In this document: positions 1 to 64,000 of the stretch, in pieces
Position numbering within the stretch: the stretch's first letter is position 1
Layout of the letters: each line of letters opens with the position of its first letter
From: a bacterium
GTDB taxonomy: Bacteria; Zhuqueibacterota; Zhuqueibacteria; Residuimicrobiales; Krinioviventaceae
Length of the DNA: 64,000 nucleotides
Reading direction: 5' to 3'
NCBI GenBank assembly: GCA_963675755.2
Contig: CAXXMD010000003.1
Location: 1,568,001-1,632,000, forward strand
The notes under the pieces: generated by a model
Told to the model about the DNA's origin: nothing
Database searches by the model: none
The model's input: the letters and a program-made list of their open reading frames with translations, nothing else
Translations under genes and position numbers: made by a program

Positions 1-230
1 AATGATTTATCCAATACCAGTTGAACAGATATGTCCTTTGGATTTGCATGTCCTGTGAGTTGGGTCAAATGATACTTTAGCAGATGAACCGTATAAACCG
101 TTTCAGGAGAACTTTTATGCTTGTAATCCACAAGAACATTCGCCTGGGAATGTATTGTAAACAAAAACAGAAATACTGCAATAAACCTGTAAACCAGGTT
201 ATACCGTAATTTCAAGTCCGTAGGTATCAT
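1..230 (-). CDS. Secreted protein, 5' part only (runs off window start)
   Basis: Hand translation from ATG at 230 (GAGGA SD): MIPTDLKLRYNLVYRFIAVFLFLFTIHSQANVLVDY..., open to base 1; signal-peptide-like N-terminus; follows GH92 on the same strand; not in ORF track. Confidence 0.65.
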   Translation of the reverse strand, partial: MIPTDLKLRYNLVYRFIAVFLFLFTIHSQANVLVDYKHKSSPETVYTVHLLKYHLTQLTGHANPKDISVQLVLDKS

Positions 231-260
231 TTGATCCTCACTTTTTCAGATTGAGCAGAT

Positions 261-3200
261 TCAATGAAACAAAACCTCTGCAGGGATTTCTTTAATTTTG
301 CCATTATCTTTTTGCCAACTGACAACAAGATCTTTGGCTCGTCCCATCTGGAAATAATCTACTTTGATTTTGTGGAACCCTTTCTTTAATCCTTTTTGTC
401 CATACAGAACATAAGAAGCGTGCGCGCCATCATTGTCAACAATCAGTTCATCGTTCACATACAGCGTTGCGCCATCATTGGATACGAGATAAAATGTATA
501 TATACCGTTTTCAGGCACATTTATATATCCGGTCAGGTTGTAACCAAAAACTCTCGAGTCTTTGATTGCATCGACATTAAAAGTACGGAGAACACCTGTA
601 TCTTTAACCGGATATTTCAACAGGTCAGCCGTTTCTGCGCATAATCCTTCACGATAAAGATACTTGATCCCGGGTTTTAATCCGGAAACATTTTGTGGTT
701 CTTCAAGTCCTGTTTTTCTAACGGAAACAGTGGTTGTATAGCTTGGTACCTTACCCTTAACAAAGGTTTTGGCCTTGATAACAGCCGTTTCGTTTACTTT
801 GAACGGACCGGTATATTTTGTTGAAGATTGATCGGGTTCTGTTCCGTCAAGTGTATATTTGATTTCAGCCGTTTTATTTTCCGTTGACATTTTAATTAAA
901 CTGTAATCAAGAAAGACTTTTTTTGAAAAAGTAACTTGAGGCATGACCACTGCATCATATTTCAATGAATATGGACGGTTTTCTTTAGCTTTGCCCCATT
1001 CTAAATTTGGTTTGTTTCCCATTTCAAAAACAATTTCAGAACCCTTGATGATATCATCATATTTTATATAAGATTTTTGATAGGGGTTTCCATTCAAAGA
1101 AACGGATTGAATATATGGATTGTCGATTGAATTGTTATTTGCAACAACCGTAAACTTTTTGCCGTTTTCCAGGTTGATGGTTACCTTGTCAAACAACGGA
1201 CTGCCGATAACAAAATAATCCATACCCGGAGTGACAGAGTAAAAACCCATTGCGCTCAAAATATACCATGCGGACATTTGTCCTGCATCTTCATTACCGC
1301 TGATACCATCAGCCTTGTCAGAGTACAAGGTTGTTAAAATTTGGCGGACTAGTTTTTGTGTTTTATATGCGGAACCAACATAGTTGTACAGATAGGAGAC
1401 ATGATGACTGGGTTCATTACCATGGGCATACTGGCCGATAAATCCGGTAACATCTGCAATTGTCATTTTTGTAAAATCGGTTTCTGTGGAAAACGCAACA
1501 TCCAGCCATTTTTCAAAAGTTTTATCTCCACCCATCATCTCTATCAAGCCTTCAATATCCTGTATCGCAAAAGTTGAATATTGATACGCATTGGCCTCAG
1601 TGTAATGATGTGAACTTTGCATGGGATCGAAATTTTTATACCATTCATATTCGCTGCTTTTGGGGACCATGAAATTGTATTTTGGGTTAAACAGGTTTTT
1701 ATAAAATTGACCGCGTTGGTTATAAAGATCATAATCAGCTTTATTGAAATCTTTGGCTAATACCGATACACACCAATCATCAAAACTGTATTCAAGTGTG
1801 GAAGAAACCGATGCAATTTCGAATTCATAGGGTATAAAACCATACTGCAAATAGTGTTTTTTCCCTGGTATGTTTGCATCGGACAGTTGTTTCATTCCTT
1901 TGTAAGCTTTTTCCACATCGTAATCACGTAATCCCTTTGCATAGGCATCTGCGACGACAGGTAAAGAGTGATAACCGATCATTGAGTATCTTTCGTTCCC
2001 GGAAAATTCCATAATAGGCATATTGAGCGAGTGTTCATATCGTTCAATGAATGTTTTAATATATTGAGTTGTTTTTTCTGTATTGATTATTGTCTGTAAC
2101 GGATGTAATCCACGGAAAGTATCCCATAAAGAAAAATTGGTATAGTTGTCAAAGTTCTTATCCGCAGTGTAAATTTTATTATCTGTGCTGCGGTATTTCC
2201 GGTCAACATCCATATAGATATTGGGATGAATAGAAGCATGATAAAGCGCGGTATAGAATGTTTTCTGTTGTTCCCGGGTACCACCTTTAATATCGATTTT
2301 ATTTAACTCTTTGTTCCATGCTTTTCTTGCCAGTGTTTTGGTTTTTTCAAAATCCCAATACGGCAGTTCTGCTTTCATATTCTTAATTGCGCCATCAATG
2401 CTGACTGTGGAAATTGCAACTTTGAGTAGAACTGGTTCATCTTTATCAGTAGAAAATTTGAAAAAGCCTTTAATATTTTTACCTTTGGCTGTTGTAAGGT
2501 TGTTCTTTAAAGTATTGTCAACTTCCAGACCGAATGAATCAAAAGGTTTTGAAAACTCTGCGACAAAATAGATTACCTTTGGGCCGTCAAGACCACCTGA
2601 TGCTGCCCGGTATCCCAGCAATGTATTGTCTTTAATTTCAATAAAGAGACTATCCGGCGTATCTTTATTACCGTGAACCAGGTCTAAAATTACGTTGGAT
2701 TCCTTACTCTGTGGAAAGGTATATTTATGCAAGCCAACACGTTTGGTTGCAGTGAGTTCAACCTGGACATTATAGTCATCCAGCAGTACAGAATAATATC
2801 CGGGTGACGCATATTCGTTATCATGAGAAAACCTTGAGCGGTAGCCGGTTTTGGTATCCAAGGTATCTCCGGGAGTAAACAACAGTTCGCCTACAGTAGG
2901 CATGAACATGATGTCTGAACCACCTTCTCCACCTGTACCGCTGAAATGAGTATGTGTAAATCCCATAATGGTGCTGTCAGAATAATGATAGCCGGAGCAA
3001 TTGTCCCAAATTCCCACAGAATAATCATTACCAGTTTCTTTGTCCCAGGCGCCCACTTTGGTATCAGGCGAAAGCTGTACCATACCAAAAGGGAGTGTAG
3101 CTCCCGGAAATGTGTGGCCATTCCAGTTCGTCCCGATCATGGGATCTACCAAAGCGGCATAGTCATTTAATTCTTTCTCCTTACATGAAAATATTAAAGC

Positions 3201-3263
3201 AAAAAGTATTAATAAAAAAATATAATGTTTTTTCACATATTGTTTTTTGGGTTTATCTTTCAT
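261..3263 (-). CDS. GH92 alpha-mannosidase lipoprotein with Fn3-like and C-terminal PA14 domains
   Basis: GHTFPGATLPFGMVQLSPDT, FSLWDTFR, YAHGNEPSHH, GNEDAGQMSAW motifs; lipobox LIFSC; YTLDGTEP; PA14-type SNDGATLYVNDELIVDNDG. Confidence 0.93.
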   Translation of the reverse strand: MKDKPKKQYVKKHYIFLLILFALIFSCKEKELNDYAALVDPMIGTNWNGHTFPGATLPFGMVQLSPDTKVGAWDKETGNDYSVGIWDNCSGYHYSDSTIMGFTHTHFSGTGGEGGSDIMFMPTVGELLFTPGDTLDTKTGYRSRFSHDNEYASPGYYSVLLDDYNVQVELTATKRVGLHKYTFPQSKESNVILDLVHGNKDTPDSLFIEIKDNTLLGYRAASGGLDGPKVIYFVAEFSKPFDSFGLEVDNTLKNNLTTAKGKNIKGFFKFSTDKDEPVLLKVAISTVSIDGAIKNMKAELPYWDFEKTKTLARKAWNKELNKIDIKGGTREQQKTFYTALYHASIHPNIYMDVDRKYRSTDNKIYTADKNFDNYTNFSLWDTFRGLHPLQTIINTEKTTQYIKTFIERYEHSLNMPIMEFSGNERYSMIGYHSLPVVADAYAKGLRDYDVEKAYKGMKQLSDANIPGKKHYLQYGFIPYEFEIASVSSTLEYSFDDWCVSVLAKDFNKADYDLYNQRGQFYKNLFNPKYNFMVPKSSEYEWYKNFDPMQSSHHYTEANAYQYSTFAIQDIEGLIEMMGGDKTFEKWLDVAFSTETDFTKMTIADVTGFIGQYAHGNEPSHHVSYLYNYVGSAYKTQKLVRQILTTLYSDKADGISGNEDAGQMSAWYILSAMGFYSVTPGMDYFVIGSPLFDKVTINLENGKKFTVVANNNSIDNPYIQSVSLNGNPYQKSYIKYDDIIKGSEIVFEMGNKPNLEWGKAKENRPYSLKYDAVVMPQVTFSKKVFLDYSLIKMSTENKTAEIKYTLDGTEPDQSSTKYTGPFKVNETAVIKAKTFVKGKVPSYTTTVSVRKTGLEEPQNVSGLKPGIKYLYREGLCAETADLLKYPVKDTGVLRTFNVDAIKDSRVFGYNLTGYINVPENGIYTFYLVSNDGATLYVNDELIVDNDGAHASYVLYGQKGLKKGFHKIKVDYFQMGRAKDLVVSWQKDNGKIKEIPAEVLFH

Positions 3264-3380
3264 TGCCTGCTATTCCTTTTACAAAAGAGAAAATTTTTAA
3301 ATATGGTCACCATTTTGGGAGGGATAATGTACAAACGAGACTAGGCTTGTAGTGCATTACAAAATTTTAGATTACACAAT

Positions 3381-3419
3381 TGATCACAACGGAGATATTT
3401 AGAGTCTCCGTTGTGATCA
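3381..3419. terminator. Perfect 15-bp hairpin downstream of GH3 (terminator or mRNA-stabilising stem)
   Basis: TGATCACAACGGAGA-9 nt-TCTCCGTTGTGATCA; no clear U-tract. Confidence 0.55.
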
Positions 3420-3436
3420 GAATTTATTTGTTAATA

Positions 3437-5800
3437 TTATTTGTTAGATGGTGTAATTTCGTGCAAGATAAAGTTTGGATAAAGCACATCGTGGACCTTT
3501 TCAACCATAATTTGATTTGCTAAAGTGAATGTATCTTCAAGACGAATGTCTTTGGAAGAAGCACCAATCTGCACTTTATATTCACCCTTGTCTGCAATCC
3601 AGGCATCAATTCCGCTCCAGAAGGAGGCAAGTGCGCGCTCATCCAGTTCAAAGGACAGGGTCTGGCTTTGACCCGGTTTCAGTAATTTAGTTTTAGCAAA
3701 GCCTTTAAGCTCGTGAACCGGTTTGTATAGTTCTTTTGTGGGAGCAGAAAGATAGAGTTGTGCTACTTCTTTTCCTGCTACTTTGCCGGTGTTTTTAACT
3801 GTTACTGAAACCTGTAATTTATTTGTAAATTTATTGCTGCTTAATTTCAGATCTGAAAATTCAAAGGTGGTGTATGATAATCCAAAACCAAACTCGTAAG
3901 CAGTGGGTACATCGAATGTATCATAGTAACGATAACCGACAAAGATACCGTCATTGTACAGAGAAACGATAGGATCATCTGCAGGTTCACCCGGAAAAGT
4001 ATCGGATGAAGGTACATCCTCATATTTCAGCGGAAAAGAATCCGGAAGTTTACCGGAAGGATTGACGTTACCGATCAGGATATCTGCAACAGCGTGACCA
4101 CCTTCCTGTCCCGGCTGCCATGCCAACAGGATTGCATCTACATAGTCTCTCCAGCTTGCGGTTTCCCATACGCCGCCAACATTGAGTACAACAATCACTT
4201 TTTTGCCCGCAGCGTGGAAAATATCGCTCACGTTTTTAACCAGTTCCATTTCAATCTCGGTGATGGGCAGATAACCGTTTTCATAGTTTTCACCGGCACT
4301 TCTTCCCAGTGTTATAACAGCCAGGTCAGATTTAGATTCGTATTTTTCAATATCTGCTCTGGGTACACGTTGTTCAACGCTGAATGCTACCAGTCTTTCT
4401 TTGAAATGCAAGGGAGACTGATTGCCGGTTATACCATTGTTCTTGCGCATTGTAGGATTGTCAAAATAGGGAGGAACCAGATTTTCGCGTTTGATTTTTT
4501 CTATGTAATTGACATAGTTTTCTTCCATCTCTTTTAATACTTTGAATCCTGCGTCTTGTAAACCTTCGTTTATCGAAACAGTGTGTTTATAACTACGAAC
4601 GCTGCCGCTGCCGGTGCCAAAGGGAATCAGGTGATAACCAATCTTGCCAAACAAAGCTACTTTTTGTTTCTTTTTAAGAGGCAGGGTTTTGTTGTCATTT
4701 TTCAACAATACCATACCTTCACTGGCGGCTTCACGTGCTACCTGTGCATGTGCTTCCAGGTCTGGTTTAAAAGAGGGTTTGTTGCCGTTCATGCTTGGAG
4801 AAGAAAGCTTTAATTTCATGTTATAGTATAAATTTTTATCAAGCATACTTTCATCCAGCTCTTTGTTTTTTAGAGCATTGGTGAGTTCGTTTAGCTCGCG
4901 TTCACTACCGCTCATAAGCAGGTTGTTTCCCGCTCTTACTTTAGCAACGGCATCGCCAAAATGACCGTCAAAGTCAGTCATGAACAGACCTTCAAAACCC
5001 CATTCTTCACGTACTATGTCATGCAGCATTCCTGGGATCTCTGCGGTGTAAAAGCCGTTGAGTTTGTTATATGCAGTCATCATTGCTTTGGGTCTACCTT
5101 CTTTTACCGCAATTTCAAAACCGCGTAAATAGATTTCACGTAAAGCGCGTTGACTGACAACCGCATTGTATTTTCTACGATTCGATTCCTGGTTGTTGGC
5201 AATAAAATGTTTGAGGGTAGCACCTACACCATTGTCTTGCAAGCCCAGTACCATAGATGCAGCCATTTTACCTGAAAGAAGAGGATCTTCAGAATAGTAT
5301 TCGAAATTACGTCCGCAATTGGGATTGCGATGAAGGTTTAATGCGGGCATTAATACCAGATCGTAATCGTATTCAATCAATTCGTTACCAAAGGCCATAC
5401 CTGCTTTTTTTACCAGGTCAACGTTCCAGGTAGCTGCCATACAGGTTGGTGTGGGAAAGGAAGTGGTATACAGGTATCCCGGTTCGCCTTTGTTTTCGTT
5501 GCCTTTGTTGATACCACAAGGGCCATCGGTTAATGCGGTGTTTTTTATTCCCAAACGGGGAATGAGCATTTTTGATTTTCGATTTGCAATGTACTGCTCT
5601 GTTGTATTTTCTTCAAGCTTTTCAGCATTTGGCAGGAACCGTCCATCGCCAACGGTCAGGGCAACTTTTTCTTCCAAAGTTAATTTTGAAACGAGATCTT
5701 TTGCCTTTTGCTCAACGGATTTTCCCGCATCCTGTGCAAAAAGAAAAGAGCCCATTAGACATACTGCTATAATGAAACGGATTGAAAATTTAATTTTCAT
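3437..5800 (-). CDS. GH3 beta-glucosidase, secreted
   Basis: GRNFEYYSEDP, LKHFIANNQE, nucleophile region MTDF, C-terminal Fn3-like GKEVAQLY; signal peptide. Confidence 0.93.
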   Translation of the reverse strand: MKIKFSIRFIIAVCLMGSFLFAQDAGKSVEQKAKDLVSKLTLEEKVALTVGDGRFLPNAEKLEENTTEQYIANRKSKMLIPRLGIKNTALTDGPCGINKGNENKGEPGYLYTTSFPTPTCMAATWNVDLVKKAGMAFGNELIEYDYDLVLMPALNLHRNPNCGRNFEYYSEDPLLSGKMAASMVLGLQDNGVGATLKHFIANNQESNRRKYNAVVSQRALREIYLRGFEIAVKEGRPKAMMTAYNKLNGFYTAEIPGMLHDIVREEWGFEGLFMTDFDGHFGDAVAKVRAGNNLLMSGSERELNELTNALKNKELDESMLDKNLYYNMKLKLSSPSMNGNKPSFKPDLEAHAQVAREAASEGMVLLKNDNKTLPLKKKQKVALFGKIGYHLIPFGTGSGSVRSYKHTVSINEGLQDAGFKVLKEMEENYVNYIEKIKRENLVPPYFDNPTMRKNNGITGNQSPLHFKERLVAFSVEQRVPRADIEKYESKSDLAVITLGRSAGENYENGYLPITEIEMELVKNVSDIFHAAGKKVIVVLNVGGVWETASWRDYVDAILLAWQPGQEGGHAVADILIGNVNPSGKLPDSFPLKYEDVPSSDTFPGEPADDPIVSLYNDGIFVGYRYYDTFDVPTAYEFGFGLSYTTFEFSDLKLSSNKFTNKLQVSVTVKNTGKVAGKEVAQLYLSAPTKELYKPVHELKGFAKTKLLKPGQSQTLSFELDERALASFWSGIDAWIADKGEYKVQIGASSKDIRLEDTFTLANQIMVEKVHDVLYPNFILHEITPSNK

Positions 5801-6019
5801 TGCAACTCCTTAAAGGGTTCGGGTGATGATTTATGTAAAAGCATTTATTATTTATTAAAATATGAATCACAAAAATCTATTGTTAGCGATATAATTTATA
5901 TTGAAATGAACCGATTTTGTAAAACAGGGAAAGTAGGGGATGAAATGGAAATACATCCCTAAGGAAATTAATAATTTAGAAGAAATTTACAAACAATTTT
6001 ATGGAATTCGTCAATTTTC

Positions 6020-7399
6020 TTACAATTTTTTACCAGTTTGGCGGTCGAATTTGTCCGGGGTTGGATTGTCTGGTATCTTGTCATCTGTTTGTTTGATCCA
6101 ATTATCAAGAGCAGACCGCATTTCAACCAGAGTGCTTGCATATTTTTGATTACCAGCCAGGTTTTTAAAAGAATCAGGATCTTGTATTATATCATATAAT
6201 TCTTCTTTTGGACGGGGAGCTATAAAACAATCCTGCTGTTCGGGCGGCAATTTACCCTGGGATTGTAATTCGATCATTTTGCGATATGTAATGCTTCGGA
6301 CTGCATCTGCCGGAGGATTGCCATTGAATTGCGGAAAGCTGTTGCGTATATAGAGATATTTTTTATTCCTTACCGAACGTTCATGTGCCTGATAGTCGTG
6401 CCAATTATGCTCGGCAAAAACATAATCCCGTATAGATGCGGAATCCTTTTTTAGCATGGGCACAAAAGATTTACCCTGAAACGTTGGTGTTTGTTTCAAT
6501 CCGGCAAGGTCAAGAATGGTAGGAGCAATGTCAACAGAACTGACCAGATTATCATGAACTGAACCGGCTTTAACCAGAGCAGGATAGCGGATGATAAATG
6601 GAGTTTGAATACCGCTGTCATATAAGCGGGTTTTGCAACGAGGAAAAGGTCTGCCGTTATCACCCAGGAATAACATAAAGGTGTTATCCAGTTCTCCCTG
6701 ATCTTCCAGTAATTTGAACACTTTGCCCATATAGCTGTCCAGTCGTGAAATCTCGTCGTAATAAAGCGCAAGGTCTTTACGGGTCTCGGCATTGTCTGGC
6801 AGAAAAGGCGGGACGATTACATCCTCAGGCTTGTGAGGATTGGGGATGCATTTTTCTTCATAGCCACGGTGTGCGTCAAAAGAAGCAAACCACATAAAGA
6901 ACGGTTTGTCTTTGGGACGTTCCTGTACTACCTGCTCCCAGTATTCACAACCACTGGGACGTCCTTCTTCAATACGGTCAAAATTAACTTTGGCCGCTTC
7001 ACCCATATGCCATTTCCCGGAACTGGCTGTATAATACCCGGCGTTTTTTAGCAATCCCGCAAAAACAACCTGGTCCGCTGGCAGCGGCATGTGCAGTTCA
7101 CCGGCACCGGTAGAATGCGGATACCTGCCGGTCATAATGCTGCATCGGCTGGGACTGCAAGAGCTGATGGTGAGAAACGCATTGGTGAATTTTACACCTT
7201 CTTTTGCCATTCGGTCAATGTTGGGTGTTTTTATGTGAGGATGTCCATAGGCACCAATATCGTTCCAGCTTACATCGTCCGAGATAAAGATAATAAAGTT
7301 GGGTTGTTTTTTTGGTGCTGCGCAAGCCATGGGCATGGCGGCCGCTCCCAAAAGGGAGAGGCCCATGCGTTTCATAAAAGAACGTCGGGTTGTTTGCAT
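6020..7399 (-). CDS. Formylglycine-dependent sulfatase, Tat lipoprotein
   Basis: TRRSFMK twin-Arg, lipobox-like MAC, PNFIIFISDD, CSPSR signature, GKWH. Confidence 0.92.
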   Translation of the reverse strand: MQTTRRSFMKRMGLSLLGAAAMPMACAAPKKQPNFIIFISDDVSWNDIGAYGHPHIKTPNIDRMAKEGVKFTNAFLTISSCSPSRCSIMTGRYPHSTGAGELHMPLPADQVVFAGLLKNAGYYTASSGKWHMGEAAKVNFDRIEEGRPSGCEYWEQVVQERPKDKPFFMWFASFDAHRGYEEKCIPNPHKPEDVIVPPFLPDNAETRKDLALYYDEISRLDSYMGKVFKLLEDQGELDNTFMLFLGDNGRPFPRCKTRLYDSGIQTPFIIRYPALVKAGSVHDNLVSSVDIAPTILDLAGLKQTPTFQGKSFVPMLKKDSASIRDYVFAEHNWHDYQAHERSVRNKKYLYIRNSFPQFNGNPPADAVRSITYRKMIELQSQGKLPPEQQDCFIAPRPKEELYDIIQDPDSFKNLAGNQKYASTLVEMRSALDNWIKQTDDKIPDNPTPDKFDRQTGKKL

Positions 7400-7415
7400 T
7401 CCAGCTCCGATTGAT

Positions 7416-8918
7416 TTATACTGATTTTACGTTCAGCATTTCTGTTGATGCTGTTTTTCCTGCGGAATCAATAGTTTTGATCTGATACTCTATTGCAGTT
7501 GTTGTATTCAAGGTGTCATTATATTGAAACGGTGACAGTGTTGTTTGCGGTTTGTGCGCAACCTCTGCAATTTTTTGATTGTCGCGCCAGATCTCATAAG
7601 TTTTGATCGGATCGTTACCTGCATACGCGGTGTTCCAGCTAAGAGAAATGGTCCGTTTGCCATCAACGACTTTTTGCTCAACATTGGGATCGTTCACTGC
7701 GCTGAGACCACCTTCCTCAATCTGAAAATAGTTGGTCTTGCCGTCTTTGATGGGACGGGTCAGGTTTTCGATCTGTTCACGTTCGGTCGCACTCAATCCA
7801 TTTACGGCAATCTGGGCTGCGGACAGGTTTTGTTCAAGCTGGCATTTTTTCGTATCGATATTGTCGATCTGACCAATACCGATGATACCAGTATGAACTC
7901 CCGGAGTGGAGAGACTGTATTCGACTAACGGACGACTGGCCAGATCTGGAGTGCCCACACTGCGAATGACATGTTCCGGTTTATTGGAAAAATGCGCACC
8001 CTTGCTGTACATGGCACCATCCGCAAAGACTTTCATGGCGATCACGCCCATGTTTTTTGCCTCTGCAACGGGTATTACATTGTGCTGCATGTTCATGTAC
8101 AACCGGTCATTGCTGTTGATGGCAACCAGCATGCCGTCTAATATATTGTCTTTGTCACGGCGGATAAATTCCATCATAACCGGTGCGGAATAATGGCCGG
8201 AGAAACCGATATGGCGAATCAGCTTTTCCTCTTTGGGATTCAGGCCAGTCAGGTTGGTTCCGTCCCGCACATCGCGTAGTGCCGCAAGTGCACCGATATG
8301 TTCTTCTGAAGGGGAGGTGTTATCAAGTCCCATAAAGAGCACATCCAGTTCTTCACTGCGTCGAATAGTATGAATGAGCACCATATCCAGATAGGCGCCT
8401 TTTGGGTAATTGCCGTTACCATCACCAAAGATCTGGCTGAGGGTGCGTTTTACATCGTCGATGGCCAAAGATCCTTCAGGTCCGTTGGTACCGTTTCTAA
8501 CACCTTTGTAGTCATAACCGCCCTTGCCCCAACGGATTCGGGTTTTGCTGGTCAAAAAGATGGACCGGCGCAGGGCTTCATTGTATCCCGATTTTCCGGG
8601 AATGAGATCCAGTTCCCGAAAGGCTTTTCCATAATTGAGTTGACTGGGACCGTAAAGGTTGGATGTATCGTAATAGTTTATCTTTTTCTCAAATGCTTTA
8701 TGAATAATCGCAGTGGGATCAACACCCTCCGGGGTCCACTGAATGGACGCTTGTCCACCAAGTCCAAGTGTAGTGACCTCAAAATCAAGTTTGCCAAAGG
8801 GGCGAGTCATGGGTTTGCTTACACCGGTTTTACCGCAATTGAACAAGGGAGCGGAAAAAGCAGCAGCAGTTGTGGTTTTGATAAAATTACGGCGGGTAAA
8901 TTTATATAGATTTGACAT
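7416..8918 (-). CDS. Tat-exported aldo/keto reductase with C-terminal Fn3-like domain
   Basis: TRRNFIK; RPFGKL..LGLGG, YYDTSNLYG, IRHIGFSGH, GVIAMKVF AKR motifs; C-terminal LSWNTA..YEIWRDN. Start moved to MSNL after GGAGG SD. Confidence 0.82.
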   Translation of the reverse strand: MSNLYKFTRRNFIKTTTAAAFSAPLFNCGKTGVSKPMTRPFGKLDFEVTTLGLGGQASIQWTPEGVDPTAIIHKAFEKKINYYDTSNLYGPSQLNYGKAFRELDLIPGKSGYNEALRRSIFLTSKTRIRWGKGGYDYKGVRNGTNGPEGSLAIDDVKRTLSQIFGDGNGNYPKGAYLDMVLIHTIRRSEELDVLFMGLDNTSPSEEHIGALAALRDVRDGTNLTGLNPKEEKLIRHIGFSGHYSAPVMMEFIRRDKDNILDGMLVAINSNDRLYMNMQHNVIPVAEAKNMGVIAMKVFADGAMYSKGAHFSNKPEHVIRSVGTPDLASRPLVEYSLSTPGVHTGIIGIGQIDNIDTKKCQLEQNLSAAQIAVNGLSATEREQIENLTRPIKDGKTNYFQIEEGGLSAVNDPNVEQKVVDGKRTISLSWNTAYAGNDPIKTYEIWRDNQKIAEVAHKPQTTLSPFQYNDTLNTTTAIEYQIKTIDSAGKTASTEMLNVKSV

Positions 8919-9012
8919 ACGAATAACCTCCATGATTAAACAAACATCATTACAGTGTAAAAGATTTTGAACTGATATGCAATATTTTTTTTAAATCTGG
9001 TGTCTATTGCGG

Positions 9013-9429
9013 TTAAAAGCGTATGCGTCCCCGGTTTTGTTTGATTGAGCTTTTGTGTTTTTTAGCATCCAATCGTCGTTGTTTTGCTGCTTTTGAAATG
9101 CGGGTTCTGCGTCTTTTCGGGCGGGTTTTGAGCGCTTCTCGCAAGAGATCGATAAATTTCTCGATCGCGTCTTCCTTGTTGGCATACTGACTTCGCGAGT
9201 CCTGCGAGGTGATTTGTAAAATCCCCTCTTTGGTAATACGGTTGCCAAGCTTTTCCTGGATACGCGCTTTTTGTTCATCCGACAAGTACTGTGAATTCAT
9301 TACATCAAATTCCAGCAATACCTTGGTGTTGACCTTGTTCACATGCTGTCCACCGGGACCGCCGCTGCGTGAAGTAGAAAAGGAAAGCTCTGATTCGTCT
9401 ATGAATGTTGTGGGATTTAATTCGATCAT
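9013..9429 (-). CDS. arfB: Alternative ribosome rescue factor B (peptidyl-tRNA hydrolase YaeJ)
   Basis: SRSGGPGGQHVNK, RSQYANK, basic C-terminal tail. Confidence 0.95.
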   Translation of the reverse strand: MIELNPTTFIDESELSFSTSRSGGPGGQHVNKVNTKVLLEFDVMNSQYLSDEQKARIQEKLGNRITKEGILQITSQDSRSQYANKEDAIEKFIDLLREALKTRPKRRRTRISKAAKQRRLDAKKHKSSIKQNRGRIRF

Positions 9430-9601
9430 ATTTTGCTAAAATTTAGTGAACCCCATATTACAAATAATTATGAAAACCTGCAAGAGGGGATTTCTGTTTT
9501 TGATTTAAAAGGGATTGCAATAAATTAGAAATTTAAATATAATATGACAGGGAATTAACTACATAAATCAAATATCAAGAATGACACATAAATGTAAAAG
9601 A

Positions 9602-10054
9602 TGCCCACGAATAACACGAATATGCACGAATTAAAAGGGGGAGTTATGAACGATTTGATTTATGACAAGGAAAGTTATAAAATATTGGGTGCCTGTTTTC
9701 AGGTTTATAATCAAATGGGATCTGGATTTCTGGAAGCAGTATATCAAGAGTGTCTGGAAATTGAATTTCAATATCAACAAATTCCTTTTTGTTCACAAAA
9801 AGAAATACAGTTAAAATATCGAAACATTATATTGAATAAAACATTTAAACCAGATTTTATTTGTTATGGTAAAATAATAGTAGTAATCAAGTCTGTATCT
9901 CAATTATTAAAAGAACATCAATCACAGGTATTGAATTATCTGAATGCAACAGGTTATAAATTAGGATTGCTTGTAAATTTTGGACAATATCCTAAAGTAG
10001 AGTATAAACGGTTAATACTTTAAAATCTGTGATAATCTGTGTTATCCGTGGGCA
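9602..10054. mobile_element. Putative mini-element: GxxExxY gene bracketed by imperfect 31-bp inverted repeats
   Basis: Left arm 9602-9632 TGCCCACGAATAACACGAATATGCACGAATT vs reverse complement of 10024-10054 TGCCCACGGATAACACAGATTATCACAGATT, 23/31 identical, ~9-nt internal period; AT-rich cargo. Confidence 0.5.
9646..10023 (+). CDS. GxxExxY protein (PD-(D/E)xK nuclease superfamily)
   Basis: GFLEAVY motif, PDFIC, QVLNYL..GLLVNFG; start at 9646 after GGGGGAG. Confidence 0.9.
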   Translation: MNDLIYDKESYKILGACFQVYNQMGSGFLEAVYQECLEIEFQYQQIPFCSQKEIQLKYRNIILNKTFKPDFICYGKIIVVIKSVSQLLKEHQSQVLNYLNATGYKLGLLVNFGQYPKVEYKRLIL

Positions 10055-10078
10055 GAATGCTTTTTTATTATGTATAAT

Positions 10079-10113
10079 AAAAAAAACGTGACAGAGAAAA
10101 CCTCTGTCACGTT
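10079..10113 (-). terminator. Rho-independent terminator of the GH3/PA14 gene
   Basis: AACGTGACAGAG-5 nt-CTCTGTCACGTT, with a + strand A-run giving a U-tract on the - strand. Confidence 0.75.
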
Positions 10114-10139
10114 AAAATTCGAGTATATTTTTCTAGTAT

Positions 10140-12803
10140 TTATTCTACATAAAACGTCTTGCCGGTGACCTCGAACTGGCTGGTTATTACATCTGTGGTT
10201 GAGGGACCGGGAACATCGGGTTGTTTTCCACCTACCGAAACCTTGAACAATCCCGGTTCTACTATACGCAGATTTTCTTTGTTGGTAAATGAAAGCTGAC
10301 GGGGATCAAGAGTAAATTTTACGGTTTTTGATTTCCCGGGATCCAGATAAATCCGTTTGAATCCCTGCAAAGTACGGATAGGTGTGGGAACAGACGCTTT
10401 TATGTCTGATATATAGAGTTGAACGACTTCTTCACCACCCATTTGACCGGTATTTTCTACCTCAATAGAGATATTGACCGGCTCGCCCGAAGCAATTTGC
10501 TCCGGCAACTCAAGGTTGTGATAGCGGAATGTAGTGTATGACATACCATGACCGAATGCGTACAAGGGCATACCGTCAAAATACCGGTATGTCTGGTTAA
10601 CCAGGTTGTATTCTTTGAACGGCGGGAGCTGATCAACGGATTTGTAAAAAGTAACCGGCAAACGTCCACCCGGATTGTAATCGCCAAACAATACATCGGC
10701 AATAGCTTGTCCCGCAGCTTGTCCGGGATACCAGGCTTGCAAAATAGCAGGTATGTTTTCATCCGCCCAATTGATAGAAACGGCACTTCCGCTCATGTTA
10801 ACCAGAACCATCGGTTTACCCAACCGATTTAGGGTTTTCATGAGATTTTCCTGAATGGCGGGCAGGTCGAGTGTTAACCGGTCTCCTCCTGCAAAACCTT
10901 CAACTTTGACCCGCATCTCTTCGCCTTCTAACCGGGGCGATAATCCCATAACCAGGATGACCACATCTGCGTCTTTGGCAGCTTCTATGGCTTCATATTC
11001 ATAATCGCGTCCGGGAGGTGACCAGATCAGGTGCGCAAAGGCGTCTCCCTGTCTTTCCATAAATTCAAAAGTAATGGGATACGTTTCGCCTTTGATCAGA
11101 TCAATGGTCTCGTAACGTTTGTTTGCATGATGTGTATTGCTAAAGGTAACAAACTCTTCATCATTGATATAAAGGTTAAAAGCGTTAAAGGCTTCGCCGC
11201 CAATAGAATAGCTGCCGGTTACAGGAGCTGTAAATTCTCCACTCCAACGGATACTGAAATTGTCATCATCCAGTTCTTCAGAGGGTGATTTATCCCACCA
11301 GTTAAAATCCACATTTTTATCTATACGTGTAAATACCGGATCACCTTCCAGTTTGTTGTTGTTGAAATATTCTGCAGTAAGACCGTTTACACGCTTGCCA
11401 TCTTTGTCTATTGTAAACAGTACGCTGTCAGGAATAATCTCAAAAACCGGCAGTCCTGCTGCCCATTCACATCCCAACGCGTAATTGACTTGCGTGTTTT
11501 CACCCACTTTATCGATAATACCCTGCAACGGGGTAATGGGATTGGTGGGATAACCGTTATAGTTACCGAGCAATACTTCCTGGTCGTTAGCATTAGGACC
11601 AATAACCGCAATGGTTTTCAGATTTTTGGAAAGGGGAAGTGCATTGTTTTCGTTTTTTAACAAGACCATGGATTTTCTGGCAGTTTCCAATGCAAGATCA
11701 CGGTGTGCTTTGCAATCCACAATATCATACGGAATTTTAGCATAAGGCACCATATCTTCAGGATCAAACATACCCAGCTTGAATCGTGCTGTAAACAATC
11801 GTTTCAGAGAGACATCAATTTCTTCTTCAGTGATTAATCCTTTTTCAACAGCCTCAACCAGTTGTTGATACTCGCTGCCGCAGTTGAGATCGGTACCGGA
11901 TTTTACAGCCAGAGCCGCGGCTTCGGGCCGGGTTTCTACTACTTTGTGATACTTCCAGAAATCACGTATTGCACCACAATCGGAAACTACATAACCATCA
12001 AAGCCCCATTCATCGCGAAGGATTTTGTTACCCAATCGGTCGCTGCCGCAACAGGTTTCACCCATATAACGGTTATAGGCACACATGACAGAATAGGCTC
12101 CAGATTCCATAATGGTTGTTCTAAAGTGGGGAAGATAAAAATCTCTCAAATCCCGTTCACTGGTTTTGGCATCAAAAGTATGACGATCGGGTTCTGGACC
12201 GCTATGTACCGCATAATGTTTTACAGTAGCTACGACTTTGAGATATTTCGGGTGATTGCCCTGTAATCCTTTTACGAAATTGACACCAAGGCGTGAAGTA
12301 AGATAGGGATCTTCACCATAGGTTTCCATACCCCGACCCCAACGTGGATCACGAAAAATATTAATATTGGGTGACCAAAAAGTAAGACCCTGGTAGATTC
12401 CATGTTTTCCGTTCCTGATAAAGTTGTGGTGTTTTGCTCTTGCTTCATCGGATATAGCCGTCGCAACCTGATACATGTGTTTGGTATCCCAGGTGGCTGC
12501 AATGCCTATTGCCTGTGGAAATACAGTCGCTCTACCTGCACGTGCAACTCCATGCAGACATTCGTTCCACCAGTTGTACGCAGGAATATCCAATTCAGGG
12601 ATTGCAGGAGCATCGTTAACCATCTGAGAGGTTTTTTGCTCAAGGGTCATTCTACTGACCAGATCATCAACACGTTCTTCTGTGGAAAGCGTGGGATTTT
12701 TATAAGTGGGTAGTTGACTGTAATCAACTTTTTCACCACAGCTTGTAAAAAGAAATGTTGATAAAATTAATGATATAAGCAGTAATAAAGATTTACTGTT
12801 CAT
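10140..12803 (-). CDS. GH3 beta-xylosidase/glucosidase lipoprotein with inserted PA14 domain
   Basis: WWNECLHG, WSPNINIFRDPRWGRGMETYGEDP, VKHYAVH, YVVSDC; PA14 insert (FSIRWSG); lipobox FTSC. Confidence 0.93.
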   Translation of the reverse strand: MNSKSLLLLISLILSTFLFTSCGEKVDYSQLPTYKNPTLSTEERVDDLVSRMTLEQKTSQMVNDAPAIPELDIPAYNWWNECLHGVARAGRATVFPQAIGIAATWDTKHMYQVATAISDEARAKHHNFIRNGKHGIYQGLTFWSPNINIFRDPRWGRGMETYGEDPYLTSRLGVNFVKGLQGNHPKYLKVVATVKHYAVHSGPEPDRHTFDAKTSERDLRDFYLPHFRTTIMESGAYSVMCAYNRYMGETCCGSDRLGNKILRDEWGFDGYVVSDCGAIRDFWKYHKVVETRPEAAALAVKSGTDLNCGSEYQQLVEAVEKGLITEEEIDVSLKRLFTARFKLGMFDPEDMVPYAKIPYDIVDCKAHRDLALETARKSMVLLKNENNALPLSKNLKTIAVIGPNANDQEVLLGNYNGYPTNPITPLQGIIDKVGENTQVNYALGCEWAAGLPVFEIIPDSVLFTIDKDGKRVNGLTAEYFNNNKLEGDPVFTRIDKNVDFNWWDKSPSEELDDDNFSIRWSGEFTAPVTGSYSIGGEAFNAFNLYINDEEFVTFSNTHHANKRYETIDLIKGETYPITFEFMERQGDAFAHLIWSPPGRDYEYEAIEAAKDADVVILVMGLSPRLEGEEMRVKVEGFAGGDRLTLDLPAIQENLMKTLNRLGKPMVLVNMSGSAVSINWADENIPAILQAWYPGQAAGQAIADVLFGDYNPGGRLPVTFYKSVDQLPPFKEYNLVNQTYRYFDGMPLYAFGHGMSYTTFRYHNLELPEQIASGEPVNISIEVENTGQMGGEEVVQLYISDIKASVPTPIRTLQGFKRIYLDPGKSKTVKFTLDPRQLSFTNKENLRIVEPGLFKVSVGGKQPDVPGPSTTDVITSQFEVTGKTFYVE

Positions 12804-12926
12804 AGAGTACTCCCAGGGTTTTCAAAAATCAAATATATTTCAGGAACCCACAATGTTACATAACAATGGAATAAAATTCAAGTAAAATAAAGACTTTTTT
12901 AAGGTTTAAGAATGTAAGAGGGGGAT

Positions 12927-13316
12927 TTAAGGATCAGCTTTGATGATATGAAAACCAAATTCGGTTTTCACAATATCGCTGATTTCACCACTTTTCAGCT
13001 TGAATGCCGCATTTTCAAAGGGAATTGCCATTACACCACGTTTAAAGGGATCCAGCTTGCCGCCCTGACTGCTGCTGACACAATCGGAATATTGTTTGGC
13101 AATTTCTGCAAAATGACCACCGTTTTTGACCTGGTATAACAATTCATTGGCAATTGCATAAGCTTCCTGCTTTGTGCGTGTTAATGAGGCAGGGGCCATA
13201 GATGCGCCTCTGTACATGACCAGTATATGGCTTACATGGGCTATGTCTTGCTCTTTCTCTTTGCATGAAGAAAATAAAGTGATTGCCAAAAGAATAGCGG
13301 TTGACCATTTTAACAT
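12927..13316 (-). CDS. Parvulin-type peptidyl-prolyl isomerase lipoprotein
   Basis: SHILV, FAEIAKQYSDC, GGKL, FENAAF, TEFGFHII; lipobox FSSC; start MLKW after GAGGA. Confidence 0.9.
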   Translation of the reverse strand: MLKWSTAILLAITLFSSCKEKEQDIAHVSHILVMYRGASMAPASLTRTKQEAYAIANELLYQVKNGGHFAEIAKQYSDCVSSSQGGKLDPFKRGVMAIPFENAAFKLKSGEISDIVKTEFGFHIIKADP

Positions 13317-13441
13317 AAAATCCTCAATAAATTCCAGTAACAAACTTACAAATTCCCGTATACATATCAAAGCATATTTCTATACGAAAAGGTGTTTATT
13401 AAAAGACAAATTTATTATATTCAATTAATCATTAATTCCGG

Positions 13442-14023
13442 ATGAATATGAAAAAATGGATTTTTATAATTTTGCTTTTTGCCGCCGCAGGATTTTCGGC
13501 TGAATTTCAGGTTGATACTGAAGCGGATAATATGGTGCTGTTTATGGTTCAGGCACCTATGGAGCAGTTTGACGGATCAACAGCAATGATAGATGGTTTT
13601 GTCAAATGGGAAGGGGAGAATCCCCTAACGGAGAGTGAATTTTATTTTCAGGTTGATTTGAGAGATCTGGATACCGGGATTGCGAAAAGAAACCAGCAAA
13701 TGCGGGAAAAATATCTGCAAACCGATAAATATCCTTATGCCGTTTATACTGGTATGTTAACGGCAATTGATACATTAGAGACAGATAACGAATTTGATGT
13801 CAAAGTTGAAGGAACATTAAATTTACATGGTGTTGAGCAGTCCTATGTCATCGACGGTAGAATTTCGCTGATTGACAGCACTATGCAGGTACAGTGTGGA
13901 TTTGAACTAGGATTGCAAAGACATAATATAAAGATCCCCAAAATCATGTTTGCCAAAATCAGTGATTTTATATTGATGGATTTGAGTTTTTATATGATCA
14001 GGAAAGACCCCATCCACCGCTAA
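13442..14023 (+). CDS. YceI family protein
   Basis: Signal peptide; VDLRDLDTGIAKRNQQM, YLQTDKYP, GTLNLHGV. Confidence 0.85.
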   Translation: MNMKKWIFIILLFAAAGFSAEFQVDTEADNMVLFMVQAPMEQFDGSTAMIDGFVKWEGENPLTESEFYFQVDLRDLDTGIAKRNQQMREKYLQTDKYPYAVYTGMLTAIDTLETDNEFDVKVEGTLNLHGVEQSYVIDGRISLIDSTMQVQCGFELGLQRHNIKIPKIMFAKISDFILMDLSFYMIRKDPIHR

Positions 14024-14741
14024 TAACAAGCTCGGTGCCGGTTACATATTGAGCGTTATCGCTGATCAGATATTGAACAGCACCTAAAACATCCTCTGCG
14101 GTTCCGCTCCTTCCCATAGGAACGGTACTGGCTTGCATTTGTAACTGTTCTTCCGATAACCTGCCATTGTCCATTAATCCGGGAGCAATCACATTTACGG
14201 TTATTCCATTGGGAGCTTCCTGTTTTGCAAGGGATTTGGTTAAAATATGCACCCCGGTTTTTGCAATAGAGTAGGGAACCACATTTTGAAATGCTTTGAC
14301 ACCCGCGTTAGCAAGGCCTATATTGATAATTCTACCCCATTTATTCTGGCGCATACCCGGTAAGGCGGCTTTACAGCAAAGAAAACAACTGTTGAGATTG
14401 CTGCTAAACATATCCTGCCATTCTTGAAAACTTGTGTCATCAAAGGGTTTAAATACAAAATCACCAACATTGTTTATCAATATATTAACACTGCCGGTCT
14501 TTTGCTTTATTTGCCGGAACAAGTTGTTAACATCCGCTTCCTGGCTGACGTCAGCCTGGATGGCTATTGCATGTCCACCGAGAGATTTTATTTGATCTAC
14601 TGTTTCTTTTGCGGCTATGTGATCAGTATGATAATTGATAATAATCGTCGTGTCTGGTGATGCCAGTCCAAGGGCGGTTTTTTGTCCCAGTCCTTTTGAT
14701 GAACCGGTAATCAAAAGGGTTTTGTGTGCGGGCTTGTTCAT
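13998..14741 (-). CDS. SDR family oxidoreductase (FabG-like)
   Basis: TGSSKGLG, LINNVG, YSIAK catalytic motif, VNVIAPG. Confidence 0.9.
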   Translation of the reverse strand: MNKPAHKTLLITGSSKGLGQKTALGLASPDTTIIINYHTDHIAAKETVDQIKSLGGHAIAIQADVSQEADVNNLFRQIKQKTGSVNILINNVGDFVFKPFDDTSFQEWQDMFSSNLNSCFLCCKAALPGMRQNKWGRIINIGLANAGVKAFQNVVPYSIAKTGVHILTKSLAKQEAPNGITVNVIAPGLMDNGRLSEEQLQMQASTVPMGRSGTAEDVLGAVQYLISDNAQYVTGTELVISGGWGLS

Positions 14742-15937
14742 GGATTTAAAATAACCCTCATGGTTGTACCCTTGCCCACATGAGATTCTTTGATGAACAG
14801 TTTACCATTATGATATTCCTGAACAATTCGTTGGGCCAGGTTGAGTCCCAAACCCCAACCCCGTTTTTTAGTGCTGTACCCGGCTTTAAAGATATCTCGT
14901 TTTCCTTTTGTAGAGATTCCTATACCATTGTCTTTGACATCCAGAAAGACGTTGCCATCTGGCAATACACCGGTGATTAATTCAATAACACCCTGTTTAC
15001 CCTTGACCGCGTCAATTGCGTTTTTAATCAGATTTTCTACGGTCCATTCAAACAGATCACGATTAAGCGGAACGACAGGTATCTCTCCAAAATGTTCAAT
15101 CAGTTTGATCTCTTTGCCGGTTTGGGGCAAACGTCTCTTGAAATAGATCATAATATCTGAAAGAATGGGATGAATGTCTTGCGGTTTGAGCTGTGTTTTG
15201 GAACCGATTTGAGAGAAGCGCGCGGCCACTTTTTCCAAACGTTTAATGTCATTTTCCATTTCAGTGGATACAAAGCTTACATTTTCAGCATTACCTGAAT
15301 CGGATTTCAACACCTCCTGCCATCCCATCAGAGAAGAGATGGGAGTACCTAGCTGATGGGCCGTTTCTTTGGCCATACCAACCCAGATGAAACGCTGTTC
15401 GCTTTGTTTAATACTGCTGAAACCTAAAAAGGCCAGCAAGAGTAACAAGCCCAGTCCGACAATGGATATATAAGGCAGGTAAATCAGTTGGGTGATCAGA
15501 TTTGAATCTCCATAATAGAGATAGTTTAAAACCGTATCATCATAGGTTATGGCAATGGGCTCGTTTTCCTTTTCCATTTTGGCCATCATGTTGCGAATTT
15601 TGGCAATAGTTTCTTTGGATGGATTGGTTTCCGGGATTCCAATGCTTTTCCAGGTTGTTGGATTTTTATCAGAATCGGTCAGAATGAGAGGAAAGTTGGT
15701 ACGCTGGGTAATGTTTTCAAACGACCAGCCCAACGCTTCGGGCGCCAGAGGATCAGATGCGATCCGTTTGATGGTGGTCACATAAATACCCACAATTTCA
15801 CGCGCTTCACGACGAAGTCCGTTTACCATCTGCTGCGTATATAGCACCATGCCCAATATCACTGCAAGTATCAGAATAAAAAAGATGCCGCGCAAAGTGC
15901 CCGACATCATGTACAAAGTTTTACGTACTGAAAACAT
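14738..15937 (-). CDS. Membrane sensor histidine kinase (orphan)
   Basis: Two TM segments; H-box ETAHQLGTPISSL; N-box ENLIKNAIDA; DNGIG; GWGLGL. Start moved to just after the upstream stop. Confidence 0.9.
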   Translation of the reverse strand: MFSVRKTLYMMSGTLRGIFFILILAVILGMVLYTQQMVNGLRREAREIVGIYVTTIKRIASDPLAPEALGWSFENITQRTNFPLILTDSDKNPTTWKSIGIPETNPSKETIAKIRNMMAKMEKENEPIAITYDDTVLNYLYYGDSNLITQLIYLPYISIVGLGLLLLLAFLGFSSIKQSEQRFIWVGMAKETAHQLGTPISSLMGWQEVLKSDSGNAENVSFVSTEMENDIKRLEKVAARFSQIGSKTQLKPQDIHPILSDIMIYFKRRLPQTGKEIKLIEHFGEIPVVPLNRDLFEWTVENLIKNAIDAVKGKQGVIELITGVLPDGNVFLDVKDNGIGISTKGKRDIFKAGYSTKKRGWGLGLNLAQRIVQEYHNGKLFIKESHVGKGTTMRVILNP

Positions 15938-15939
15938 GG

Positions 15940-18489
15940 CTAAGCCTGTACTTTTGACCTGTTTTTTAAATATTTTGCTCCTAATCCTGCCAGGATGAGC
16001 AGCAGTACAACAAATGTAATGACACTGATCCACATGCCCAGGAAAAAGGAATCGGGATGGAACCTGAATTCTATTTCGTGCTCACCCGGTTCCAAAAAGA
16101 TGGAACGCAACAGATAATTGGTTTTGTAGATTTTGGTTTCAACTCCATCTACATAGGCTTTCCAGCCGGCAGGGTAATAGACTTCACTCAAGACCAATAC
16201 ACCGGCTTTGGCTGCTTGTGCTTTAATCTTGATATTGTGTGCATCAAAATGAGTAACCTCGGCAGTATTTTCTGCAGAGGGGAACACAGTCATGGGAGGT
16301 GCTTCTTCAAGTATTGCAGTTTTCCGTGGATTAAACTGACCGCTTTTCATATAGTCAAAAATTGCTTTTTTACCATTCAACACGGTAACCGTATCAGCAA
16401 AAAACGCACGGGGCAAGACTTGCGTGTTTTCATAGACAAAATAATTCCATCGTTGTCCCTGGTACATGATAGGATATTGTGTTGCAACCTTGAACCGGGG
16501 ATCGGTTATGGGTAGCCCCATGGACAGTACATACTTTATGTTAAGCATGTCCATCATGGCATAATCAAAATTGAGGCGTCCTGGATCAATTTGTTCAGGC
16601 GGAACGGGTTCCATGCTGGGTCTGTTGTTACGCATAACATTGCGCCAGTATTTCATTATAAAGGGACTGTTGCCAGTGCCATAGCCACTCTCTTCTAAAA
16701 AGTCCTGATAAATTCTAATCTTGGCCGCACTGTAACCATAAATACTTGCGATATTGTGGTACATGTACCAGTTTGCGGCTTTATCATCGCGGGCGGGATA
16801 AATGCGGAACAGGTCCGTGTCCTTTTTCATATATTGTACAGCAGGTGTTTCATTAAAGTAAGACTCTTCGCTGACAACATCCTGGGGTTTCATGATTTTG
16901 TAATCAATCATCCACAGGTCGGCTACAACCAGTACAATCATGAACAATCCGAAAAAGGATATCGATAGTTTTTTGTTAACCAATTGAACAGATAATCCTA
17001 TAGCAATGGCAGTCAGAACCAGGGATTTAAAACTGTCCATTAGAGCAATGTGATATGCCTGCTCACGCATTGCGGCAGAAAGGTGACTGCGGCTGTTAGC
17101 AACCATTGTTGTAAAGGAGGTATGTGCAAACAGCATATACAGGGTAAACAATCCAATCACACCCAAATACGCCCAGAAGTATTTTTTGATTCTGCCAATA
17201 GCGGGATCCGGTTTTTTGGGATTACTTTCTTTATTGTATAGATCGATCAGTGCCTGAATACCATAAGCGGCAAGAATCACCATGGCTATATCCAGCACAA
17301 TGTGGATCATACTGGGTATACGGAACTTGTTGAAAAAGGGGAGAAATTTAAACATAGGGGTATACAAAACCCCAAAATGTCTACCAAAAGAAACCAGCAA
17401 AGAGAACAGGGCAAGAATGCCAAAAAAGGTAGTGTTTTTGTCCCGACGTAAAACCAGTGCCGCACCGGCAAAAAATAAGACCAGAACACTGAAATAGAGC
17501 GGGTAATCGGTAAAGGGCATTTTACCCCAATAGGTTGCTCCGCCAAATCCCATAAAAGAAGGGATGATAAATGTAACCATTTCAAGCGGATGGAATGACC
17601 AGCCAGAGGCATAATCAAAATCGAGGCCGCTACCTTCACTGGATCCGCGAATAGAATAATGTTGATAATCATAAACCGAAATGTATACAATAGAGGAAAG
17701 TAAAACAGCTACCAGTATTACACCGGCCAGTAAACCGGCGGGGACCAAAATGTCTGACACTTTTTTGCTTGATCTGTAGGTATTGATTACGGTAACCAGA
17801 TAATAGATGCCCAACATCAGATAGGTGTAATAGCAGACCTGCACATGCGCACGAATGAGCTGCAGCCCCAGGGTAAGGGCAAGTAATACAAAATAGAGCA
17901 GGTTGCGTTTTTCAAACAGCTTGTTTGCCAGCAGTAAAATTAAGGGGATAAGCATTAGAGAGAGAAACTTTGTATTATGCCCATATGATGTAAATGCTAT
18001 AAATTGAGGTAGAAACATTAAAGCAATGCCGGCAAAGGCTGCTGGTAAAAGCCCTATTTTCTGATCCCTTAAAAATATAAAGGCTAATAATCCAAACAAC
18101 AGGTAATTGATGAAAACAAAAAAGAAATTGGGATCGTGATGGAGCTTGAGGGTTTCAATAATCCCGCGAATGGGACCATCTACAGGGTTTACAATCTTGG
18201 GTATGGATAACATACTGGAATATGAGGGCATACCGCTGAATATGAATGGACACCATAAAGGGAAATCGATATCGTACGGATTGTGTTTGACAAATTGTAT
18301 TGTGGCTTTTGAAGTCATTTTGTCCGGCGAAACCAGGGATTTACCTCCAAAAAGGACCTGAAAATAGAATACAGTCAGCAGAATCAGGGCCGCTATGACA
18401 AAGGTCCAAACCGGATGGTCCTGAATGAATGAACTTTTTGGTTTTATATTTAATTGTGACGGTTTTTTGGATGATTGTTTTTTACCCAC
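15940..18489 (-). CDS. YfhO family membrane protein (GT-C glycosyltransferase)
   Basis: PLWCPFIFSGMP, many TM helices, PFFNKFRIP, C-terminal LSEVYYPAGWKAYVDG. Confidence 0.85.
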   Translation of the reverse strand: MGKKQSSKKPSQLNIKPKSSFIQDHPVWTFVIAALILLTVFYFQVLFGGKSLVSPDKMTSKATIQFVKHNPYDIDFPLWCPFIFSGMPSYSSMLSIPKIVNPVDGPIRGIIETLKLHHDPNFFFVFINYLLFGLLAFIFLRDQKIGLLPAAFAGIALMFLPQFIAFTSYGHNTKFLSLMLIPLILLLANKLFEKRNLLYFVLLALTLGLQLIRAHVQVCYYTYLMLGIYYLVTVINTYRSSKKVSDILVPAGLLAGVILVAVLLSSIVYISVYDYQHYSIRGSSEGSGLDFDYASGWSFHPLEMVTFIIPSFMGFGGATYWGKMPFTDYPLYFSVLVLFFAGAALVLRRDKNTTFFGILALFSLLVSFGRHFGVLYTPMFKFLPFFNKFRIPSMIHIVLDIAMVILAAYGIQALIDLYNKESNPKKPDPAIGRIKKYFWAYLGVIGLFTLYMLFAHTSFTTMVANSRSHLSAAMREQAYHIALMDSFKSLVLTAIAIGLSVQLVNKKLSISFFGLFMIVLVVADLWMIDYKIMKPQDVVSEESYFNETPAVQYMKKDTDLFRIYPARDDKAANWYMYHNIASIYGYSAAKIRIYQDFLEESGYGTGNSPFIMKYWRNVMRNNRPSMEPVPPEQIDPGRLNFDYAMMDMLNIKYVLSMGLPITDPRFKVATQYPIMYQGQRWNYFVYENTQVLPRAFFADTVTVLNGKKAIFDYMKSGQFNPRKTAILEEAPPMTVFPSAENTAEVTHFDAHNIKIKAQAAKAGVLVLSEVYYPAGWKAYVDGVETKIYKTNYLLRSIFLEPGEHEIEFRFHPDSFFLGMWISVITFVVLLLILAGLGAKYLKNRSKVQA

Positions 18490-18569
18490 AATAGTCCTCG
18501 TATTTTTGTAAACAAGATTTACTAATTATACAGATAATATTGTTACAACTCAACAATTTTTCAGGATAT

Positions 18570-19904
18570 TCATTTTTTTATCAACTGGTCAAAATGTTTT
18601 GCCAGTTCCCCGGTCAAAGTATGGCGACTAAAGGCAGTGAATTCTTTTGCAGATATTTTCTTTTTATCTGCCTGCTCAACAATGTCGAACAAGGCTTTTT
18701 TAATTTCATCCGGGTTTTTGGGATGCGCGGTACTGCCCAGATCGTATTTTTTGATCAATTGAGCCGCATCTCCGTCTGGTGCCAATGCAAGTACCGGATG
18801 TCCTGCACCGATATATTCGAATAGCTTGCCGGTAAGAATGCCATAATTCTCAGGAGAGTCGTCAATGATCAATAAAGAAATATCTGCGGATTTTAACCAG
18901 GCTATACTTTCACTATGGGTCACATAGGGAATCCGTTCAACTAGGTGTGAAATGCTGCTGGAATCTAATCGTTTAATTATTGGCTCACCCACTCGTCCTA
19001 CAAAGAGCAGTCTCAGCTTTTCCGTAAAGTCTGGATTTTCTTTTTGGAGTGATTCCAGTGCCTGTACCAGATATTCAGGATTTCGGTTTCCATAAAGTGA
19101 ACCGGTATAGATAATGGTGGTCTTAATTGATTTGGGCTTTGCTTCTACGTTTTCAAAATCTTCCGGGTCAAATCCGTTATACAGCAGCTTCCAGCGTTCG
19201 TCTCTGTATTGCGGATTCCTGCTAAGCAGATCTTCTTTTACCCCGGGAGTAACAGAAATCAAAGTGCTGGCATCTCGCAGTACGGACCGTTCCATCCATT
19301 TTTCCAAAGCACGTGACAATTTGGGGCGCCATTGCGGTGTAGACAGCCAACCAATCCATGAATCGCGGAAATCTACAACCCAGGGTAAATTTGATTTCTT
19401 GTGCAGGGCCAGACCAATCAAATGTGTTGTGTATGGCGGGGCAGTGGAATAGATTACATCAATATTTTCGCGTTCGATTATTTTTTTACCCAGGTTATAT
19501 GCAAAGGGCAACCAACCGATACGGGCATCGGGAACAAAAAACGCGGAGCGTACCCACTCGGCAAGCCGTTCGGTCCATTTTTGTTTCTGGTCCGAATCCA
19601 GGGTGAGGGTTGCAATGTCTGTGGCTTCGCCCTCGGCGCGGCCGGTAAGTTTACGGTAAAATCGATAAGGTTCAACAATTGTAGATCGATACACCTTGAC
19701 CCCATCGGGTATTTCTTTTGCCAGGGTGTCATCATATGCGGGATAGTCGGCGTTATTGGCTGTGAGTACTACAGGTTCCCAACCAAAGTCACGCAGATAT
19801 TTGACAAATTTCAAAGTACGCTGTACACCGGCGCCACCAGAAGGTGGAAAGTAATAACTGATGAGCAGTACTTTTTTTCGAACAGGGGGATTAAGATTCG
19901 TCAT
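18570..19904 (-). CDS. GT4 family glycosyltransferase
   Basis: YYFPPSGGAGVQR, DFRDSW, YTGSLY, GKLFEYIGAGHP. Confidence 0.88.
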   Translation of the reverse strand: MTNLNPPVRKKVLLISYYFPPSGGAGVQRTLKFVKYLRDFGWEPVVLTANNADYPAYDDTLAKEIPDGVKVYRSTIVEPYRFYRKLTGRAEGEATDIATLTLDSDQKQKWTERLAEWVRSAFFVPDARIGWLPFAYNLGKKIIERENIDVIYSTAPPYTTHLIGLALHKKSNLPWVVDFRDSWIGWLSTPQWRPKLSRALEKWMERSVLRDASTLISVTPGVKEDLLSRNPQYRDERWKLLYNGFDPEDFENVEAKPKSIKTTIIYTGSLYGNRNPEYLVQALESLQKENPDFTEKLRLLFVGRVGEPIIKRLDSSSISHLVERIPYVTHSESIAWLKSADISLLIIDDSPENYGILTGKLFEYIGAGHPVLALAPDGDAAQLIKKYDLGSTAHPKNPDEIKKALFDIVEQADKKKISAKEFTAFSRHTLTGELAKHFDQLIKK

Positions 19905-20868
19905 TCTCTTTCCAGCCCCGGGCCTGTTTGAGTACATAGGTTTCATTATCATGACGCACAGATATGATCATTTCACCAATCAGACCGATGGAGAAAAATT
20001 GCAGTCCCACAATGATCAATAAAATGCCTAGCAGCAGAATGGGTCTGTTGCTGAGGTAAATGTTCATAAAAATACGTTGATAAGTCAAATAAGCCAGTAC
20101 CAGGGTTCCCAGAAAGGAGCTGAGCAGGCCCAGCATACCGAACAGGTGCAGTGGACGTTTTTTATATTTTGTTAAAAAAGTAATGGTCAATAAATCAAAT
20201 GCACCCCTTACAAACCGGGCGGAACCGAATTTAGATTTACCATGTTTTCGTTCATAATGTTTGACCGGTATTTCAGTAACGCGAAATCCGTTATGGTGAG
20301 CCATAACGGGAAGATAGCGGTGCATTTCTCCATAAACATGCAGACTTTTCACAACATCCAGCTTGTAGGCTTTGAGGCCGCAATTGAAATCGTGGAGTTT
20401 TAGACCGCTGAAAACGGATGTGAAATAGTTGTATATTTTTGAAGTGTGTTTTTTGATAAAGGGATCGTGACGTACTTTTTTCCAACCCGATACCAGGTCG
20501 TATCCCTCTTCCAGTTTGGCAATCAGATTGGGGATCTCGTTGGGATCATCCTGCAAGTCCGCATCCATGGTAATCACATACGTACCGGAAGCATATTCAA
20601 AACCGGCGGCAAGACCGGCAGCTTTGCCGTAATTTTTTCTGAATTGCAAAAGCTTGGTGTGAGAATTTTGAGATATTAAATTCTCTATTACTGACGCAGA
20701 ATTGTCAGTTGAACCATCATCAACAAAAACAATCTCGTAACTGCGGCCCATAGAGGTTATTACCTCAACAATGCGATGGTGCAGTTCTGCTAACGAGTCT
20801 TGCTCATTGTATAGCGGTATAACGATGGATATGTCTGTTTTGGGGTGGATCTCTTTATTCATAAACAC
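19891..20868 (-). CDS. GT2 polyprenyl-phosphate glycosyltransferase (ArnC/CsbB/DPM1-like)
   Basis: SIVIPLYNE, VDDGSTD, MDADLQDDP, DFNCGLK, two C-terminal TM helices. Confidence 0.9.
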   Translation of the reverse strand: MFMNKEIHPKTDISIVIPLYNEQDSLAELHHRIVEVITSMGRSYEIVFVDDGSTDNSASVIENLISQNSHTKLLQFRKNYGKAAGLAAGFEYASGTYVITMDADLQDDPNEIPNLIAKLEEGYDLVSGWKKVRHDPFIKKHTSKIYNYFTSVFSGLKLHDFNCGLKAYKLDVVKSLHVYGEMHRYLPVMAHHNGFRVTEIPVKHYERKHGKSKFGSARFVRGAFDLLTITFLTKYKKRPLHLFGMLGLLSSFLGTLVLAYLTYQRIFMNIYLSNRPILLLGILLIIVGLQFFSIGLIGEMIISVRHDNETYVLKQARGWKENDES

Positions 20869-20879
20869 TTCCGGGTTTA

Positions 20880-21656
20880 TTATAAATTCACCTTTAATAC
20901 ATTATCTGGTAATTTAATATGAAATTCGTTTTTATCAATAGATTTGTTGATTTTCATGCGTTCATAAAAGAGCGACAGACCCTGCTTTTCCAGAGGACGG
21001 TTGATGGATATATGAAAGGGGATACGGGTTCCGTTGACAGATTTAAAATTGCTGAATTTGTGCAAGGCTACCGTTTGTCTGTCCTTGTTAACAATTTCCA
21101 GTTGGGTAATATTGCCAAAAACCGGATGGAAATGATAAAGGTAGACATCATCCCGGTATTTACCGCTTAATCGGATATCGTCTTCGGTTTTGGTCACATT
21201 CCAATCCTGTAGTGATGTCAAAAGTTCACTCCCGGTAACCGTTTGTAATAACTGATCAAAGGTTATGTCCATATCCAGGAATGGGGCCTTGTGTAATGAA
21301 TCAATGTGTCCGCTGTAGCTGAGGTTTTGCATGGGAGAATAGATCATATACCGGCTGCGGTCAGCAAAGAGCATACCCACATCAATACCAAAGGTGGCTT
21401 CAATTTTAAAAAATAAAGAGTCTGGTTTTTTCATAAGAATGTGCGCACTGGCATTATAGCCCTGCATGGGCGATTGAACGGTCATGGTTGCCCAGCCATC
21501 CAGAGATTGAATACGATTGTATTGATTTTGGGTTATCTTTTGTAGCGTGGCAAGATTTATGGTTTTTTCTTTGAATACAGATTGTTGCTTAAACCCTGTA
21601 CATCCTGCAAAGAAAAACAAGAGAATCACCACACCTGTTTTGATTGATGTTTTCAT
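20880..21656 (-). CDS. DUF4292-like (LolA/LolB-fold) lipoprotein
   Basis: Lipobox FAGC; beta-rich; typical position downstream of a TPR lipoprotein. Confidence 0.65.
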   Translation of the reverse strand: MKTSIKTGVVILLFFFAGCTGFKQQSVFKEKTINLATLQKITQNQYNRIQSLDGWATMTVQSPMQGYNASAHILMKKPDSLFFKIEATFGIDVGMLFADRSRYMIYSPMQNLSYSGHIDSLHKAPFLDMDITFDQLLQTVTGSELLTSLQDWNVTKTEDDIRLSGKYRDDVYLYHFHPVFGNITQLEIVNKDRQTVALHKFSNFKSVNGTRIPFHISINRPLEKQGLSLFYERMKINKSIDKNEFHIKLPDNVLKVNL

Positions 21657-21666
21657 ATACGACGTT

Positions 21667-23670
21667 TTATTCGTCATATGCGGGGTGTCCAAGTTTTTCT
21701 TTCAAGTATATACGATCGCCGTCTAAATCAAGGGCTTTTTGCCAATATTCGCGGGCCTTATCCATTCTTTCCATTTTCTCGTAAACATTGCCCAGATGTT
21801 CCATTACCTCTGGGGAATTGGGTTCAAACATGAGAGACTTTTCAATAAAGCTTATAGCTTTTTCATAATCACCCAGGTGAAAATAGATCCAACCCAATGT
21901 GTCAAGAAAGGGGCCGTTTTCAGGATCCGCCTCAAGGGCTTTTTTAGAATAGCCCAATGCCTTTTCAAGGTCTTTGGATTGCAGAGACAGATGATAAGCA
22001 AAGTTGTTGTTGATTATGGGGCTGTCTGGCTGCGCAGTCAGCATCTGTTCATATAGTTGAGAAGATTGCTGAAATTGTCCCAGTTCATCAAGTGTGCCGG
22101 CAAGTGCAAGCAGGGTTTGCATATTATCCGGTTCTTCTTTGAGAGATTTTTGATAATATGGCAATGCGATATCAAATTGTCTGAACTGACTGTAAATACT
22201 TCCCACATAGAAATTGATAGCGGGATGATCAGGGAAGAAACTTAGAGCTGATTTGAAATTGTCCAAGGCTGTATGCATACTGTCCAGCTGCATGTAATTT
22301 AATCCGCGTAACAGCCATAGATGCGGCATATCTTCGCGCATTACAACAGCCTTGTCCAGAAAAGGGCTGGCGGTTTCAAACTTTTGTATATAAAAATAAA
22401 GGCGACCCAATGTTGCGGGTATACGCCAGTCGTCTTGATGCGAGTCCAGCAGGGCTTCACATTGCTGAATGGCCTGAAGAGTATCACCCTTTTCCATCAT
22501 TATGTTTGAAATTTCAATCTGTGCACCCACATAGGTCGTATCATTATCTTTTAACGGTTCGTATAATGATATAGCGTTTTCCCATTCCTGCTGATCCAGA
22601 TAATAGTTTTTAAGCTGCTGACGGATATAGTAAAAAGAATCGTTTACATCCAAAGCATCTTTGTATACCTGTATAGCTTTGGCAGTATCTCCCTGCATTT
22701 TCCATAAAGACGCCAGAGCAAGGTGTGAACGTTCCCGATGGGGATGTTCTTTGATTGTCTGATTATAAATATCAATAGCAGCATCAGTTTGATTGTTTTT
22801 ATAGTACAGGTGACCCAATACCAGCTTGTTGCCCAGATTGGTAGAGTCTTTTTCAATTAATCCTTTATAGAGGTCTATGGCTTCCTGCCAGTCTCCATTT
22901 TTTTCATATAATGCACGCAGTTCAGCTTTGGCGTCGTTGAATCTGGGATTCTGGTTTAATGCTTTTTTGTACCATTCAATTGCACCGAGAGTATCTGCCT
23001 GTACTTTGCGGGTAGCTGCCAGTGCAAGATAGACCTCTTCTTCTTCAGGACTGTCTTCCCAAACGCCCGTATAAATGGCTTCCGCTTCAGTATAGGCACG
23101 GTTTTGGAGAAACATGTAACCTATTTTCATGCGGAATTCCGGATCATCAACTCCCAGGTCTACCATTCTTTGATAAGATACCAAGGCCTCTTTATTTTTT
23201 TGTAAAGCAATTTGCAGAGATGCCAGGTAATAGAGGTTTTCAATGTTGTATGGCGTTATGTTGACAATTTTTTCGTAAACCTGCATTGCCTGATAATATT
23301 TGCTCTCTTGTTCATAGCAGGCAGCGAGCAAGACCAATGCATCAAGATTGTCGGGATCGAGCTGAAGAATTTTGTTGATGATTTTTGTGCTGGTTTTATA
23401 TTCGTTCAACAAATAGTAATTTTGCGCCATTGCATAATAGATACCGGTGGAAGAAGAGTCAAACTCGGCAGCCTGATGGAATTTCAGTAAAGCGTCTTTG
23501 GGACGGCCCACAACATTAGCCAGAGCCCCGTCAATCACCAGGTTCATGGCGTCTTTGTTGTATTCCTGTTTAGGTTCTTCTTTCTTTTTGGTTAAAGCTT
23601 GTTGACTGCTGCACCCCATAAAGAATAGTGCTATAACTATGGATATTGTTATTTTATAAGAATTGTTCAT
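21667..23670 (-). CDS. Tetratricopeptide-repeat lipoprotein
   Basis: Lipobox FMGC; many TPRs; C-terminal NNFAY..FLDTLGWIYF..EHLG. Confidence 0.9.
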   Translation of the reverse strand: MNNSYKITISIVIALFFMGCSSQQALTKKKEEPKQEYNKDAMNLVIDGALANVVGRPKDALLKFHQAAEFDSSSTGIYYAMAQNYYLLNEYKTSTKIINKILQLDPDNLDALVLLAACYEQESKYYQAMQVYEKIVNITPYNIENLYYLASLQIALQKNKEALVSYQRMVDLGVDDPEFRMKIGYMFLQNRAYTEAEAIYTGVWEDSPEEEEVYLALAATRKVQADTLGAIEWYKKALNQNPRFNDAKAELRALYEKNGDWQEAIDLYKGLIEKDSTNLGNKLVLGHLYYKNNQTDAAIDIYNQTIKEHPHRERSHLALASLWKMQGDTAKAIQVYKDALDVNDSFYYIRQQLKNYYLDQQEWENAISLYEPLKDNDTTYVGAQIEISNIMMEKGDTLQAIQQCEALLDSHQDDWRIPATLGRLYFYIQKFETASPFLDKAVVMREDMPHLWLLRGLNYMQLDSMHTALDNFKSALSFFPDHPAINFYVGSIYSQFRQFDIALPYYQKSLKEEPDNMQTLLALAGTLDELGQFQQSSQLYEQMLTAQPDSPIINNNFAYHLSLQSKDLEKALGYSKKALEADPENGPFLDTLGWIYFHLGDYEKAISFIEKSLMFEPNSPEVMEHLGNVYEKMERMDKAREYWQKALDLDGDRIYLKEKLGHPAYDE

Positions 23671-23817
23671 ATGATCCTGATCATTTTGTGTACAATCTAT
23701 AAATATATTATTCTTTTTTCTCTTAAACAAGTGAAAAGTACTATGGTAATCCTACAAAACGCTTGAACTTTTATAATGTTTTCAATACTTTACCTTGGTA
23801 AAATAAAGGAGTATAGC

Positions 23818-24486
23818 ATGAAACACCAAAAGATTATATTGTTTACCACTGCAATTTGTTTCATTTTTTTTGCAATTGTTTTTATTACACCCCGCGCTAT
23901 TCAATCACAGGGCCTTGATACTGAAGAAGTGATTGTAGAGGATGAATATGTTATGGAAGATGTTGCCGCATTATTTTATTACGGCAATGGCGATACCCGT
24001 ATTCATACCTGGGTTAGCGAAGGTGAATCTTTTAAATATTCAGGATCAAATGGCTGGTTCAGCACCAAAAAAGGCGGTTATGAAGGAAATAAACTGCTGC
24101 ATTGTGTTTCCGGTGACTGGAATGCGGATGGATTTACCGATATGGCAGGATTTTATGATTACGGTCAGGGAGTTACCCGCATTCATGTCTGGCTGAATAC
24201 CGGTGGAAACCGGTTCGATTATCAGCATTCCGCTGGTTGGTGGGAAAGCGGCCGTGGTTATGATGCAAAGAATATTGTGGGTGCAACAGCCGGTGATTTT
24301 AACGGTGATGGTTATGATGATATTGCAGGCTTTTATGATTATGGAAACAATGAAACCCGTATTCATGTCTGGTTGAGCAATGGTTCTGACAAGTTTAAAT
24401 ACGAGGGATCACGAGGTTGGTGGGCAGCCAAAGGCTATCCGGCGGCAGGCGTTCAACATATTGTTGGCGGAGAGTTTGGAGATTAA
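23818..24486 (+). CDS. Secreted FG-GAP/VCBS-type repeat protein (three 60-aa repeats)
   Basis: GDWNADGFTD and GDFNGDGYDD Ca-binding loops; repeated YDYG..TRIHVWL..GWW; AAGGAG SD before 23818. Confidence 0.8.
   Translation: MKHQKIILFTTAICFIFFAIVFITPRAIQSQGLDTEEVIVEDEYVMEDVAALFYYGNGDTRIHTWVSEGESFKYSGSNGWFSTKKGGYEGNKLLHCVSGDWNADGFTDMAGFYDYGQGVTRIHVWLNTGGNRFDYQHSAGWWESGRGYDAKNIVGATAGDFNGDGYDDIAGFYDYGNNETRIHVWLSNGSDKFKYEGSRGWWAAKGYPAAGVQHIVGGEFGD
23950..24483 (+). repeat. Intragenic tandem repeat, 180-nt period x3
   Basis: ACCCG(T/C)ATTCAT at 23995, 24175 and 24355. Confidence 0.85.
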
Positions 24487-24542
24487 TAATATTCAGGGTC
24501 ATATTATATGACCCTGTTCTTTAATATACAGAAAAGGAAGTT

Positions 24543-25361
24543 ATGAACGCGGAAGAGAAAAAGATGTTTTCGTCTTGCAAGGCGATTGTTTGTGATCTGG
24601 ATGGAACACTCTATCTTGAAGGAAAACCAGTCCCCGGAGCTATTGACTTTTTGAACCGGGTACTCGAATCCGGAAGAAAGCTTTATTATTTTACCAACAA
24701 CAGTTCAAGTTCACGAGACACTTATCTTGCAAAACTGGACAAGATCGGCTTTCCCTGTGAAGATGAATATTTGATAACATCGGCTGATTGTGCAGACAGT
24801 TATTTAAAACGCAACAAACTGTTTCCTGAAATTTATCTCATTGGTAACCGTGATCTGGTATCTGACTTTACCAAAAGGGGATACCGGTGTATGACAGATA
24901 CAGAAGTTAAAGAAACACTGCCAAAAGCGGTCGTAATGGGATTTGATACAGAATTGAATTATCAGAAACTGTGCACAGGTTATGACCTGATGCTTACAGA
25001 TATACCCTATATTGCAACGCATGCAGACATTCTCTGCCCTGTTACCAAGTCTACTTTTAAACCGGATGTAGGTTCATTTATATCTTTGTTTGAAACCGCT
25101 ACCGGCGGCAGATTACCGCGTGTTGTTGGCAAGCCCCATAAAGAGGCTGTAGAGGCAATAAGTGAACGTGCTGAAATGGATGCACAGGAAATAGCATTTA
25201 TTGGAGACCGATTATATACAGATATACGTATGGCCCAACAGTTTGATATGGTGGGTGTGCTTGTAATGAGCGGAGAAACTACTCCTGAAATGCTTGAAAA
25301 ATCATCCGATCAACCCAAAATCACTGTTTCCAGTGTTTTGGAATTGATCGATGTTTTATAA
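24543..25361 (+). CDS. HAD-IIA (NagD-like) phosphatase
   Basis: DLDGTLY, TNNSS, VGKP, IGDRLYTDI. Confidence 0.92.
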   Translation: MNAEEKKMFSSCKAIVCDLDGTLYLEGKPVPGAIDFLNRVLESGRKLYYFTNNSSSSRDTYLAKLDKIGFPCEDEYLITSADCADSYLKRNKLFPEIYLIGNRDLVSDFTKRGYRCMTDTEVKETLPKAVVMGFDTELNYQKLCTGYDLMLTDIPYIATHADILCPVTKSTFKPDVGSFISLFETATGGRLPRVVGKPHKEAVEAISERAEMDAQEIAFIGDRLYTDIRMAQQFDMVGVLVMSGETTPEMLEKSSDQPKITVSSVLELIDVL

Positions 25362-25946
25362 TCAATTATCTGTACTCATAGCACTGAGAACGCTGGTTTT
25401 GTTGCCAAGCCAGTAATCGACGCCTGACCACAGGGTGCCCATAGATGCCAGAAAAATGATAATAGTAACTGCCGGTATATCAAAGGGACCGTTAATGGTA
25501 GCCGGTAATAACATCATTTTTTGACCAATAACAATCAGCATTACACCCAATATCGCGAGAAATTGAATCCAGGCTTTGATTTTGCCGCTGGTTCTGGCAG
25601 CAACCACAATACCCGATTTAATGGCAAAAACCCGGATAATAGATACAAGTACATCGCGATAAAAGAAAATGGCAATAACCCATACGGGTGCGTATCCTGC
25701 GCTTAAAAAGCACAAAAAGATGGTAAACCTTGAAATGCTGTCAGCAAAAGGATCCATCAATTTACCGAAATCACTAACCATGTCCATCTGTCTTGCCAGT
25801 TTACCATCCAGGAGGTCTGTCAGTTCAGATATTCCAAATAAGATCATAAATACCCATAAAGACCAGACCGAATCGATCATAAAGAACAGCATGAATAATG
25901 GGGTCAGCGCTATTCGGATTATTGTAAGTGTGTTTGGTGTTATCAT
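25362..25946 (-). CDS. pgsA: CDP-diacylglycerol--glycerol-3-phosphate 3-phosphatidyltransferase
   Basis: PNTLTIIR, TDLLDGKLAR..SDFGKLMDPFAD motif, GKIKA. Confidence 0.85.
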   Translation of the reverse strand: MITPNTLTIIRIALTPLFMLFFMIDSVWSLWVFMILFGISELTDLLDGKLARQMDMVSDFGKLMDPFADSISRFTIFLCFLSAGYAPVWVIAIFFYRDVLVSIIRVFAIKSGIVVAARTSGKIKAWIQFLAILGVMLIVIGQKMMLLPATINGPFDIPAVTIIIFLASMGTLWSGVDYWLGNKTSVLSAMSTDN

Positions 25947-26062
25947 GATACCTGCTTTTTCTGATTCATATATTCTTAAAAATAACAAAAATTTAGGCAA
26001 TGAGCAAGTCATTTACTTACAAACCAGACATTTTTATATGTTAACAGCAAAGGAAAATTAAT

Positions 26063-27028
26063 ATGGGCATTACAAGATGGGGCTTGATAGGTTGTGGTGA
26101 TATTGCAAAAAAGAGAATAGCGCCAGCATTACGAGATCTTGAAAATTGTGATTTGGTTGCTGTAAACCGTCAGAATTATGATCTGGCAGAAGCTTTTGCC
26201 AAAGAGTTTGGTGCCCAAAAGTGGTACAAAGACTGGCAAGAATTGTTAAAAGATGATGAGATTGATGCTGTCTATATTGCAACACCCGTGTATTTACATG
26301 CAGAACAGACAATTGCAGCGGCCAAAGCCGGCAAGCATGTGCTTTGTGAAAAACCCATGGCTATGAATGCTGCGGAATGCCAGGCAATGATTGATGCATG
26401 TGAGACAAACGGAGTAAAGTTGGGTGTTGCCTATTACCGGCATTTTTATCCGGTTGTTGATCGGATAAAAGAAATTGTTAACAGCGGAGAGATTGGTGAT
26501 CCGGTTGTTACCCAGATTAATGTGTTTGAAGTGTTTGATCGCAAACCGGGCGAAGCAAGATACTGGTTAACGCAAAAAGATATGGCGGGTGGCGGACCAA
26601 TTATGGATGTTGGTTCCCACCGTATTGAATTGTTATTGAATGTGTTTGGAGAAATTAAAAAGGCTACCGGCTTTGCCAACAATGTTGTTCTGGATCGTGA
26701 TGTTGAAGACACCGGCGTTGTTCAATTCGAGTTCGAGTCTAGTATTGTGGGTGTGTTGACCGTTTGTCATGCGGCTATAGAACCTCAGGATACGTTTAAA
26801 ATTTTTGGAACAAAAGGCACCATTTACGTATCAGTATTAAACAATGGCGATTTAACAGTTAAAACAAAAAAGGGCGTTCGGACGGAAACCCTTCCTCCGC
26901 ACACCAATGTGCACCAACCACATATTGATGCATTTGTAAAATCTATACAGGGAAATGATCCTGTAATAGTGGATGGTATTGCCGGTAAGCGGGTGTCAGA
27001 AATTGAAGATGAAATTTTTGGCCGTTAA
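26063..27028 (+). CDS. Gfo/Idh/MocA family oxidoreductase
   Basis: WGLIGCGDIA, YIATP, HVLCEKP, DVGSH. Confidence 0.92.
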   Translation: MGITRWGLIGCGDIAKKRIAPALRDLENCDLVAVNRQNYDLAEAFAKEFGAQKWYKDWQELLKDDEIDAVYIATPVYLHAEQTIAAAKAGKHVLCEKPMAMNAAECQAMIDACETNGVKLGVAYYRHFYPVVDRIKEIVNSGEIGDPVVTQINVFEVFDRKPGEARYWLTQKDMAGGGPIMDVGSHRIELLLNVFGEIKKATGFANNVVLDRDVEDTGVVQFEFESSIVGVLTVCHAAIEPQDTFKIFGTKGTIYVSVLNNGDLTVKTKKGVRTETLPPHTNVHQPHIDAFVKSIQGNDPVIVDGIAGKRVSEIEDEIFGR

Positions 27029-27093
27029 TGCTGAATATGTTATGGTTTGTGGTGTACTCTGGATAGTTATTATGAAAAATCAGGAGAGCAAGC

Positions 27094-27999
27094 ATGTCGG
27101 TTCTAGACGTTCAACATGTTGAAAAATCGTTCGAAAATGTACGGGCTGTTCAAGACCTGTCGTTTTCGGTACAGGACGGCCAGGTCTTTGGTTTGCTTGG
27201 CCCCAATGGTGCGGGGAAAACCACAACCATCCGTATGATTATGGATATCATTCGTCCGGACAAGGGCGAGATAACCGTTTTTGGCAAATCAAACAATATT
27301 CAAGTACGTGACAGCATTGGCTATCTTCCCGAAGAACGGGGCTTGTACAAAAAGATGAAAGTGTTTGATACCATTTTGTTTTTTGCCGAGATTAAAGGCG
27401 TACCACGCTCAAAATCTACCCCTCTTGCCAGGACGTGGCTTGAAAAACTGGAACTTGAAGAATGGCAGGACAAAAAAGTTGTTGACCTCTCGCGCGGTAT
27501 GCAGCAGAAATTACAGTTTATTTGTACTATCATTCATCAACCCAAACTCATTATTCTGGATGAGCCTTTTACCGGTCTGGATCCTGTAAATACCGGGTTA
27601 TTAAAAGATGTAATGCTTGAATTAAAACAGCAGGGCACTACGATAATTTTTTCAACACATCTGATGGAACAGGTTGAGAAATTGTGTGAATCTATTTGCA
27701 TGATCAACAAGGGACAAAATGTGTTATATGGTAATCTTTTGCAAGTCAAACAAAAATTCGGGCAGAATCGTATACGGCTCAGTTTTGATGGAGAGGCCGC
27801 TTTTTTAAAGGATACCTCGATTGTAGAAAAGTATGACAACTATGGTCAATATGTAGAGTTGACTCCGGCCAATGGGAAAAACAGCCAGGAAATTCTCAAA
27901 ATTGCAGCGGAACAGGTAACGGTTTCAGAATTCAAGATTGCAGAACCCTCACTGAACGAAATATTTATTAAGACGGTCAAAGGGGAGGTAGCATCATGA
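27094..27999 (+). CDS. ABC-2 exporter ATP-binding subunit (NatA/YhaQ-like)
   Basis: GPNGAGKTT, LSRGMQQK, ILDEPFTGLDP, C-terminal EPSLNEIF. Confidence 0.93.
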   Translation: MSVLDVQHVEKSFENVRAVQDLSFSVQDGQVFGLLGPNGAGKTTTIRMIMDIIRPDKGEITVFGKSNNIQVRDSIGYLPEERGLYKKMKVFDTILFFAEIKGVPRSKSTPLARTWLEKLELEEWQDKKVVDLSRGMQQKLQFICTIIHQPKLIILDEPFTGLDPVNTGLLKDVMLELKQQGTTIIFSTHLMEQVEKLCESICMINKGQNVLYGNLLQVKQKFGQNRIRLSFDGEAAFLKDTSIVEKYDNYGQYVELTPANGKNSQEILKIAAEQVTVSEFKIAEPSLNEIFIKTVKGEVAS

Positions 28000-29279
28000 T
28001 GAAAACCTTTGCATTAATCAAACGAGAATATCTGCAAAATGTTAAAACCAAGGGCTTTCTAATTGGTACGGTTTTGATGCCTGTATTGTTGGTGTTACTG
28101 GTATTTATGCCCATGTTTTTTTCAAAGATGGAAGTAGAAAAACAGGTGGAAATATCAGTAATAGATTACACGGATTCCGTTTATGAGGTGTTTGCTCCGG
28201 CGTTAATGGAAACCAAAATGATCCAGGACAATCAATCCATGTATGCTTTGAAAAAGCTGAATGTACCAGTAGAACAATTGTCAGCCCAAAAAGCGGAATT
28301 GGATAAAAAGATTTTATCTGGTGATTTGGATGTATACATCGTAATACCGGATTCTGTTTTTACATCTAACAGTGTGGAATTCTATTCAAAAAACATTACC
28401 AATTTTGATTTTATCTCCCGGGTTGAGCGGTCACTTTCTTCTGTCATTTCTGATTTGAGGTTGAATCAAAGCGGACTAGATCCGGAGCTGGTTGAAACGC
28501 TTACACATCGGGTGAATGCTCAAACCTTCAAGGTTGATAAAACAGGCTCGGAAGAGTCGAGTGGATTTGATACGTTTATGGTCAGTTATGTGATGGTCTT
28601 TATCTTGTACATTGCTTTACTGATGTATGGCCAGTATATTATGCGTGGAATTATTGAAGACAAGAATTCCAGAGTAATGGAGGTGGTCATTTCCTCAGTC
28701 AAGCCCTGGCAGCTGTTAACAGGCAAGGTCATTGGTTTGGGTGCCGGAGGATTGACCCAGTTTCTGATCTGGTCGGTTTCATTTGGATTGATTTCTACCT
28801 ATGGTTTAATGATGGTGCAGATTTTTAATCCCAGTGTTTCCGCAATAGCCATTCCTGCTTTACCGTGGCCGGTTTACATTGCGTTTGTACTTTATTTCAT
28901 GCTGGGTTATTTTTTATACGCTACACTTTTTGCTGCTTTGGGCAGTATGGTAAATACAGAGAGCGAAGCACAAAATCTGCAATGGCCCATTATGATGCTT
29001 ATAATTGTAGCATTTATGGCAATGTTTACCATAATTAAAAGTCCGGATAGTACCCTGGCAATTATTCTGTCTCACATTCCGTTTTTCTCTCCATTGTTAA
29101 TGTTTTTGAGAATTACTTTGAATGCGGCACCGTTATTCGAAGTTTTATTAAATGTTGTGGTTTGTCTGGCTACCATTGCCGGATTGCTTTTAATATCTGG
29201 CAAGATTTTTCGGGTAGGTATCTTGATGTATGGTAAACGCCCAACGTTACCTGAATTGATGAAATGGATTAAATATTAA
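27996..29279 (+). CDS. ABC-2 exporter permease (NatB/YhaP-like)
   Basis: IKREY, EDKNSRVMEVV, IFRVGILMYGK; ATGA overlap with the ATPase. Confidence 0.9.
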   Translation: MMKTFALIKREYLQNVKTKGFLIGTVLMPVLLVLLVFMPMFFSKMEVEKQVEISVIDYTDSVYEVFAPALMETKMIQDNQSMYALKKLNVPVEQLSAQKAELDKKILSGDLDVYIVIPDSVFTSNSVEFYSKNITNFDFISRVERSLSSVISDLRLNQSGLDPELVETLTHRVNAQTFKVDKTGSEESSGFDTFMVSYVMVFILYIALLMYGQYIMRGIIEDKNSRVMEVVISSVKPWQLLTGKVIGLGAGGLTQFLIWSVSFGLISTYGLMMVQIFNPSVSAIAIPALPWPVYIAFVLYFMLGYFLYATLFAALGSMVNTESEAQNLQWPIMMLIIVAFMAMFTIIKSPDSTLAIILSHIPFFSPLLMFLRITLNAAPLFEVLLNVVVCLATIAGLLLISGKIFRVGILMYGKRPTLPELMKWIKY

Positions 29280-29289
29280 GATTTATTAC

Positions 29290-29318
29290 GCAGGCCGGTT
29301 TTAACCGGTCTGCTTTTT
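29290..29318 (+). terminator. Rho-independent terminator
   Basis: GCAGGCCGGTT-TT-AACCGGTCTGC followed by TTTTT. Confidence 0.75.
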
Positions 29319-29871
29319 ATTTAAAGTTGAGACGTATTTTTAACTGTTTGGCTAGGAATGCCGCAATACTGGCTTTTAATATTTCACCCGGAATAAAAAT
29401 AAGAAACCCACTGATCCATACCGTACGAAAAGAGATGGCCTTCATCAACCAGACATTCACTGCCATATAGAGCCAGCAGGATCCCAGGGCCAAAATCAAA
29501 ATACTTGCAATAATATTAATGATGATCATGGAAGACAGGGAATTCCGTATACCGGTACGTGTGTTCAAAAAAGAGATTAGCCATGCGGCAATGGGCAGGC
29601 TCAATAAATACCCAAATGTGGGCTGCAGAATATATCCCAATCCACCTCCGTTGGCAAAAACCGGTAATCCGGCAAGTCCCAATACCAGATATGCTGCCTG
29701 ACTGAGAAACGCGTATCTGGGTAACAGCATGCACCCGGCTAATAACGTGAACAAGGTCTGAAGTGTAATAGGTGCCAGAGGAAAAGGAATGCGTATAAAC
29801 GCGCCCGCAGAAGTAAGTGCGGTTAATAATGAAGCAAACAATAACTGACGGGATATGTTGGATATAATCAA
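29317..29871 (-). CDS. bioY: Biotin transporter BioY
   Basis: PITLQT, YLVLGLAGLPVFA, PTFGYL, FIPGEILK; start codon uncertain. Confidence 0.9.
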   Translation of the reverse strand: MIISNISRQLLFASLLTALTSAGAFIRIPFPLAPITLQTLFTLLAGCMLLPRYAFLSQAAYLVLGLAGLPVFANGGGLGYILQPTFGYLLSLPIAAWLISFLNTRTGIRNSLSSMIIINIIASILILALGSCWLYMAVNVWLMKAISFRTVWISGFLIFIPGEILKASIAAFLAKQLKIRLNFK

Positions 29872-29959
29872 GAAAAGACCTGTTTTTATTTTCTACTTGC
29901 TTTTTCAACAAGACCTGTCTAAATTCGCACGTTAGCGAATACGCAAAATCTGGAAGAAA

Positions 29960-32644
29960 ATGAATTTATTTATGAAATATAGAACATTCTTTATTAATTA
30001 CTATAATAATTTTGCTGTAATTTTATTGTTTGTATTGATTTTTGCATTCAATTTGTACTCGCAAGAAAAAGTTGTTGAAACGTTTCGGCTGGATTATAAT
30101 GGAAAAATGATTGCCCCACCCCGAGCCATTATGCCTTACAGGGAAGTTAAAAGGCCTAGAATAGGCATTGCCTTGAGTGGCGGGGGAATGAGGGGAGTAG
30201 CTCAGATTGGTGTTTTAAAAGTCCTTGAGGGAAATGACATACCCATAGATTATATTGTGGGTACCAGTATAGGCGCGGTAATTGGCGGATTATATGCTTC
30301 CGGGTATACCCCTGATGAAATATGGGATATTACCCGTTCTTTTGACTGGGGGCAGGCACTTAATGATAACCCTGAACGTTCGAGTCAGTTGTTGGGAGAA
30401 AAACAAAAACGCAGCCGGGCCATCATCCAATTTCGACTGGAAAATATGAAGCTGGTATTACCCGAGGCGCTATCTCCGGGACAGAATTTAGGCGATTTTA
30501 TAACCAATTTGATTCTTAATGCTCCTTATCACAGTTATCAGTTTGATCATTTAAAAATTCCATTGCGAATCATTACCACAGATATTCTTTCAGGAACCAA
30601 AGTTGTTGTAGATCGGGGTGATCTTGCGGCAATGATTCGTGCATCCATATCGATTCCGCTGTTGTTTAATCCTGTCAAAAGTGACAGTTTACTGTTGGTC
30701 GATGGCGGTGTGTTGGACAATATCCCTGTTGATGTAACGCGAAGCACCGGTGCGGATATTGTTCTTGCTGTGAATACTACATCTCCGTTAAGAAAACAGA
30801 GTGATTTAATGGTCCCCTGGGAGATGGCTGATCAGGTTACAACCATTATGCAAATTCCTCATAACGAACAGCAATTAAATAATGCAGATTTTGTTGTATC
30901 TCTTGCGGATATATATAGTACTTCTGCCAATCAAAACAATGTTGACTCGTTGTATCAGGAAGGTATTCGCCGAGGCACTGCATTGCTTGCAGATATTCGG
31001 GCAAAATATAATGAGCTGGATAATCAGAAAAACAGAGAACGTTTGATATATGTGCATGAAATAAAAGTAAATGATGATTCTTTACTGCCATTCAATCTGA
31101 ATACATTGGCAAACCGGCATATTTCCGAACAGGAGATAATTGATGTGTTGGAAAAAGCCCATAATAGTGGATCATTCAGAGATGTTTATGCGGAATTGAA
31201 AAAACAGGATGATAAAACCGTACTGGTTTATACCTTTGAACCTTATCCTGTTCTTGAGCGAGTTTCACTGTTGGGGCAAACCACATTTCATGGTTCGGAA
31301 CTGCAAGCTATTTTTAGTCCGTTACTTTTCAAACCCATGAATCATTTTGAATGTACCCGTGCGCTTGAACAAATTATTGAAATGTATCGTGAAAAAGATT
31401 ATTCACTTGCTGAAATTTCCAATATTTCCTTTTCTAAAGAATCCGGTCATGCAATTATTACGATATCAGAGGGAAAAATCAGTTCGTTGAATTTTGAAGG
31501 TAACGAGCATGTAAGAGATTTTTTACTCTATAATGAATTTACATTGCATCCACAGGATATCTTTCAAAACAATCTTGCCAAAGCCGGCATTGAGAATATT
31601 TATGGGACCGGTTTGTTTAATTCGGTTTCGTTAAAAATTGTACCCGGAACATCAGGGTATCATTTAAATATTCGTTTACAGGAAAAAGCAACCAATGTAA
31701 TCCGATATGGATTCCGTTATGACGATGAGCGATGGGGACGTTCGTTTTTAGAATTTGCTGAAGAAAATATGTTGGGCGTAGGTAATGATTTGACTTTGCA
31801 TATGCAATATGGCGAACGTGATAAAAAGTTTGCTGCCGAGTACAGTATAGATCGAATTTTTAATACCTATTTTACTGCCAGATTTAATTTGTATAATAAC
31901 AATCAAAAGTTTTTTACATATGATAAAAGTGAAAGTATTGGAGAGTATTGGCGGCATTCTACAGGTGCCAATATTAATGTAGGTCAGCATATAGAACGTT
32001 TTGGTACCCTTTCCGGATTTTTTCGTGTTGAAGAAATTGATATTGATGCTGTTTCCGGTAATGATTATACAATAGACACGGGCGCTTTGACCATAAACAC
32101 GATCGGAATCAATTCCATTATTGATACACGAGATCGGATACCTTTTCCTCGTTCCGGGAAATTTCATGAATTTCAATACGAAGTGTCGACAGGAGATTTT
32201 TTAGGCTCTGATATTTCGTATTATAAAGTGTATAACCGGTTGTCTAATTATTTTACGTTGGCTGAACGACATACGTTTTCACCCTTGTTGTTCTGGGGAA
32301 CCTCCGATGTCTCTACTCCATATTCTGAACAGTTTCAGTTGGGTGGATTTGGATCATTTTATGGATTACGTGAAAATTCAATGCATGGACGGCATGTAAT
32401 ATTAACCAGTATGGAATACCGGTTGTTTATTAACACTTATTGGATGTTTGATACGTTTTTAACGTTGCGGTTTGATTTTGGGGCTGTTTGGGAAAAAGAT
32501 TTAATTATTAACGGCTCAGATTTTGTCAATGGCAGGGGCCTGGCATTATCATTTCAAACACCTATTGGCCCCTTGTCCATTGCATATGGTCAGGCAAACA
32601 CCCGTGACGAAAGAGTGTACATTTCAGCGGGATATGAATTTTAG
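29960..32644 (+). CDS. Patatin-POTRA-Omp85 fusion (PlpD-like, type Vd autotransporter)
   Basis: LSGGGMRG, GTSIG nucleophile, DGG; POTRA-like middle; FQLGG..YG and TPIGP..YISAGYEF barrel end. Confidence 0.88.
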   Translation: MNLFMKYRTFFINYYNNFAVILLFVLIFAFNLYSQEKVVETFRLDYNGKMIAPPRAIMPYREVKRPRIGIALSGGGMRGVAQIGVLKVLEGNDIPIDYIVGTSIGAVIGGLYASGYTPDEIWDITRSFDWGQALNDNPERSSQLLGEKQKRSRAIIQFRLENMKLVLPEALSPGQNLGDFITNLILNAPYHSYQFDHLKIPLRIITTDILSGTKVVVDRGDLAAMIRASISIPLLFNPVKSDSLLLVDGGVLDNIPVDVTRSTGADIVLAVNTTSPLRKQSDLMVPWEMADQVTTIMQIPHNEQQLNNADFVVSLADIYSTSANQNNVDSLYQEGIRRGTALLADIRAKYNELDNQKNRERLIYVHEIKVNDDSLLPFNLNTLANRHISEQEIIDVLEKAHNSGSFRDVYAELKKQDDKTVLVYTFEPYPVLERVSLLGQTTFHGSELQAIFSPLLFKPMNHFECTRALEQIIEMYREKDYSLAEISNISFSKESGHAIITISEGKISSLNFEGNEHVRDFLLYNEFTLHPQDIFQNNLAKAGIENIYGTGLFNSVSLKIVPGTSGYHLNIRLQEKATNVIRYGFRYDDERWGRSFLEFAEENMLGVGNDLTLHMQYGERDKKFAAEYSIDRIFNTYFTARFNLYNNNQKFFTYDKSESIGEYWRHSTGANINVGQHIERFGTLSGFFRVEEIDIDAVSGNDYTIDTGALTINTIGINSIIDTRDRIPFPRSGKFHEFQYEVSTGDFLGSDISYYKVYNRLSNYFTLAERHTFSPLLFWGTSDVSTPYSEQFQLGGFGSFYGLRENSMHGRHVILTSMEYRLFINTYWMFDTFLTLRFDFGAVWEKDLIINGSDFVNGRGLALSFQTPIGPLSIAYGQANTRDERVYISAGYEF

Positions 32645-32645
32645 G

Positions 32646-33419
32646 CTATCTGTTAGCCGACCTGTCCCGTTGCAGGTTCCACTGTACCCAATCGCTGTTT
32701 TCATCCGGATCTGATGCCGAAAAATCACCTGAATACGTAACTTGACCGTTTTTGTCGATCTGTACCTTTTGCATGTTTCTGACGATAATTGCCCATTCTT
32801 CCATACTTACTTCATGTGGACCTGGAATTTCGTGCGGGCCTTCAACCTCATAGGGTTCTATGGCTTTTGGCTGCACGGTTTTTGAATCGGGTGCGTTGGT
32901 AATGATTACCTCGCCATGATAAACTTTGAGTTCTGATGAAGAATCCTGATTCACGTTCATTCGCAAGGTTGTGCCTGTAATGGCAGCAGCAGTGATAGGA
33001 GTGCCAATTGAAAAAGACATGTTTTTAGGCTTTTTCTTGACGTTTGCCCAAAGATCACCTTCCTGAAGCGTGATCTTGGTTTCTCTTATCTGTTCTTTGG
33101 TTTCTTCATACAGTTTAAGAATGTCAATAGTGGTTTTTGGTGCCATGCGGATCTTGTCCAGGCTGGCAAGATCAAGTTCTGCACGGGATTGAGAAAAGGT
33201 TCTTACCCGCTCACCACCATTCACTTCCGTGTTTTGCTGTACATTTGTCCATTGCACTTCTGAAAGTCTTTGTTTCTTTGCAGAGCCCTCTACGTGGGTA
33301 ACAAGCCCTCTTTGTTGTTCTGTTGTTACCGAGAGACCTATACCAATACCGCAGAGTACCAGCGCTAAAACAAGAGCGCCTGTAATAAAATATTTTGGTT
33401 CGGTTATTACTTTTTTCAT
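32646..33419 (-). CDS. FecR-domain exported protein
   Basis: N-terminal TM; GERVRTFSQSRAEL, LQEGDLW, TPITAAAITGT, VYHGEV. Confidence 0.75.
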   Translation of the reverse strand: MKKVITEPKYFITGALVLALVLCGIGIGLSVTTEQQRGLVTHVEGSAKKQRLSEVQWTNVQQNTEVNGGERVRTFSQSRAELDLASLDKIRMAPKTTIDILKLYEETKEQIRETKITLQEGDLWANVKKKPKNMSFSIGTPITAAAITGTTLRMNVNQDSSSELKVYHGEVIITNAPDSKTVQPKAIEPYEVEGPHEIPGPHEVSMEEWAIIVRNMQKVQIDKNGQVTYSGDFSASDPDENSDWVQWNLQRDRSANR

Positions 33420-33440
33420 ACCAAAACTCCTTACAATGAC

Positions 33441-35876
33441 TTAGATCACCTTTTTGTTAGGAGAAATAATTACTACTCTTTGAATTTCGTCTTTTTGTGC
33501 CAGGTTTGCTATGGGAATTCCCTTGGTGGCGCGCCCCATAGGCTTGATCAATTTAATTTTCTGGCGTTTTACTTTACCTTTTTTGGTCATCATGATAGCT
33601 GTTTGCTTGTCTGTTACTTGAGCAATGCTGACAACAGTACCGGTTTTGTCACTGAGATTAAAGTTTTTAATACCCTTGCCCCCTCGTCCGATGGTACTAT
33701 ATTCGCGTAATGCGCTTTTCTTACCGAGGCCCAGGTTTGTTATAGATAACAAATATCCTTTTGGATCTGAAACGGTTATCATGTCTATAACAACATCGTT
33801 TTCATCTAATGTTATTCCCCTTACACCACCGGCAGTTATTCCCATGTCATCTCTCAGGTCTTTACCGGAAAAGCGTATTGCTTGTCCCAGTGATGATGCT
33901 ATGAGAATTTCTGCATCTTTGGGCGCCATAATGACAGAAACAAGCTCATCTTTATCTTTTAGTGACAGGGCATCGTTAGCACCTTCTTTGAGCTTTGAAA
34001 AAGTTGCAAGAGATGATTTTTTAACTTGGCCATCTTTTGTTACCATATAGATGAATCTGGCATCGTCTTCTTCAAATTTGCTGACTTCAAAGACATTGAG
34101 TACCTGTTCGTTTTTACCTAAACGTAACAGAGTCTTTAATGTGGTTTTGTTGTCAGATCCGTTGTTTAGCGGTATAAAGCTGCTTCTCACACCAAAAACT
34201 TTACCGCTATTGGTAAACATGAGCAGACTGTGGCTGTTTGTGGTTTTAAAATTGTATTCAATAAACTCTGATACATTTTCCGGTTTGATTTGGTCCTTGA
34301 CTGCTTCCGGATCAACCAATGAATGTTTGCTTATAAAGCCGGTATTGGTTATAGTGACCAGGGTTTCATCTTCTTTAATCAGCTCTGTCAGACTCTTTTT
34401 GGTGGGTTTTGCAAGTATCTGGGTACGGCGGGCATCACCGTAGGTTGCTTTGAGTTCAAGCAATTCTGATTTGATCAATTGCATTCTGCGGGGCTTGCTT
34501 GCTAACAATGATTTTAATTTTTCAATCAGTTTTATGAGCGCCAGGTACTCATCTTCAATTTTTTTGCGCTCAAGGCCGGTTAATCGCTGCAGACGCATAT
34601 CCAAAATAGCCTGTGCCTGAATTTCAGAAAGCTTGAAGCGTTTAATCAGGTTTTTACGAGCTGTTTCAACATTTCTGGATTTTTTGATGAGTTCAATTAT
34701 TTCATCAATGTTGTCGAGAGCAATTTTTAAACCTTCCAGAATGTGAGCACGTTTTTCTGCCTTGTCGAGGTCGAATTTGATACGACGTAAAACCACATCA
34801 TGACGAAAGTCAATAAATTCCTGTAACAGTTCTTTCATGTTCAACACTTTGGGTTGACCGTCAACCAGTGCCAACTGAATGACGCCAAAGGTTGTCTGCA
34901 TTTGTGTGTGTTTGAACAGATCTTTGAGAATTTTGTCAGGATTTGCTTCTTTGCGAAGTTCGAAAACAATACGCATTCCTTCGCGATCTGATTCGTCACG
35001 AATTTCCTGAATGCCTTCAATCTTTTTCTCTCTAATCAGACTGGCGGTTTTTTCAAGCAAGGTGCTTTTGTTTACCTGGTAAGGGATCTCGGTTACTACA
35101 ATCCGTTTGCGTTGAGTAGAACCCATATCTTCAATATGTACTCTTGCACGGACTGTCAGCTTTCCGCGTCCGGTTTTAAAATAAGAATCAATTTCTTCGT
35201 CACCTACAATTACAGCGCCTGTGGGGAAATCCGGACCTTTTATATACTCTTTGAGTTTTTTTGGTTTTAAAGTGGGTCTGGAGATCAATGCGGATATTGC
35301 ATCAATGACTTCGCCAAGGTTATGTGGGGCCATGTTGGTAGCCATTCCTACAGCAATACCGGCGGCTCCATTCACAAGCAATGTGGGCAACAGTGACGGT
35401 AAAAGAGAGGGTTCTTTTAAGGTTTCATCAAAGTTGGGTGTAAAGTTTACGGTATCTTTTTCAATATCTCTTAAAACTTCATCTGCAATTTTTGCTAATC
35501 TGGCTTCTGTATAACGCATGGCCGCGGGTGGGTCACCGTCTATGGATCCAAAGTTACCTTGTCCGTCAACAAGAGGGTAGCGCAAAGAAAAGTCTTGTAC
35601 CATACGTGCCATGGTGTCATATACTGCTCTATCACCATGCGGGTGGTATTTACCCAAAACTTCACCCACAATTCTGGCGCTTTTTTTATAAGAAGAACCA
35701 GGTCTAAGCCCCAGATCAAGCATACCATATAATACCCTGCGATGCACGGGTTTTAATCCGTCGCGAACATCCGGCAACGCACGGGATATAATCACCGACA
35801 TGGAATAGTCGATGTAGGAACTACGCATTTCTTCTTCTATATAGACCCGTTGAATGGATTCATTCGTTTCTGGCAT
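33441..35876 (-). CDS. gyrA: Type IIA topoisomerase A subunit (gyrase A, atypical CTD)
   Basis: [26 protein letters not shown] catalytic Tyr; downstream of gyrB in the dnaA operon; canonical GyrA-box absent. Confidence 0.88.
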
Positions 35877-35902
35877 AGATGGATATTTCCTTTCACATCA
35901 TT

Positions 35903-38115
<2,213 letters not shown>

Positions 38116-38116
38116 A

Positions 38117-39244
38117 TTATTGTGTCCGGGTTACGTTGCCGTTACTTACTAAAAAAACAGATTGATCTTTTTGTATGGCATCCAGGGATTTTATTGCTTC
38201 ATAATCCATACTGGTACCGGTTACAAAAGTTTGGCTTTTGCCAGAAAATAACGATAACACACTTTTACCACGATTTATGTCCAGTTCAGAATAAAGATCA
38301 TCTAACAACAGAATGGGCAAGGTACCGGTTTTTTCTTTTAATAAAACCGATTCTGCCGCTTTCAGGCTCACCAGTGCGCTTTTATGTTCACCGCGAGAGC
38401 CAAATCTTCTCAGTTCATTGTCATTTACGGATATAACAAATTCATCACGATGTGGTCCTACCAATGTAGTGCCCCTGCGTCTTTCCCGGTCAAAGGATTT
38501 TAAAAGCATATTGTTAAAAGTTAAAGTATTGTCACTATTTTCAGTTAATGGTACGCAGGGTTGGTATGTTACTTTTAGATCATGATTAGAACGGGTAAGG
38601 TCCTGATAAAATTGAAAAAGGTTTGAGTTCATATCCCGGGTCATTTTTTCTCGAGCTTCCATAACTTTCAAGCCTGTTTGGACCAGTTGATCGTTCCAGA
38701 TCTCCAACTGCGATTTACTGACACTTTTACCGGTCTGAAACAGGGTAAGGACCTGGTTCCGTTGTTTTACGATCCGTTCATATTTTTTTAAATCATCCAG
38801 GTAGCGTGGAGAGCATTGAGACAACAGAATGTTGAAAAATTTTCTGCGTTGAGCGGGGGCACCGGTGGTTACCACGTGGTCATCAGAAGTAAGCGCCACT
38901 ATTGGAAACTTGCCGATGAGCAATGAATACCGGGTTACAGGTTTTCCATCTACTTTGATCTTTTTTCCCAGATCTTTTGAATACCACACCTGAATTTTGC
39001 TGGATATGGAATTTTCATCAGTAAAGGTGCCGTCAAAGTTGTAATGATCTTCTTCGAATGGCACCATTTCCGTCTCTTCACGTGCACGAAAACTTTTTGC
39101 AAGGCAAAGTATATATATTGCTTCTGCTATATTGGTTTTGCCTTGCGCGTTGTCACCAAAAATGAAATTGGTGTTATCTGAAAAACTCAAATCTACCTGG
39201 TGCAAATTACGAAAACTGTGGATGTTGAGGTGCTGAATCAGCAT
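38117..39244 (-). CDS. recF: DNA replication and repair protein RecF
   Basis: FRNL, GDNAQGKTN, GPHRDE, GSRGE, LLLDDLYSELD. Confidence 0.96.
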   Translation of the reverse strand: MLIQHLNIHSFRNLHQVDLSFSDNTNFIFGDNAQGKTNIAEAIYILCLAKSFRAREETEMVPFEEDHYNFDGTFTDENSISSKIQVWYSKDLGKKIKVDGKPVTRYSLLIGKFPIVALTSDDHVVTTGAPAQRRKFFNILLSQCSPRYLDDLKKYERIVKQRNQVLTLFQTGKSVSKSQLEIWNDQLVQTGLKVMEAREKMTRDMNSNLFQFYQDLTRSNHDLKVTYQPCVPLTENSDNTLTFNNMLLKSFDRERRRGTTLVGPHRDEFVISVNDNELRRFGSRGEHKSALVSLKAAESVLLKEKTGTLPILLLDDLYSELDINRGKSVLSLFSGKSQTFVTGTSMDYEAIKSLDAIQKDQSVFLVSNGNVTRTQ

Positions 39245-39253
39245 TCACAGCTC

Positions 39254-40414
39254 TTATTCTTCATTTTCCTCAGTTTCCCCTTCTTCTTCGGGTGTTTCTT
39301 CATTAATCCGAATGGGCATGATCAGCATAAGAACATCTTCATCTTCTTTCTGATTCGCGGGGGAAACTACAGCCGCACTTGAGCTGTCTTTGAGCTTAAA
39401 AAGAACTTCTTTATCGTCAATATGACGTAAAACATCCAGCACGTATGCTGAATTATAGCCTACCTGCATCCATTCATCGCTAAATGAGGCTGGTATAGAT
39501 TCTTTAGCTTCTGCGCCAAATTCTATATCTTCAGAATGGATGGTGATTTCTGTTGGGGTTAGAACAAATCTAACCTGGTTGGTTAAAGAGCTTGAGAAAA
39601 TGGATACACGGCGCAGGGTAGAGATCAAAAGATCGCGATCTACCTTGAGCTCTTTATCATTGTCTGTTGGAATCACACGTTCATAATTGGGATATGTTCC
39701 GGTAATTAATTTAGAATATATAATGGTATTGTTGAATTCAAATTGAATGTGGTCTTCGCCAACCTGTATTTTTACTGGCTGTTCGCTGTTAAGGTTGCGT
39801 GACATAACATTCAGCGCTTTGGTTGGAATAATGATATTTAATTGGGTGTCGCCTGAAACACCGGTGTTTTTGTTAATAACCCGTGATAAACGGTGACCAT
39901 CAGTACCTACCAAAGTCATGCCGGTTGCCAGCATTTCCATATTAATACCAGTTAACGCTGGTCGTAATTCATCGTTTGAAACAGCAAACAATGTTTTGTC
40001 TGTCATGCGTGTCAAAAGCTCGCTGTCAATTTCAAAAGAAACATCACCCTCTTCTACATTGATACGGGGATAGTCTTCTTTTGGCTGAGAGGATATTTTA
40101 TATTCACCTTGTTCTGTTTTGATAACGATTTTGTCACCGATGCCGGAAAAAAGGTTCAATGGAACATCGGGCAGTTCGCGAACAATTTCAATCAACAGTT
40201 TCGCCGGGATGGCTACAGTACCATCCTCTTCGCCATTAACATCCAGAGATATAGTTACAGAAACTTCCAGGTCAGTACCGGTCAGGCGTAAACGGTTGCC
40301 TTCCAGTTCCATCAGAACACAAGTCAAAACAGAGATGGTTGTTTTTTGCGGTACAACTCCTACCATTTTATGTAATGCGTCGTAAAAGTCAGACTTGGCG
40401 ATGGTAAAGTTCAT
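39254..40414 (-). CDS. dnaN: DNA polymerase III beta sliding clamp
   Basis: GTDLE, RPALTG, TDGHRL, YPNYERVIP, LIMPIR; acidic tail. Confidence 0.97.
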   Translation of the reverse strand: MNFTIAKSDFYDALHKMVGVVPQKTTISVLTCVLMELEGNRLRLTGTDLEVSVTISLDVNGEEDGTVAIPAKLLIEIVRELPDVPLNLFSGIGDKIVIKTEQGEYKISSQPKEDYPRINVEEGDVSFEIDSELLTRMTDKTLFAVSNDELRPALTGINMEMLATGMTLVGTDGHRLSRVINKNTGVSGDTQLNIIIPTKALNVMSRNLNSEQPVKIQVGEDHIQFEFNNTIIYSKLITGTYPNYERVIPTDNDKELKVDRDLLISTLRRVSIFSSSLTNQVRFVLTPTEITIHSEDIEFGAEAKESIPASFSDEWMQVGYNSAYVLDVLRHIDDKEVLFKLKDSSSAAVVSPANQKEDEDVLMLIMPIRINEETPEEEGETEENEE

Positions 40415-40508
40415 GGTGCCTCCTTAACAAAATGAAAAACTGTAAAAAAATAATACTTTTCTTTGTAAATAACAAGAAAATAATATTATAGAGCAGTTTA
40501 TAAACGTG

Positions 40509-41858
40509 TTATAATTGAGCAATTTCAATTTTATTTTTTATCGTTTCCAGAGATTCTCTGATTTTATTGTCTTTTTTTATCATTTCTTCTGTACTGGTAA
40601 TGGCGTGGATCACCGTGCTATGATCTCTGCCGCCAAAATGCAAGCCTATGGTTTTTAATGAGCTGTCTGTCATGTTTTTGCACAAATACATGGCCATCTG
40701 GCGTGCTTGTACCACTTCTTTTTTGCGTGTCTTTGCGCGCAGCATATCATCCGGAATACCAAAATATTCGGATGTGGTTTTTTGAATAAACTCGATGCTA
40801 ATGGCTTTGATCTTGGGAATACAAACATCTTTTAGCAGGCTTTTGGCAAGATCAAGAGTAATATCCTGCCCGTTCAGGGATGAATAGGCCAACAAGCGAA
40901 TAAGGGCGCCTTCAAGTTCTCTAACATTTGTTGTTATATGTGTGGCGATAAAATGATAGATTTCTGGAGGAATGTCTAATCCGTTTTCTTCTGCTTTTTT
41001 TTGAAGAATAGCCTGGCGGGTTTCCATTTCCGGAAGTTGGATATCTACTACCAAACCCCATTGGAAACGGGAAATCAAACGTTCTTCAATGCCTTTTAAT
41101 TCTTTTGGGGGCCGGTCAGAAGATAGTACAATCTGTTTGCCTTTTTGGTGTAGGGTGTTGAAGGTGTGGAAAAACTCTTCTTGTGTTCGCTCCTTGTTGC
41201 CAAAAAACTGGATGTCGTCAACAATCAATAGATCAACGTTGCGGTAAAGGCTGCTGAATTCTGTTGTTTTGTTTTTTTGGATCGAGTTGATGAAATCCAT
41301 GGTAAAACGCTCACTATCAACATACAACACACGTGTGGCGTTTGTGTTGTATTTGCAATAGTTGCCTATTGCCTGAATAAGGTGTGTTTTTCCCAGACCT
41401 ACACCACCATAAACCACAAGTGGATTAAAGGTGGTTTTACCCGGTGATTTGCTAACCGCAAAGGATGCGGCTTTGGCAAATTTGTTGCAATCTCCTTCCA
41501 CAAAGCTGTCAAAGGTAAAACGTTCGCTCAGGTTGTCTTTGCCATTATGTGATTTTTGGGGAGCGGTTTTTTTCATGGACGGCAGTTGAACAGCCTGGGT
41601 TGCGGAATCCATAATCACGGAATAGAGCAGTTTGTAATCTGCTCCTAATACCTGAGTCATAGCCCGATTGATTACTTTGGAGTAGTGTTGTTCCAGCCAT
41701 TCATAAAAGAATTGGCTGGGTACCTGGATGGTTAAAGCGTGCTCCTCAATTTTAAAAGGACGAATCGGTTTAAACCAGGTTGCATAGCTGTTAGAGTTGA
41801 CGTTTTCTTTAATGATGCCCAGGATCTTGTCCCAGGTGGCTTGTAAATCTCCCTGCAT
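40509..41858 (-). CDS. dnaA: Chromosomal replication initiator DnaA
   Basis: GGVGLGKTHL, DDIQF, RLISRF, NVRELEGAL, FGGRDHSTVIHA; start placed at MQGD. Confidence 0.97.
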   Translation of the reverse strand: MQGDLQATWDKILGIIKENVNSNSYATWFKPIRPFKIEEHALTIQVPSQFFYEWLEQHYSKVINRAMTQVLGADYKLLYSVIMDSATQAVQLPSMKKTAPQKSHNGKDNLSERFTFDSFVEGDCNKFAKAASFAVSKSPGKTTFNPLVVYGGVGLGKTHLIQAIGNYCKYNTNATRVLYVDSERFTMDFINSIQKNKTTEFSSLYRNVDLLIVDDIQFFGNKERTQEEFFHTFNTLHQKGKQIVLSSDRPPKELKGIEERLISRFQWGLVVDIQLPEMETRQAILQKKAEENGLDIPPEIYHFIATHITTNVRELEGALIRLLAYSSLNGQDITLDLAKSLLKDVCIPKIKAISIEFIQKTTSEYFGIPDDMLRAKTRKKEVVQARQMAMYLCKNMTDSSLKTIGLHFGGRDHSTVIHAITSTEEMIKKDNKIRESLETIKNKIEIAQL

Positions 41859-41979
41859 ACGGCTTTCCGTTGTTTTATGTTCAGCAAATACAGTGCATTG
41901 TGTTGTCTGATTTTGTTTTGGGTTTAGGATATCAACATATAGGCTGATCAAGACGACAACACACAATTATATAAGGAAA

Positions 41980-42420
41980 AATGAGTTATCCACACAAATT
42001 TTGATTTATCCACATTGGTGCCGGACTGATCGTGCTTTGTGTAACTTGCATTTAATCATCAAGTTAATGCTTGAAATTTTCAACTTATCCACATTGGCCA
42101 TTTTCCAAAGCGAGGACTAATTACCCAGGCAAAATTAGGTAATATGGGTTATCCACATGTTATTATGGGGGATCCTCTCTTATTAACTTACACAAAAGGA
42201 AAAGTAATTTCAAGTTTTAAAATGAAAAATTCGTAAATTTCTTAAAATTTTATTAACAAGAGAATTCTTTTGTGTTAACATTTGTTTTGTAAATACAAAA
42301 CTGTGTACACAAAAAAGTAATTATTATTTAAGTGTTGCATATTTTTGTAATAATTTGTATATTAAAAACTTTGTGTATTAACTATAAATAATTATAACCC
42401 TAAATTTTACAAAGAGTTAG
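41980..42420. other. Probable replication origin oriC
   Basis: Perfect TTATCCACA at 41986, 42006, 42085 and 42149, then a ~240-bp very AT-rich tract; divergent genes on both sides; adjacent to dnaA. Confidence 0.8.
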
Positions 42421-42422
42421 AG

Positions 42423-44501
42423 ATGGCTAAAGATATTACACTGATGAGAAATATTGGAATCAGCGCGCACATCGATTCGGGAAAAACAACATTGACCGAA
42501 CGAATATTATTTTACACCAATCGCATTCATGCGATTCATGAAGTACGCGGAAAAGACGGTGTCGGCGCAAAAATGGACTCTATGGAGCTGGAAAAAGAAC
42601 GTGGTATTACCATTTCTTCAGCTTCTACTCATGTGGAGTGGAAAAATCACTCGATTAATATTATTGATACTCCGGGACACGTGGACTTTACTGTTGAGGT
42701 TGAGCGTTCTTTGCGTGTTCTTGATGGAGCTATTCTGGTATTGTGTTCTGTAGGTGGTGTTCAATCACAGTCTATTACTGTTGACCGCCAGATGACACGT
42801 TACAAGGTACCTCGTATTGCATTTATTAATAAATGCGACCGTATGGGTGCTGATCCTGAACGTGTTACTCAGCAGTTGCGCGACAAGCTGAACCACAATG
42901 CAGTAATGATGCAAATTCCTATTGGACTTGAAGAAGGTCATGTTGGTGTTGTTGACCTTGTAACCATGAAGGCCCTTTATTTTGAAGAACCCAACGGTAT
43001 GGTGATTCGTGAGGACGAAATTCCTGCAGAGTTGATGGACACTGCTCTTGAAAAACGTGATATTTTATTGGATACGGTTTCCATGTTCAGTGATGAGTTG
43101 ATGGAAGCGTATCTCGAAGATACTGTTACCGAAGAAATGATTTACGATGCCGTTCGTAAAGGAACCTTGTCTCTTGAATTGACACCGGTATTTATGGGTT
43201 CAGCCTTTAAGAATAAAGGTGTGCAGCCCCTGTTGGATGCTGTTTTAAAATATCTTCCTAATCCCACTCAAATTGAAAATATTGCACTTGATTTGGATAA
43301 TGAAGAAAAAGAAGTTGTATTGGAATCAAGCAGTGAAAAGCCGCTTGTTATGCTTGCCTTTAAACTGGATGATACCCGTTTTGGACAATTGACTTATGTT
43401 CGTATTTACCAGGGTACTATGAATAAAGGTGACGAGATTATCAATGTTCGCTCAGGTCGAAAGATCAGAGTAGGGCGTTTGATTAGGATGCACTCTGATG
43501 AAATGGAAGATATTACAAGCGCACCCGCTGGCGATATTGTTGCCATGTTTGGTGTGGATTGTGCGTCTGGTGATACCTTTACCGGCGGTGGTTTGAATTT
43601 TTCAATGACCTCCATGTTTGTACCTACACCGGTAATTTCTTTGTCTATTATTCCCAAAGACAATAAAGCTGCTGCCAATATGGCAAAAGCAATTAACCGC
43701 TTTTCAAAAGAAGATCCTACCTTTCAGTCATATGTTGATCCGGAAACTGATGAAACTATTATCAGAGGTATGGGTGAGCTTCACCTGGAAGTATATCTGG
43801 AAAGAATGAAGCGTGAATATAATGCAGAGATCGAAACCGGAGCGCCTCAGGTTGCTTATCGTGAAAGTATCTCTCAATCGGCCACTTTTAATTATACACA
43901 TAAAAAGCAGACTGGTGGTGCGGGACAATTCGGTCGTGTTGCCGGTTCTATGGAACCCAACCATGACAGCGATTTTGAATTTGTTGACGAGATCAAGGGT
44001 GGTGTTATTCCCAATGAATACATTCCTTCCTGTCGTAAAGGTTTTGAAATGGCTATGGACAAAGGTCCGGTAACCGGATTCCCCATTGTGGGTGTCAAGA
44101 TCACCATTAATGATGGTGCTTATCACCCGGTTGACTCTTCTGACCAGGCTTTTCAAACTGCTTCACTGTCTGCGTTCCGCGAAGTGTATAACCGTTGTAA
44201 ACCGGTAATTCTTGAACCTATTATGCGCGTGAGCGTTGAAAGTCCTACAGAGTTTCAGGGTGCTATTCTGGCAACTATTAACCAGCGTCGTGGTATTATT
44301 CACAGTGCTACTGAAGATAATGCCTTTACCGTTGTGGATGCTGAAGTACCATTGAGTGAAATGTTTGGATATTCAACTGTATTGCGCTCATCAACCCAGG
44401 GAAAAGCTGAATTTACCATGGAGTTCTCACGTTATCACAAAGTACCTGAATCTATTGCCGAAGAATTGAAAAAACAATTGGCAGAAAAAGATAAAAAATA
44501 G
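42423..44501 (+). CDS. fusA: Elongation factor G (spdEFG1 / mitochondrial EF-G1-like)
   Basis: [23 protein letters not shown]; [15 protein letters not shown] insert; not in an rpsL-rpsG-tuf operon. Confidence 0.95.
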
Positions 44502-44573
44502 TAGCGTGATAATGTTTAAATGTGTTTATTATAATAAGAAGAAAAGAATTTAAAAATATACAGAGGCCAATTC

Positions 44574-45284
44574 ATGCTTAAAACCGAATTGATTAAACGC
44601 AGCCCAATCCGGGTCATGGAGAAAACAATCCATGGTGGATTGGGGAAAGGAAATCTGGGGGTGTTTACCGCCAGAAAAGGAGTGGGCAAGACTGCATGCC
44701 TGGTTCACGTTGCAACTGACAAGCTGTTGAACGATAAAAAAGTACTTCATATCTCTTTTTCAGACAATCCGCAGCATATTGAAGGTTGGTACAAACAGGT
44801 GTTCCAGGAAGTCTCGAACGCGTACAAGTTGGAAAATTCGTACGAAATCTTTGACAACACCATGCATTTACGTTTAATTTTGCATTTCAAACAAGACAAT
44901 ACGTCGCTTGATAATGTTAAAGCCCATTTCAAACAGTTTCAAGACAGTCTGGATTTTAATCCTGAAATGGTAATTGTTGATGGATTTCCCTTTGAAGAAG
45001 CTACCCTGGAGCAATTGCAGGAATGGCAGAGCTTTGCAAAAGAACTGGATGCTGAAGTCTGGTTCAGCGCAACATTGCATCGTCATGACCTCAAGTTAGA
45101 TGATCAGGGAGTTCCTGCACCGGTGAACCAGCTCAAAGATATTTTTTCCGTAATCATTATGCTGAATCCTCATGAAGACCATATCGATTTTCAATTGTTA
45201 AAAGACAACGGAAATAAAGACCTTGATAAAATGCGCTTAAAGCTGGATCCCAAAACCATGCTTATCGCGAATCGCCGTGTTTGA
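44574..45284 (+). CDS. Single-domain RecA/KaiC-like P-loop ATPase
   Basis: HGGLGKGNLGVFTARKGVGKT (Walker A), VLHIS, MVIVDG (Walker B), VWFSA. Confidence 0.75.
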   Translation: MLKTELIKRSPIRVMEKTIHGGLGKGNLGVFTARKGVGKTACLVHVATDKLLNDKKVLHISFSDNPQHIEGWYKQVFQEVSNAYKLENSYEIFDNTMHLRLILHFKQDNTSLDNVKAHFKQFQDSLDFNPEMVIVDGFPFEEATLEQLQEWQSFAKELDAEVWFSATLHRHDLKLDDQGVPAPVNQLKDIFSVIIMLNPHEDHIDFQLLKDNGNKDLDKMRLKLDPKTMLIANRRV

Positions 45285-45306
45285 TCCGTGTTTACATAGA
45301 AATATT

Positions 45307-45335
45307 AAAAAACCCGCCTTTGAGCGGGTTTTTTT
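45307..45335 (+). terminator. Rho-independent terminator, probably bidirectional
   Basis: AAAAAACCCGC-CTTTGA-GCGGGTTTTTTT. Confidence 0.85.
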
Positions 45336-45433
45336 GTGTCTGAATTAAAATTTGCAGAGTTGAAAAAGTTAGGGATTGCAATTTACCCGGTACTTTTGAG
45401 GTGCCGGGCGACTATTGTATATTTTTGTTATAA

Positions 45434-47200
45434 TCAATGATTCATTAGCATTTCAAGAAGGGCGTTGGCTACAGCTTCGGGGCCTTTGTATTCCCAACCT
45501 GGAATGCCCAGGCGGGTGCGCATCTGGCCTACAAATAATCCTTTTTCATAGAATTTTTCAAAATAGCCGCGTGCAATTTCGTCATGTTCGGGTTTATACT
45601 GTACAGCGCCAAAGACATTTACAAAATAGCTGTGTACCAGGCCGGTAGAGGTCGTAGTACCTTTGCTCATAGCGGTACCTTCTCTGAAAATTTTAAACGC
45701 CTCATCTGCCGTCTCTATGCGATCAATAATAGGATGGTCTTCATCAATTTCTTCATAGTTGTTGGCATACAATACCATATCCACTTTATAGCCTTCGATA
45801 ACAGTCTCATAAGTGGTTACCGGCAGAACAATGCGCGAATTGACCTGATTGGGACTCATAATAATTGCACGGTCAAGCTGGCCCAGGGCGTAACCCGGCT
45901 GCAGGTCATCCAGGCGTACAAACGCGCCAATCTCGGTACCATATCCTATAATATCACCATTGTCAGCATAATCAAGCGAGCCCATATCGTCGGCAATGAT
46001 GATAATTTCTTCAATATATTCATCACCCAGGGTGCGCAAAGCTTCCAGCATTTCAGATTTACCGGTACCGGTATCTCCCACAATGAGTACGGTTTTACTT
46101 TTGCCCCCTTTGAGCGAAATTTTTACCATAGCACCATGATAGGGCATTTTACCGCGTTTAATCATTTGCACATTATGCAGGGTAAGCATCATTTTCTTTA
46201 GATAGCCAAAATAACCAAATTCAGGTCTGCCCGGCACAGCTGCAGAAAGCATATTGTTCTTTTCATCGTCATAGAAAACTGTTGGCAATTCTGCCAGATC
46301 ATCCAGCTCCTGTCCGGGAACACCATAAAGATAAACCGCGTCAACCGGACGGTTTAAAAAATCATCATCCGCCAGTTCAAATAAGTTACAGAGACTGAAT
46401 CCCAATTCAAAAAATGTTTTATGGAAATATACAATAATGAGCTGCGGTCCAACTTTGGCGGGGTAACCGATCCAATCGTTTTTATCTATTTTTAACAAAT
46501 CAAGCGGGTTTTTTTCAATACGTTGAAACTTGCCGGTTCGTTTGTTCATGGGTGGGTTAAGCAGCAAGGGTGGATTTAAAAGGATCTGTCTGATTATGGG
46601 AATATCACCAAGCTGACCATATACATCATCGGGAAAGTTCAGGTCTTTGGGTAATGCTATGGCTGCTATTTCAGCGCCGGCATGTACCTGACGATAAATA
46701 TTGGGGTGTTTGCCTGTAATATTTTCCTGCACATCACGATAAACTTTACGAATGAGCTGGGTCAGAGATTCTATTGTAGAGTTGAATGTTCGATAAGGCC
46801 GTTGATCAATCACATCGCTCGAAGAGTCACAAACAATAAAGCGTTCGTAACCACGCCAAAAGTTATAGAGTCCTTCAACAAAGGCAGCCAGTTGCTGTGG
46901 ATTTTTAATAAATTTATCAGAACCTTCTACCACTTTGGGTACCAGATCAAGATTCATTTTTGACAAAAAGACCAACGTCTGCTGCATGGTTTTGGTGTCA
47001 GCGGATTTGATTTCTTTTGGCATTTTGTCAAACATTTTAAGCAGGGGAGATTCGTGTTCTACCAGGTGTTTCATGTACCGATCAAGAATCTCTTTAAAGA
47101 GATTGCTGTTTATTAACTCGTCAGCGTTTGCACAAACCTGATTTTTGATGTTAATAATAACTTTATTGTCCACAATACTGTAATTCACGTTAACTTGCAT
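45434..47200 (-). CDS. PEP carboxykinase/HPr-kinase-fold protein (atypical PEPCK family)
   Basis: FGYLKK, PYHGAM, GDTGTGKSE Walker A, IADDMG, GTEIGAF. Confidence 0.7.
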   Translation of the reverse strand: MQVNVNYSIVDNKVIINIKNQVCANADELINSNLFKEILDRYMKHLVEHESPLLKMFDKMPKEIKSADTKTMQQTLVFLSKMNLDLVPKVVEGSDKFIKNPQQLAAFVEGLYNFWRGYERFIVCDSSSDVIDQRPYRTFNSTIESLTQLIRKVYRDVQENITGKHPNIYRQVHAGAEIAAIALPKDLNFPDDVYGQLGDIPIIRQILLNPPLLLNPPMNKRTGKFQRIEKNPLDLLKIDKNDWIGYPAKVGPQLIIVYFHKTFFELGFSLCNLFELADDDFLNRPVDAVYLYGVPGQELDDLAELPTVFYDDEKNNMLSAAVPGRPEFGYFGYLKKMMLTLHNVQMIKRGKMPYHGAMVKISLKGGKSKTVLIVGDTGTGKSEMLEALRTLGDEYIEEIIIIADDMGSLDYADNGDIIGYGTEIGAFVRLDDLQPGYALGQLDRAIIMSPNQVNSRIVLPVTTYETVIEGYKVDMVLYANNYEEIDEDHPIIDRIETADEAFKIFREGTAMSKGTTTSTGLVHSYFVNVFGAVQYKPEHDEIARGYFEKFYEKGLFVGQMRTRLGIPGWEYKGPEAVANALLEMLMNH

Positions 47201-47458
47201 CTTGTTGCCTCACGAAAGTTTGTTTTCGGGTCAAATCTCTGAAAAATTAAGATCTGGATGTTATACTATTACGAAATATTGTAAAGCAATATTCCAAAAA
47301 AATTTACCGTAACAAATTTATGTTCCTGTTATCGGGGTTTGGTGCCGGCAGGAATGTTAAAAATACATACAGGCACACAATGAATATCCGCACTGGCAGA
47401 AATTCGCTTCAATACGAATAGTGGAACAAATATAATAAAAAAATTATTCACATTCAAT

Positions 47459-47532
47459 AAAAAACGCAGATAGTCATTTATTGGATGCTTAGGGGGGTCA
47501 GCATCCAAAGGAGGGGTATGACCATCTGCGTT
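47459..47532 (-). ncRNA. Candidate small RNA or attenuator with C-rich, anti-SD loops
   Basis: Minus strand: AACGCAGATGGTCAT / ATGACTATCTGCGTT stem, ACCCCTCCT bulge, TTGGATGCT / AGCATCCAA stem, GACCCCCCTA loop, then U-tract. Confidence 0.5.
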
Positions 47533-47682
47533 CAATATATTTAACAAAACCTTTTTATACTTTGTTCCCCCAAAGAAAATCGGGTTTAATTTCATATATA
47601 TGTAAATTTATTGTGAATTCATTTTGATTTAAGGATGAAATTAAATATTTTTGAATAAACACATGTTACAAGGGTATATGAT

Positions 47683-48090
47683 ATGCAGAATAGTATTTTT
47701 TCTACAACACTTCAAGTACGTGTTGGGGATGTAAATTACGGTGGTCATTTGGGTAACGATACGGTTTTACTCTATTTTCAGGAAGCGCGTATTCGTTTTC
47801 TGGCTGAATATGGCTTGACAGAAAAAGATATTGGTGACAGTGTTTCCCTTATTCAAACGGAATCACTTGTACAATACAAGGGTGAGGCCTTTATGGGCGA
47901 TGAGCTGACGATCTACATTGCCTGCTCCGAAGCAGCTAAAATTAAGTTTACGTTGTTGTATGAAATAATTCGAGAATCAGATGATCGGACCATAGCAACC
48001 GGGCATACTATATTGGCTGGTTTTGATTATGAAAAACGTAAACCTGCTAAATTACCCGAATCGTTTAAAAAAGTGCTGTCTGTTCAATAA
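47683..48090 (+). CDS. Hot-dog-fold acyl-CoA thioesterase
   Basis: VRVGDVNYGGHLGN, FQEAR, YKGEAFMGD. Confidence 0.9.
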   Translation: MQNSIFSTTLQVRVGDVNYGGHLGNDTVLLYFQEARIRFLAEYGLTEKDIGDSVSLIQTESLVQYKGEAFMGDELTIYIACSEAAKIKFTLLYEIIRESDDRTIATGHTILAGFDYEKRKPAKLPESFKKVLSVQ

Positions 48091-48154
48091 AATATGAATC
48101 TTTTTATATTAAATGATGTAAAAGATGTGGATAAAAGATGAATTGGGATTTATT

Positions 48155-48940
48155 ATGAAAAAAGTTACCAGTATAGTATTATTGATTTTTATAATTACAG
48201 CGCCCCTGTTTGCGGAGTTTAACTTTCCGCAAAAACGTGGAGCGGTGAATGATTTTGCCGATATTATCTCTCCCTCAGCGGAACAAAAGATAGAAGCCCT
48301 GGCAATAGAAGTCTTTAATAAAACCCATGTGGCAATTGTTTGTGTAACCATGAAAACCATTGGTGATGAAGATTATAACGATTATGCCAACAGGTTGTAT
48401 GAGAATTGGGGAATTGGGGTTAAGGGAGAAGATAAAGGTATTTTGATCTTTAATGTTGTTGACCAACGCAAAGTTCGCATTGAAGTGGGTTATGGCGTTG
48501 AAGGTTTTATACCTGATGCTTTGGCAGGAGATGTCTGGCGCGATGTTATGCTGCCGCATTTCAGAAATAATGATATTGATGGCGGTTTTATAGCCGGTGT
48601 TTCTTCCTTTGCCGCGCTGATAGCCAAAGAATACAATGTAAGTTTTACCGGTACAGAGTACCATCCATCCCAAAAATTACAGCGAAAAAGTTCGGGCAAA
48701 CGCAGCAATCCTTTTTGCACGCTGATTGGTTTGATCATTTTATTCTCGATATTAGGCGGAGGTAGACGCGGAGGCGGCGGAATGATACCCTGGCTGATTT
48801 TGGGATCGATGATGAACAGCGGTCGTAGCAGCGGTGGTGGATTTGGTGGCGGCTTTGGCGGCGGTGGCAGCTTTGGCGGTGGTTTTGGCGGCTTTGGTGG
48901 CGGAATGAGCGGCGGCGGTGGTGCCGGTGGCGGATATTAA
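48155..48940 (+). CDS. TPM domain (DUF477/YgcG-like) membrane protein with Gly-rich tail
   Basis: VNDFADII, WGIGVKGEDKGIL, RIEVGYGVEG, GGFGGG tail. Confidence 0.9.
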   Translation: MKKVTSIVLLIFIITAPLFAEFNFPQKRGAVNDFADIISPSAEQKIEALAIEVFNKTHVAIVCVTMKTIGDEDYNDYANRLYENWGIGVKGEDKGILIFNVVDQRKVRIEVGYGVEGFIPDALAGDVWRDVMLPHFRNNDIDGGFIAGVSSFAALIAKEYNVSFTGTEYHPSQKLQRKSSGKRSNPFCTLIGLIILFSILGGGRRGGGGMIPWLILGSMMNSGRSSGGGFGGGFGGGGSFGGGFGGFGGGMSGGGGAGGGY

Positions 48941-48975
48941 TTTTAAAATTTTAAATAGAAAATGGAGGCCTTTAC

Positions 48976-49701
48976 ATGTCTAAAATACCTCAAACTCCTG
49001 AAGAGATTTTTCCCGAGTTTACGCAAGACATCCAGTCTGTTTTTGGCGACGAGGTTGTATCTATAGCTTTATACGGCAGCGGGGCCAAAGGCGAGTATCA
49101 ATACAAAAAATCTGATATTAATTTTTTGGTTGTGCTGAGTGAAACAGGTATTCAAAAGCTAAGCAAGTCCTTTGATTTGGTAAAACGTTGGAGCAAACGG
49201 TTTGTATCGGTACCGTTGTTTGTGACCGAGAATTATATTCAATCCTCTCTGGACAGTTTTCCCATAGAGTTTTTGAATATGAAAATGTATCATAAACCTG
49301 TTTTTGGTAAAGATATCCTTTCAGGAATAGAGATATCTAAAACAGATTTACGTTTGAAATGTGAAGAGCAGGTCAAAGGCAAGTTACTGCATTTACGTAA
49401 AAACTTTATGCTGACTGTGGGTAAAAAAGACGCATTGATTGAAATGCTTTCTATAACAATACCTACCTTTGCATCAATTTTTACTGCTTTGCTTGAATTA
49501 AAGGATATTGATACACCAAAGCATAAAGATGAAACGTTGTTAAAAACTGCCGAGGTGTTTGGGCTAGATAAACAGGTTTTTCAGGAAATTATCAGTGTGT
49601 GGAGTAAGACATCAAAACACTCTACCGCGGAATTAGTTGAATTGACAGAACGTTACATAGAAGAAATTAGAAAATTGAGTAATATTGTAGACCAATTATA
49701 A
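48976..49701 (+). CDS. Nucleotidyltransferase-fold protein
   Basis: LYGSGAKGEY..SDINFLVV, SLDSFPIEF. Confidence 0.7.
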   Translation: MSKIPQTPEEIFPEFTQDIQSVFGDEVVSIALYGSGAKGEYQYKKSDINFLVVLSETGIQKLSKSFDLVKRWSKRFVSVPLFVTENYIQSSLDSFPIEFLNMKMYHKPVFGKDILSGIEISKTDLRLKCEEQVKGKLLHLRKNFMLTVGKKDALIEMLSITIPTFASIFTALLELKDIDTPKHKDETLLKTAEVFGLDKQVFQEIISVWSKTSKHSTAELVELTERYIEEIRKLSNIVDQL

Positions 49702-49720
49702 AGTAAACAGGAGAGCATGA

Positions 49721-50338
49721 ATGTCTAAAGGTATGAAAATTGGATGCGGTGCATTGATCGTCATCCTTGTTATTGGATTTATCCTTGTTGGAATGTTCAA
49801 GAATATGTACAATGGGCTGGTCCAACTGGATGAACAGGTGAACGGAAACTGGGCCCAGGTTGAGAACGTTCTGCAAAGACGGTTTGATTTGATTCCTAAC
49901 CTTGTTGAAACCGTTAAAGGATATGCAAGCCACGAACGGGAAACCCTTGAAGCTGTTGTACAGGCACGTGCCAATGCGACTCGACCAAATATAAATGCGG
50001 AAGGATTGATTAATAATCCGCAACAGATGGAACAGTTTTCACAGGCACAAAATAGCCTTACCCAGGCTCTGGGACGATTGATGGTGGTGGTTGAAAGGTA
50101 TCCCGAGTTAAAAGCCAATGAGAACTTTATCCGCTTACAGGACGAGTTGGCTGGAACGGAAAACCGCATTGCGGTAGAGCGGAGACGTTTTAACGAATCT
50201 GTTCAGGCTTTTAACCGCAAGATCCGTATGTTTCCCACCAATATATTTGCCGGTATGTTTGGATTCCAACAGCGAGCTTATTTTGAGGCGCCTGAGGAAG
50301 CTCAGCAAGCCCCAAAAGTGGATTTTGGAAATAAATAA
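49721..50338 (+). CDS. lemA: LemA family protein
   Basis: LQRRFDLIPNLVETVKGY, ERYPELKAN, ENRIAVERRRFN. Confidence 0.95.
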   Translation: MSKGMKIGCGALIVILVIGFILVGMFKNMYNGLVQLDEQVNGNWAQVENVLQRRFDLIPNLVETVKGYASHERETLEAVVQARANATRPNINAEGLINNPQQMEQFSQAQNSLTQALGRLMVVVERYPELKANENFIRLQDELAGTENRIAVERRRFNESVQAFNRKIRMFPTNIFAGMFGFQQRAYFEAPEEAQQAPKVDFGNK

Positions 50339-50353
50339 TCTGAATTTTTGATT

Positions 50354-50386
50354 AAAGCCCGGGTTGATTCAGCTCGGGCTTTTTTT
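50354..50386 (+). terminator. Rho-independent terminator of the lemA operon
   Basis: AAAGCCCGGGTT-GATTC-AGCTCGGGCTTTTTTT. Confidence 0.8.
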
Positions 50387-50392
50387 ATGTGA

Positions 50393-50452
50393 TAAACGCG
50401 CGGTTTGTTTTCCTGATGTCGTTGCTAACCATTGAGACAAACCGCGCGTTTA
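50393..50452. repeat. 16-bp perfect inverted repeat with 28-nt spacer
   Basis: TAAACGCGCGGTTTGT ... ACAAACCGCGCGTTTA. Confidence 0.75.
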
Positions 50453-50460
50453 TTTAAGAG

Positions 50461-51498
50461 TCATAGTTCTATTTTATCTATCAGTGATAGACCGGAAAAC
50501 AGAAACGAGAAGATGATCTTCATCTGGTCTTTAACCGCCATGGGTTTGATTCCCAGCATAATTGCTTCTTTTTCGATGCGTTCCGGGTTGCCATCTCTGC
50601 GCCAAATGTCAAATTGTTCGCGCCATTTTTGTGTTATGCTCGTTTGACTGATGTTGGGATCAAGTGTTGGTGGTACGAGAAACAGTGGTGTTTCAGAAAC
50701 CAGTGTCAGGGTATCTCCGCTAATGGAACGGATGGCTTCCATAGAACTGGGGCGGAATTTTGAAGCCATTTCCGGTTCGTTTATACCCATAAAATATTCT
50801 TTCATGTATTTAGAGTCCGGGCGTGTACTGAATCCTTTGGTAATTCGCATAAATCCTTTTTCACCTTTGCGATTACTGTCATTCAGCCGATAACCCAGCT
50901 CTTCTGTTAGCGCAGTGCAGGTTTCGATGATTGGTTTGCTTCTGCTGATCCATGTTGGGTCTATCAAAAACCAGGGGCCTTCACCAAACAGCATTCCATG
51001 ACATGACATGTGCAGCTGAAAAGGATTTTCAGCAGTTTCCCACCAACGATAGATTGCTTTATTCTCAGGACGCGCGTGTTTGTCGTGCTGATCTATGGGA
51101 AAGCCAAATTCCATATCATCGCCCGGAGCTTCACGTACCGCAGACAACAAATAGTTGGACAGTTGGTAAAAGCCATTTCCTTTTGCGGTCCAAATGGCGT
51201 TATTTAATTCTCCATCGGGATTGCCATGCGGGATGATCCACCAGGTAAATTTTGTTAATAGCATATGATTGTTTGGCAGCATACGTAAAAAAGTGGTGAA
51301 ATGCCGTAAGAATCGGGGACCCACAGGTTCATCCGCATGTAATCCGCCAATAAGGCTGATGTTCAGTGGACCCGAACCCATACGAAAAGCCTGAATAGGT
51401 TGACCTTTGCGTGAATAACCGATTGTTTCTCCATCTGTTACTGCGGGATGGGGTGTAGATATCATATATTCAAATAATGTGTTGTTCATGTCCATCAC
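50461..51498 (-). CDS. M14 family zinc carboxypeptidase-like protein
   Basis: IGYSRKGQPI, GLHADE (HxxE), NPDG, PENKA, LHMSCH. Confidence 0.8.
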   Translation of the reverse strand: MMDMNNTLFEYMISTPHPAVTDGETIGYSRKGQPIQAFRMGSGPLNISLIGGLHADEPVGPRFLRHFTTFLRMLPNNHMLLTKFTWWIIPHGNPDGELNNAIWTAKGNGFYQLSNYLLSAVREAPGDDMEFGFPIDQHDKHARPENKAIYRWWETAENPFQLHMSCHGMLFGEGPWFLIDPTWISRSKPIIETCTALTEELGYRLNDSNRKGEKGFMRITKGFSTRPDSKYMKEYFMGINEPEMASKFRPSSMEAIRSISGDTLTLVSETPLFLVPPTLDPNISQTSITQKWREQFDIWRRDGNPERIEKEAIMLGIKPMAVKDQMKIIFSFLFSGLSLIDKIEL

Positions 51499-51583
51499 TT
51501 TTAGTTTGACTGTCTTTATATTAAACTCGTAAAATAAACAGGTGTTCCGTTTTGACGGAAATGTTATTCAAAAGAGGTGATTT

Positions 51584-52000
51584 ATGCTCAAAATATTAAA
51601 CACGCGTGTTACGCTTGCAGATGTATCTATACTCTTGTTGAGACTCTGGTTAGGATCAATGATGATTTTTCATGGTTATAAAAAAGTTTTTGGTAATATG
51701 GAACGTTTTGTGGGAGGCGTGGCTGATCTGGGTTTTCCGTTTCCTGAATTTTTTGCCTATGCAGCGGCGTTTAGTGAGTTTTTAGGTGGTATTTTCATCA
51801 TATTGGGTCTGTTTTTTAGACCGGTGTTGTTGTTCGTAATAATAACCATGCTCGTAGCTGTTTTTGGAGCCCATGCTGACGATCCTTTTGGTAGAAAAGA
51901 ACTGCCATTAACATTTGCATTCATTTCTGCTGCAACATTACTTACAGGTCCCGGAAAATTCAGCCTGGATGCGCTAATAGTTCGATTATTTAAAAGGTAA
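51584..52000 (+). CDS. DoxX family membrane protein
   Basis: LLLRLWLG..HGYKK, EFLGG..LGLFFR, GPGKFSLD. Confidence 0.92.
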   Translation: MLKILNTRVTLADVSILLLRLWLGSMMIFHGYKKVFGNMERFVGGVADLGFPFPEFFAYAAAFSEFLGGIFIILGLFFRPVLLFVIITMLVAVFGAHADDPFGRKELPLTFAFISAATLLTGPGKFSLDALIVRLFKR

Positions 52001-52423
52001 TTTGTTTTAGTATATATAAACATAAAAAACAATAAGCATGATTTGTATTAATGGTTTATTATTGAAAACTTGAATCTAATTTCAAGCGTATTTGCAAATA
52101 ATTAAAGCACGAGAAATTTAGTATTCAATTTTTTTTACAGTGTCGTATTTTTCAAAAAATAATAAGAAATATATGTAATATTATTGTTCTGTATTTAAAG
52201 AATTGATATTATAAAACAAGACCTTTCAGGAACCCCTTCAATCGAGTAGGATTGGTTGTTCTTTGATATCGTCAAATCGTGCTTTATTTTTCTCTCATTC
52301 CTTTAGGTATCCTTTCGTTTTATTTTTCCGCAGATTCTTATTAATCCTCCTGATTTGACAGATATCTTTTAAAAAAACTAACAAATTTGCCTCCTGAATA
52401 ACAGCAAACCTGTGGAGGGTAAT

Positions 52424-52873
52424 ATGACAAAAGAACCAGAAGTCAGTCAGGGACGAAGACGGTTTATTGGATGGGGATTACTGTCCAGTTTATCAGCTTT
52501 TACAGCAATGTTGATATACCCGGTCGTTCGTTTTGTAATGCCACCGCCAATTGCCGAATCTGTTCAAAATTCTGTTAAAGCTGCTACAGTAAATGAACTC
52601 AAGCCTAATAGCGGCAAAAATTTTCCATTTAACAACAAGCCGGCAATTTTGATCCGGTTGCCAAACGGAGAATACAGAGCGTTTTCCGCTGTATGTACCC
52701 ATTTGCAGTGTACTGTACAATATAGAGAAGATTTTAAGCAAATATGGTGCGCATGTCATAACGCCCGGTTTGATTTGAATGGTAATATTGCATCAGGACC
52801 ACCACCGGCTCCTCTCGAGTCATTTGATGTTAACATAAGTGGTGACGATGTTATTGTTTCCAAACCAAGTTAG
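52424..52873 (+). CDS. Rieske 2Fe-2S subunit of a bc/b6f-type complex
   Basis: Tat GRRRF plus TM anchor; CTHLQC and CACH boxes; GPPPAPL. Confidence 0.95.
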
Positions 52874-52878
52874 GAGAG

Positions 52879-53961
52879 TTGTCCGTGAAAGTGGAAAAAA
52901 TAAAAAACTGGTTCAATGAGCGGCTGGATTTTAGCGGCATAGTAAAATTTTCAGAGAAAAAAGTAGTACCGGTGCACAAACACCATTTCTGGTATGGTAT
53001 AGGTGGTATTACTTTGTTTTTATATGTCATCCAGGTGTTGACCGGAATTCTTTTGCTTCTTTATTATCGTCCTTCTGCTGAATCTGCTTTTGAATCTGTA
53101 GAATTTATCATGACGTCAGTCAAGTATGGTTGGCTCATACGCTCAATTCACAGTTGGGGCGCAAATTTAATGATATTTTTTCTTTTTATTCACATGTTTA
53201 GCACTTTTTTTATGAAAGCATATCGCAAACCCCGTGAAATGACCTGGATCTCTGGTGCGTTTTTGCTTATTCTTGCCCTTGCATTTGGTTTTTCTGGCTA
53301 CCTGTTACCCTGGAACAAGCTTGCGTTTTTTGCTACCAAAGTTGGTACAGAAATGGCGGCCGTTGTTCCATTCATTGGGCATGAAATATTAATTTTTCTG
53401 CGAGGGGGAGAAGAGGTAACGGGTGCCACGCTTACCCGTTTTTTCGGTTTTCATGTTGCCCTGTTGCCGATGGTAACAGCGATATTCCTGTTAGTGCATT
53501 TGTTACTCATACAGGCACAAGGAATGAGTGTACCTCCTTCGCTAACACCTGAATATGAGAAAAATCCCAAGAGTATGAAATTCTTCCCTGATTTTATTTT
53601 GCGTGATGCAGTTGGCTGGTTACTTGTTCTGGGATTGCTGGGAGTGCTTGCGGCAATCTTTCCCTGGGAGTTGGGAGAAAAAGCAGATCCCTATGCATCT
53701 GCACCCTCGGGTATAAAACCCGAGTGGTTTTTCGTTTTTTTGTTTCAAACTTTGAAATATATACCTGGCAAGATTTTAATTTTCAATGGTGAATCACTTG
53801 CCATTATGGGTATTGCAGTGGGAATCGTTATCTGGATTTTTATTCCGTTCTTTGATAAAAGAGCGCAAGCGGGTAAACCCAGCCCTGCATTTACTGTAAT
53901 AGGTATTTTTCTTGTACTGTATATTCTGGTTCTAACAGCTATATCTTATATCTTTGATTAA
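52879..53961 (+). CDS. Cytochrome b (fused b6 + subunit IV type)
   Basis: [36 protein letters not shown] Qo motif. Confidence 0.95.
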
Positions 53962-53977
53962 AGAATGAGGTAATCTT

Positions 53978-55216
53978 TTGAAAACATATCGGATTGTTTT
54001 AGTTTTGATATTGTTGACAGGTTATTTTGCAGCAGGACAAGAGAACCATTGTATAACCTGCCATCAGGAGCTGGATGCTTCACTGGCTTTACCCGTTTCA
54101 GAAATGAAAGATGGTGTGCATTTTTTGTCGGGTATTTTGTGTAATGATTGCCATGGGGGTGATCCAACCACAGATGATCCTGAACTTTCTATGGATCCTG
54201 CAAAGGGATTTGTCGGTACACCGCAATTCAAAGATATTGCAATACTTTGTGCCGGCTGCCATAGCGATGCGGTTTATATGAGAAAATTTAATCCCAATGT
54301 TTCTACGGAACAATATAGCAGGTACCAAACAAGCCAGCATGGGATTTTACAGGCCCAGGGAGATATTAAAGTAGCAACGTGTACCAGTTGTCATGGTGTC
54401 CACAATATTAAAAAAGTCAGTGATCCTACAGCAACAGTTTATCCTGTGAATTTGGCTGACCAATGCGGCAAGTGCCATGCTGACAAGGAATATATGCAGG
54501 AATATGGGATAGACACACAACAGCTTGAGCATTACAAGAACAGTGTCCATGCAAAAATGCTTTATGATCAGGGGGATATTGGCGCACCAACCTGTAATGA
54601 TTGCCATGGTAATCATGGTGCTACTCCTCCCGGTATTACATCAATAGCATATGTGTGTGGTAATTGTCATATGATTCAACAGGAATATTTCACAGCCAGT
54701 CCACACAAAACGGGATTTGATGAAATGGGTTTTTCGGAATGTGGAGAGTGCCACGGTAATCATGACATTCAGCAAACTAACGATGAAATGCTGGGAGTGG
54801 ACGAGCCCGCCTTGTGTATAAACTGCCATGATTCTGATTCTGATGGTTACGCGGTTGCCATGAAATTAAGAACAGATATTGACTCATTAAAGGCAGTAAT
54901 TGGTATTGCAGAAAAAATGATTTTTGACGCCCAAAAGGCGGGCGTAGAAGTTGTAGATGAAGAAATGAATCTGGCAAAAGCTCAAGAGTCACTTGTTCAT
55001 TATCGCACAATGATTCATACTTTTTCTAAAGAAAAGGTGAATGAGACATTTAAAGCAGGATTAGAGTCTTCAGATAATGCGTATAAAATTGGTCAACAGG
55101 CATTAAAAGAACTGTCAAATCGTAGGATTTTATTGATCATTATGGTCTTGTTGACTCTTTTAGTGGCAACGTTGTTAATTTTTTATATCAAACAAAAAGA
55201 AAACCATATACATTGA
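53978..55216 (+). CDS. 9-heme cytochrome c with C-terminal helical stalk and TM anchor
   Basis: Nine CxxCH (CITCH to CINCH); signal peptide; C-terminal hydrophobic helix; TTG start. Confidence 0.92.
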   Translation: MKTYRIVLVLILLTGYFAAGQENHCITCHQELDASLALPVSEMKDGVHFLSGILCNDCHGGDPTTDDPELSMDPAKGFVGTPQFKDIAILCAGCHSDAVYMRKFNPNVSTEQYSRYQTSQHGILQAQGDIKVATCTSCHGVHNIKKVSDPTATVYPVNLADQCGKCHADKEYMQEYGIDTQQLEHYKNSVHAKMLYDQGDIGAPTCNDCHGNHGATPPGITSIAYVCGNCHMIQQEYFTASPHKTGFDEMGFSECGECHGNHDIQQTNDEMLGVDEPALCINCHDSDSDGYAVAMKLRTDIDSLKAVIGIAEKMIFDAQKAGVEVVDEEMNLAKAQESLVHYRTMIHTFSKEKVNETFKAGLESSDNAYKIGQQALKELSNRRILLIIMVLLTLLVATLLIFYIKQKENHIH

Positions 55217-55225
55217 GAGTAAAAT

Positions 55226-56842
55226 ATGGTAGAAGACAAATTTGATCTTTTGTTGAATCGTCTTGAGAGCCTGGAATCCAGGATCTCTACAATAGAAGGC
55301 TATTTGCGAATTGGGCCGGTAAAAACTGGCCAAAGTTCACACCCGGTTACCAAAAATGCAGATTCAGATCAGTCTTTGGAATTTACAATCGGCGAATTCT
55401 GGCTGGCACAGGTAGGTGCTGTTTTACTCATGCTGGGAGTGGCTTTTTTTATCAGTTACCCCATACCGGGTATTCCGGCCATTGCTGCAAGTTTATTGGG
55501 ATATGTTGCCGTGGCAGCGCTTATGGCATTGTCCCGATACTGGCAGGAAAATTATAATTATCTCTCACGGATTTTGTTTGGCGGAGGGCTGCTATTGATC
55601 TATTTTGCAACACTGCGGTTGCATTTTTATAGTACAGACCCTCTGATTTCTTCCACATTTCTGGGTGTATTACTGGTATTTATGGTATTAACGATTATAC
55701 TGTATATTGCGGTCAAGCGCAAATCCGGTTTTGTTGTTTCCATGGTCCTGCTGTTATTTCTGTTCTCCGGGCTGATTAGCGAATCGCCTTTGTTCTCTTT
55801 GGTGGTCATTACAATAACCGGCTTGATTACCGTTTCCCTGTTGTTTCGGACCAACTGGCATGGTGTTGCAACAAGTGGATTGTTTTTTGTTTATTGTGCA
55901 CATTTGTTGTGGCTTTTGAATAATCCGCTTGTTGGCAATACATTACAGCCGGCACCAGGCCATGGTTTTAATCTTTTTTTCCTGGCAATGTATGCGTCTG
56001 CATTTGCTGTAATTAACCGGTTTCGTAATCCGGAACAATATCCATTGTTTTTTGAAATTTTGATTTCGGTTGTTAACAGTCTCGGGATTTTTCTTGTTGG
56101 TGCCTTGAACATTTTGTTTTATTTCAAGGAACAGTCGAGTATTTTGGGGTTTTTAACATTTTTATATTTCATTATTGCCGCAATAATAAACTACAAGCAC
56201 ACCAAAGGAAATTTTTCTGCACCCATAACCGCATCTTTTGGATTTATTGCGCTTTCTTTTTCAATTTTTACCCAGTTTAACAATCCTGATTATTTCTTTT
56301 GGCTGGCTTTACAGAGTTTAATGGTGATTGTTTTTGCGTTATGGTTCAGGTCTCGTTTAATAGTTGTTGCAAATATATTCATTTTCCTGTTTATATATGC
56401 ACTGTATCTGATTATATCTGAACCGAATGGATTGATCAATTTGAGTTTTGCGTTGTCGTCTTTGGCAAGTGCGAGAATTTTAAACTGGAAAAAAGAGAGA
56501 CTTTTAATCAAAACCGATATGATGCGAAATTTATATCTGGTTTGTGCATTTTTTATTGTTCTCTATGGCCTCTTCCATGCGGTACCTGAAAACATTGTCA
56601 GTCTCTCATGGATGGGTGCTGCAATATTTTATTTTGTGCTGAGTCTGCTTTTAAAAAATATCAAATATCGCTGGATGTCGATATTGACCGTATTTGCTAC
56701 AGTATTGCATGTGATCTTTTATGATATGTCTAACGTAGCTTCAGGATTCAGAATTGTTGTTTTCCTTGCAATTGGTCTTCTGATTTTGTTGTTTTCTGTC
56801 GTATATTCAAGATATAATAAAAAATTATCACGAATTCACTAA
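55226..56842 (+). CDS. DUF2339-like polytopic membrane protein
   Basis: N-terminal coiled RLESLESRI, LEFTIGEFWLAQVG, many TM helices, C-terminal RIVVFLAIG. Confidence 0.7.
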   Translation: MVEDKFDLLLNRLESLESRISTIEGYLRIGPVKTGQSSHPVTKNADSDQSLEFTIGEFWLAQVGAVLLMLGVAFFISYPIPGIPAIAASLLGYVAVAALMALSRYWQENYNYLSRILFGGGLLLIYFATLRLHFYSTDPLISSTFLGVLLVFMVLTIILYIAVKRKSGFVVSMVLLLFLFSGLISESPLFSLVVITITGLITVSLLFRTNWHGVATSGLFFVYCAHLLWLLNNPLVGNTLQPAPGHGFNLFFLAMYASAFAVINRFRNPEQYPLFFEILISVVNSLGIFLVGALNILFYFKEQSSILGFLTFLYFIIAAIINYKHTKGNFSAPITASFGFIALSFSIFTQFNNPDYFFWLALQSLMVIVFALWFRSRLIVVANIFIFLFIYALYLIISEPNGLINLSFALSSLASARILNWKKERLLIKTDMMRNLYLVCAFFIVLYGLFHAVPENIVSLSWMGAAIFYFVLSLLLKNIKYRWMSILTVFATVLHVIFYDMSNVASGFRIVVFLAIGLLILLFSVVYSRYNKKLSRIH

Positions 56843-56901
56843 CACATGGAAGGATTATTGTTTATATTTTAATATAAAATCACAAGTAAAAGGGGCAAAA
56901 T

Positions 56902-58404
56902 ATGAAATTGCGTCTACCTTTCAGTTATTACAATACGATTTCGTATGCTGGTACTGCTTTGGCGTTAATAGCATTTTTTATGTTTGTATTTTTATATGTT
57001 TTGTCATCCATTACCGGAGCAGATAAAGCATATATGGGACTCGTGATTTTTATTCTCATTCCTTCATTTATTATACTCGGTCTTTTATTGATTCCTGCCG
57101 GAATGATATTAAAAATTAGAAAAATCAAAAAGTTCGGAGAAGGAGAGCACGAAGATTTTCCTGTTCTCAATTTAAATCTGCCCAATCACCGGAACGGAGT
57201 GATTATTTTTACAATTGTGACCTGTATATTTTTCTTTCTTTCAGCATTGGGGAGTTATGAGGCGTATCATTATACCGAGTCGAACCGGTTTTGTGGTACA
57301 TTGTGTCATTCTTTAATGATTCCCGAGTATACCGCTTATCAGGCGTCACCTCATGCACGTGTACATTGTGCGGAATGTCATATTGGAACGGGTGCGAGCT
57401 GGTGGGTAAAATCAAAAATGAGTGGTTTAAAGCAGGTTTACGCAACATTGACCAATACTTATCCTAAACCTGTACCTACACCCATAGAGAATCTTCGCCC
57501 GGCCCGTGAAACGTGTGAAGAATGTCACTGGCCGCAAAAAATATATGGAAAGCAGCAGCGTATAGAATACTATTATCTTGCTGATGAAGAGAATACGCGC
57601 TGGGAGATTGACATGCTGATGAATACCGGTGGTGGAAATCCTAGCATGGGTCAATCGACGGGTATTCACTGGCATATTAATCCTGATATTAAAATCGAGT
57701 ATATCACTACAGATGAAAAAAGAGAAACCATTCCTCAGGTTATTCTGACCAATAAAGTTACCGGCAAGGTTACAACGTATAACAATACCGATGAACCTCT
57801 TGACGAGGATGCAGAATATACTGAAAGACGCACAATGGATTGTATTGACTGTCATAACCGCCCCAGTCATATTTATAATGATCCTTCCAGCTTTGTGAAT
57901 GTTGCAATTGCAAGTGGTCAGATAGATGTTTCTTTACCCATGGTAAAGCAAGCTGCTATTGAAGCATGTATACAGGAATATGAATCAACAGAACTGGCAA
58001 TGGAAGGTATTAAAGAGTATTTGACAACTTTTTATGAAGAGAATTATCCGGATGCCATATTAAACAAGGGTAAACTGCTAAAATCTATCATTGGTGTACA
58101 GGAAGCTTTTGCAAAAAACATTTTCCCGGAAATGAATGTAACCTGGGAGGGCTACCCAAACCATATAGGTCATATGACCTCAAATGGATGTTTCAGGTGT
58201 CATGATGATTTACATGAAAGTGATGATGGTGATGTTATATCGAAAACCTGTAATGATTGTCATTTAATAACGGCACAGGGTAAAGAAGAGGATGTTCAAT
58301 TTACATCCACCCGAAATGCTCTTGATTTTGTTCATCCGGTTGATATTGATGGAGAATGGCAATATCTTAATTGCAGCGAGTGTCATTCATCTCCGCCAAT
58401 ATAA
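56902..58404 (+). CDS. NapC/NirT-related 7-heme membrane quinol dehydrogenase (ImcH-like)
   Basis: Three N-terminal TM helices; CGTLCH (CX3CH) plus six CxxCH; TESNRFCG, KMSGLKQVY, LRPARETCEECH, MDCIDCHNRPSH. Confidence 0.88.
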   Translation: MKLRLPFSYYNTISYAGTALALIAFFMFVFLYVLSSITGADKAYMGLVIFILIPSFIILGLLLIPAGMILKIRKIKKFGEGEHEDFPVLNLNLPNHRNGVIIFTIVTCIFFFLSALGSYEAYHYTESNRFCGTLCHSLMIPEYTAYQASPHARVHCAECHIGTGASWWVKSKMSGLKQVYATLTNTYPKPVPTPIENLRPARETCEECHWPQKIYGKQQRIEYYYLADEENTRWEIDMLMNTGGGNPSMGQSTGIHWHINPDIKIEYITTDEKRETIPQVILTNKVTGKVTTYNNTDEPLDEDAEYTERRTMDCIDCHNRPSHIYNDPSSFVNVAIASGQIDVSLPMVKQAAIEACIQEYESTELAMEGIKEYLTTFYEENYPDAILNKGKLLKSIIGVQEAFAKNIFPEMNVTWEGYPNHIGHMTSNGCFRCHDDLHESDDGDVISKTCNDCHLITAQGKEEDVQFTSTRNALDFVHPVDIDGEWQYLNCSECHSSPPI

Positions 58405-58454
58405 CGGAATAAATAGATTAATGATATGGTTCTAAAATATAGCAAAGCTACCTA

Positions 58455-58638
58455 ATTCACGCTACGTTGGGTTGCTGACAGGGAGCGACTCAATGTGAAT
58501 ACGGATGCCCTGTTGAAAGGAGGTGATCTTATTATTCATAGTACGATAATAAGAGCCTCCGGTGAAGCTTGTTAGCACCAGGTAATCCGGATGCTTATAG
58601 TTTAATAACCCCGCTTATACATTTGGCGGGGTTTTTTT
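58455..58638 (+). ncRNA. Candidate structured ncRNA (pseudoknot, extended SD, terminator)
   Basis: Nested stems, loop GACAGGG complementary to CCCTGTT, GAAAGGAGGTGATC, terminal terminator hairpin. Confidence 0.55.
58607..58638 (+). terminator. Rho-independent terminator
   Basis: AACCCCGC...GCGGGGTTTTTTT. Confidence 0.8.
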
Positions 58639-58682
58639 ATATAATGATTGTAATAGTTTCAAGTTATTTATACATTGTAAAC

Positions 58683-59768
58683 ATGAAAAAATGTATGTTA
58701 AAAATTAATGTGAGCGCAATAGTTTTATTGCTGCTATTCGTTCTTGCGCATGCACAGGATGAAAACAGAAACAGTCTGGTTGCACTTCCATATGCTTATT
58801 TTACACCGGAAACGGATATTGCGGCAGGCGTAGGAAGTGTTTATTCTTTTAGAGCTGCAGACAGCAAGCCGGATATTCGCCCATCGAACATCAAGGTTGC
58901 ACTGACGTTTACACAGAGAAAACAGTTATTGTTTGCCATACAACCCGAGCTTTATTTTAATAACGAAGCATGGCTTGTAAACGGTACCTATAATTATTAT
59001 AAATATCCTGATAAATACTGGGGGGCAGGCATCAATACTCCCGATGAAAACGAAGAGGATTTTACTCCATCGTTAATCCGGACTTTTACCAACATCCAAA
59101 AGCGAATTTTACCGGGATTGTATACCGGTATCCGCTACCAGTTTGAGTATATTGCGTTAAAAGAAACAGACCCCAATGGTGTATTGCAGTACAAAACAAT
59201 TCCGGGAAGTGGTGACGGGGCGGCATCGGGTTTGGGTATTCTTGTAAACTGGGATACACGTAATCATACGTATTTTCCAACGAGTGGTCATTATCATCAG
59301 TTTTATGCGGTTTCTTTTGGTTCTGCAATTGGTAGTGATTTTGATTTTACAATGTACACCCTGGATCTGCGCCACTATATGCCGATATTCAAGAGCCATG
59401 TGCTTGCCTTTCACAGTTATAATATCTTTATTGACGGAAATCCCCCTTTTCAGATGATGGGATTACTTGGCGGTTCTTATTGGATGCGGGGTTATTATTT
59501 TGGCCGGTATCGGGATAATAACATGATAACCATGCAAACCGAGTATAGATATCCATTATTCTGGCGCTTTGGCGGTGTATTTTTTGCCGGTTTGGGTGAT
59601 GTTGCGTGCAAGATTGACCATTTTCACTTGCGGGATTTTAAAGTCAGTTATGGTGCGGGAATTCGGTTCATGTTTGATACACGTGAAAAAATCAATGCCC
59701 GATTGGATCTGGGTTTTGATGAGTGGGGAACCATGTCTATTTATGCATTGGTGGTTGAAGCGTTCTAG
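58683..59768 (+). CDS. Omp85/BamA-TamA family beta-barrel protein lacking POTRA domains
   Basis: Signal peptide; ALPYAYFTPET, WDTRN, LGGSYWMRGY, GAGIRF, RLDLGF, terminal EAF. Confidence 0.85.
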   Translation: MKKCMLKINVSAIVLLLLFVLAHAQDENRNSLVALPYAYFTPETDIAAGVGSVYSFRAADSKPDIRPSNIKVALTFTQRKQLLFAIQPELYFNNEAWLVNGTYNYYKYPDKYWGAGINTPDENEEDFTPSLIRTFTNIQKRILPGLYTGIRYQFEYIALKETDPNGVLQYKTIPGSGDGAASGLGILVNWDTRNHTYFPTSGHYHQFYAVSFGSAIGSDFDFTMYTLDLRHYMPIFKSHVLAFHSYNIFIDGNPPFQMMGLLGGSYWMRGYYFGRYRDNNMITMQTEYRYPLFWRFGGVFFAGLGDVACKIDHFHLRDFKVSYGAGIRFMFDTREKINARLDLGFDEWGTMSIYALVVEAF

Positions 59769-59791
59769 TCACCCAAGTTTTAAATATAAGT

Positions 59792-59826
59792 AAAAAGGCA
59801 AAGGATAACTCCTTTGCCTTTTTTTT
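59792..59826. terminator. Bidirectional terminator between convergent genes
   Basis: AAAAAGGCAAAGGA-TAAC-TCCTTTGCCTTTTTTTT. Confidence 0.85.
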
Positions 59827-62617
59827 ATTTATATTGTGTCAGCATCGCCCAAATGATCATAACCACCAGGCTTAGACCTAAAATTAGGAAAAAGAAACCA
59901 AAAATACGGGACAGAATGTTTAGCCATCTTGGTGGCTCTGTTTCACGTGTTAAACCTTCCAGTTCTCCGTTTTCTTTTAATTGCTGATATTCTTTGGGCC
60001 TTTCCAGTTTCCATTCCTCATAGGGGACTTTGCCGGTAAAGATAACCGGATCCATGGGAAATTTTTGAGGTCTGAAATGCGTGTTAAAAAAGTGGATTGT
60101 AAAAATAAATCCGGTTGCCAGCAAGGCTTCATCACTGTGAATGATTGTAGCTACATTAATCAGGTAGCCCGGTAAAAAGCGGGTAAAGAATTCCGGAAAC
60201 CAGAGTACAAGTCCAGTTGAGCCAATAACCGCAACACCCCAAAATACTGCAAAGTAATCAAATTTTTCCCAATAGGTCCATCTGCCGTAATGGGGAGCTT
60301 TTTTCCGACCCAGGAACCAGAGGATGGTATGAAAAAAGTCTATAAAATCCTGTTTTGTGGGAATCATTCCGTTTTTGTTAAACATGAATTTCCAGTAATT
60401 CATGCCTCTCTTTTTAGCTTCACGACCAATGTATACAAAGTGGAGAATAAAATAAAGGAACGTAATGATTGCACAAATTCTATGAACAATACCGGCACCT
60501 TCAGCGCCACCAAAGAACTGGCTGATATTATAGGCCCACTCGTAACCGGCAAATTTCAAGCTCATTCCAGTGAGAGCAAGACCAAAAAAGCTTACTATGA
60601 CCATTAAATGCAGTATTCTGGGTAGCCTGCCAAAACGAACAATCCATCGTCTGGGATGTTTGGCCAGATGTTTGTGAATACGAATGCGTTCCCGAATAGA
60701 CCGGGGGATCCATAATATGGTATGAATTCCAAAAAAGGCAAAAACGCCAATTACCAGAAAGGTCATAAACCAGAAAGTGTAAAATAATGCTGGGTATTTG
60801 TCGCGATTGTGATGCGTTGCATGTGTAAGATAGCCGGTAAACTTGCGGTTTGAATTGGGATGACATTGTTTACAGGTTTCTATGATATTGTCCCGACTGA
60901 GTGTTGAAGCTATGTTTGTAGGAGGTAATATATTATGCGATCCATGACAATCGGAACATTTGGCTGCTTTTTCTGAACCCAGTTTAGACACTTTGCCGTG
61001 ATAGGTTTCAAAATAGGTTTCAGTTACATCCTCATGACAGTGACCGCACTGGCCCAGGATCTGCGAACGAAAATCGTCACGGTCTACACGTTCAATTTCG
61101 TGTGATTTGTGGCAATCGTTACAGGCCGGAAGCTCCTTGTCTGTTTTGGAAACCAGGGGGCTGTGAATAGAGGATTTAAACGTCTCGTAAATGCCCAGGT
61201 GACATTTTGAACAGGTTTTTCCTACATTGGTATCATGCACACTTGATTCAGGATTACTTGCCGGCAGTGCGTTATGAGGTGTATGGCAATCGCTGCAAAC
61301 GGCAGATACCATAAGTCCGCTGTCAAACAAGCCTTTGCCGTGAATACTCATGGTGTAATGTTCAATAACCTGGGTTTCTTTACCAGTATACCTGACTGCA
61401 GCTTTTTCTCCTTCCCGGTGGCATTGCGCGCAAAGGGCCGGAATATTGCGGGTAAAGGTTGGGGAGTCTATGTTGTCTCCGGCAAGGATCTTGTGATCAC
61501 CATGACAGTTGGTACAGTTTGGTGCATTTTTATCACCTTTGGCCAGTAATTCACCGTGAATGCTGGTGAAGAAATTGTCAGCCTGTTCAACATGACAGAT
61601 GGAGCAATCTACAGGCCCAGAGTCTTCACAAACAGGACGCTTGCCCCGGCTGACGTTTGTGTGACATTTGATACATGAAATGTTTTGGCCGTGAATGGAA
61701 TGCTGCAAATCACTAGCGTCTACATATAATGAATCTATAGTTCCGTCTTCCATTTTGCGGGTAAGATCTTGTTTTTCGTGACAGTTCATACAATAGTGAT
61801 CTGTAAATTCTTCCGCGTAAAAAACACGGCGTATTTTATGAGGTGAATGACAGTCCACGCAGGCGGGTATGGCATTGGGTTGTTTTTCCCACAATTCCCC
61901 TTTGATCACTTTTTGGTGTACCCGTTCAATCTGCGCGTGGCATTGCATACAGGTACCAGCAATATTGTCTCTATGGATGGAGGATTTGGGATTTGTATGC
62001 GGCAACACATTGTGAGATGTGTGGCAGTTGGTGCAAACGGCTGTAACAATAAGTCCACCCTGAAATAAACCTTCTCCATGAATAGACATGGTATAGTTTT
62101 GAATAATGTCTGACTGGGTGATTCTGTGCCGGCGAGCAACCTCGCTGTCTTCTCTGTGACATTGTCCACATAGCATGGGGATATTCATAACATATGTGGG
62201 TGATTCCGGATTTGTGTTTTTTAAAATCGTATGCTTGTTATGACAATCAACACAGACTGGTGCGTCTTTGTCACCCTTTGTATGTGCAATACCGTGGGTG
62301 CTGAGAGCCAGGTTTTCACCAATGTCATCATGACACATGTTACAATCCACTTTTTCAAGCGGCGTGTCATGCGGAAAATCTTCAACATCTGCGTCAACAT
62401 GGCACGATACACATCCATTTTCTTCATGGACGGTACCCTTTAATGTGTTTTCCGGTATAAAAATAGAAACCGTTTTCCCATCCTTTTCCATGGTAAGGGT
62501 AGCGTCGGAATGACACATTAAACAGTCTTCATCTTCTGCTGAAAAAGAAGGGAGAAACATGAGGAGCATAAGCAATGAAACAAGAACAACACGGATTAAA
62601 TTTGAGGGCTTTTCCAT
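59825..62617 (-). CDS. 19-heme cytochrome c fused to HydC/FdnI-type cytochrome b (CbcL-like)
   Basis: 19 CxxCH counted; C-terminal TM domain with RILHL, IVHRI, YWEKFDYFAVFWG, IIHSDEALLA, HFFNTHFRP; start 62617 or 62626. Confidence 0.92.
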   Translation of the reverse strand: MEKPSNLIRVVLVSLLMLLMFLPSFSAEDEDCLMCHSDATLTMEKDGKTVSIFIPENTLKGTVHEENGCVSCHVDADVEDFPHDTPLEKVDCNMCHDDIGENLALSTHGIAHTKGDKDAPVCVDCHNKHTILKNTNPESPTYVMNIPMLCGQCHREDSEVARRHRITQSDIIQNYTMSIHGEGLFQGGLIVTAVCTNCHTSHNVLPHTNPKSSIHRDNIAGTCMQCHAQIERVHQKVIKGELWEKQPNAIPACVDCHSPHKIRRVFYAEEFTDHYCMNCHEKQDLTRKMEDGTIDSLYVDASDLQHSIHGQNISCIKCHTNVSRGKRPVCEDSGPVDCSICHVEQADNFFTSIHGELLAKGDKNAPNCTNCHGDHKILAGDNIDSPTFTRNIPALCAQCHREGEKAAVRYTGKETQVIEHYTMSIHGKGLFDSGLMVSAVCSDCHTPHNALPASNPESSVHDTNVGKTCSKCHLGIYETFKSSIHSPLVSKTDKELPACNDCHKSHEIERVDRDDFRSQILGQCGHCHEDVTETYFETYHGKVSKLGSEKAAKCSDCHGSHNILPPTNIASTLSRDNIIETCKQCHPNSNRKFTGYLTHATHHNRDKYPALFYTFWFMTFLVIGVFAFFGIHTILWIPRSIRERIRIHKHLAKHPRRWIVRFGRLPRILHLMVIVSFFGLALTGMSLKFAGYEWAYNISQFFGGAEGAGIVHRICAIITFLYFILHFVYIGREAKKRGMNYWKFMFNKNGMIPTKQDFIDFFHTILWFLGRKKAPHYGRWTYWEKFDYFAVFWGVAVIGSTGLVLWFPEFFTRFLPGYLINVATIIHSDEALLATGFIFTIHFFNTHFRPQKFPMDPVIFTGKVPYEEWKLERPKEYQQLKENGELEGLTRETEPPRWLNILSRIFGFFFLILGLSLVVMIIWAMLTQYK

Positions 62618-62788
62618 AATGCACATCTCGTCATTGGTTTATGTTTTTGTGGAATTTATATCAAGTCAGCCAGCCTTGATACAGGACGAGTATGTCTTGG
62701 CAGTCCGTAAAAGAGGTCAAATTGATTGGAATTGTGTTAGAATACCATCATAACAAGGATTCCAACACAAGGCTCTATTTGGTTACAC

Positions 62789-62806
62789 TTGTTCTTTTTT
62801 TCACAA
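62789..62806. promoter_or_regulatory. Weak Rex-like operator upstream of the 19-heme gene
   Basis: TTGTTCT-TTTT-TTCACAA vs Rex consensus TTGTGAA-N4-TTCACAA (one perfect half-site). Confidence 0.35.
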
Positions 62807-63020
62807 AATTGGGTCCTTTATATTCAATATAAGAAAGCATTGAATAGACGCAATACCATTTTTTGAAATTATTTAGAAAATATGCATAATGCGCTTGAGC
62901 TTTTGTTTTGATTATTCCCAATAGCCCAAAAGTAATTATAAAAATGCCGCTTTTTGCTGTACAAAATCAATCATGTTGTTTTTTTATTTATTATTATGGT
63001 TAAAACGATTAAATTTAAAG

Positions 63021-63038
63021 TTGTAAAATAATTCACAA
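63021..63038. promoter_or_regulatory. Rex-like operator upstream of the 7-heme gene
   Basis: TTGTAAA-ATAA-TTCACAA, one mismatch to the Rex consensus, 16 nt before the ATG. Confidence 0.55.
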
Positions 63039-63054
63039 ACCAAAAGAAGAGAAA

Positions 63055-64000
63055 ATGATTTCAAGAAAAATAATATTAACTACTCTACTGTTGCTACTCT
63101 CTTTTTCGGTTACATTTGCCCAATATGATGAACTGTGTCAAGCATGTCATGCTGACAACAGTATTGAGCCGGTGACAGAAAAAGGTGAGATACTTGATTT
63201 ATATCTGCCTGTTGAAGTATACCAGAGTGCTACCCATGGTGAAATGGAATGTACCATGTGTCATATTGAATCGGAAGAAGGTGGTTTTGAAGAATTTCCT
63301 CACTTGCTTGATGCAGCCTCTACGCCCATGTGTCTTGATTGTCATGGTGACGAATTTGAAGAGCAGCATGCAGCGTATGAGCTTAGTTACCATGCTGAAA
63401 AAATCCAGGATTTTAACTGTTTCAAATGTCACGATATTCACAGAGCGAACTTTGATTCGTTAACCCAGGACCTGGAACATGAAATAACATATTATAATGA
63501 CAATTGTTACAACTGTCATGTTGATTCTGCAATTTATGCATATTTATCTGGTAAAGATGCATCAAAACTTGATCTCTCTCATTCATTTTTACCAAGTCGT
63601 GAAATCCACTGGCGCTCAGTTCGTTGTGTGGAATGTCATACACCCGCAGAAGATGCTAATGTACATCATATCGTAGCAGATGACGAAGCGCAGCATAAAT
63701 GCGTTTCCTGTCACTCTCAAAATTCCATATTAACCCACAAGCTGTATCAGTCTGCTACTGCATCTGAGGATGATCAGTTACATCGTATTTTGAATTATTA
63801 TTTGTTCCAGAATGCGTATGTTATAGGTGCAACCCGGTTAACGTTTGTTGATAATTTTATCATTTTATTATTTCTTGCCGCGTTGGCAGGTGTGTTAACT
63901 CATGGTGCGTTACGTATTTATTTTACACGCAATATTAGAAAAAACGGTCCGGAATACGAACTGCATTCCGAATATATTTATAAATTAAACATTCGTATAT
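63055..64000 (+). CDS. 7-heme cytochrome c apparently fused to cytochrome b (CbcA/CbcB-like), runs off window end
   Basis: Hand translation MISRKIILTTLLLLLSFSVTFAQYDELCQACH..., with CTMCH, CLDCH, CFKCH, CYNCH, CVECH, CVSCH, then NAYVIGATR, a TM helix, HGALR and YIYKLNIRI; absent from ORF track. Confidence 0.88.
   Translation, partial: MISRKIILTTLLLLLSFSVTFAQYDELCQACHADNSIEPVTEKGEILDLYLPVEVYQSATHGEMECTMCHIESEEGGFEEFPHLLDAASTPMCLDCHGDEFEEQHAAYELSYHAEKIQDFNCFKCHDIHRANFDSLTQDLEHEITYYNDNCYNCHVDSAIYAYLSGKDASKLDLSHSFLPSREIHWRSVRCVECHTPAEDANVHHIVADDEAQHKCVSCHSQNSILTHKLYQSATASEDDQLHRILNYYLFQNAYVIGATRLTFVDNFIILLFLAALAGVLTHGALRIYFTRNIRKNGPEYELHSEYIYKLNIRI

Follow-up and report, generated by a model that had tools for sequence, protein, structure and literature searches.

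A haem-rich island in a bacterium of the KSB1 phylum encodes what is probably a respiratory hub of parallel menaquinol:cytochrome c oxidoreductases in the inner membrane; we put the probability of this reading at about 65%. The core would comprise three modules: a b6-type Rieske/cytochrome b complex with an anchored 9-haem cytochrome in place of c1/f and a DUF2339 companion, an ImcH-family heptahaem quinol dehydrogenase of the NapC/NirT type, and a 19-haem cytochrome c/dihaem cytochrome b fusion of the CbcL/MtrH/MtoC family. A fourth enzyme, a CbcBA-type 7-haem/PhsC-like cytochrome b fusion, would stand beside this core only in this genus.

Overall layout of the island

In the window, the 64,000-nucleotide stretch of DNA that was analysed, the island spans positions 52412–64000, and it continues to 64593 in the genome (Table 1). 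Motif counts and domain searches place the four cytochrome modules where the earlier note had located them, and we count 42 haem motifs (41 CXXCH and one CXXXCH), in agreement with its figure of at least 42. The note also placed the 7-haem/cytochrome b fusion (g8) within 11.6 kb; its seven haem motifs are inside the window, but the gene extends 593 bases beyond the window end and the b-type domain lies wholly outside. Across the 6.48-Mb genome, three or more CXXCH motifs occur in only 22 of 10,841 ORFs of at least 80 residues, and four of the 22 fall inside this 12 kb. The haem density of the island is far above chance.

The island adjoins the replication origin, as proposed earlier, with dnaA, dnaN, recF, gyrB, and gyrA at 33441–41966. 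GH92, GH3, and sulfatase genes at 261–12803 likewise bear out the proposed polysaccharide-degrading setting.

Table 1 Features of the island (positions in the window).
Feature	Description	Position	Strand	Size	Main evidence
g1	Tat-exported Rieske [2Fe-2S] subunit	52412–52873	+	153 aa	Pfam Rieske E 6.1e-14
g2	Cytochrome b, b6-type, with fused subunit-IV-like C-terminal part	52879–53961	+	360 aa	PF00033 E 6.4e-54
g3	9-haem cytochrome c with signal peptide and C-terminal membrane anchor	53978–55216	+	412 aa	9 CXXCH
g4	DUF2339 polytopic membrane protein	55226–56842	+	538 aa	PF10101 34.1 bits (cut-off 33.6)
g5	Predicted ImcH-family inner-membrane heptahaem quinol dehydrogenase	56902–58404	+	500 aa	7 haem motifs, 3 TM
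g6	Omp85-family outer-membrane barrel without POTRA	58569–59768	+	ORF 399 aa	PF01103 E 8.3e-16
Hairpin	Bidirectional intrinsic-terminator-like hairpin between convergent g6 and g7	59792–59823			14-pair stem, T runs on both strands
g7	19-haem cytochrome c/FdnI-like dihaem cytochrome b fusion	59825–62626	-	933 aa	19 CXXCH
g7/g8 intergenic	Divergent intergenic region, promoter region for both genes	62627–63054		428 bp	
g8	7-haem cytochrome c/PhsC-like dihaem cytochrome b fusion	63055–64000, on to 64593	+	512 aa	7 CXXCH

The island genes do not form one operon, because g7 lies on the opposite strand and a bidirectional terminator stands between g6 and g7. Two non-cytochrome genes, encoding the DUF2339 membrane protein (g4) and the Omp85-like barrel (g6), are located among the cytochrome modules. 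The signal peptide of g6 begins at ORF residue 39, with the probable start near 58683, and the protein ends in ...VVEAF. Its orthologue was seen only in a same-genus genome (96%) and in none of the other 27 related loci examined; g6 is probably a genus-specific neighbour that is not part of the system.

The family assignments made below are putative; they draw on protein layout, domain models of a generic kind, and tables from the literature. The specific NCBIfam/Pfam b-domain matches of g2, g7, and g8 fall under the curated cut-offs, except PF01292 in g8.

The Rieske/cytochrome b module

The Rieske subunit g1 scores 52.1 bits against the Pfam Rieske model (cut-off 20.3), and its translation contains an RRRF Tat motif and the cluster motifs CTHLQC...CACH. 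It matches the PetC transmembrane anchor weakly and the NCBIfam b6f/bc1 Rieske models under their cut-offs. Five bases separate the end of g1 from the start of g2, and orthologues of g1 in relatives sit upstream of the cytochrome b gene. The translation of g2 shows His-x13-His, His-x14-His, and PEWF, with seven to eight hydrophobic segments. In addition, g2 matches PF13631 (E 2.4e-41), PF00032 (E 6.4e-07), and NCBIfam cytochrome b6 (239.5 bits; cut-off 325). In g2, another residue appears to take the place of the cysteine that ligates haem ci in b6f.

The 9-haem cytochrome g3 is composed of cytochrome c7, c3, and paired-CXXCH domains, with a transmembrane segment at residues 378–407. Orthologues with 39–57% identity come after the cytochrome b gene in relatives, and PDB sequences gave no match at E<=0.01. 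In the complex, g3 stands in for the cytochrome c1/f subunit.

The polytopic protein g4 is a conserved companion of the Rieske/cytochrome b module and imcH. Across 13 orthologues, 41 residues are invariant. The AF2 model of g4 (pLDDT 79.6) has an N-terminal helix followed by 18 helices, and a fold search with this model gave no informative match.

The g1–g3 module resembles other Rieske/cytochrome b6-type complexes, including that of the Geobacter Ext/Cbc6 operon (ExtP; NCBIfam NF040969), in three respects: a Tat-exported Rieske protein, a cytochrome b of the b6 type with a subunit-IV-like part fused to it, and the use of a multihaem cytochrome instead of c1/f. It differs in carrying the conserved DUF2339 companion. 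Against NCBIfam ExtP, g2 scores 212.8 bits (cut-off 290), and g1 has no match to NCBIfam ExtO. Therefore, g2 is not an ExtP orthologue by the curated models.

The ImcH-family protein

The haem motifs of g5 are a CX3CH (CGTLCH) at residue 131 and CXXCH at 156, 205, 314, 430, 450, and 491, and its transmembrane segments are at 11–41, 40–75, and 97–120. In GSU3259 (ImcH) the motifs are at 132, 156, 205, 311, 428, 448, and 486, and the transmembrane segments at 13–35, 45–67, and 100–122 (Zhong & Shi 2018, PMC6295460). Like ImcH (GSU3259; Levar et al. 2014, PMC4251993), g5 has about 500 residues, three N-terminal transmembrane helices at almost equal positions, and an atypical CX3CH beside the membrane domain, and all seven motif positions agree within five residues. 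This defining architecture supports the ImcH likeness put forward in the earlier note. The genetic context differs: g5 comes after the operon of the Rieske, cytochrome b, 9-haem, and DUF2339 genes; in Geobacter, by contrast, imcH is reported to be monocistronic.

The homologues of g5 comprise 714 representative clusters at E<=1e-30, and family members are known from Caldithrix, Melioribacter, Ignavibacteria, and Draconibacterium (Zhong & Shi 2018, PMC6295460). Matches to PF03264 (NapC/NirT; 40.9 bits, above the 24.1 cut-off) and to the NrfH structure 2j7a_C (E 0.003) were also obtained. No match to the NrfA family is found anywhere in the genome, indicating that g5 is not the NrfH partner of NrfA.

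The two cytochrome c/cytochrome b fusions

Judged by its sequence, g7 is a member of the CbcL/MtrH/MtoC family, in the 19-haem subclass. As in that family (Zhong & Shi 2018, Table S2, PMC6295460), an N-terminal multihaem cytochrome c is followed by a C-terminal b-type membrane domain. The g7 motifs at 35, 72, 95, 125, 153, 198, 226, 256, and 279 are identical in position to those of a 932-residue 19-haem entry from Marinifilaceae, and the remaining motifs are offset by 2. The CbcL-type likeness proposed earlier is thus borne out by a layout equal to that of published 19-haem members, although CbcL itself (GSU0274) has 9 haems in 619 residues. Exactly 19 CXXCH motifs occur in 103 of the best 120 homologues of g7, and the motif spacing points to an internal eight-haem duplication in the c domain. 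In the b domain, four histidines of g7 align to histidines of FdnI (1kqf_C, E 2.1e-05). The matches to the NCBIfam FdnI models (E 4e-09) and to Pfam Ni_hydr_CYTB (25.1 bits; cut-off 30.1) are under cut-off.

The second fusion, g8, matches PhsC (NF011582) over residues 271–503 (E 1.5e-49, 168.8 bits; cut-off 204) and PF01292 with 75.3 bits (cut-off 30.1). Histidines 283, 317, 335, 352, 466, and 480 are invariant. In the accessible part of its description, CbcBA (GSU0593/GSU0594; Joshi et al. 2021 preprint) likewise has seven c-type haems and a transmembrane helix with a conserved histidine, followed by a dihaem b domain with four helices that is termed 'thiosulfate reductase-like'. Within the same text, CbcBA is encoded by two genes and has a sigma-54/BccR context, whereas g8 is a single fused polypeptide with no BccR-like regulator and no CbcC/D/E-like genes beside it, and the g7/g8 intergenic region gave no match to a sigma-54 -24/-12 promoter. 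Broadly similar fusions of multihaem c with Ni_hydr_CYTB occur commonly across many phyla.

Conservation of the cluster across the phylum

In 121 genomes of the phylum, orthologues of imcH, cytochrome b, the full-length 19-haem gene, and DUF2339 are present in 48, 36, 30, and 29 genomes, respectively, and with few exceptions the DUF2339 gene separates the cytochrome b module from imcH. An unpublished genome (G105) was excluded from the following pair and triple tallies. ImcH and cytochrome b genes share a contig in 21 genomes and are at most 10.6 kb apart in all 21. For imcH and the 19-haem gene, 17 genomes have both on one contig; the distance is at most 12.5 kb in 15 of these and at most 5 kb in 10. 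The full trio shares a contig in 11 genomes, with a span of at most 10.6 kb in 10. As for the order g1-g2-g3-g4...imcH, g3, g4, and imcH are together in 11 of 16 loci checked. The conserved unit, as observed in gene content, family-level architecture, and synteny, is Rieske/cytochrome b/9-haem/DUF2339 plus ImcH plus the 19-haem CbcL-like protein.

The CbcA-CbcB-like fusion g8 is a genus-specific neighbour outside this unit. It is rare in the phylum and unlinked to the conserved hub: full-length orthologues occur in only 4 of the 121 genomes, and in two of these the neighbour is the same acyl-CoA synthetase gene, imcH being absent from the vicinity. Accordingly, the CbcBA look-alike of the earlier note stands in its seven haems and PhsC-like b domain, and the clustered system stands for the core, but the CbcBA-like gene does not belong to the conserved cluster. 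Even the core is not invariable. A same-genus sister species lacks g1–g4 entirely, by clean loss of the four-gene block, indicating that the Rieske module is dispensable, and extra split CbcL-like pairs occur in 5 of 16 loci.

These data bear on a possible but doubtful alternative, by analogy with Geobacter: that all four modules co-evolved as a 'gearbox', each for a different window of acceptor potential. At the highest potentials, the Rieske/cytochrome b complex would be the energy-conserving route; ImcH would be neutral, and the FdnI-like and PhsC-like fusions would act at the lowest. As far as the accessible accounts go, ImcH serves Geobacter at potentials above about -0.1 V, CbcL at lower ones, and CbcBA below -0.21 V; the island has a counterpart resembling each of the three, together with a Q-cycle-type complex. 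The b domains of g7 (FdnI-like) and g8 (PhsC-like) differ in subfamily, and CbcL and CbcBA are contrasted in this same way in the available part of their description (Joshi et al. 2021 preprint). Conservation of the core triple is also consistent with this alternative. However, the position of g8 outside the conserved cluster, its lack of a sigma-54 site or BccR-like regulator, and the loss of the Rieske module in the sister species argue against it, and the added CbcL-like pairs seem to point to turnover of modules instead of a fixed set.

Candidate electron exit routes

The genome encodes a T9SS-tailed 9-haem cytochrome (TIGR04183, 33.5 bits; cut-off 23) whose best PDB match is OcwA (6i5b, E 5.1e-09), over a short stretch only. 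It shares nine haems with OcwA (PDB 6I5B), the nonahaem cell-surface terminal reductase of Thermincola potens (Costa et al. 2019, PMC6703420), but belongs to a Gram-negative-type cell, is about 350 residues longer, and combines a FlgD-Ig-like domain with a T9SS type-A sorting tail. The genome also gives matches above cut-off to SprA/Sov and, twice, to PorU. Where the T9SS cytochrome gene shares a contig with imcH, the two are at most 12.5 kb apart in 12 of 16 cases, and the gene adjoins imcH in further relatives, which favours an outward electron route. In the host genome, a distance of roughly 1 Mb or more separates the T9SS cytochrome and porin-like clusters from the island.

The genome also has haem-rich clusters with OMP-like genes, cytochrome c maturation genes, and a g8 paralogue (a 7-haem/PhsC-like fusion) that adjoins an octahaem tetrathionate-reductase-family gene (TIGR04315, 569 bits; cut-off 375). 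The conduits, octahaem reductases, and haem maturation genes that the earlier note proposed to look for thus have candidates in this genome.

The octahaem gene raises an alternative that we consider unlikely, in which the quinol dehydrogenases feed periplasmic reductases of soluble substrates, not extracellular acceptors. Candidates would be the octahaem tetrathionate-reductase family, ExtKL-like sulfur/selenium cytochromes, and others. The g8 paralogue is located directly after the octahaem gene and before sulfur-transport and rhodanese genes, indicating that such fusions can serve soluble acceptors. Elsewhere in the genome an ExtKL-like cytochrome neighbours a rhodanese, and the island itself has no outer-membrane conduit gene, g6 being an Omp85-type barrel that, among the loci examined, was seen only in this genus. 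However, in 28 related loci examined, the conserved core neither contains nor adjoins a catalytic reductase gene, and the recurrent neighbours are multihaem cytochromes, one with a surface-export tail and a resemblance to the surface reductase OcwA.

Probable direction of electron flow and function of the island

A reverse or bidirectional hub, in which electrons from Fe(II), reduced humics, or cathodes would enter and reduce the quinone pool, is improbable. The Rieske/cytochrome b complex could run backwards with pmf, and CbcL/MtrH/MtoC homologues are also present in Fe(II) oxidisers, where quinone reduction has been proposed, so that flow may run either way; in the accessible part of the same work, however, ImcH homologues are so far implicated only in quinol oxidation (Zhong & Shi 2018, PMC6295460). 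The genome context is that of a polysaccharide-degrading heterotroph, and a separate ACIII/haem-copper oxidase locus serves aerobic respiration. Chance juxtaposition of functionally unlinked cytochrome genes, for which the two strands, the intervening terminator, the lineage-specific g6 and g8, and the indel of g1–g4 between two species of one genus might speak, is very improbable, and synteny has largely refuted it for the core, as the co-location of cytochrome b, DUF2339, imcH, and 19-haem genes recurs in at least six families of the phylum.

The earlier note regarded the island as an undescribed system. This does not apply to the parts, as ImcH and CbcL homologues, 19-haem forms included, were catalogued in many phyla in 2018, with neighbouring locus tags for imcH and cbcL in several table entries (Zhong & Shi 2018, PMC6295460). 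Its interpretation is supported for the ImcH-like and CbcL-like architectures and the conserved core, but not for undescribed parts or a CbcBA-like gene in the conserved cluster. All parts are members of known families, and their recurring combination is little described. In the preferred reading of the island as a hub of parallel oxidoreductases, we infer quinol oxidation, the direction of flow, and the delivery of electrons outside the cell, as well as any sharing of tasks according to redox potential. Each module would oxidise menaquinol and pass electrons into periplasmic haem chains, and the electrons would most likely exit via multihaem cytochromes of two kinds, OcwA-like with T9SS export and porin-associated, whose genes lie elsewhere in the host genome and beside imcH in many relatives.

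Organization of the island

The window spans C3:1568001–1632000 of the source genome (G000; 6.48 Mb, three contigs C1–C3, G+C ~40%). ORF listing and domain scans place eight genes, g1–g8, between position 52412 and 593 bases beyond the window end. Genes g1–g4 are spaced by 5–16 bases, and g5 follows g4 after 59 bases. The convergent g6 and g7 meet at a bidirectional terminator with a 14-bp stem, and the divergent g7 and g8 are separated by a 428-bp spacer. An acyl-CoA synthetase gene lies 3' of g8, followed by unrelated genes. The total of 42 haem motifs counted in an earlier note on this DNA is reproduced. Across the whole genome, 22 of 10,841 ORFs (≥80 aa) have at least three CXXCH motifs, and four of the 22 lie in the island. 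The same note placed the island near the origin of a polysaccharide degrader, in accordance with dnaA ~10 kb upstream and with glycoside hydrolase genes within the window. Also upstream, in the origin region, is a gene for an 894-aa protein in which a patatin-like phospholipase is joined to POTRA and an Omp85 barrel. Among the homologues that carry names, those nearest to g5 (67%) and g7 (71% and 65%) bear the label candidate division KSB1, and Calditrichota and other FCB-group labels come next.

Positions of the island genes (window coordinates) and of other features discussed in the text (contig or locus coordinates where prefixed)
Feature	Position	Strand	Remarks
g1, Rieske protein	52412–52873	+	Pfam Rieske over cut-off; RRRF Tat motif; CTHLQC/CACH
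g2, cytochrome b, 360 aa	52879–53961	+	PF00033 E 6.4e-54; subunit-IV-like end fused
g3, 9 CXXCH cytochrome	53978–55216	+	signal peptide; C-terminal anchor 378–407
g4, DUF2339 polytopic membrane protein	55226–56842	+	
g5, ImcH-like	56902–58404	+	CGTLCH at residue 131 and six CXXCH
g6, Omp85-type barrel	58569–59768	+	
g7, 19 CXXCH and FdnI-like b domain	59825–62626	-	
g8, 7 CXXCH and PhsC-like b domain	63055 to window-equivalent 64593	+	NF011582 E 1.5e-49
Patatin/POTRA/Omp85 fusion	29960–32644		
T9SS-tailed 9-haem cytochrome, 873 aa	C3:547639–550260 (L031:6640–9261)		type-A sorting tail over NCBIfam cut-off; FlgD-Ig-like domain
T9SS-tailed 5-haem cytochrome, 644 aa	C3:61697–63631		
Candidate porin-cytochrome string	C2:1674455–1680488 (L029:8456–14488)		
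Octahaem string	C3:241643–247648 (L030:7644–13648)		
36-haem ORF at contig end	C1:387390–390048		
6-haem ORF at contig start	C2:1–523		
NapC/NirT–PF03781 fusion, 471 aa	C2:480818–482233 (L034:6819–8234)		
887-aa oxidase-like multihaem protein	C3:1119753–1122416 (L032:6754–9417)		
imcH locus of genome G004	L014:10970–12916		

ImcH-like protein g5

The published hallmarks of the ImcH family are three N-terminal helices, an adjoining atypical CX3CH motif, six CXXCH motifs, and NapC/NirT homology (available parts of Levar 2014, PMC4251993; Zhong & Shi 2018, PMC6295460), and g5 has all four. Its haem-motif and transmembrane positions are almost those tabulated for the Geobacter sulfurreducens ImcH, GSU3259. 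Hydropathy places the g5 segments at 11–41, 40–75, and 97–120, against 13–35, 45–67, and 100–122 in GSU3259 (Table S3 of PMC6295460). The CX3CH motif of g5 adjoins the membrane domain and corresponds to 132 in the Table S3 numbering; the CXXCH motifs are at 156, 205, 314, 430, 450, and 491 of 500 aa. The GSU3259 haem motifs are listed at 132, 156, 205, 311, 428, 448, and 486 of 507 aa, and the Geobacter-group ImcH proteins tabulated in that source total ~495–519 aa. The NapC/NirT region of g5 (residues 98–187) scores 40.9 bits against PF03264 (cut-off 24.1), and g5 matches the NrfH structure 2j7a_C with an E of 0.003. As an NrfH-like partner of NrfA, g5 can be dismissed, there being no PF02335 match anywhere in the genome.

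The family is large, with g5 matching 714 representative clusters at E≤1e-30. Among the matches listed, 150 representative homologues are 33–52% identical, and the cluster labels are limited to 'Deltaproteobacteria', 'Acidobacteriota', KSB1, and Calditrichota. By motif spacing, the most Geobacter-like representative (P0202) is not from Geobacter and falls among Vicinamibacteria, in Acidobacteriota. The GSU3259 motif signature is absent from all homologue proteins fetched, and of 19 Table S3 row signatures compared with the fetched proteins, the Rokubacteria-type alone matched. The published imcH primer (a 20-mer; Levar 2014, Table 1) has two matches in genome contigs, both in unrelated MAG records and about the number expected by chance. 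Further marks of ImcH membership would be ~31–49% identity to Geobacter ImcH and placement in its clade; the family assignments of g5, g7, and g8 are architectural and literature-based, not reciprocal.

CbcL-like protein g7

The 19-haem cytochrome c/cytochrome b fusion proposed from the sequence is borne out: g7 has 19 CXXCH motifs in 933 aa and a C-terminal FdnI-like b domain. Four His residues of the b domain (H673 and three more) align with His residues of FdnI 1kqf_C, which we take to be the FdnI haem ligands. A simple hydropathy scan finds transmembrane segments near 611–642, 667–694, 710–735, 791–811, and 901–933; the region near 825–847, a sixth helix by published entries, falls below the threshold, and the family has about six. 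CbcL/MtrH/MtoC proteins range from 416 to 1034 aa, with 3–23 N-terminal CXXCH motifs and a C-terminal membrane b domain (Zhong & Shi 2018, PMC6295460, available part), and the layout of g7 is that of the published 19-haem members. Motifs 1–9 are positionally identical to those of a 932-aa Marinifilaceae entry, and the remainder are offset by two. Exactly 19 CXXCH motifs are present in 103 of the 120 best g7 homologues, among which none of the length and motif signatures of ten Table S2 rows was found.

CbcBA-like fusion g8

As printed in the available part of the preprint by Joshi et al., CbcBA has seven haems, a C-terminal CbcA helix that contributes a His to the b haems, and a four-helix 'thiosulfate reductase-like' dihaem b protein, CbcB. 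Gene g8 fits this description, with seven CXXCH motifs and a His-bearing helix (259–289, with invariant H283) before a four-helix PhsC-like b domain. Six His residues are invariant across four g8 orthologues and one paralogue. The b domain scores 75.3 bits against PF01292 (cut-off 30.1), and the PhsC model NF011582 gives 168.8 bits, under its equivalog cut-off of 204. Unlike CbcBA, g8 is one fused polypeptide; and whereas CbcBA has a sigma-54 promoter and a BccR-like regulator in a conserved operon, the neighbours of g8 are g7 and the acyl-CoA synthetase gene, with no regulator. No sigma-54 site (TGGCAC-N5-TTGC, ≤1 mismatch) was found near g8. Multihaem c/b561-type fusions like g8 are common in many phyla in the ESM Atlas. 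The other full-length g8 orthologues, in two further genomes of the phylum (G005 and G014; 44–46%), likewise adjoin this synthetase gene, and imcH is not close by. Therefore, the position of g8 beside the other modules in this genus looks like an accident of where they are located.

Rieske/cytochrome b module and DUF2339

The translation of g2 contains His-x13-His, His-x14-His, and PEWF, a PEWY-type Qo motif, and scores over the Pfam cut-off for Cytochrome_B. Its best NCBIfam models are cytochrome b6 (239.5 bits) and ExtP, the Geobacter Ext/Cbc6 b-type cytochrome (NF040969; 212.8 bits), both under their cut-offs (290 for the ExtP equivalog), with the generic b6 model outscoring ExtP. A Foldseek search of the PDB with the predicted fold of DUF2339 (g4) found nothing at E≤0.001, and VIA-align in wide mode gave designed or generic helical repeats only. 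DUF2339 is thus a conserved companion whose modelled fold has no recognisable relative.

A genome of the same genus, G001, keeps g5-g6-g7-g8 and the synthetase gene at 86–97% identity without g1–g4. The difference is a clean 4.85-kb indel, in which homology stops at window position 52008 and restarts at 56863 (52009–56862 absent; compared with L012:14727–14837), and it removes exactly the Rieske, cytochrome b, 9-haem, and DUF2339 genes. With these queries, neither g2 nor g4 turned up anywhere else in G001. The ImcH of G001 is only 86% identical, against 91–98% for the flanking proteins. This natural loss of the Rieske module in a sister species offers a ready comparison.

Conservation across the phylum

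Conservation of the cluster holds for a core of g1–g5 and g7 but not for the island as a whole, g6 and g8 being genus-specific neighbours. In another genus of the same family (G017), g1-g2-g3-g4-g5 are followed by a small ORF, the 19-haem gene (77%), and an 11-haem CbcL-like gene, and g6 and g8 are absent. Gene g6 was seen in this genus only.

In a sample of 121 genomes of the phylum, g5 matched 62 genomes at E≤1e-40 (orthologue group 48, unpublished genome G105 excluded), g7 matched 54 at E≤1e-40 (30 full length), g2 matched 50 at E≤1e-40 (orthologue group 36), g4 matched 29 at E≤1e-20 (orthologues not separated), and g8 matched 16 at E≤1e-30 (four full length). The raw tallies for g5, g2, and the T9SS cytochrome include G105, which no other claim uses. 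Genes for ImcH and cytochrome b are both present in 33 genomes and share a contig in 21, never more than 10.6 kb apart. The ImcH and 19-haem genes occur together in 26 genomes and share a contig in 17; the distance is at most 12.5 kb in 15 of these and at most 5 kb in 10. Eleven genomes have all three on one contig, ten of them within 10.6 kb.

Sixteen loci were fetched because they had matches. In 11 of them, g3, g4, and imcH lie in one string; greedy ORF picking mislabelled g1/g2 in two, where the g2 phylum search shows the gene. A small 4-haem c554-like gene is present at six. Five have in addition a CbcL-like pair in split form, a 10/11-haem c protein and a ~240-aa b protein. At L039, L040, L043, L051, and L052, the split pair is directly upstream of the fused 19-haem gene; both forms therefore coexist side by side in many relatives. 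At a further locus (L014, genome G004), imcH lies between a T9SS-type 9-haem cytochrome gene and a gene 60% identical to a gene of the source genome with a CcsA/CcmF-type cytochrome c assembly domain.

Candidate outward routes and other cytochromes

The commonest further neighbour of imcH in relatives encodes a 9-haem protein of ~900 aa, represented in the source genome by the T9SS-tailed cytochrome of 873 aa. Its best solved match, over a short stretch, is OcwA (6I5B; E 5.1e-09), the nonahaem surface reductase of Thermincola (PMC6703420). In the phylum sample, this gene shares a contig with imcH in 16 cases, in 12 of which the two are no more than 12.5 kb apart, and relatives occur at L014, L016–L018, L039, and L050; in the source genome and G001, it is ~1 Mb from imcH. 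In the genome, SprA/Sov is matched over cut-off, as is PorU twice, and dozens of tailed proteins are encoded. A second T9SS-tailed cytochrome has five haems.

The checks proposed with the earlier note, for porin-cytochrome conduits, haem maturation genes, and octahaem reductases, each returned candidate genes. The candidate conduit is a string of 20-, 25-, and 10-haem genes and then a 532-aa protein with a signal peptide, many alternating-hydrophobicity (beta-strand-like) windows, and a C-terminal ...GYRF, for which no family match was found. A second string reads 9-haem/rhodanese/OMP-like/12-haem. Three cytochrome c assembly genes are present; one haem-copper oxidase lies near an ACIII locus, and NrfA is absent from the genome. 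A TIGR04315 tetrathionate-reductase-family octahaem gene (569 bits; cut-off 375) is followed by an 877-aa 7-haem/PhsC-like-b fusion, a paralogue of g8, and then by two proteins for sulfur transport, of which one has a rhodanese domain. This string looks like a self-contained module for respiration of sulfur compounds, and a g8 paralogue adjoining an octahaem tetrathionate-reductase gene counts against a purely extracellular reading of the system.

Contig C1 ends inside a 36-haem ORF, and a 6-haem ORF on the same strand, with a signal peptide, is cut by the start of C2; they are probably one giant cytochrome gene of at least 42 haems, split by the assembly gap. An unusual fusion of 471 aa has both a NapC/NirT-type cytochrome region (PF03264, 63.6 bits) and a formylglycine-generating-enzyme/sulfatase-modifying domain (PF03781, E 2.9e-40). 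In an 887-aa protein, the membrane start weakly resembles cytochrome bd subunit I, and a cbb3-type monohaem domain and a multihaem end with eight CXXCH motifs are also present.

Discussion

With gene content and synteny established, we infer the working of the modules from their families. The products of g1–g3 would form a menaquinol-oxidising Rieske/cytochrome b complex from which one electron goes to the anchored 9-haem chain. As in NrfH and ImcH, quinol oxidation by the g5 protein would take place at the periplasmic face; Geobacter ImcH is needed for respiring acceptors above about -0.1 V. In g7 and g8, electrons leaving a quinol site would cross two b haems and reach long haem wires in the periplasm. 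The four enzymes presumably differ in the proton-motive force made or spent, as the Fdn and Phs enzymes suggest by analogy. That analogy is the one basis for a 'gearbox', the idea of the earlier note that each module serves a different acceptor potential, as do ImcH, CbcL, and CbcBA in Geobacter.

A more far-reaching reading, with a probability of about one in four, is that KSB1 and other FCB-group bacteria use a route to extracellular acceptors not yet described. In it, a conserved, energy-graded inner-membrane hub of three quinol dehydrogenases (the Rieske/b complex with its 9-haem subunit and DUF2339 as a new subunit, ImcH, and the 19-haem CbcL-type protein) would feed OcwA-like nonahaem cytochromes placed on the surface by the T9SS.

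The description of the island as an undescribed system may apply to the combination but not to its parts, each protein being a new member of a described family. Non-Geobacter ImcH and CbcL homologues are in print, as are single genomes holding both and forms with 19 haems, and several Desulfuromonadota entries have imcH and cbcL at neighbouring locus tags (available text and tables of Zhong & Shi 2018, PMC6295460). A partial literature search found neither the combination of Rieske/b, DUF2339, ImcH, and the 19-haem protein nor an account of the hub in KSB1 or of its link to T9SS-tailed cytochromes; it found no paper joining the T9SS with multiheme cytochromes, alone or together with extracellular electron transfer. 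In the available parts of two KSB1 genome papers, ImcH and multiheme cytochromes are unmentioned, as are CbcL and Rieske in one of them.

The poor conservation of multihaem cytochromes makes it hard to predict which uncultured bacteria transfer electrons to the outside. In the present case, three quinone-reacting modules from known families stay together across the phylum, accompanied by the unstudied DUF2339 and often by an OcwA-like cytochrome with a secretion tag. If the hub feeds an outward route, it could serve as a compact marker by which genomes of abundant FCB-group sediment heterotrophs reveal mineral, humic, or electrode respiration, would offer a natural test for energy-graded quinol oxidation beyond Geobacter, and would give DUF2339 its first functional context.

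Follow-up and report, generated by a model that had tools for sequence, protein, structure and literature searches.

An unannotated segment of about 185 nt in the window, the whole 64,000-nt stretch of DNA that was analysed, contains a long complement of the 16S rRNA 3′ end with no ATG where a start codon would be expected, and it raises the question of what a ribosome would do there. An earlier note on this DNA had read the segment as a structured RNA with a pseudoknot, and had suggested either a ribosome-binding or sponge sRNA or a riboswitch-like attenuator of the downstream Omp85 gene. All of the elements that it listed were recovered from the window in their places (Table 1). Based on the comparison of homologous sequences, we consider it probable (about 0.6) that the segment is a free-standing, structure-gated and weakly initiated mini-ORF RNA, a structured mini-mRNA, and most likely the ribosome is meant to translate this RNA and not only to be held by it.

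Table 1. Predicted features of the RNA, in coordinates of the window.
Feature	Positions	Strand	Basis
Whole RNA, about 185 nt	58454-58638	+	5′ end near 58454-58457; 3′ end is the terminator U-run
P1 hairpin: 58463-58476 with 58484-58497, loop GACAGGG 58477-58483	58463-58497	+	Minimum-energy fold, covariation
Pseudoknot: loop CAGGG 58479-58483 with CCCUG 58508-58512	58479-58512	+	Covariation
Extended Shine-Dalgarno (SD) sequence GAAAGGAGGUGAUC(U), complement of the 16S 3′ tail	58515-58529	+	The genome's own 16S end
P2 hairpin: GGAGGT 58519-58524 with GCCTCC 58555-58560; 58527-58536 with 58545-58554	58519-58560	+	Minimum-energy fold, covariation
Putative mini-ORF: AUU 58531-58533, 14 sense codons (IIHSTIIRASGEAC), UAG 58573-58575	58531-58575	+	Comparison of 87 homologs
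Shared strand S (AAGAGCCUCCGG)	58551-58562	+	Pairs with the SD side (P2) or the downstream strand (P3)
P3a hairpin (GCUUG/CAGGU), 7-nt loop UUAGCAC bearing the stop codon	58567-58583	+	Covariation
P3 3′ strand (AAUCCGGAUGCUU)	58584-58596	+	Alternative helix, competes with P2 for S
Intrinsic terminator (AACCCCGCU ... GGCGGGGUU, then U-run)	58607-58638	+	Sequence and minimum-energy fold

The RNA, its relatives and its ends

The earlier note had called for a scan of Rfam, including the Moco and c-di-GMP models, and for a search for homologs. No family of Rfam 15 matched any part of the window at the gathering score, and the matches obtained at E-values up to 10 in positions 58380-58720 were all driven by the terminator, with scores of 13-27 bits and none to the Moco or c-di-GMP models. 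Likewise, a scan of 12 homologs gave nothing at or above the gathering score. The predicted fold of positions 58440-58645 has an energy of -70.9 kcal/mol, as compared to -50.2 ± 4.2 kcal/mol for shuffled sequences (z = -4.95), and none of the 200 shuffles folded as stably; the idea of an unannotated structured RNA was thus borne out.

The homology search recovered a conserved family of 87 distinct members from records titled KSB1, Calditrichaeota, Ignavibacteriota, Chitinivibrionales and Bacteroidota, and sequence identity is high across these phyla. It is an RNA family common to several phyla of the Fibrobacterota-Chlorobiota-Bacteroidota (FCB) group whose members live in sediments. Three candidates with scores of 26 bits (L119), 30 bits (L133) and 43 bits (L132) appeared doubtful or degenerate and do not enter any count; an early in-frame stop would be present in L133, and L132 has no CCUCC strand. 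The RNA is present in a single copy per genome, the one exception being a partial second copy at a contig end. With strict filters, carriers accounted for 38 of 151, 6 of 151 and 30 of 86 genomes in three phylum samples; the distribution is patchy, and the RNA is therefore dispensable.

The match to the covariance model begins at position 58455. Short metatranscriptome contigs of relatives from two studies span positions 58454-58605 and 58457-58605 without loose ends, and a DNA run, unlike these RNA-library contigs, extends past the RNA on both sides. The coincidence of the contigs with the predicted RNA, and their extents as a sign of its boundaries, are weak hints only, of presence and not of transcript ends or strand. 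Positions 58250-58453 and 58606-58850 are not covered by RNA-library contigs, an absence that proves nothing.

A sigma-70-type promoter (TTGnnn-N16-19-TAnnnT) precedes the RNA in 52 of 68 homologs, as compared to 4.4% of shuffled sequences, and the distance from its end to the model start is 2-16 nt, 9 nt being the commonest value. In 67 of the 68, a hairpin resembling a terminator, with a T-run, was found within 170 nt, and the family thus has the promoter and terminator of its own that are expected of a small-ORF or dual-function sRNA. The terminator that had been described is present in the window as a GC-rich hairpin, its T-run ending at 58638. No promoter of this type was seen before the window's own copy. 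Because no standard promoter was seen in this genome, the 5′ end in the window is uncertain, with a position between 58445 and 58455 possible, and in this genus the RNA may be co-transcribed with the upstream cytochrome gene.

The pseudoknot, the paired SD sequence and the alternative helix

The 5′ domain consists of a hairpin, P1, and a pseudoknot. The stem noted earlier, GTTGGGTTGCT (58466-58476) with AGCGACTCAAT (58484-58494), is present and is lengthened in the minimum-energy fold. Both-side changes occur at all 11 modelled pairs of P1 (67 sequences), and 91-94% of the cells are paired. The outer stem, ATTCAC (58455-58460) with GTGAAT (58495-58500), also exists in the window, but the alignment keeps it only in the closest relatives (L049, L027), and it was rejected as a feature of the family. 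The suggested pseudoknot between the loop GACAGGG and CCCTGTT (58508-58514) is supported by covariation. Its five pairs are kept in 95-100% of 67 sequences, and two compensatory changes were found, from A-U to U-A in L089 and L146 (CUGGG/CCCAG) and from A-U to G-C in L116 (CGGGG/CCCCG), with C.A at the same varying pair in one lineage (L093, L110, L128). A sixth pair was rejected, being unpaired in 46 of the 67 sequences. A conserved, covarying domain of the kind expected of a riboswitch sensor is thus found at the 5′ end.

The sequence GAAAGGAGGTGATC at 58515-58528 was confirmed to be an exact 14-nt complement of the 16S tail of this very genome, where the gene ends in ...GGCTGGATCACCTCCTTTCTATGG, and the base that follows adds one G.U pair. 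The 14-mer is present twice in the 6.48-Mb genome, against an expectation of 0.04; judging from the genome's own 16S end, the second copy would be the opposite strand of the 16S gene. Among the 87 homologs, GGAGGUGAUCC is retained in 60, and an A-to-G variant that still pairs as G.U is found in 8. The SD variants (A to G, or AGAGG; those named are AGAGG and GGUGGUCC) keep at least 10 contiguous pairs when aligned by hand to the 16S tail of the window's genome, no 16S 3′ end having been recovered from a variant carrier (three genomes that were searched have no assembled 16S gene and a fourth has the 5′ half only). The four bases ahead of GGAGG are purines in most homologs, the bulged G-A within P2 is unpaired yet conserved, and the bases UGAUC are conserved beyond what P2 requires. 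This conservation exceeds the need of the internal hairpin and is therefore best explained by pairing with the 16S tail.

The SD sequence is itself paired in the P2 hairpin, as had been observed before. In the alignment, 99.6% of the P2 cells are paired and both-side changes were found at four pairs, with double changes from GGAGG/CCUCC to AGAGG/CCUCU in 4 sequences and from C-G to U-A in the family of this genome. In the modelled folds, P2 sequesters the SD core and the start codon. The strand S has a second partner downstream, in P3, and one column of S covaries both with its partner in P2 (C-G in 44, U-A in 4) and with that in P3 (G-C in 36, G-U in 6, A-U in 4). Hand reading of the sequences of L068 and L072 showed a C-to-U change in S that is matched in P2 (AGAGG) as well as in P3 (CAGAUGCUCC). 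The hairpin P3a has both-side changes at 5 of 6 pairs (48 sequences). Taken together, P3 and P3a are 77.8% paired, as compared to 35-52% with a slid partner. The length of P3 is 9-11 bp in most other lineages, and it is weak in this genus, where 6 of 12 positions pair in register. Competition of P3 with P2 for one strand is supported by this covariation. The P2 fold has a median advantage of 6.3 kcal/mol over the best fold with an unpaired SD (range of 0.1-15.3 in 68 sequences), and forcing the SD to stay unpaired leads S to pair with downstream sequence in most of these 68. Between P3 and the terminator, the homolog sequences showed no conserved single-stranded seed.

A start-like codon and a stop-free frame

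The earlier note was right that no ATG lies at normal spacing from the SD sequence, but an ATT lies exactly 7 nt past GGAGG, and SD-like words are most frequent at just this distance upstream of the long ORFs of this genome. The codon in this place is ATT in 52, ATC in 22 and ATA in 10 of the homologs, so that 84 of 87 have AUU, AUC or AUA (hereafter AUH), and the remaining three have GTG, ATG, and CTC followed by GTG. Thus, the start place is AUG or one base from AUG except for the single CTC (L116), which has the in-frame GTG one codon downstream. The spacer between SD and start is 7 nt in 82 of 87, and a start-like codon is present at 6-8 nt in 86. This is the arrangement of infC-type genes, in which an extended SD is followed at optimal spacing by a near-cognate start.

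Between the start place and the terminal stop, the frame is uninterrupted in all 87 homologs. It measures 13 codons in 44 and 14 codons in 41 of them, with a loop that varies only by whole codons, and the stop triplet (TAG in 69, TAA in 16, TGA in 2) is at a fixed place in 85. The distance from SD to S is off by one base in five sequences; in all five, the indel falls between SD and start, and the start-to-stop frame is therefore kept. When only the variable letters of the ORF were shuffled in 27 clusters (<70% identity), the joint chance of no in-frame stop was about 1e-7, a value that overstates independence, the homologs being related. In the other two frames, 9 and 19 of these 27 clusters contain stops; as these stops partly come from conserved stem letters, the test was limited to the variable ones. 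A longer ORF beginning upstream of the SD was rejected, with an in-frame stop directly before the SD in several homologs.

No amino-acid conservation was found at the variable positions of the peptide in the comparison of homologs. The only constant residues are Gly-Ala-Ser-Gly, the letters of which, wobble positions included, are fixed by pairing with the SD. In the penultimate codon the middle G is kept, and Cys, Arg or Trp is often encoded. The stop sits in a conserved loop, YUAGCRC, which is possibly an RNA motif in its own right.

Known systems, rival explanations and the proposed working

The only Rfam family that recurred below threshold was RF01867, the Caulobacter sRNA CC2171, in 4 of 12 homologs, and it is missing from the matches listed for the window. 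The consensus of this family begins with the same GAAAGGAGGUGAUCC, has a GUG 7 nt past GGAGG and ends in a terminator, but it is without a counterpart of P1, the pseudoknot, P2 or P3. With 20.8-29.3 bits against a cut-off of 75 for the 159-position model, and with only the SD and the terminator aligned, membership was rejected; as judged from the alignments, CC2171 is an analog and not a relative. The mRNA-like domain of tmRNA has a short frame behind a pseudoknot and a stop in a hairpin loop, as does the RNA studied here. It was rejected, since ARAGORN identified no gene in positions 58200-58900 and a normal tmRNA, scoring 197.8 bits, is present elsewhere in the genome; the present RNA differs in that an SD and a start codon would be used and in having no tRNA-like domain. 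The preQ1-II, preQ1-III and SAM-II riboswitches contain a small pseudoknot between a hairpin loop and a 3′ tail next to a sequestered SD, and the pseudoknot here also adjoins a sequestered SD, but there is neither a model match nor an associated gene class.

In the leaders of ermC, cat and cmlA, a short ORF behind an SD extends across one strand of two helices that exclude each other, and the position of the ribosome decides the fold and thereby frees the ribosome-binding site of a downstream resistance gene. The putative short ORF overlapping P2 and P3, which share S, resembles these leaders, but not as to a controlled gene, given the terminator in 67 of 68 homologs, the lack of a constant downstream gene and no antiterminator seen by eye. 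The start codon of infC is proofread by IF3. In Staphylococcus aureus, conserved AUU or AUA starts are found in infC, cvfC1 (AUU) and ccpN (AUA), all with a strong extended SD, according to PMC13009471. The weak start, proper spacing and offsetting extended SD of these near-cognate genes (AUU or AUA in infC) are also seen here; they are, however, ordinary protein genes, whereas the frame here has only 13-14 codons, its transcript is separate and ends at a terminator, and a pseudoknot precedes the bistable hairpin that locks it. In the accessible parts of the literature on anti-SD or sponge RNAs, on RNA motifs in Ignavibacteria and Calditrichaeota and on small ORFs with AUU starts, no description of the RNA was found, and a search for the 10-12-mer of the SD returned, in the text available, only papers quoting the universal 16S reverse primer.

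It is very improbable that the RNA acts in cis as a leader or attenuator of the Omp85-family gene that lies downstream (58683-59768). The RNA and the gene, which does carry an Omp85 domain, are on the same strand and the terminator ends 45 nt before the ATG, but the RNA of relatives precedes genes for AMP-binding ligases, ferritin, Lnt, UbiE, PBP1, NHL-repeat proteins and others, and by crude picks the nearest large downstream ORF is on the opposite strand in 13 of 36, about a third. Among the Pfam families of 52 neighboring ORFs, no recurrent protein partner was found beyond lineage-level synteny (ferritin with a histidine phosphatase in one family, AMP-binding ligases in two). The unrelated neighbors contradict the attenuator that the earlier note proposed, and a riboswitch, too, would be expected at a constant position upstream of one gene class on the same strand. 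Nor did inspection of the sequences by eye show an antiterminator that would pair with the terminator, and a promoter-like TATACA-N18-TATAAT at 58616-58645 could serve the Omp85 gene alone. More can be said for an untranslated RNA that binds 30S subunits, in which the SD would hold the 16S tail as a decoy or sponge, or would stabilize against 5′-exonucleases as STAB-SD does, the open frame being a structural by-product. Such an RNA would account for the 14-15 nt of complementarity, for UGAUC and the G.U-pairing variant in 8 of 87 homologs, for a pseudoknot 6 nt upstream of the SD and for an AUH rather than an AUG start in 84 of 87. The STAB-SD of the Bacillus thuringiensis cry3A mRNA, an SD-like element, pairs with the 16S 3′ end, as the exact 14-nt complement would here, acts through 30S binding and demonstrates an SD at work without a translation start. 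As described in PMC4113751, STAB-SD has no part in directing initiation, and it is located in the 5′ UTR of a long mRNA under its protection, whereas a start-like codon, a stop-free frame and no downstream mRNA were found here. A decoy needs no stop-free frame in 87 of 87 homologs, no whole-codon length changes or spacer-only indels, no stop restricted to UAG, UAA or UGA at one place, and no GUG or AUG in place of AUH; a single copy per genome with an SD sequestered at rest is also poorly suited to a sponge. We consider this explanation rather improbable, and what stands of the sponge suggestion is the conserved SD and its pairing with the 16S tail; the idea of a pure sponge was revised because the family keeps a near-cognate start at optimal spacing and a stop-free frame of 13-14 codons.

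That the hairpin-pseudoknot domain senses a small molecule or a protein and sets the balance of P2 and P3 is possible but doubtful, and would refine the mini-ORF reading rather than replace it. The compact H-type pseudoknot directly upstream of the SD, with its invariant CAGGG/CCCUG and covarying stem, adjoins a bistable helix pair that resembles an expression platform, and identity is high across phyla. On the other hand, no gene class in the Pfam families of the neighbors hints at a ligand, few invariant unpaired bases in the alignment could form a binding pocket, no overlap between the pseudoknot strands and P2 or P3 was found that would couple sensing with switching, and no Rfam aptamer model matches. 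A product in the form of the 13-14-residue peptide itself, as a micro-protein or signal, would share the evidence for translation and is consistent with the constant length and the middle G kept in the penultimate codon. Yet amino acids are not conserved at the variable positions, Gly-Ala-Ser-Gly is fixed by SD pairing, and neither a signal sequence, a hydrophobic stretch nor adjacent modifying or export genes were found, which makes the peptide an improbable product. AUH starts are intrinsically poor, a point that was counted against translation, and the weak P3 in this genus, the patchy family and a peptide conserved only where pairing fixes the letters were counted against the mini-ORF reading.

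In the gated mini-ORF RNA, the loop of P1 is engaged in an H-type pseudoknot with CCCUG; six bases past the pseudoknot comes the 14-15-nt complement of the 16S tail, and then the near-cognate start 7 nt past GGAGG, the 14-codon frame with UAG in a hairpin loop, and the intrinsic terminator. We propose the following order of events. At rest, P2 locks the SD core and the start codon, as covariation shows. The 3′ arm of P2 can switch to the downstream strand and form P3, as covariation and modelled energies show, and this would partly pay the cost of opening P2 for the 30S subunit. By analogy with infC-type genes, the unusually long SD may offset the weak AUH start and make initiation rare and tunable. 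A ribosome that initiates would have to translate the shared strand on its way to the fixed stop and would melt P3, and P2 could then re-form behind it and reset the RNA. The selected feature is proposed to be the act of gated translation or ribosome occupancy and not the peptide, because the constant Gly-Ala-Ser-Gly is dictated by base-pairing.

More tentatively, and with the odds clearly against it, the RNA could be a free-standing, ribosome-operated switch that reports the translation state of the cell, a trans-acting sensor of a so far undescribed class. A 30S subunit whose anti-SD is free would open P2 and P3 would form; with the weak AUH start, commitment would depend on initiation proofreading by IF3, and release at the fixed UAG would be governed by the capacity for termination (RF1). 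In most members the UAG is followed by C, a context in which termination is poor. Occupancy by the ribosome would then hide or expose the SD-like 3′ strand of P3 for a putative trans-acting partner.

Should the reading as a gated mini-ORF RNA prove right, the RNA would represent a new family with wide conservation among little-studied phyla (by record titles, KSB1, Calditrichota, Ignavibacteria and Chitinivibrionia). For annotators, it would carry the caution that an SD without an ATG can conceal a selected non-AUG micro-ORF. The stand-alone transcript would join parts that are otherwise known only from cis-acting leaders, namely a sensor-like pseudoknot, a bistable hairpin, a maximal Shine-Dalgarno sequence, a deliberately weak start and a micro-ORF of fixed length. 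It would thereby provide a compact natural model for the rescue of near-cognate starts by an extended SD, for the remodelling of RNA switches by ribosomes, and for dedicated bacterial RNAs that sense ribosome availability.

Elements and distribution of the RNA

Reading of the sequence recovered all elements that the earlier note had listed for the structured RNA (58454-58638, forward strand) at their claimed positions (see table). Folded as RNA, the region 58440-58645 has an energy of -70.9 kcal/mol, versus a mean of -50.2 +/- 4.2 for its shuffles (z = -4.95), with an equally good fold in 0 of 200; the opposite strand is structured too (z = -4.18), as expected of hairpins.

Features of the RNA and of the surrounding genes, in window positions
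Feature	Sequence or pairing	Position	Strand	Source
Stems	ATTCAC/GTGAAT and GTTGGGTTGCT/AGCGACTCAAT	within 58455-58638
Loop	GACAGGG opposite CCCTGTT	within 58455-58638
Super-SD	GAAAGGAGGTGATC	58515-58528
Super-SD hairpin	GGAGG with CCTCC; TCTTATTAT with ATAATAAGA
Small stem, then GC-rich terminator and T-run		3' limit 58638
Paired_CXXCH/cytochrome c7		53978-55216		Pfam
DUF2339 membrane protein		55226-56842		Pfam
NapC/NirT-type protein		56902-58404		Pfam
Omp85-domain barrel		58683-59768
MtrC/MtrF-like multihaem protein, 933 aa		59825-62626	minus	Pfam

A homologue search, as proposed in the earlier note, recovered a conserved family by BLAST, pattern scans and a covariance model. A BLAST search of 61 related genomes placed it within the genus (98% identity), within the family in three genomes, and in four more genomes that represent three further families of the class (E no higher than 1.8e-4). 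Scanning species-representative genomes for an exact pattern yielded 36 loci; on reading, 24 of them proved to be true homologues, with record titles naming KSB1, Calditrichaeota/Caldithrix, Ignavibacteriota, Chitinivibrionales and Bacteroidota/'Cytophagia' metagenome-assembled genomes; the remaining 12 were chance matches within GC-rich coding DNA. The covariance model R1, built on alignment A2 (22 sequences), was applied with strict filters to three phylum samples. In the window's phylum, 38 of 151 genomes carried the RNA, the window's genome and the unpublished G118 being counted; the phylum containing an Ignavibacteriota-titled genome gave 6 of 151, and the one containing a Caldithrix-titled genome 30 of 86. 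All 38 loci from a metagenome pattern scan were confirmed by R1. In total, 87 distinct sequences were analysed, the weak hits L119, L132 and L133 being excluded. The window's genome belongs to one family with a KSB1-titled genome: loci L003 and L027 are identical in sequence.

The RNA is always present in one copy, the sole exception being a contig end that carries an additional, incomplete copy. This extra copy (L039 2233-2302, corresponding to G329:C579:2242-2301) is inverted relative to the first and about 100 nt away from it, at the extreme end of a 2.3-kb contig, and could be a true inverted duplication or an assembly artefact. The excluded hit L132 (G337:C13; 43 bits) is a degenerate member that has kept the SD, the AUU and an open 15-codon frame, and has lost by insertion the CCUCC strand of P2, the hairpin over the SD core and start codon.

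The super-SD and the micro-ORF

The only 16S gene detected in the genome ends in ...GGCTGGATCACCTCCTTTCTATGG, so that the super-SD, described in the earlier note as a complement of the 16S 3' end, is exactly complementary to the genome's own 16S tail over 14 nt; the following base extends the match by a G.U pair. Two copies of the 14-mer are present in the 6.48-Mb genome versus 0.04 expected; judging from the 16S end, the second is the opposite strand of the 16S gene. The SD is more conserved than pairing in P2 requires. Unlike Bacteroidia, the window's genome, a member of the FCB group, clearly uses SD-led initiation: across 2889 long ORFs, SD-like 4-mers are most frequent at positions -13 to -9 relative to the first ATG, and the spacing in the RNA, where an AUU (58531-58533) stands exactly 7 nt past GGAGG, agrees with this distance.

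The AUU opens the frame AUU AUU CAU AGU ACG AUA AUA AGA GCC UCC GGU GAA GCU UGU UAG, which ends at 58575. Across the 87 distinct homologues, the codon at the start place is ATT (52), ATC (22), ATA (10), GTG (1), ATG (1) or CTC-then-GTG (1) and never of another kind, and the spacer from the SD measures 7 nt in 82, with four of 8 nt and one of 6 nt. No frame contains an internal stop. Frames are 13 codons long in 44 homologues, 14 in 41, 12 in one and 16 in one, and close with TAG (69), TAA (16) or TGA (2), six codons past GCC in 85. One-base length changes, seen in five sequences, all fall between the SD and the start, and the frame from start to stop is thereby preserved. An ORF start upstream of the SD was ruled out, since several homologues have a stop in frame immediately ahead of the SD.

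The frame was tested in 27 clusters sharing less than 70% identity, and only the variable letters of the ORF were shuffled, since stops in the other frames come partly from conserved stem letters. The combined probability that in-frame stops are absent is about 1e-7, which is optimistic because the clusters are related; stops occur in the +1 frame in 9 and in the +2 frame in 19 of the 27 clusters. These results show that a frame of 13-14 codons is under selection. The peptide is not conserved except for Gly-Ala-Ser-Gly, which is constant because its letters are set by pairing with the SD. The suggestion of a pure sponge, premised on the lack of an ATG at normal spacing, was therefore revised, given the AUU at 7 nt and the selected frame: the RNA is probably one whose micro-ORF is gated and weakly initiated.

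Conserved and alternative pairings

Pairs in the 5' hairpin (P1), the pseudoknot and P2 were counted in alignment A4 (67 sequences). All 11 pairs of P1 show two-sided changes, with 91-94% of cells paired. P2 is 99.6% paired with two-sided changes in four pairs; four sequences have AGAGG/CCUCU in place of GGAGG/CCUCC, and in the window's family one C-G pair has become U-A. The outer stem ATTCAC/GTGAAT is present in the window but is not a family feature. For the pseudoknot, proposed as GACAGGG/CCCTGTT, five pairs (CAGGG/CCCUG) hold and are nearly invariant, but the sixth is not a family feature. Rare compensatory changes occur at one variable pair, giving CUGGG/CCCAG (A-U to U-A; L089, L146) and CGGGG/CCCCG (A-U to G-C; L116); this pair is C.A in one lineage (L093, L110, L128) and mismatched in two further single sequences. 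In L018 (about 2479-2640, minus strand), a GC-rich hairpin of about 40 nt (CCCCGCCUGCCUGCAGCAGGCGGGCAGG) is inserted between P1 and the 3' strand of the pseudoknot, so this linker tolerates large insertions.

Strand S (RRGAGCCUCCGG), which forms the 3' arm of P2, has an alternative partner in a later G-rich strand, forming the helix P3, which encloses the stop-codon hairpin P3a with its loop YUAGCRC. P3 and P3a together are 77.8% paired, as compared to 35-52% with the partner slid, and five of the six P3a pairs show two-sided changes. A single column of S shows covariation with its partner in each helix (P2: C-G 44, U-A 4; P3: G-C 36, G-U 6, A-U 4). L068 and L072 have a C-to-U change in S for which both helices compensate, P2 with AGAGG and P3 with CAGAUGCUCC, as read by hand because the register there is off by one column. 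In 68 sequences, the median advantage of P2 over the best SD-unpaired fold is 6.3 kcal/mol (0.1-15.3), and in most of these SD-unpaired folds S is paired downstream. P3 is weak in the window's genus. These data show that P1, the pseudoknot, P2 and P3a are real, and less strongly so P3.

Transcript, gene context and known systems

Upstream of the model start, 52 of 68 homologues carry a TTGnnn-N16-19-TAnnnT promoter whose end lies 2-16 nt away (usually 9 nt), versus 4.4% of shuffled upstream sequences, and a terminator-like hairpin with a T-run is present in 67 of 68. The RNA is thus a conserved stand-alone transcript. Its neighbours vary, with Pfam families such as AMP-binding ligases, prolyl oligopeptidase, ferritin, histidine phosphatases, Lnt, UbiE, PBP1, MsrB, NHL-repeat proteins and others, and the closest large downstream ORF, crudely picked, lies on the opposite strand in 13 of 36 cases. 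The independent promoter and terminator, the differing neighbours and these opposite-strand ORFs led us to reject the proposal of an attenuator or leader for the Omp85 gene. In one family of the class (L015, L018, L023, L060, L063, L073), a ferritin and then a histidine-phosphatase (GpmA-like) gene regularly follow on the same strand, which may be plain lineage synteny or an iron/redox hint.

The window's copy does lie in a cytochrome island, as had been claimed, between the NapC/NirT-type and Omp85-domain genes with more multihaem cytochromes nearby. The genes at 53978-58404 and 59825-62626 look like an extracellular electron-transfer module; this context is absent from relatives. The copy lacks a standard promoter and carries about 11 extra bases (AGCAAAGCTACCT) before ATTCAC, so its 5' end is uncertain. 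In the window's genus these bases separate ATTCAC from a -10-like TAAAAT (58433-58438), and in the minimum-energy fold they can pair with 58561-58574. Relatives in the family have GGGAACA about 35-40 nt upstream, replacing the TTGACT box of other lineages; with the extra bases, this makes any assignment of the sigma factor and exact 5' end tentative. Co-transcription of this copy with the cytochrome gene is possible. Contigs from three RNA libraries contain relatives of the element. Two of these contigs (158 and 152 nt, separate studies) match it over 58454-58605 and 58457-58605, with an identity of about 92% and without loose ends, whereas a DNA run extends past the element on both sides. This is a weak hint of a discrete RNA, not proof of transcription.

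No Rfam family emerged: Rfam 15 gave no match at gathering score in the entire window, and at E up to 10 the matches were terminator-driven (13-27 bits), with nothing for the suggested Moco and c-di-GMP models. ARAGORN predicted neither tRNA nor tmRNA at the locus, and an ordinary tmRNA is present elsewhere in the genome. The Caulobacter sRNA CC2171 (RF01867) shares a 15-mer SD and a GUG 7 nt after GGAGG with the RNA, and its model scored 20.8-29.3 bits (cut-off 75) in 4 of 12 homologues, aligning at the SD and terminator only. The RF01867 consensus opens with a perfect SD, GAAAGGAGGUGAUCC; from this and the GUG, CC2171 may be a small-protein mRNA rather than a non-coding RNA. Like STAB-SD (PMC4113751), the RNA would pair with the 16S tail, but it departs from the STAB-SD criteria, which call for a 5' UTR and for the absence of initiation. 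Closest in way of working are infC-type weak starts and leader-peptide translation attenuators, of which the RNA lacks the defining feature, a regulated downstream gene. We found no account of it in the openly accessible literature.

We infer that P2 at rest would conceal the SD core and start. A 30S subunit could unlock it through the long SD duplex, with P3 offsetting part of the cost, and the weak AUU, AUC or AUA start would make initiation infrequent and subject to proofreading. The ribosome would then read across S up to the stop in the loop, melting P3, and P2 would re-form behind it. Such initiation is consistent with Staphylococcus aureus, where, according to PMC13009471, genes with AUU or AUA starts all have extended SD motifs. 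Possible outputs of the cycle are a role in sensing, a partner of the freed P3 strand and the peptide. The RNA is a new family and a new form of an already known regulatory type, of real interest for specialists in RNA and translation.
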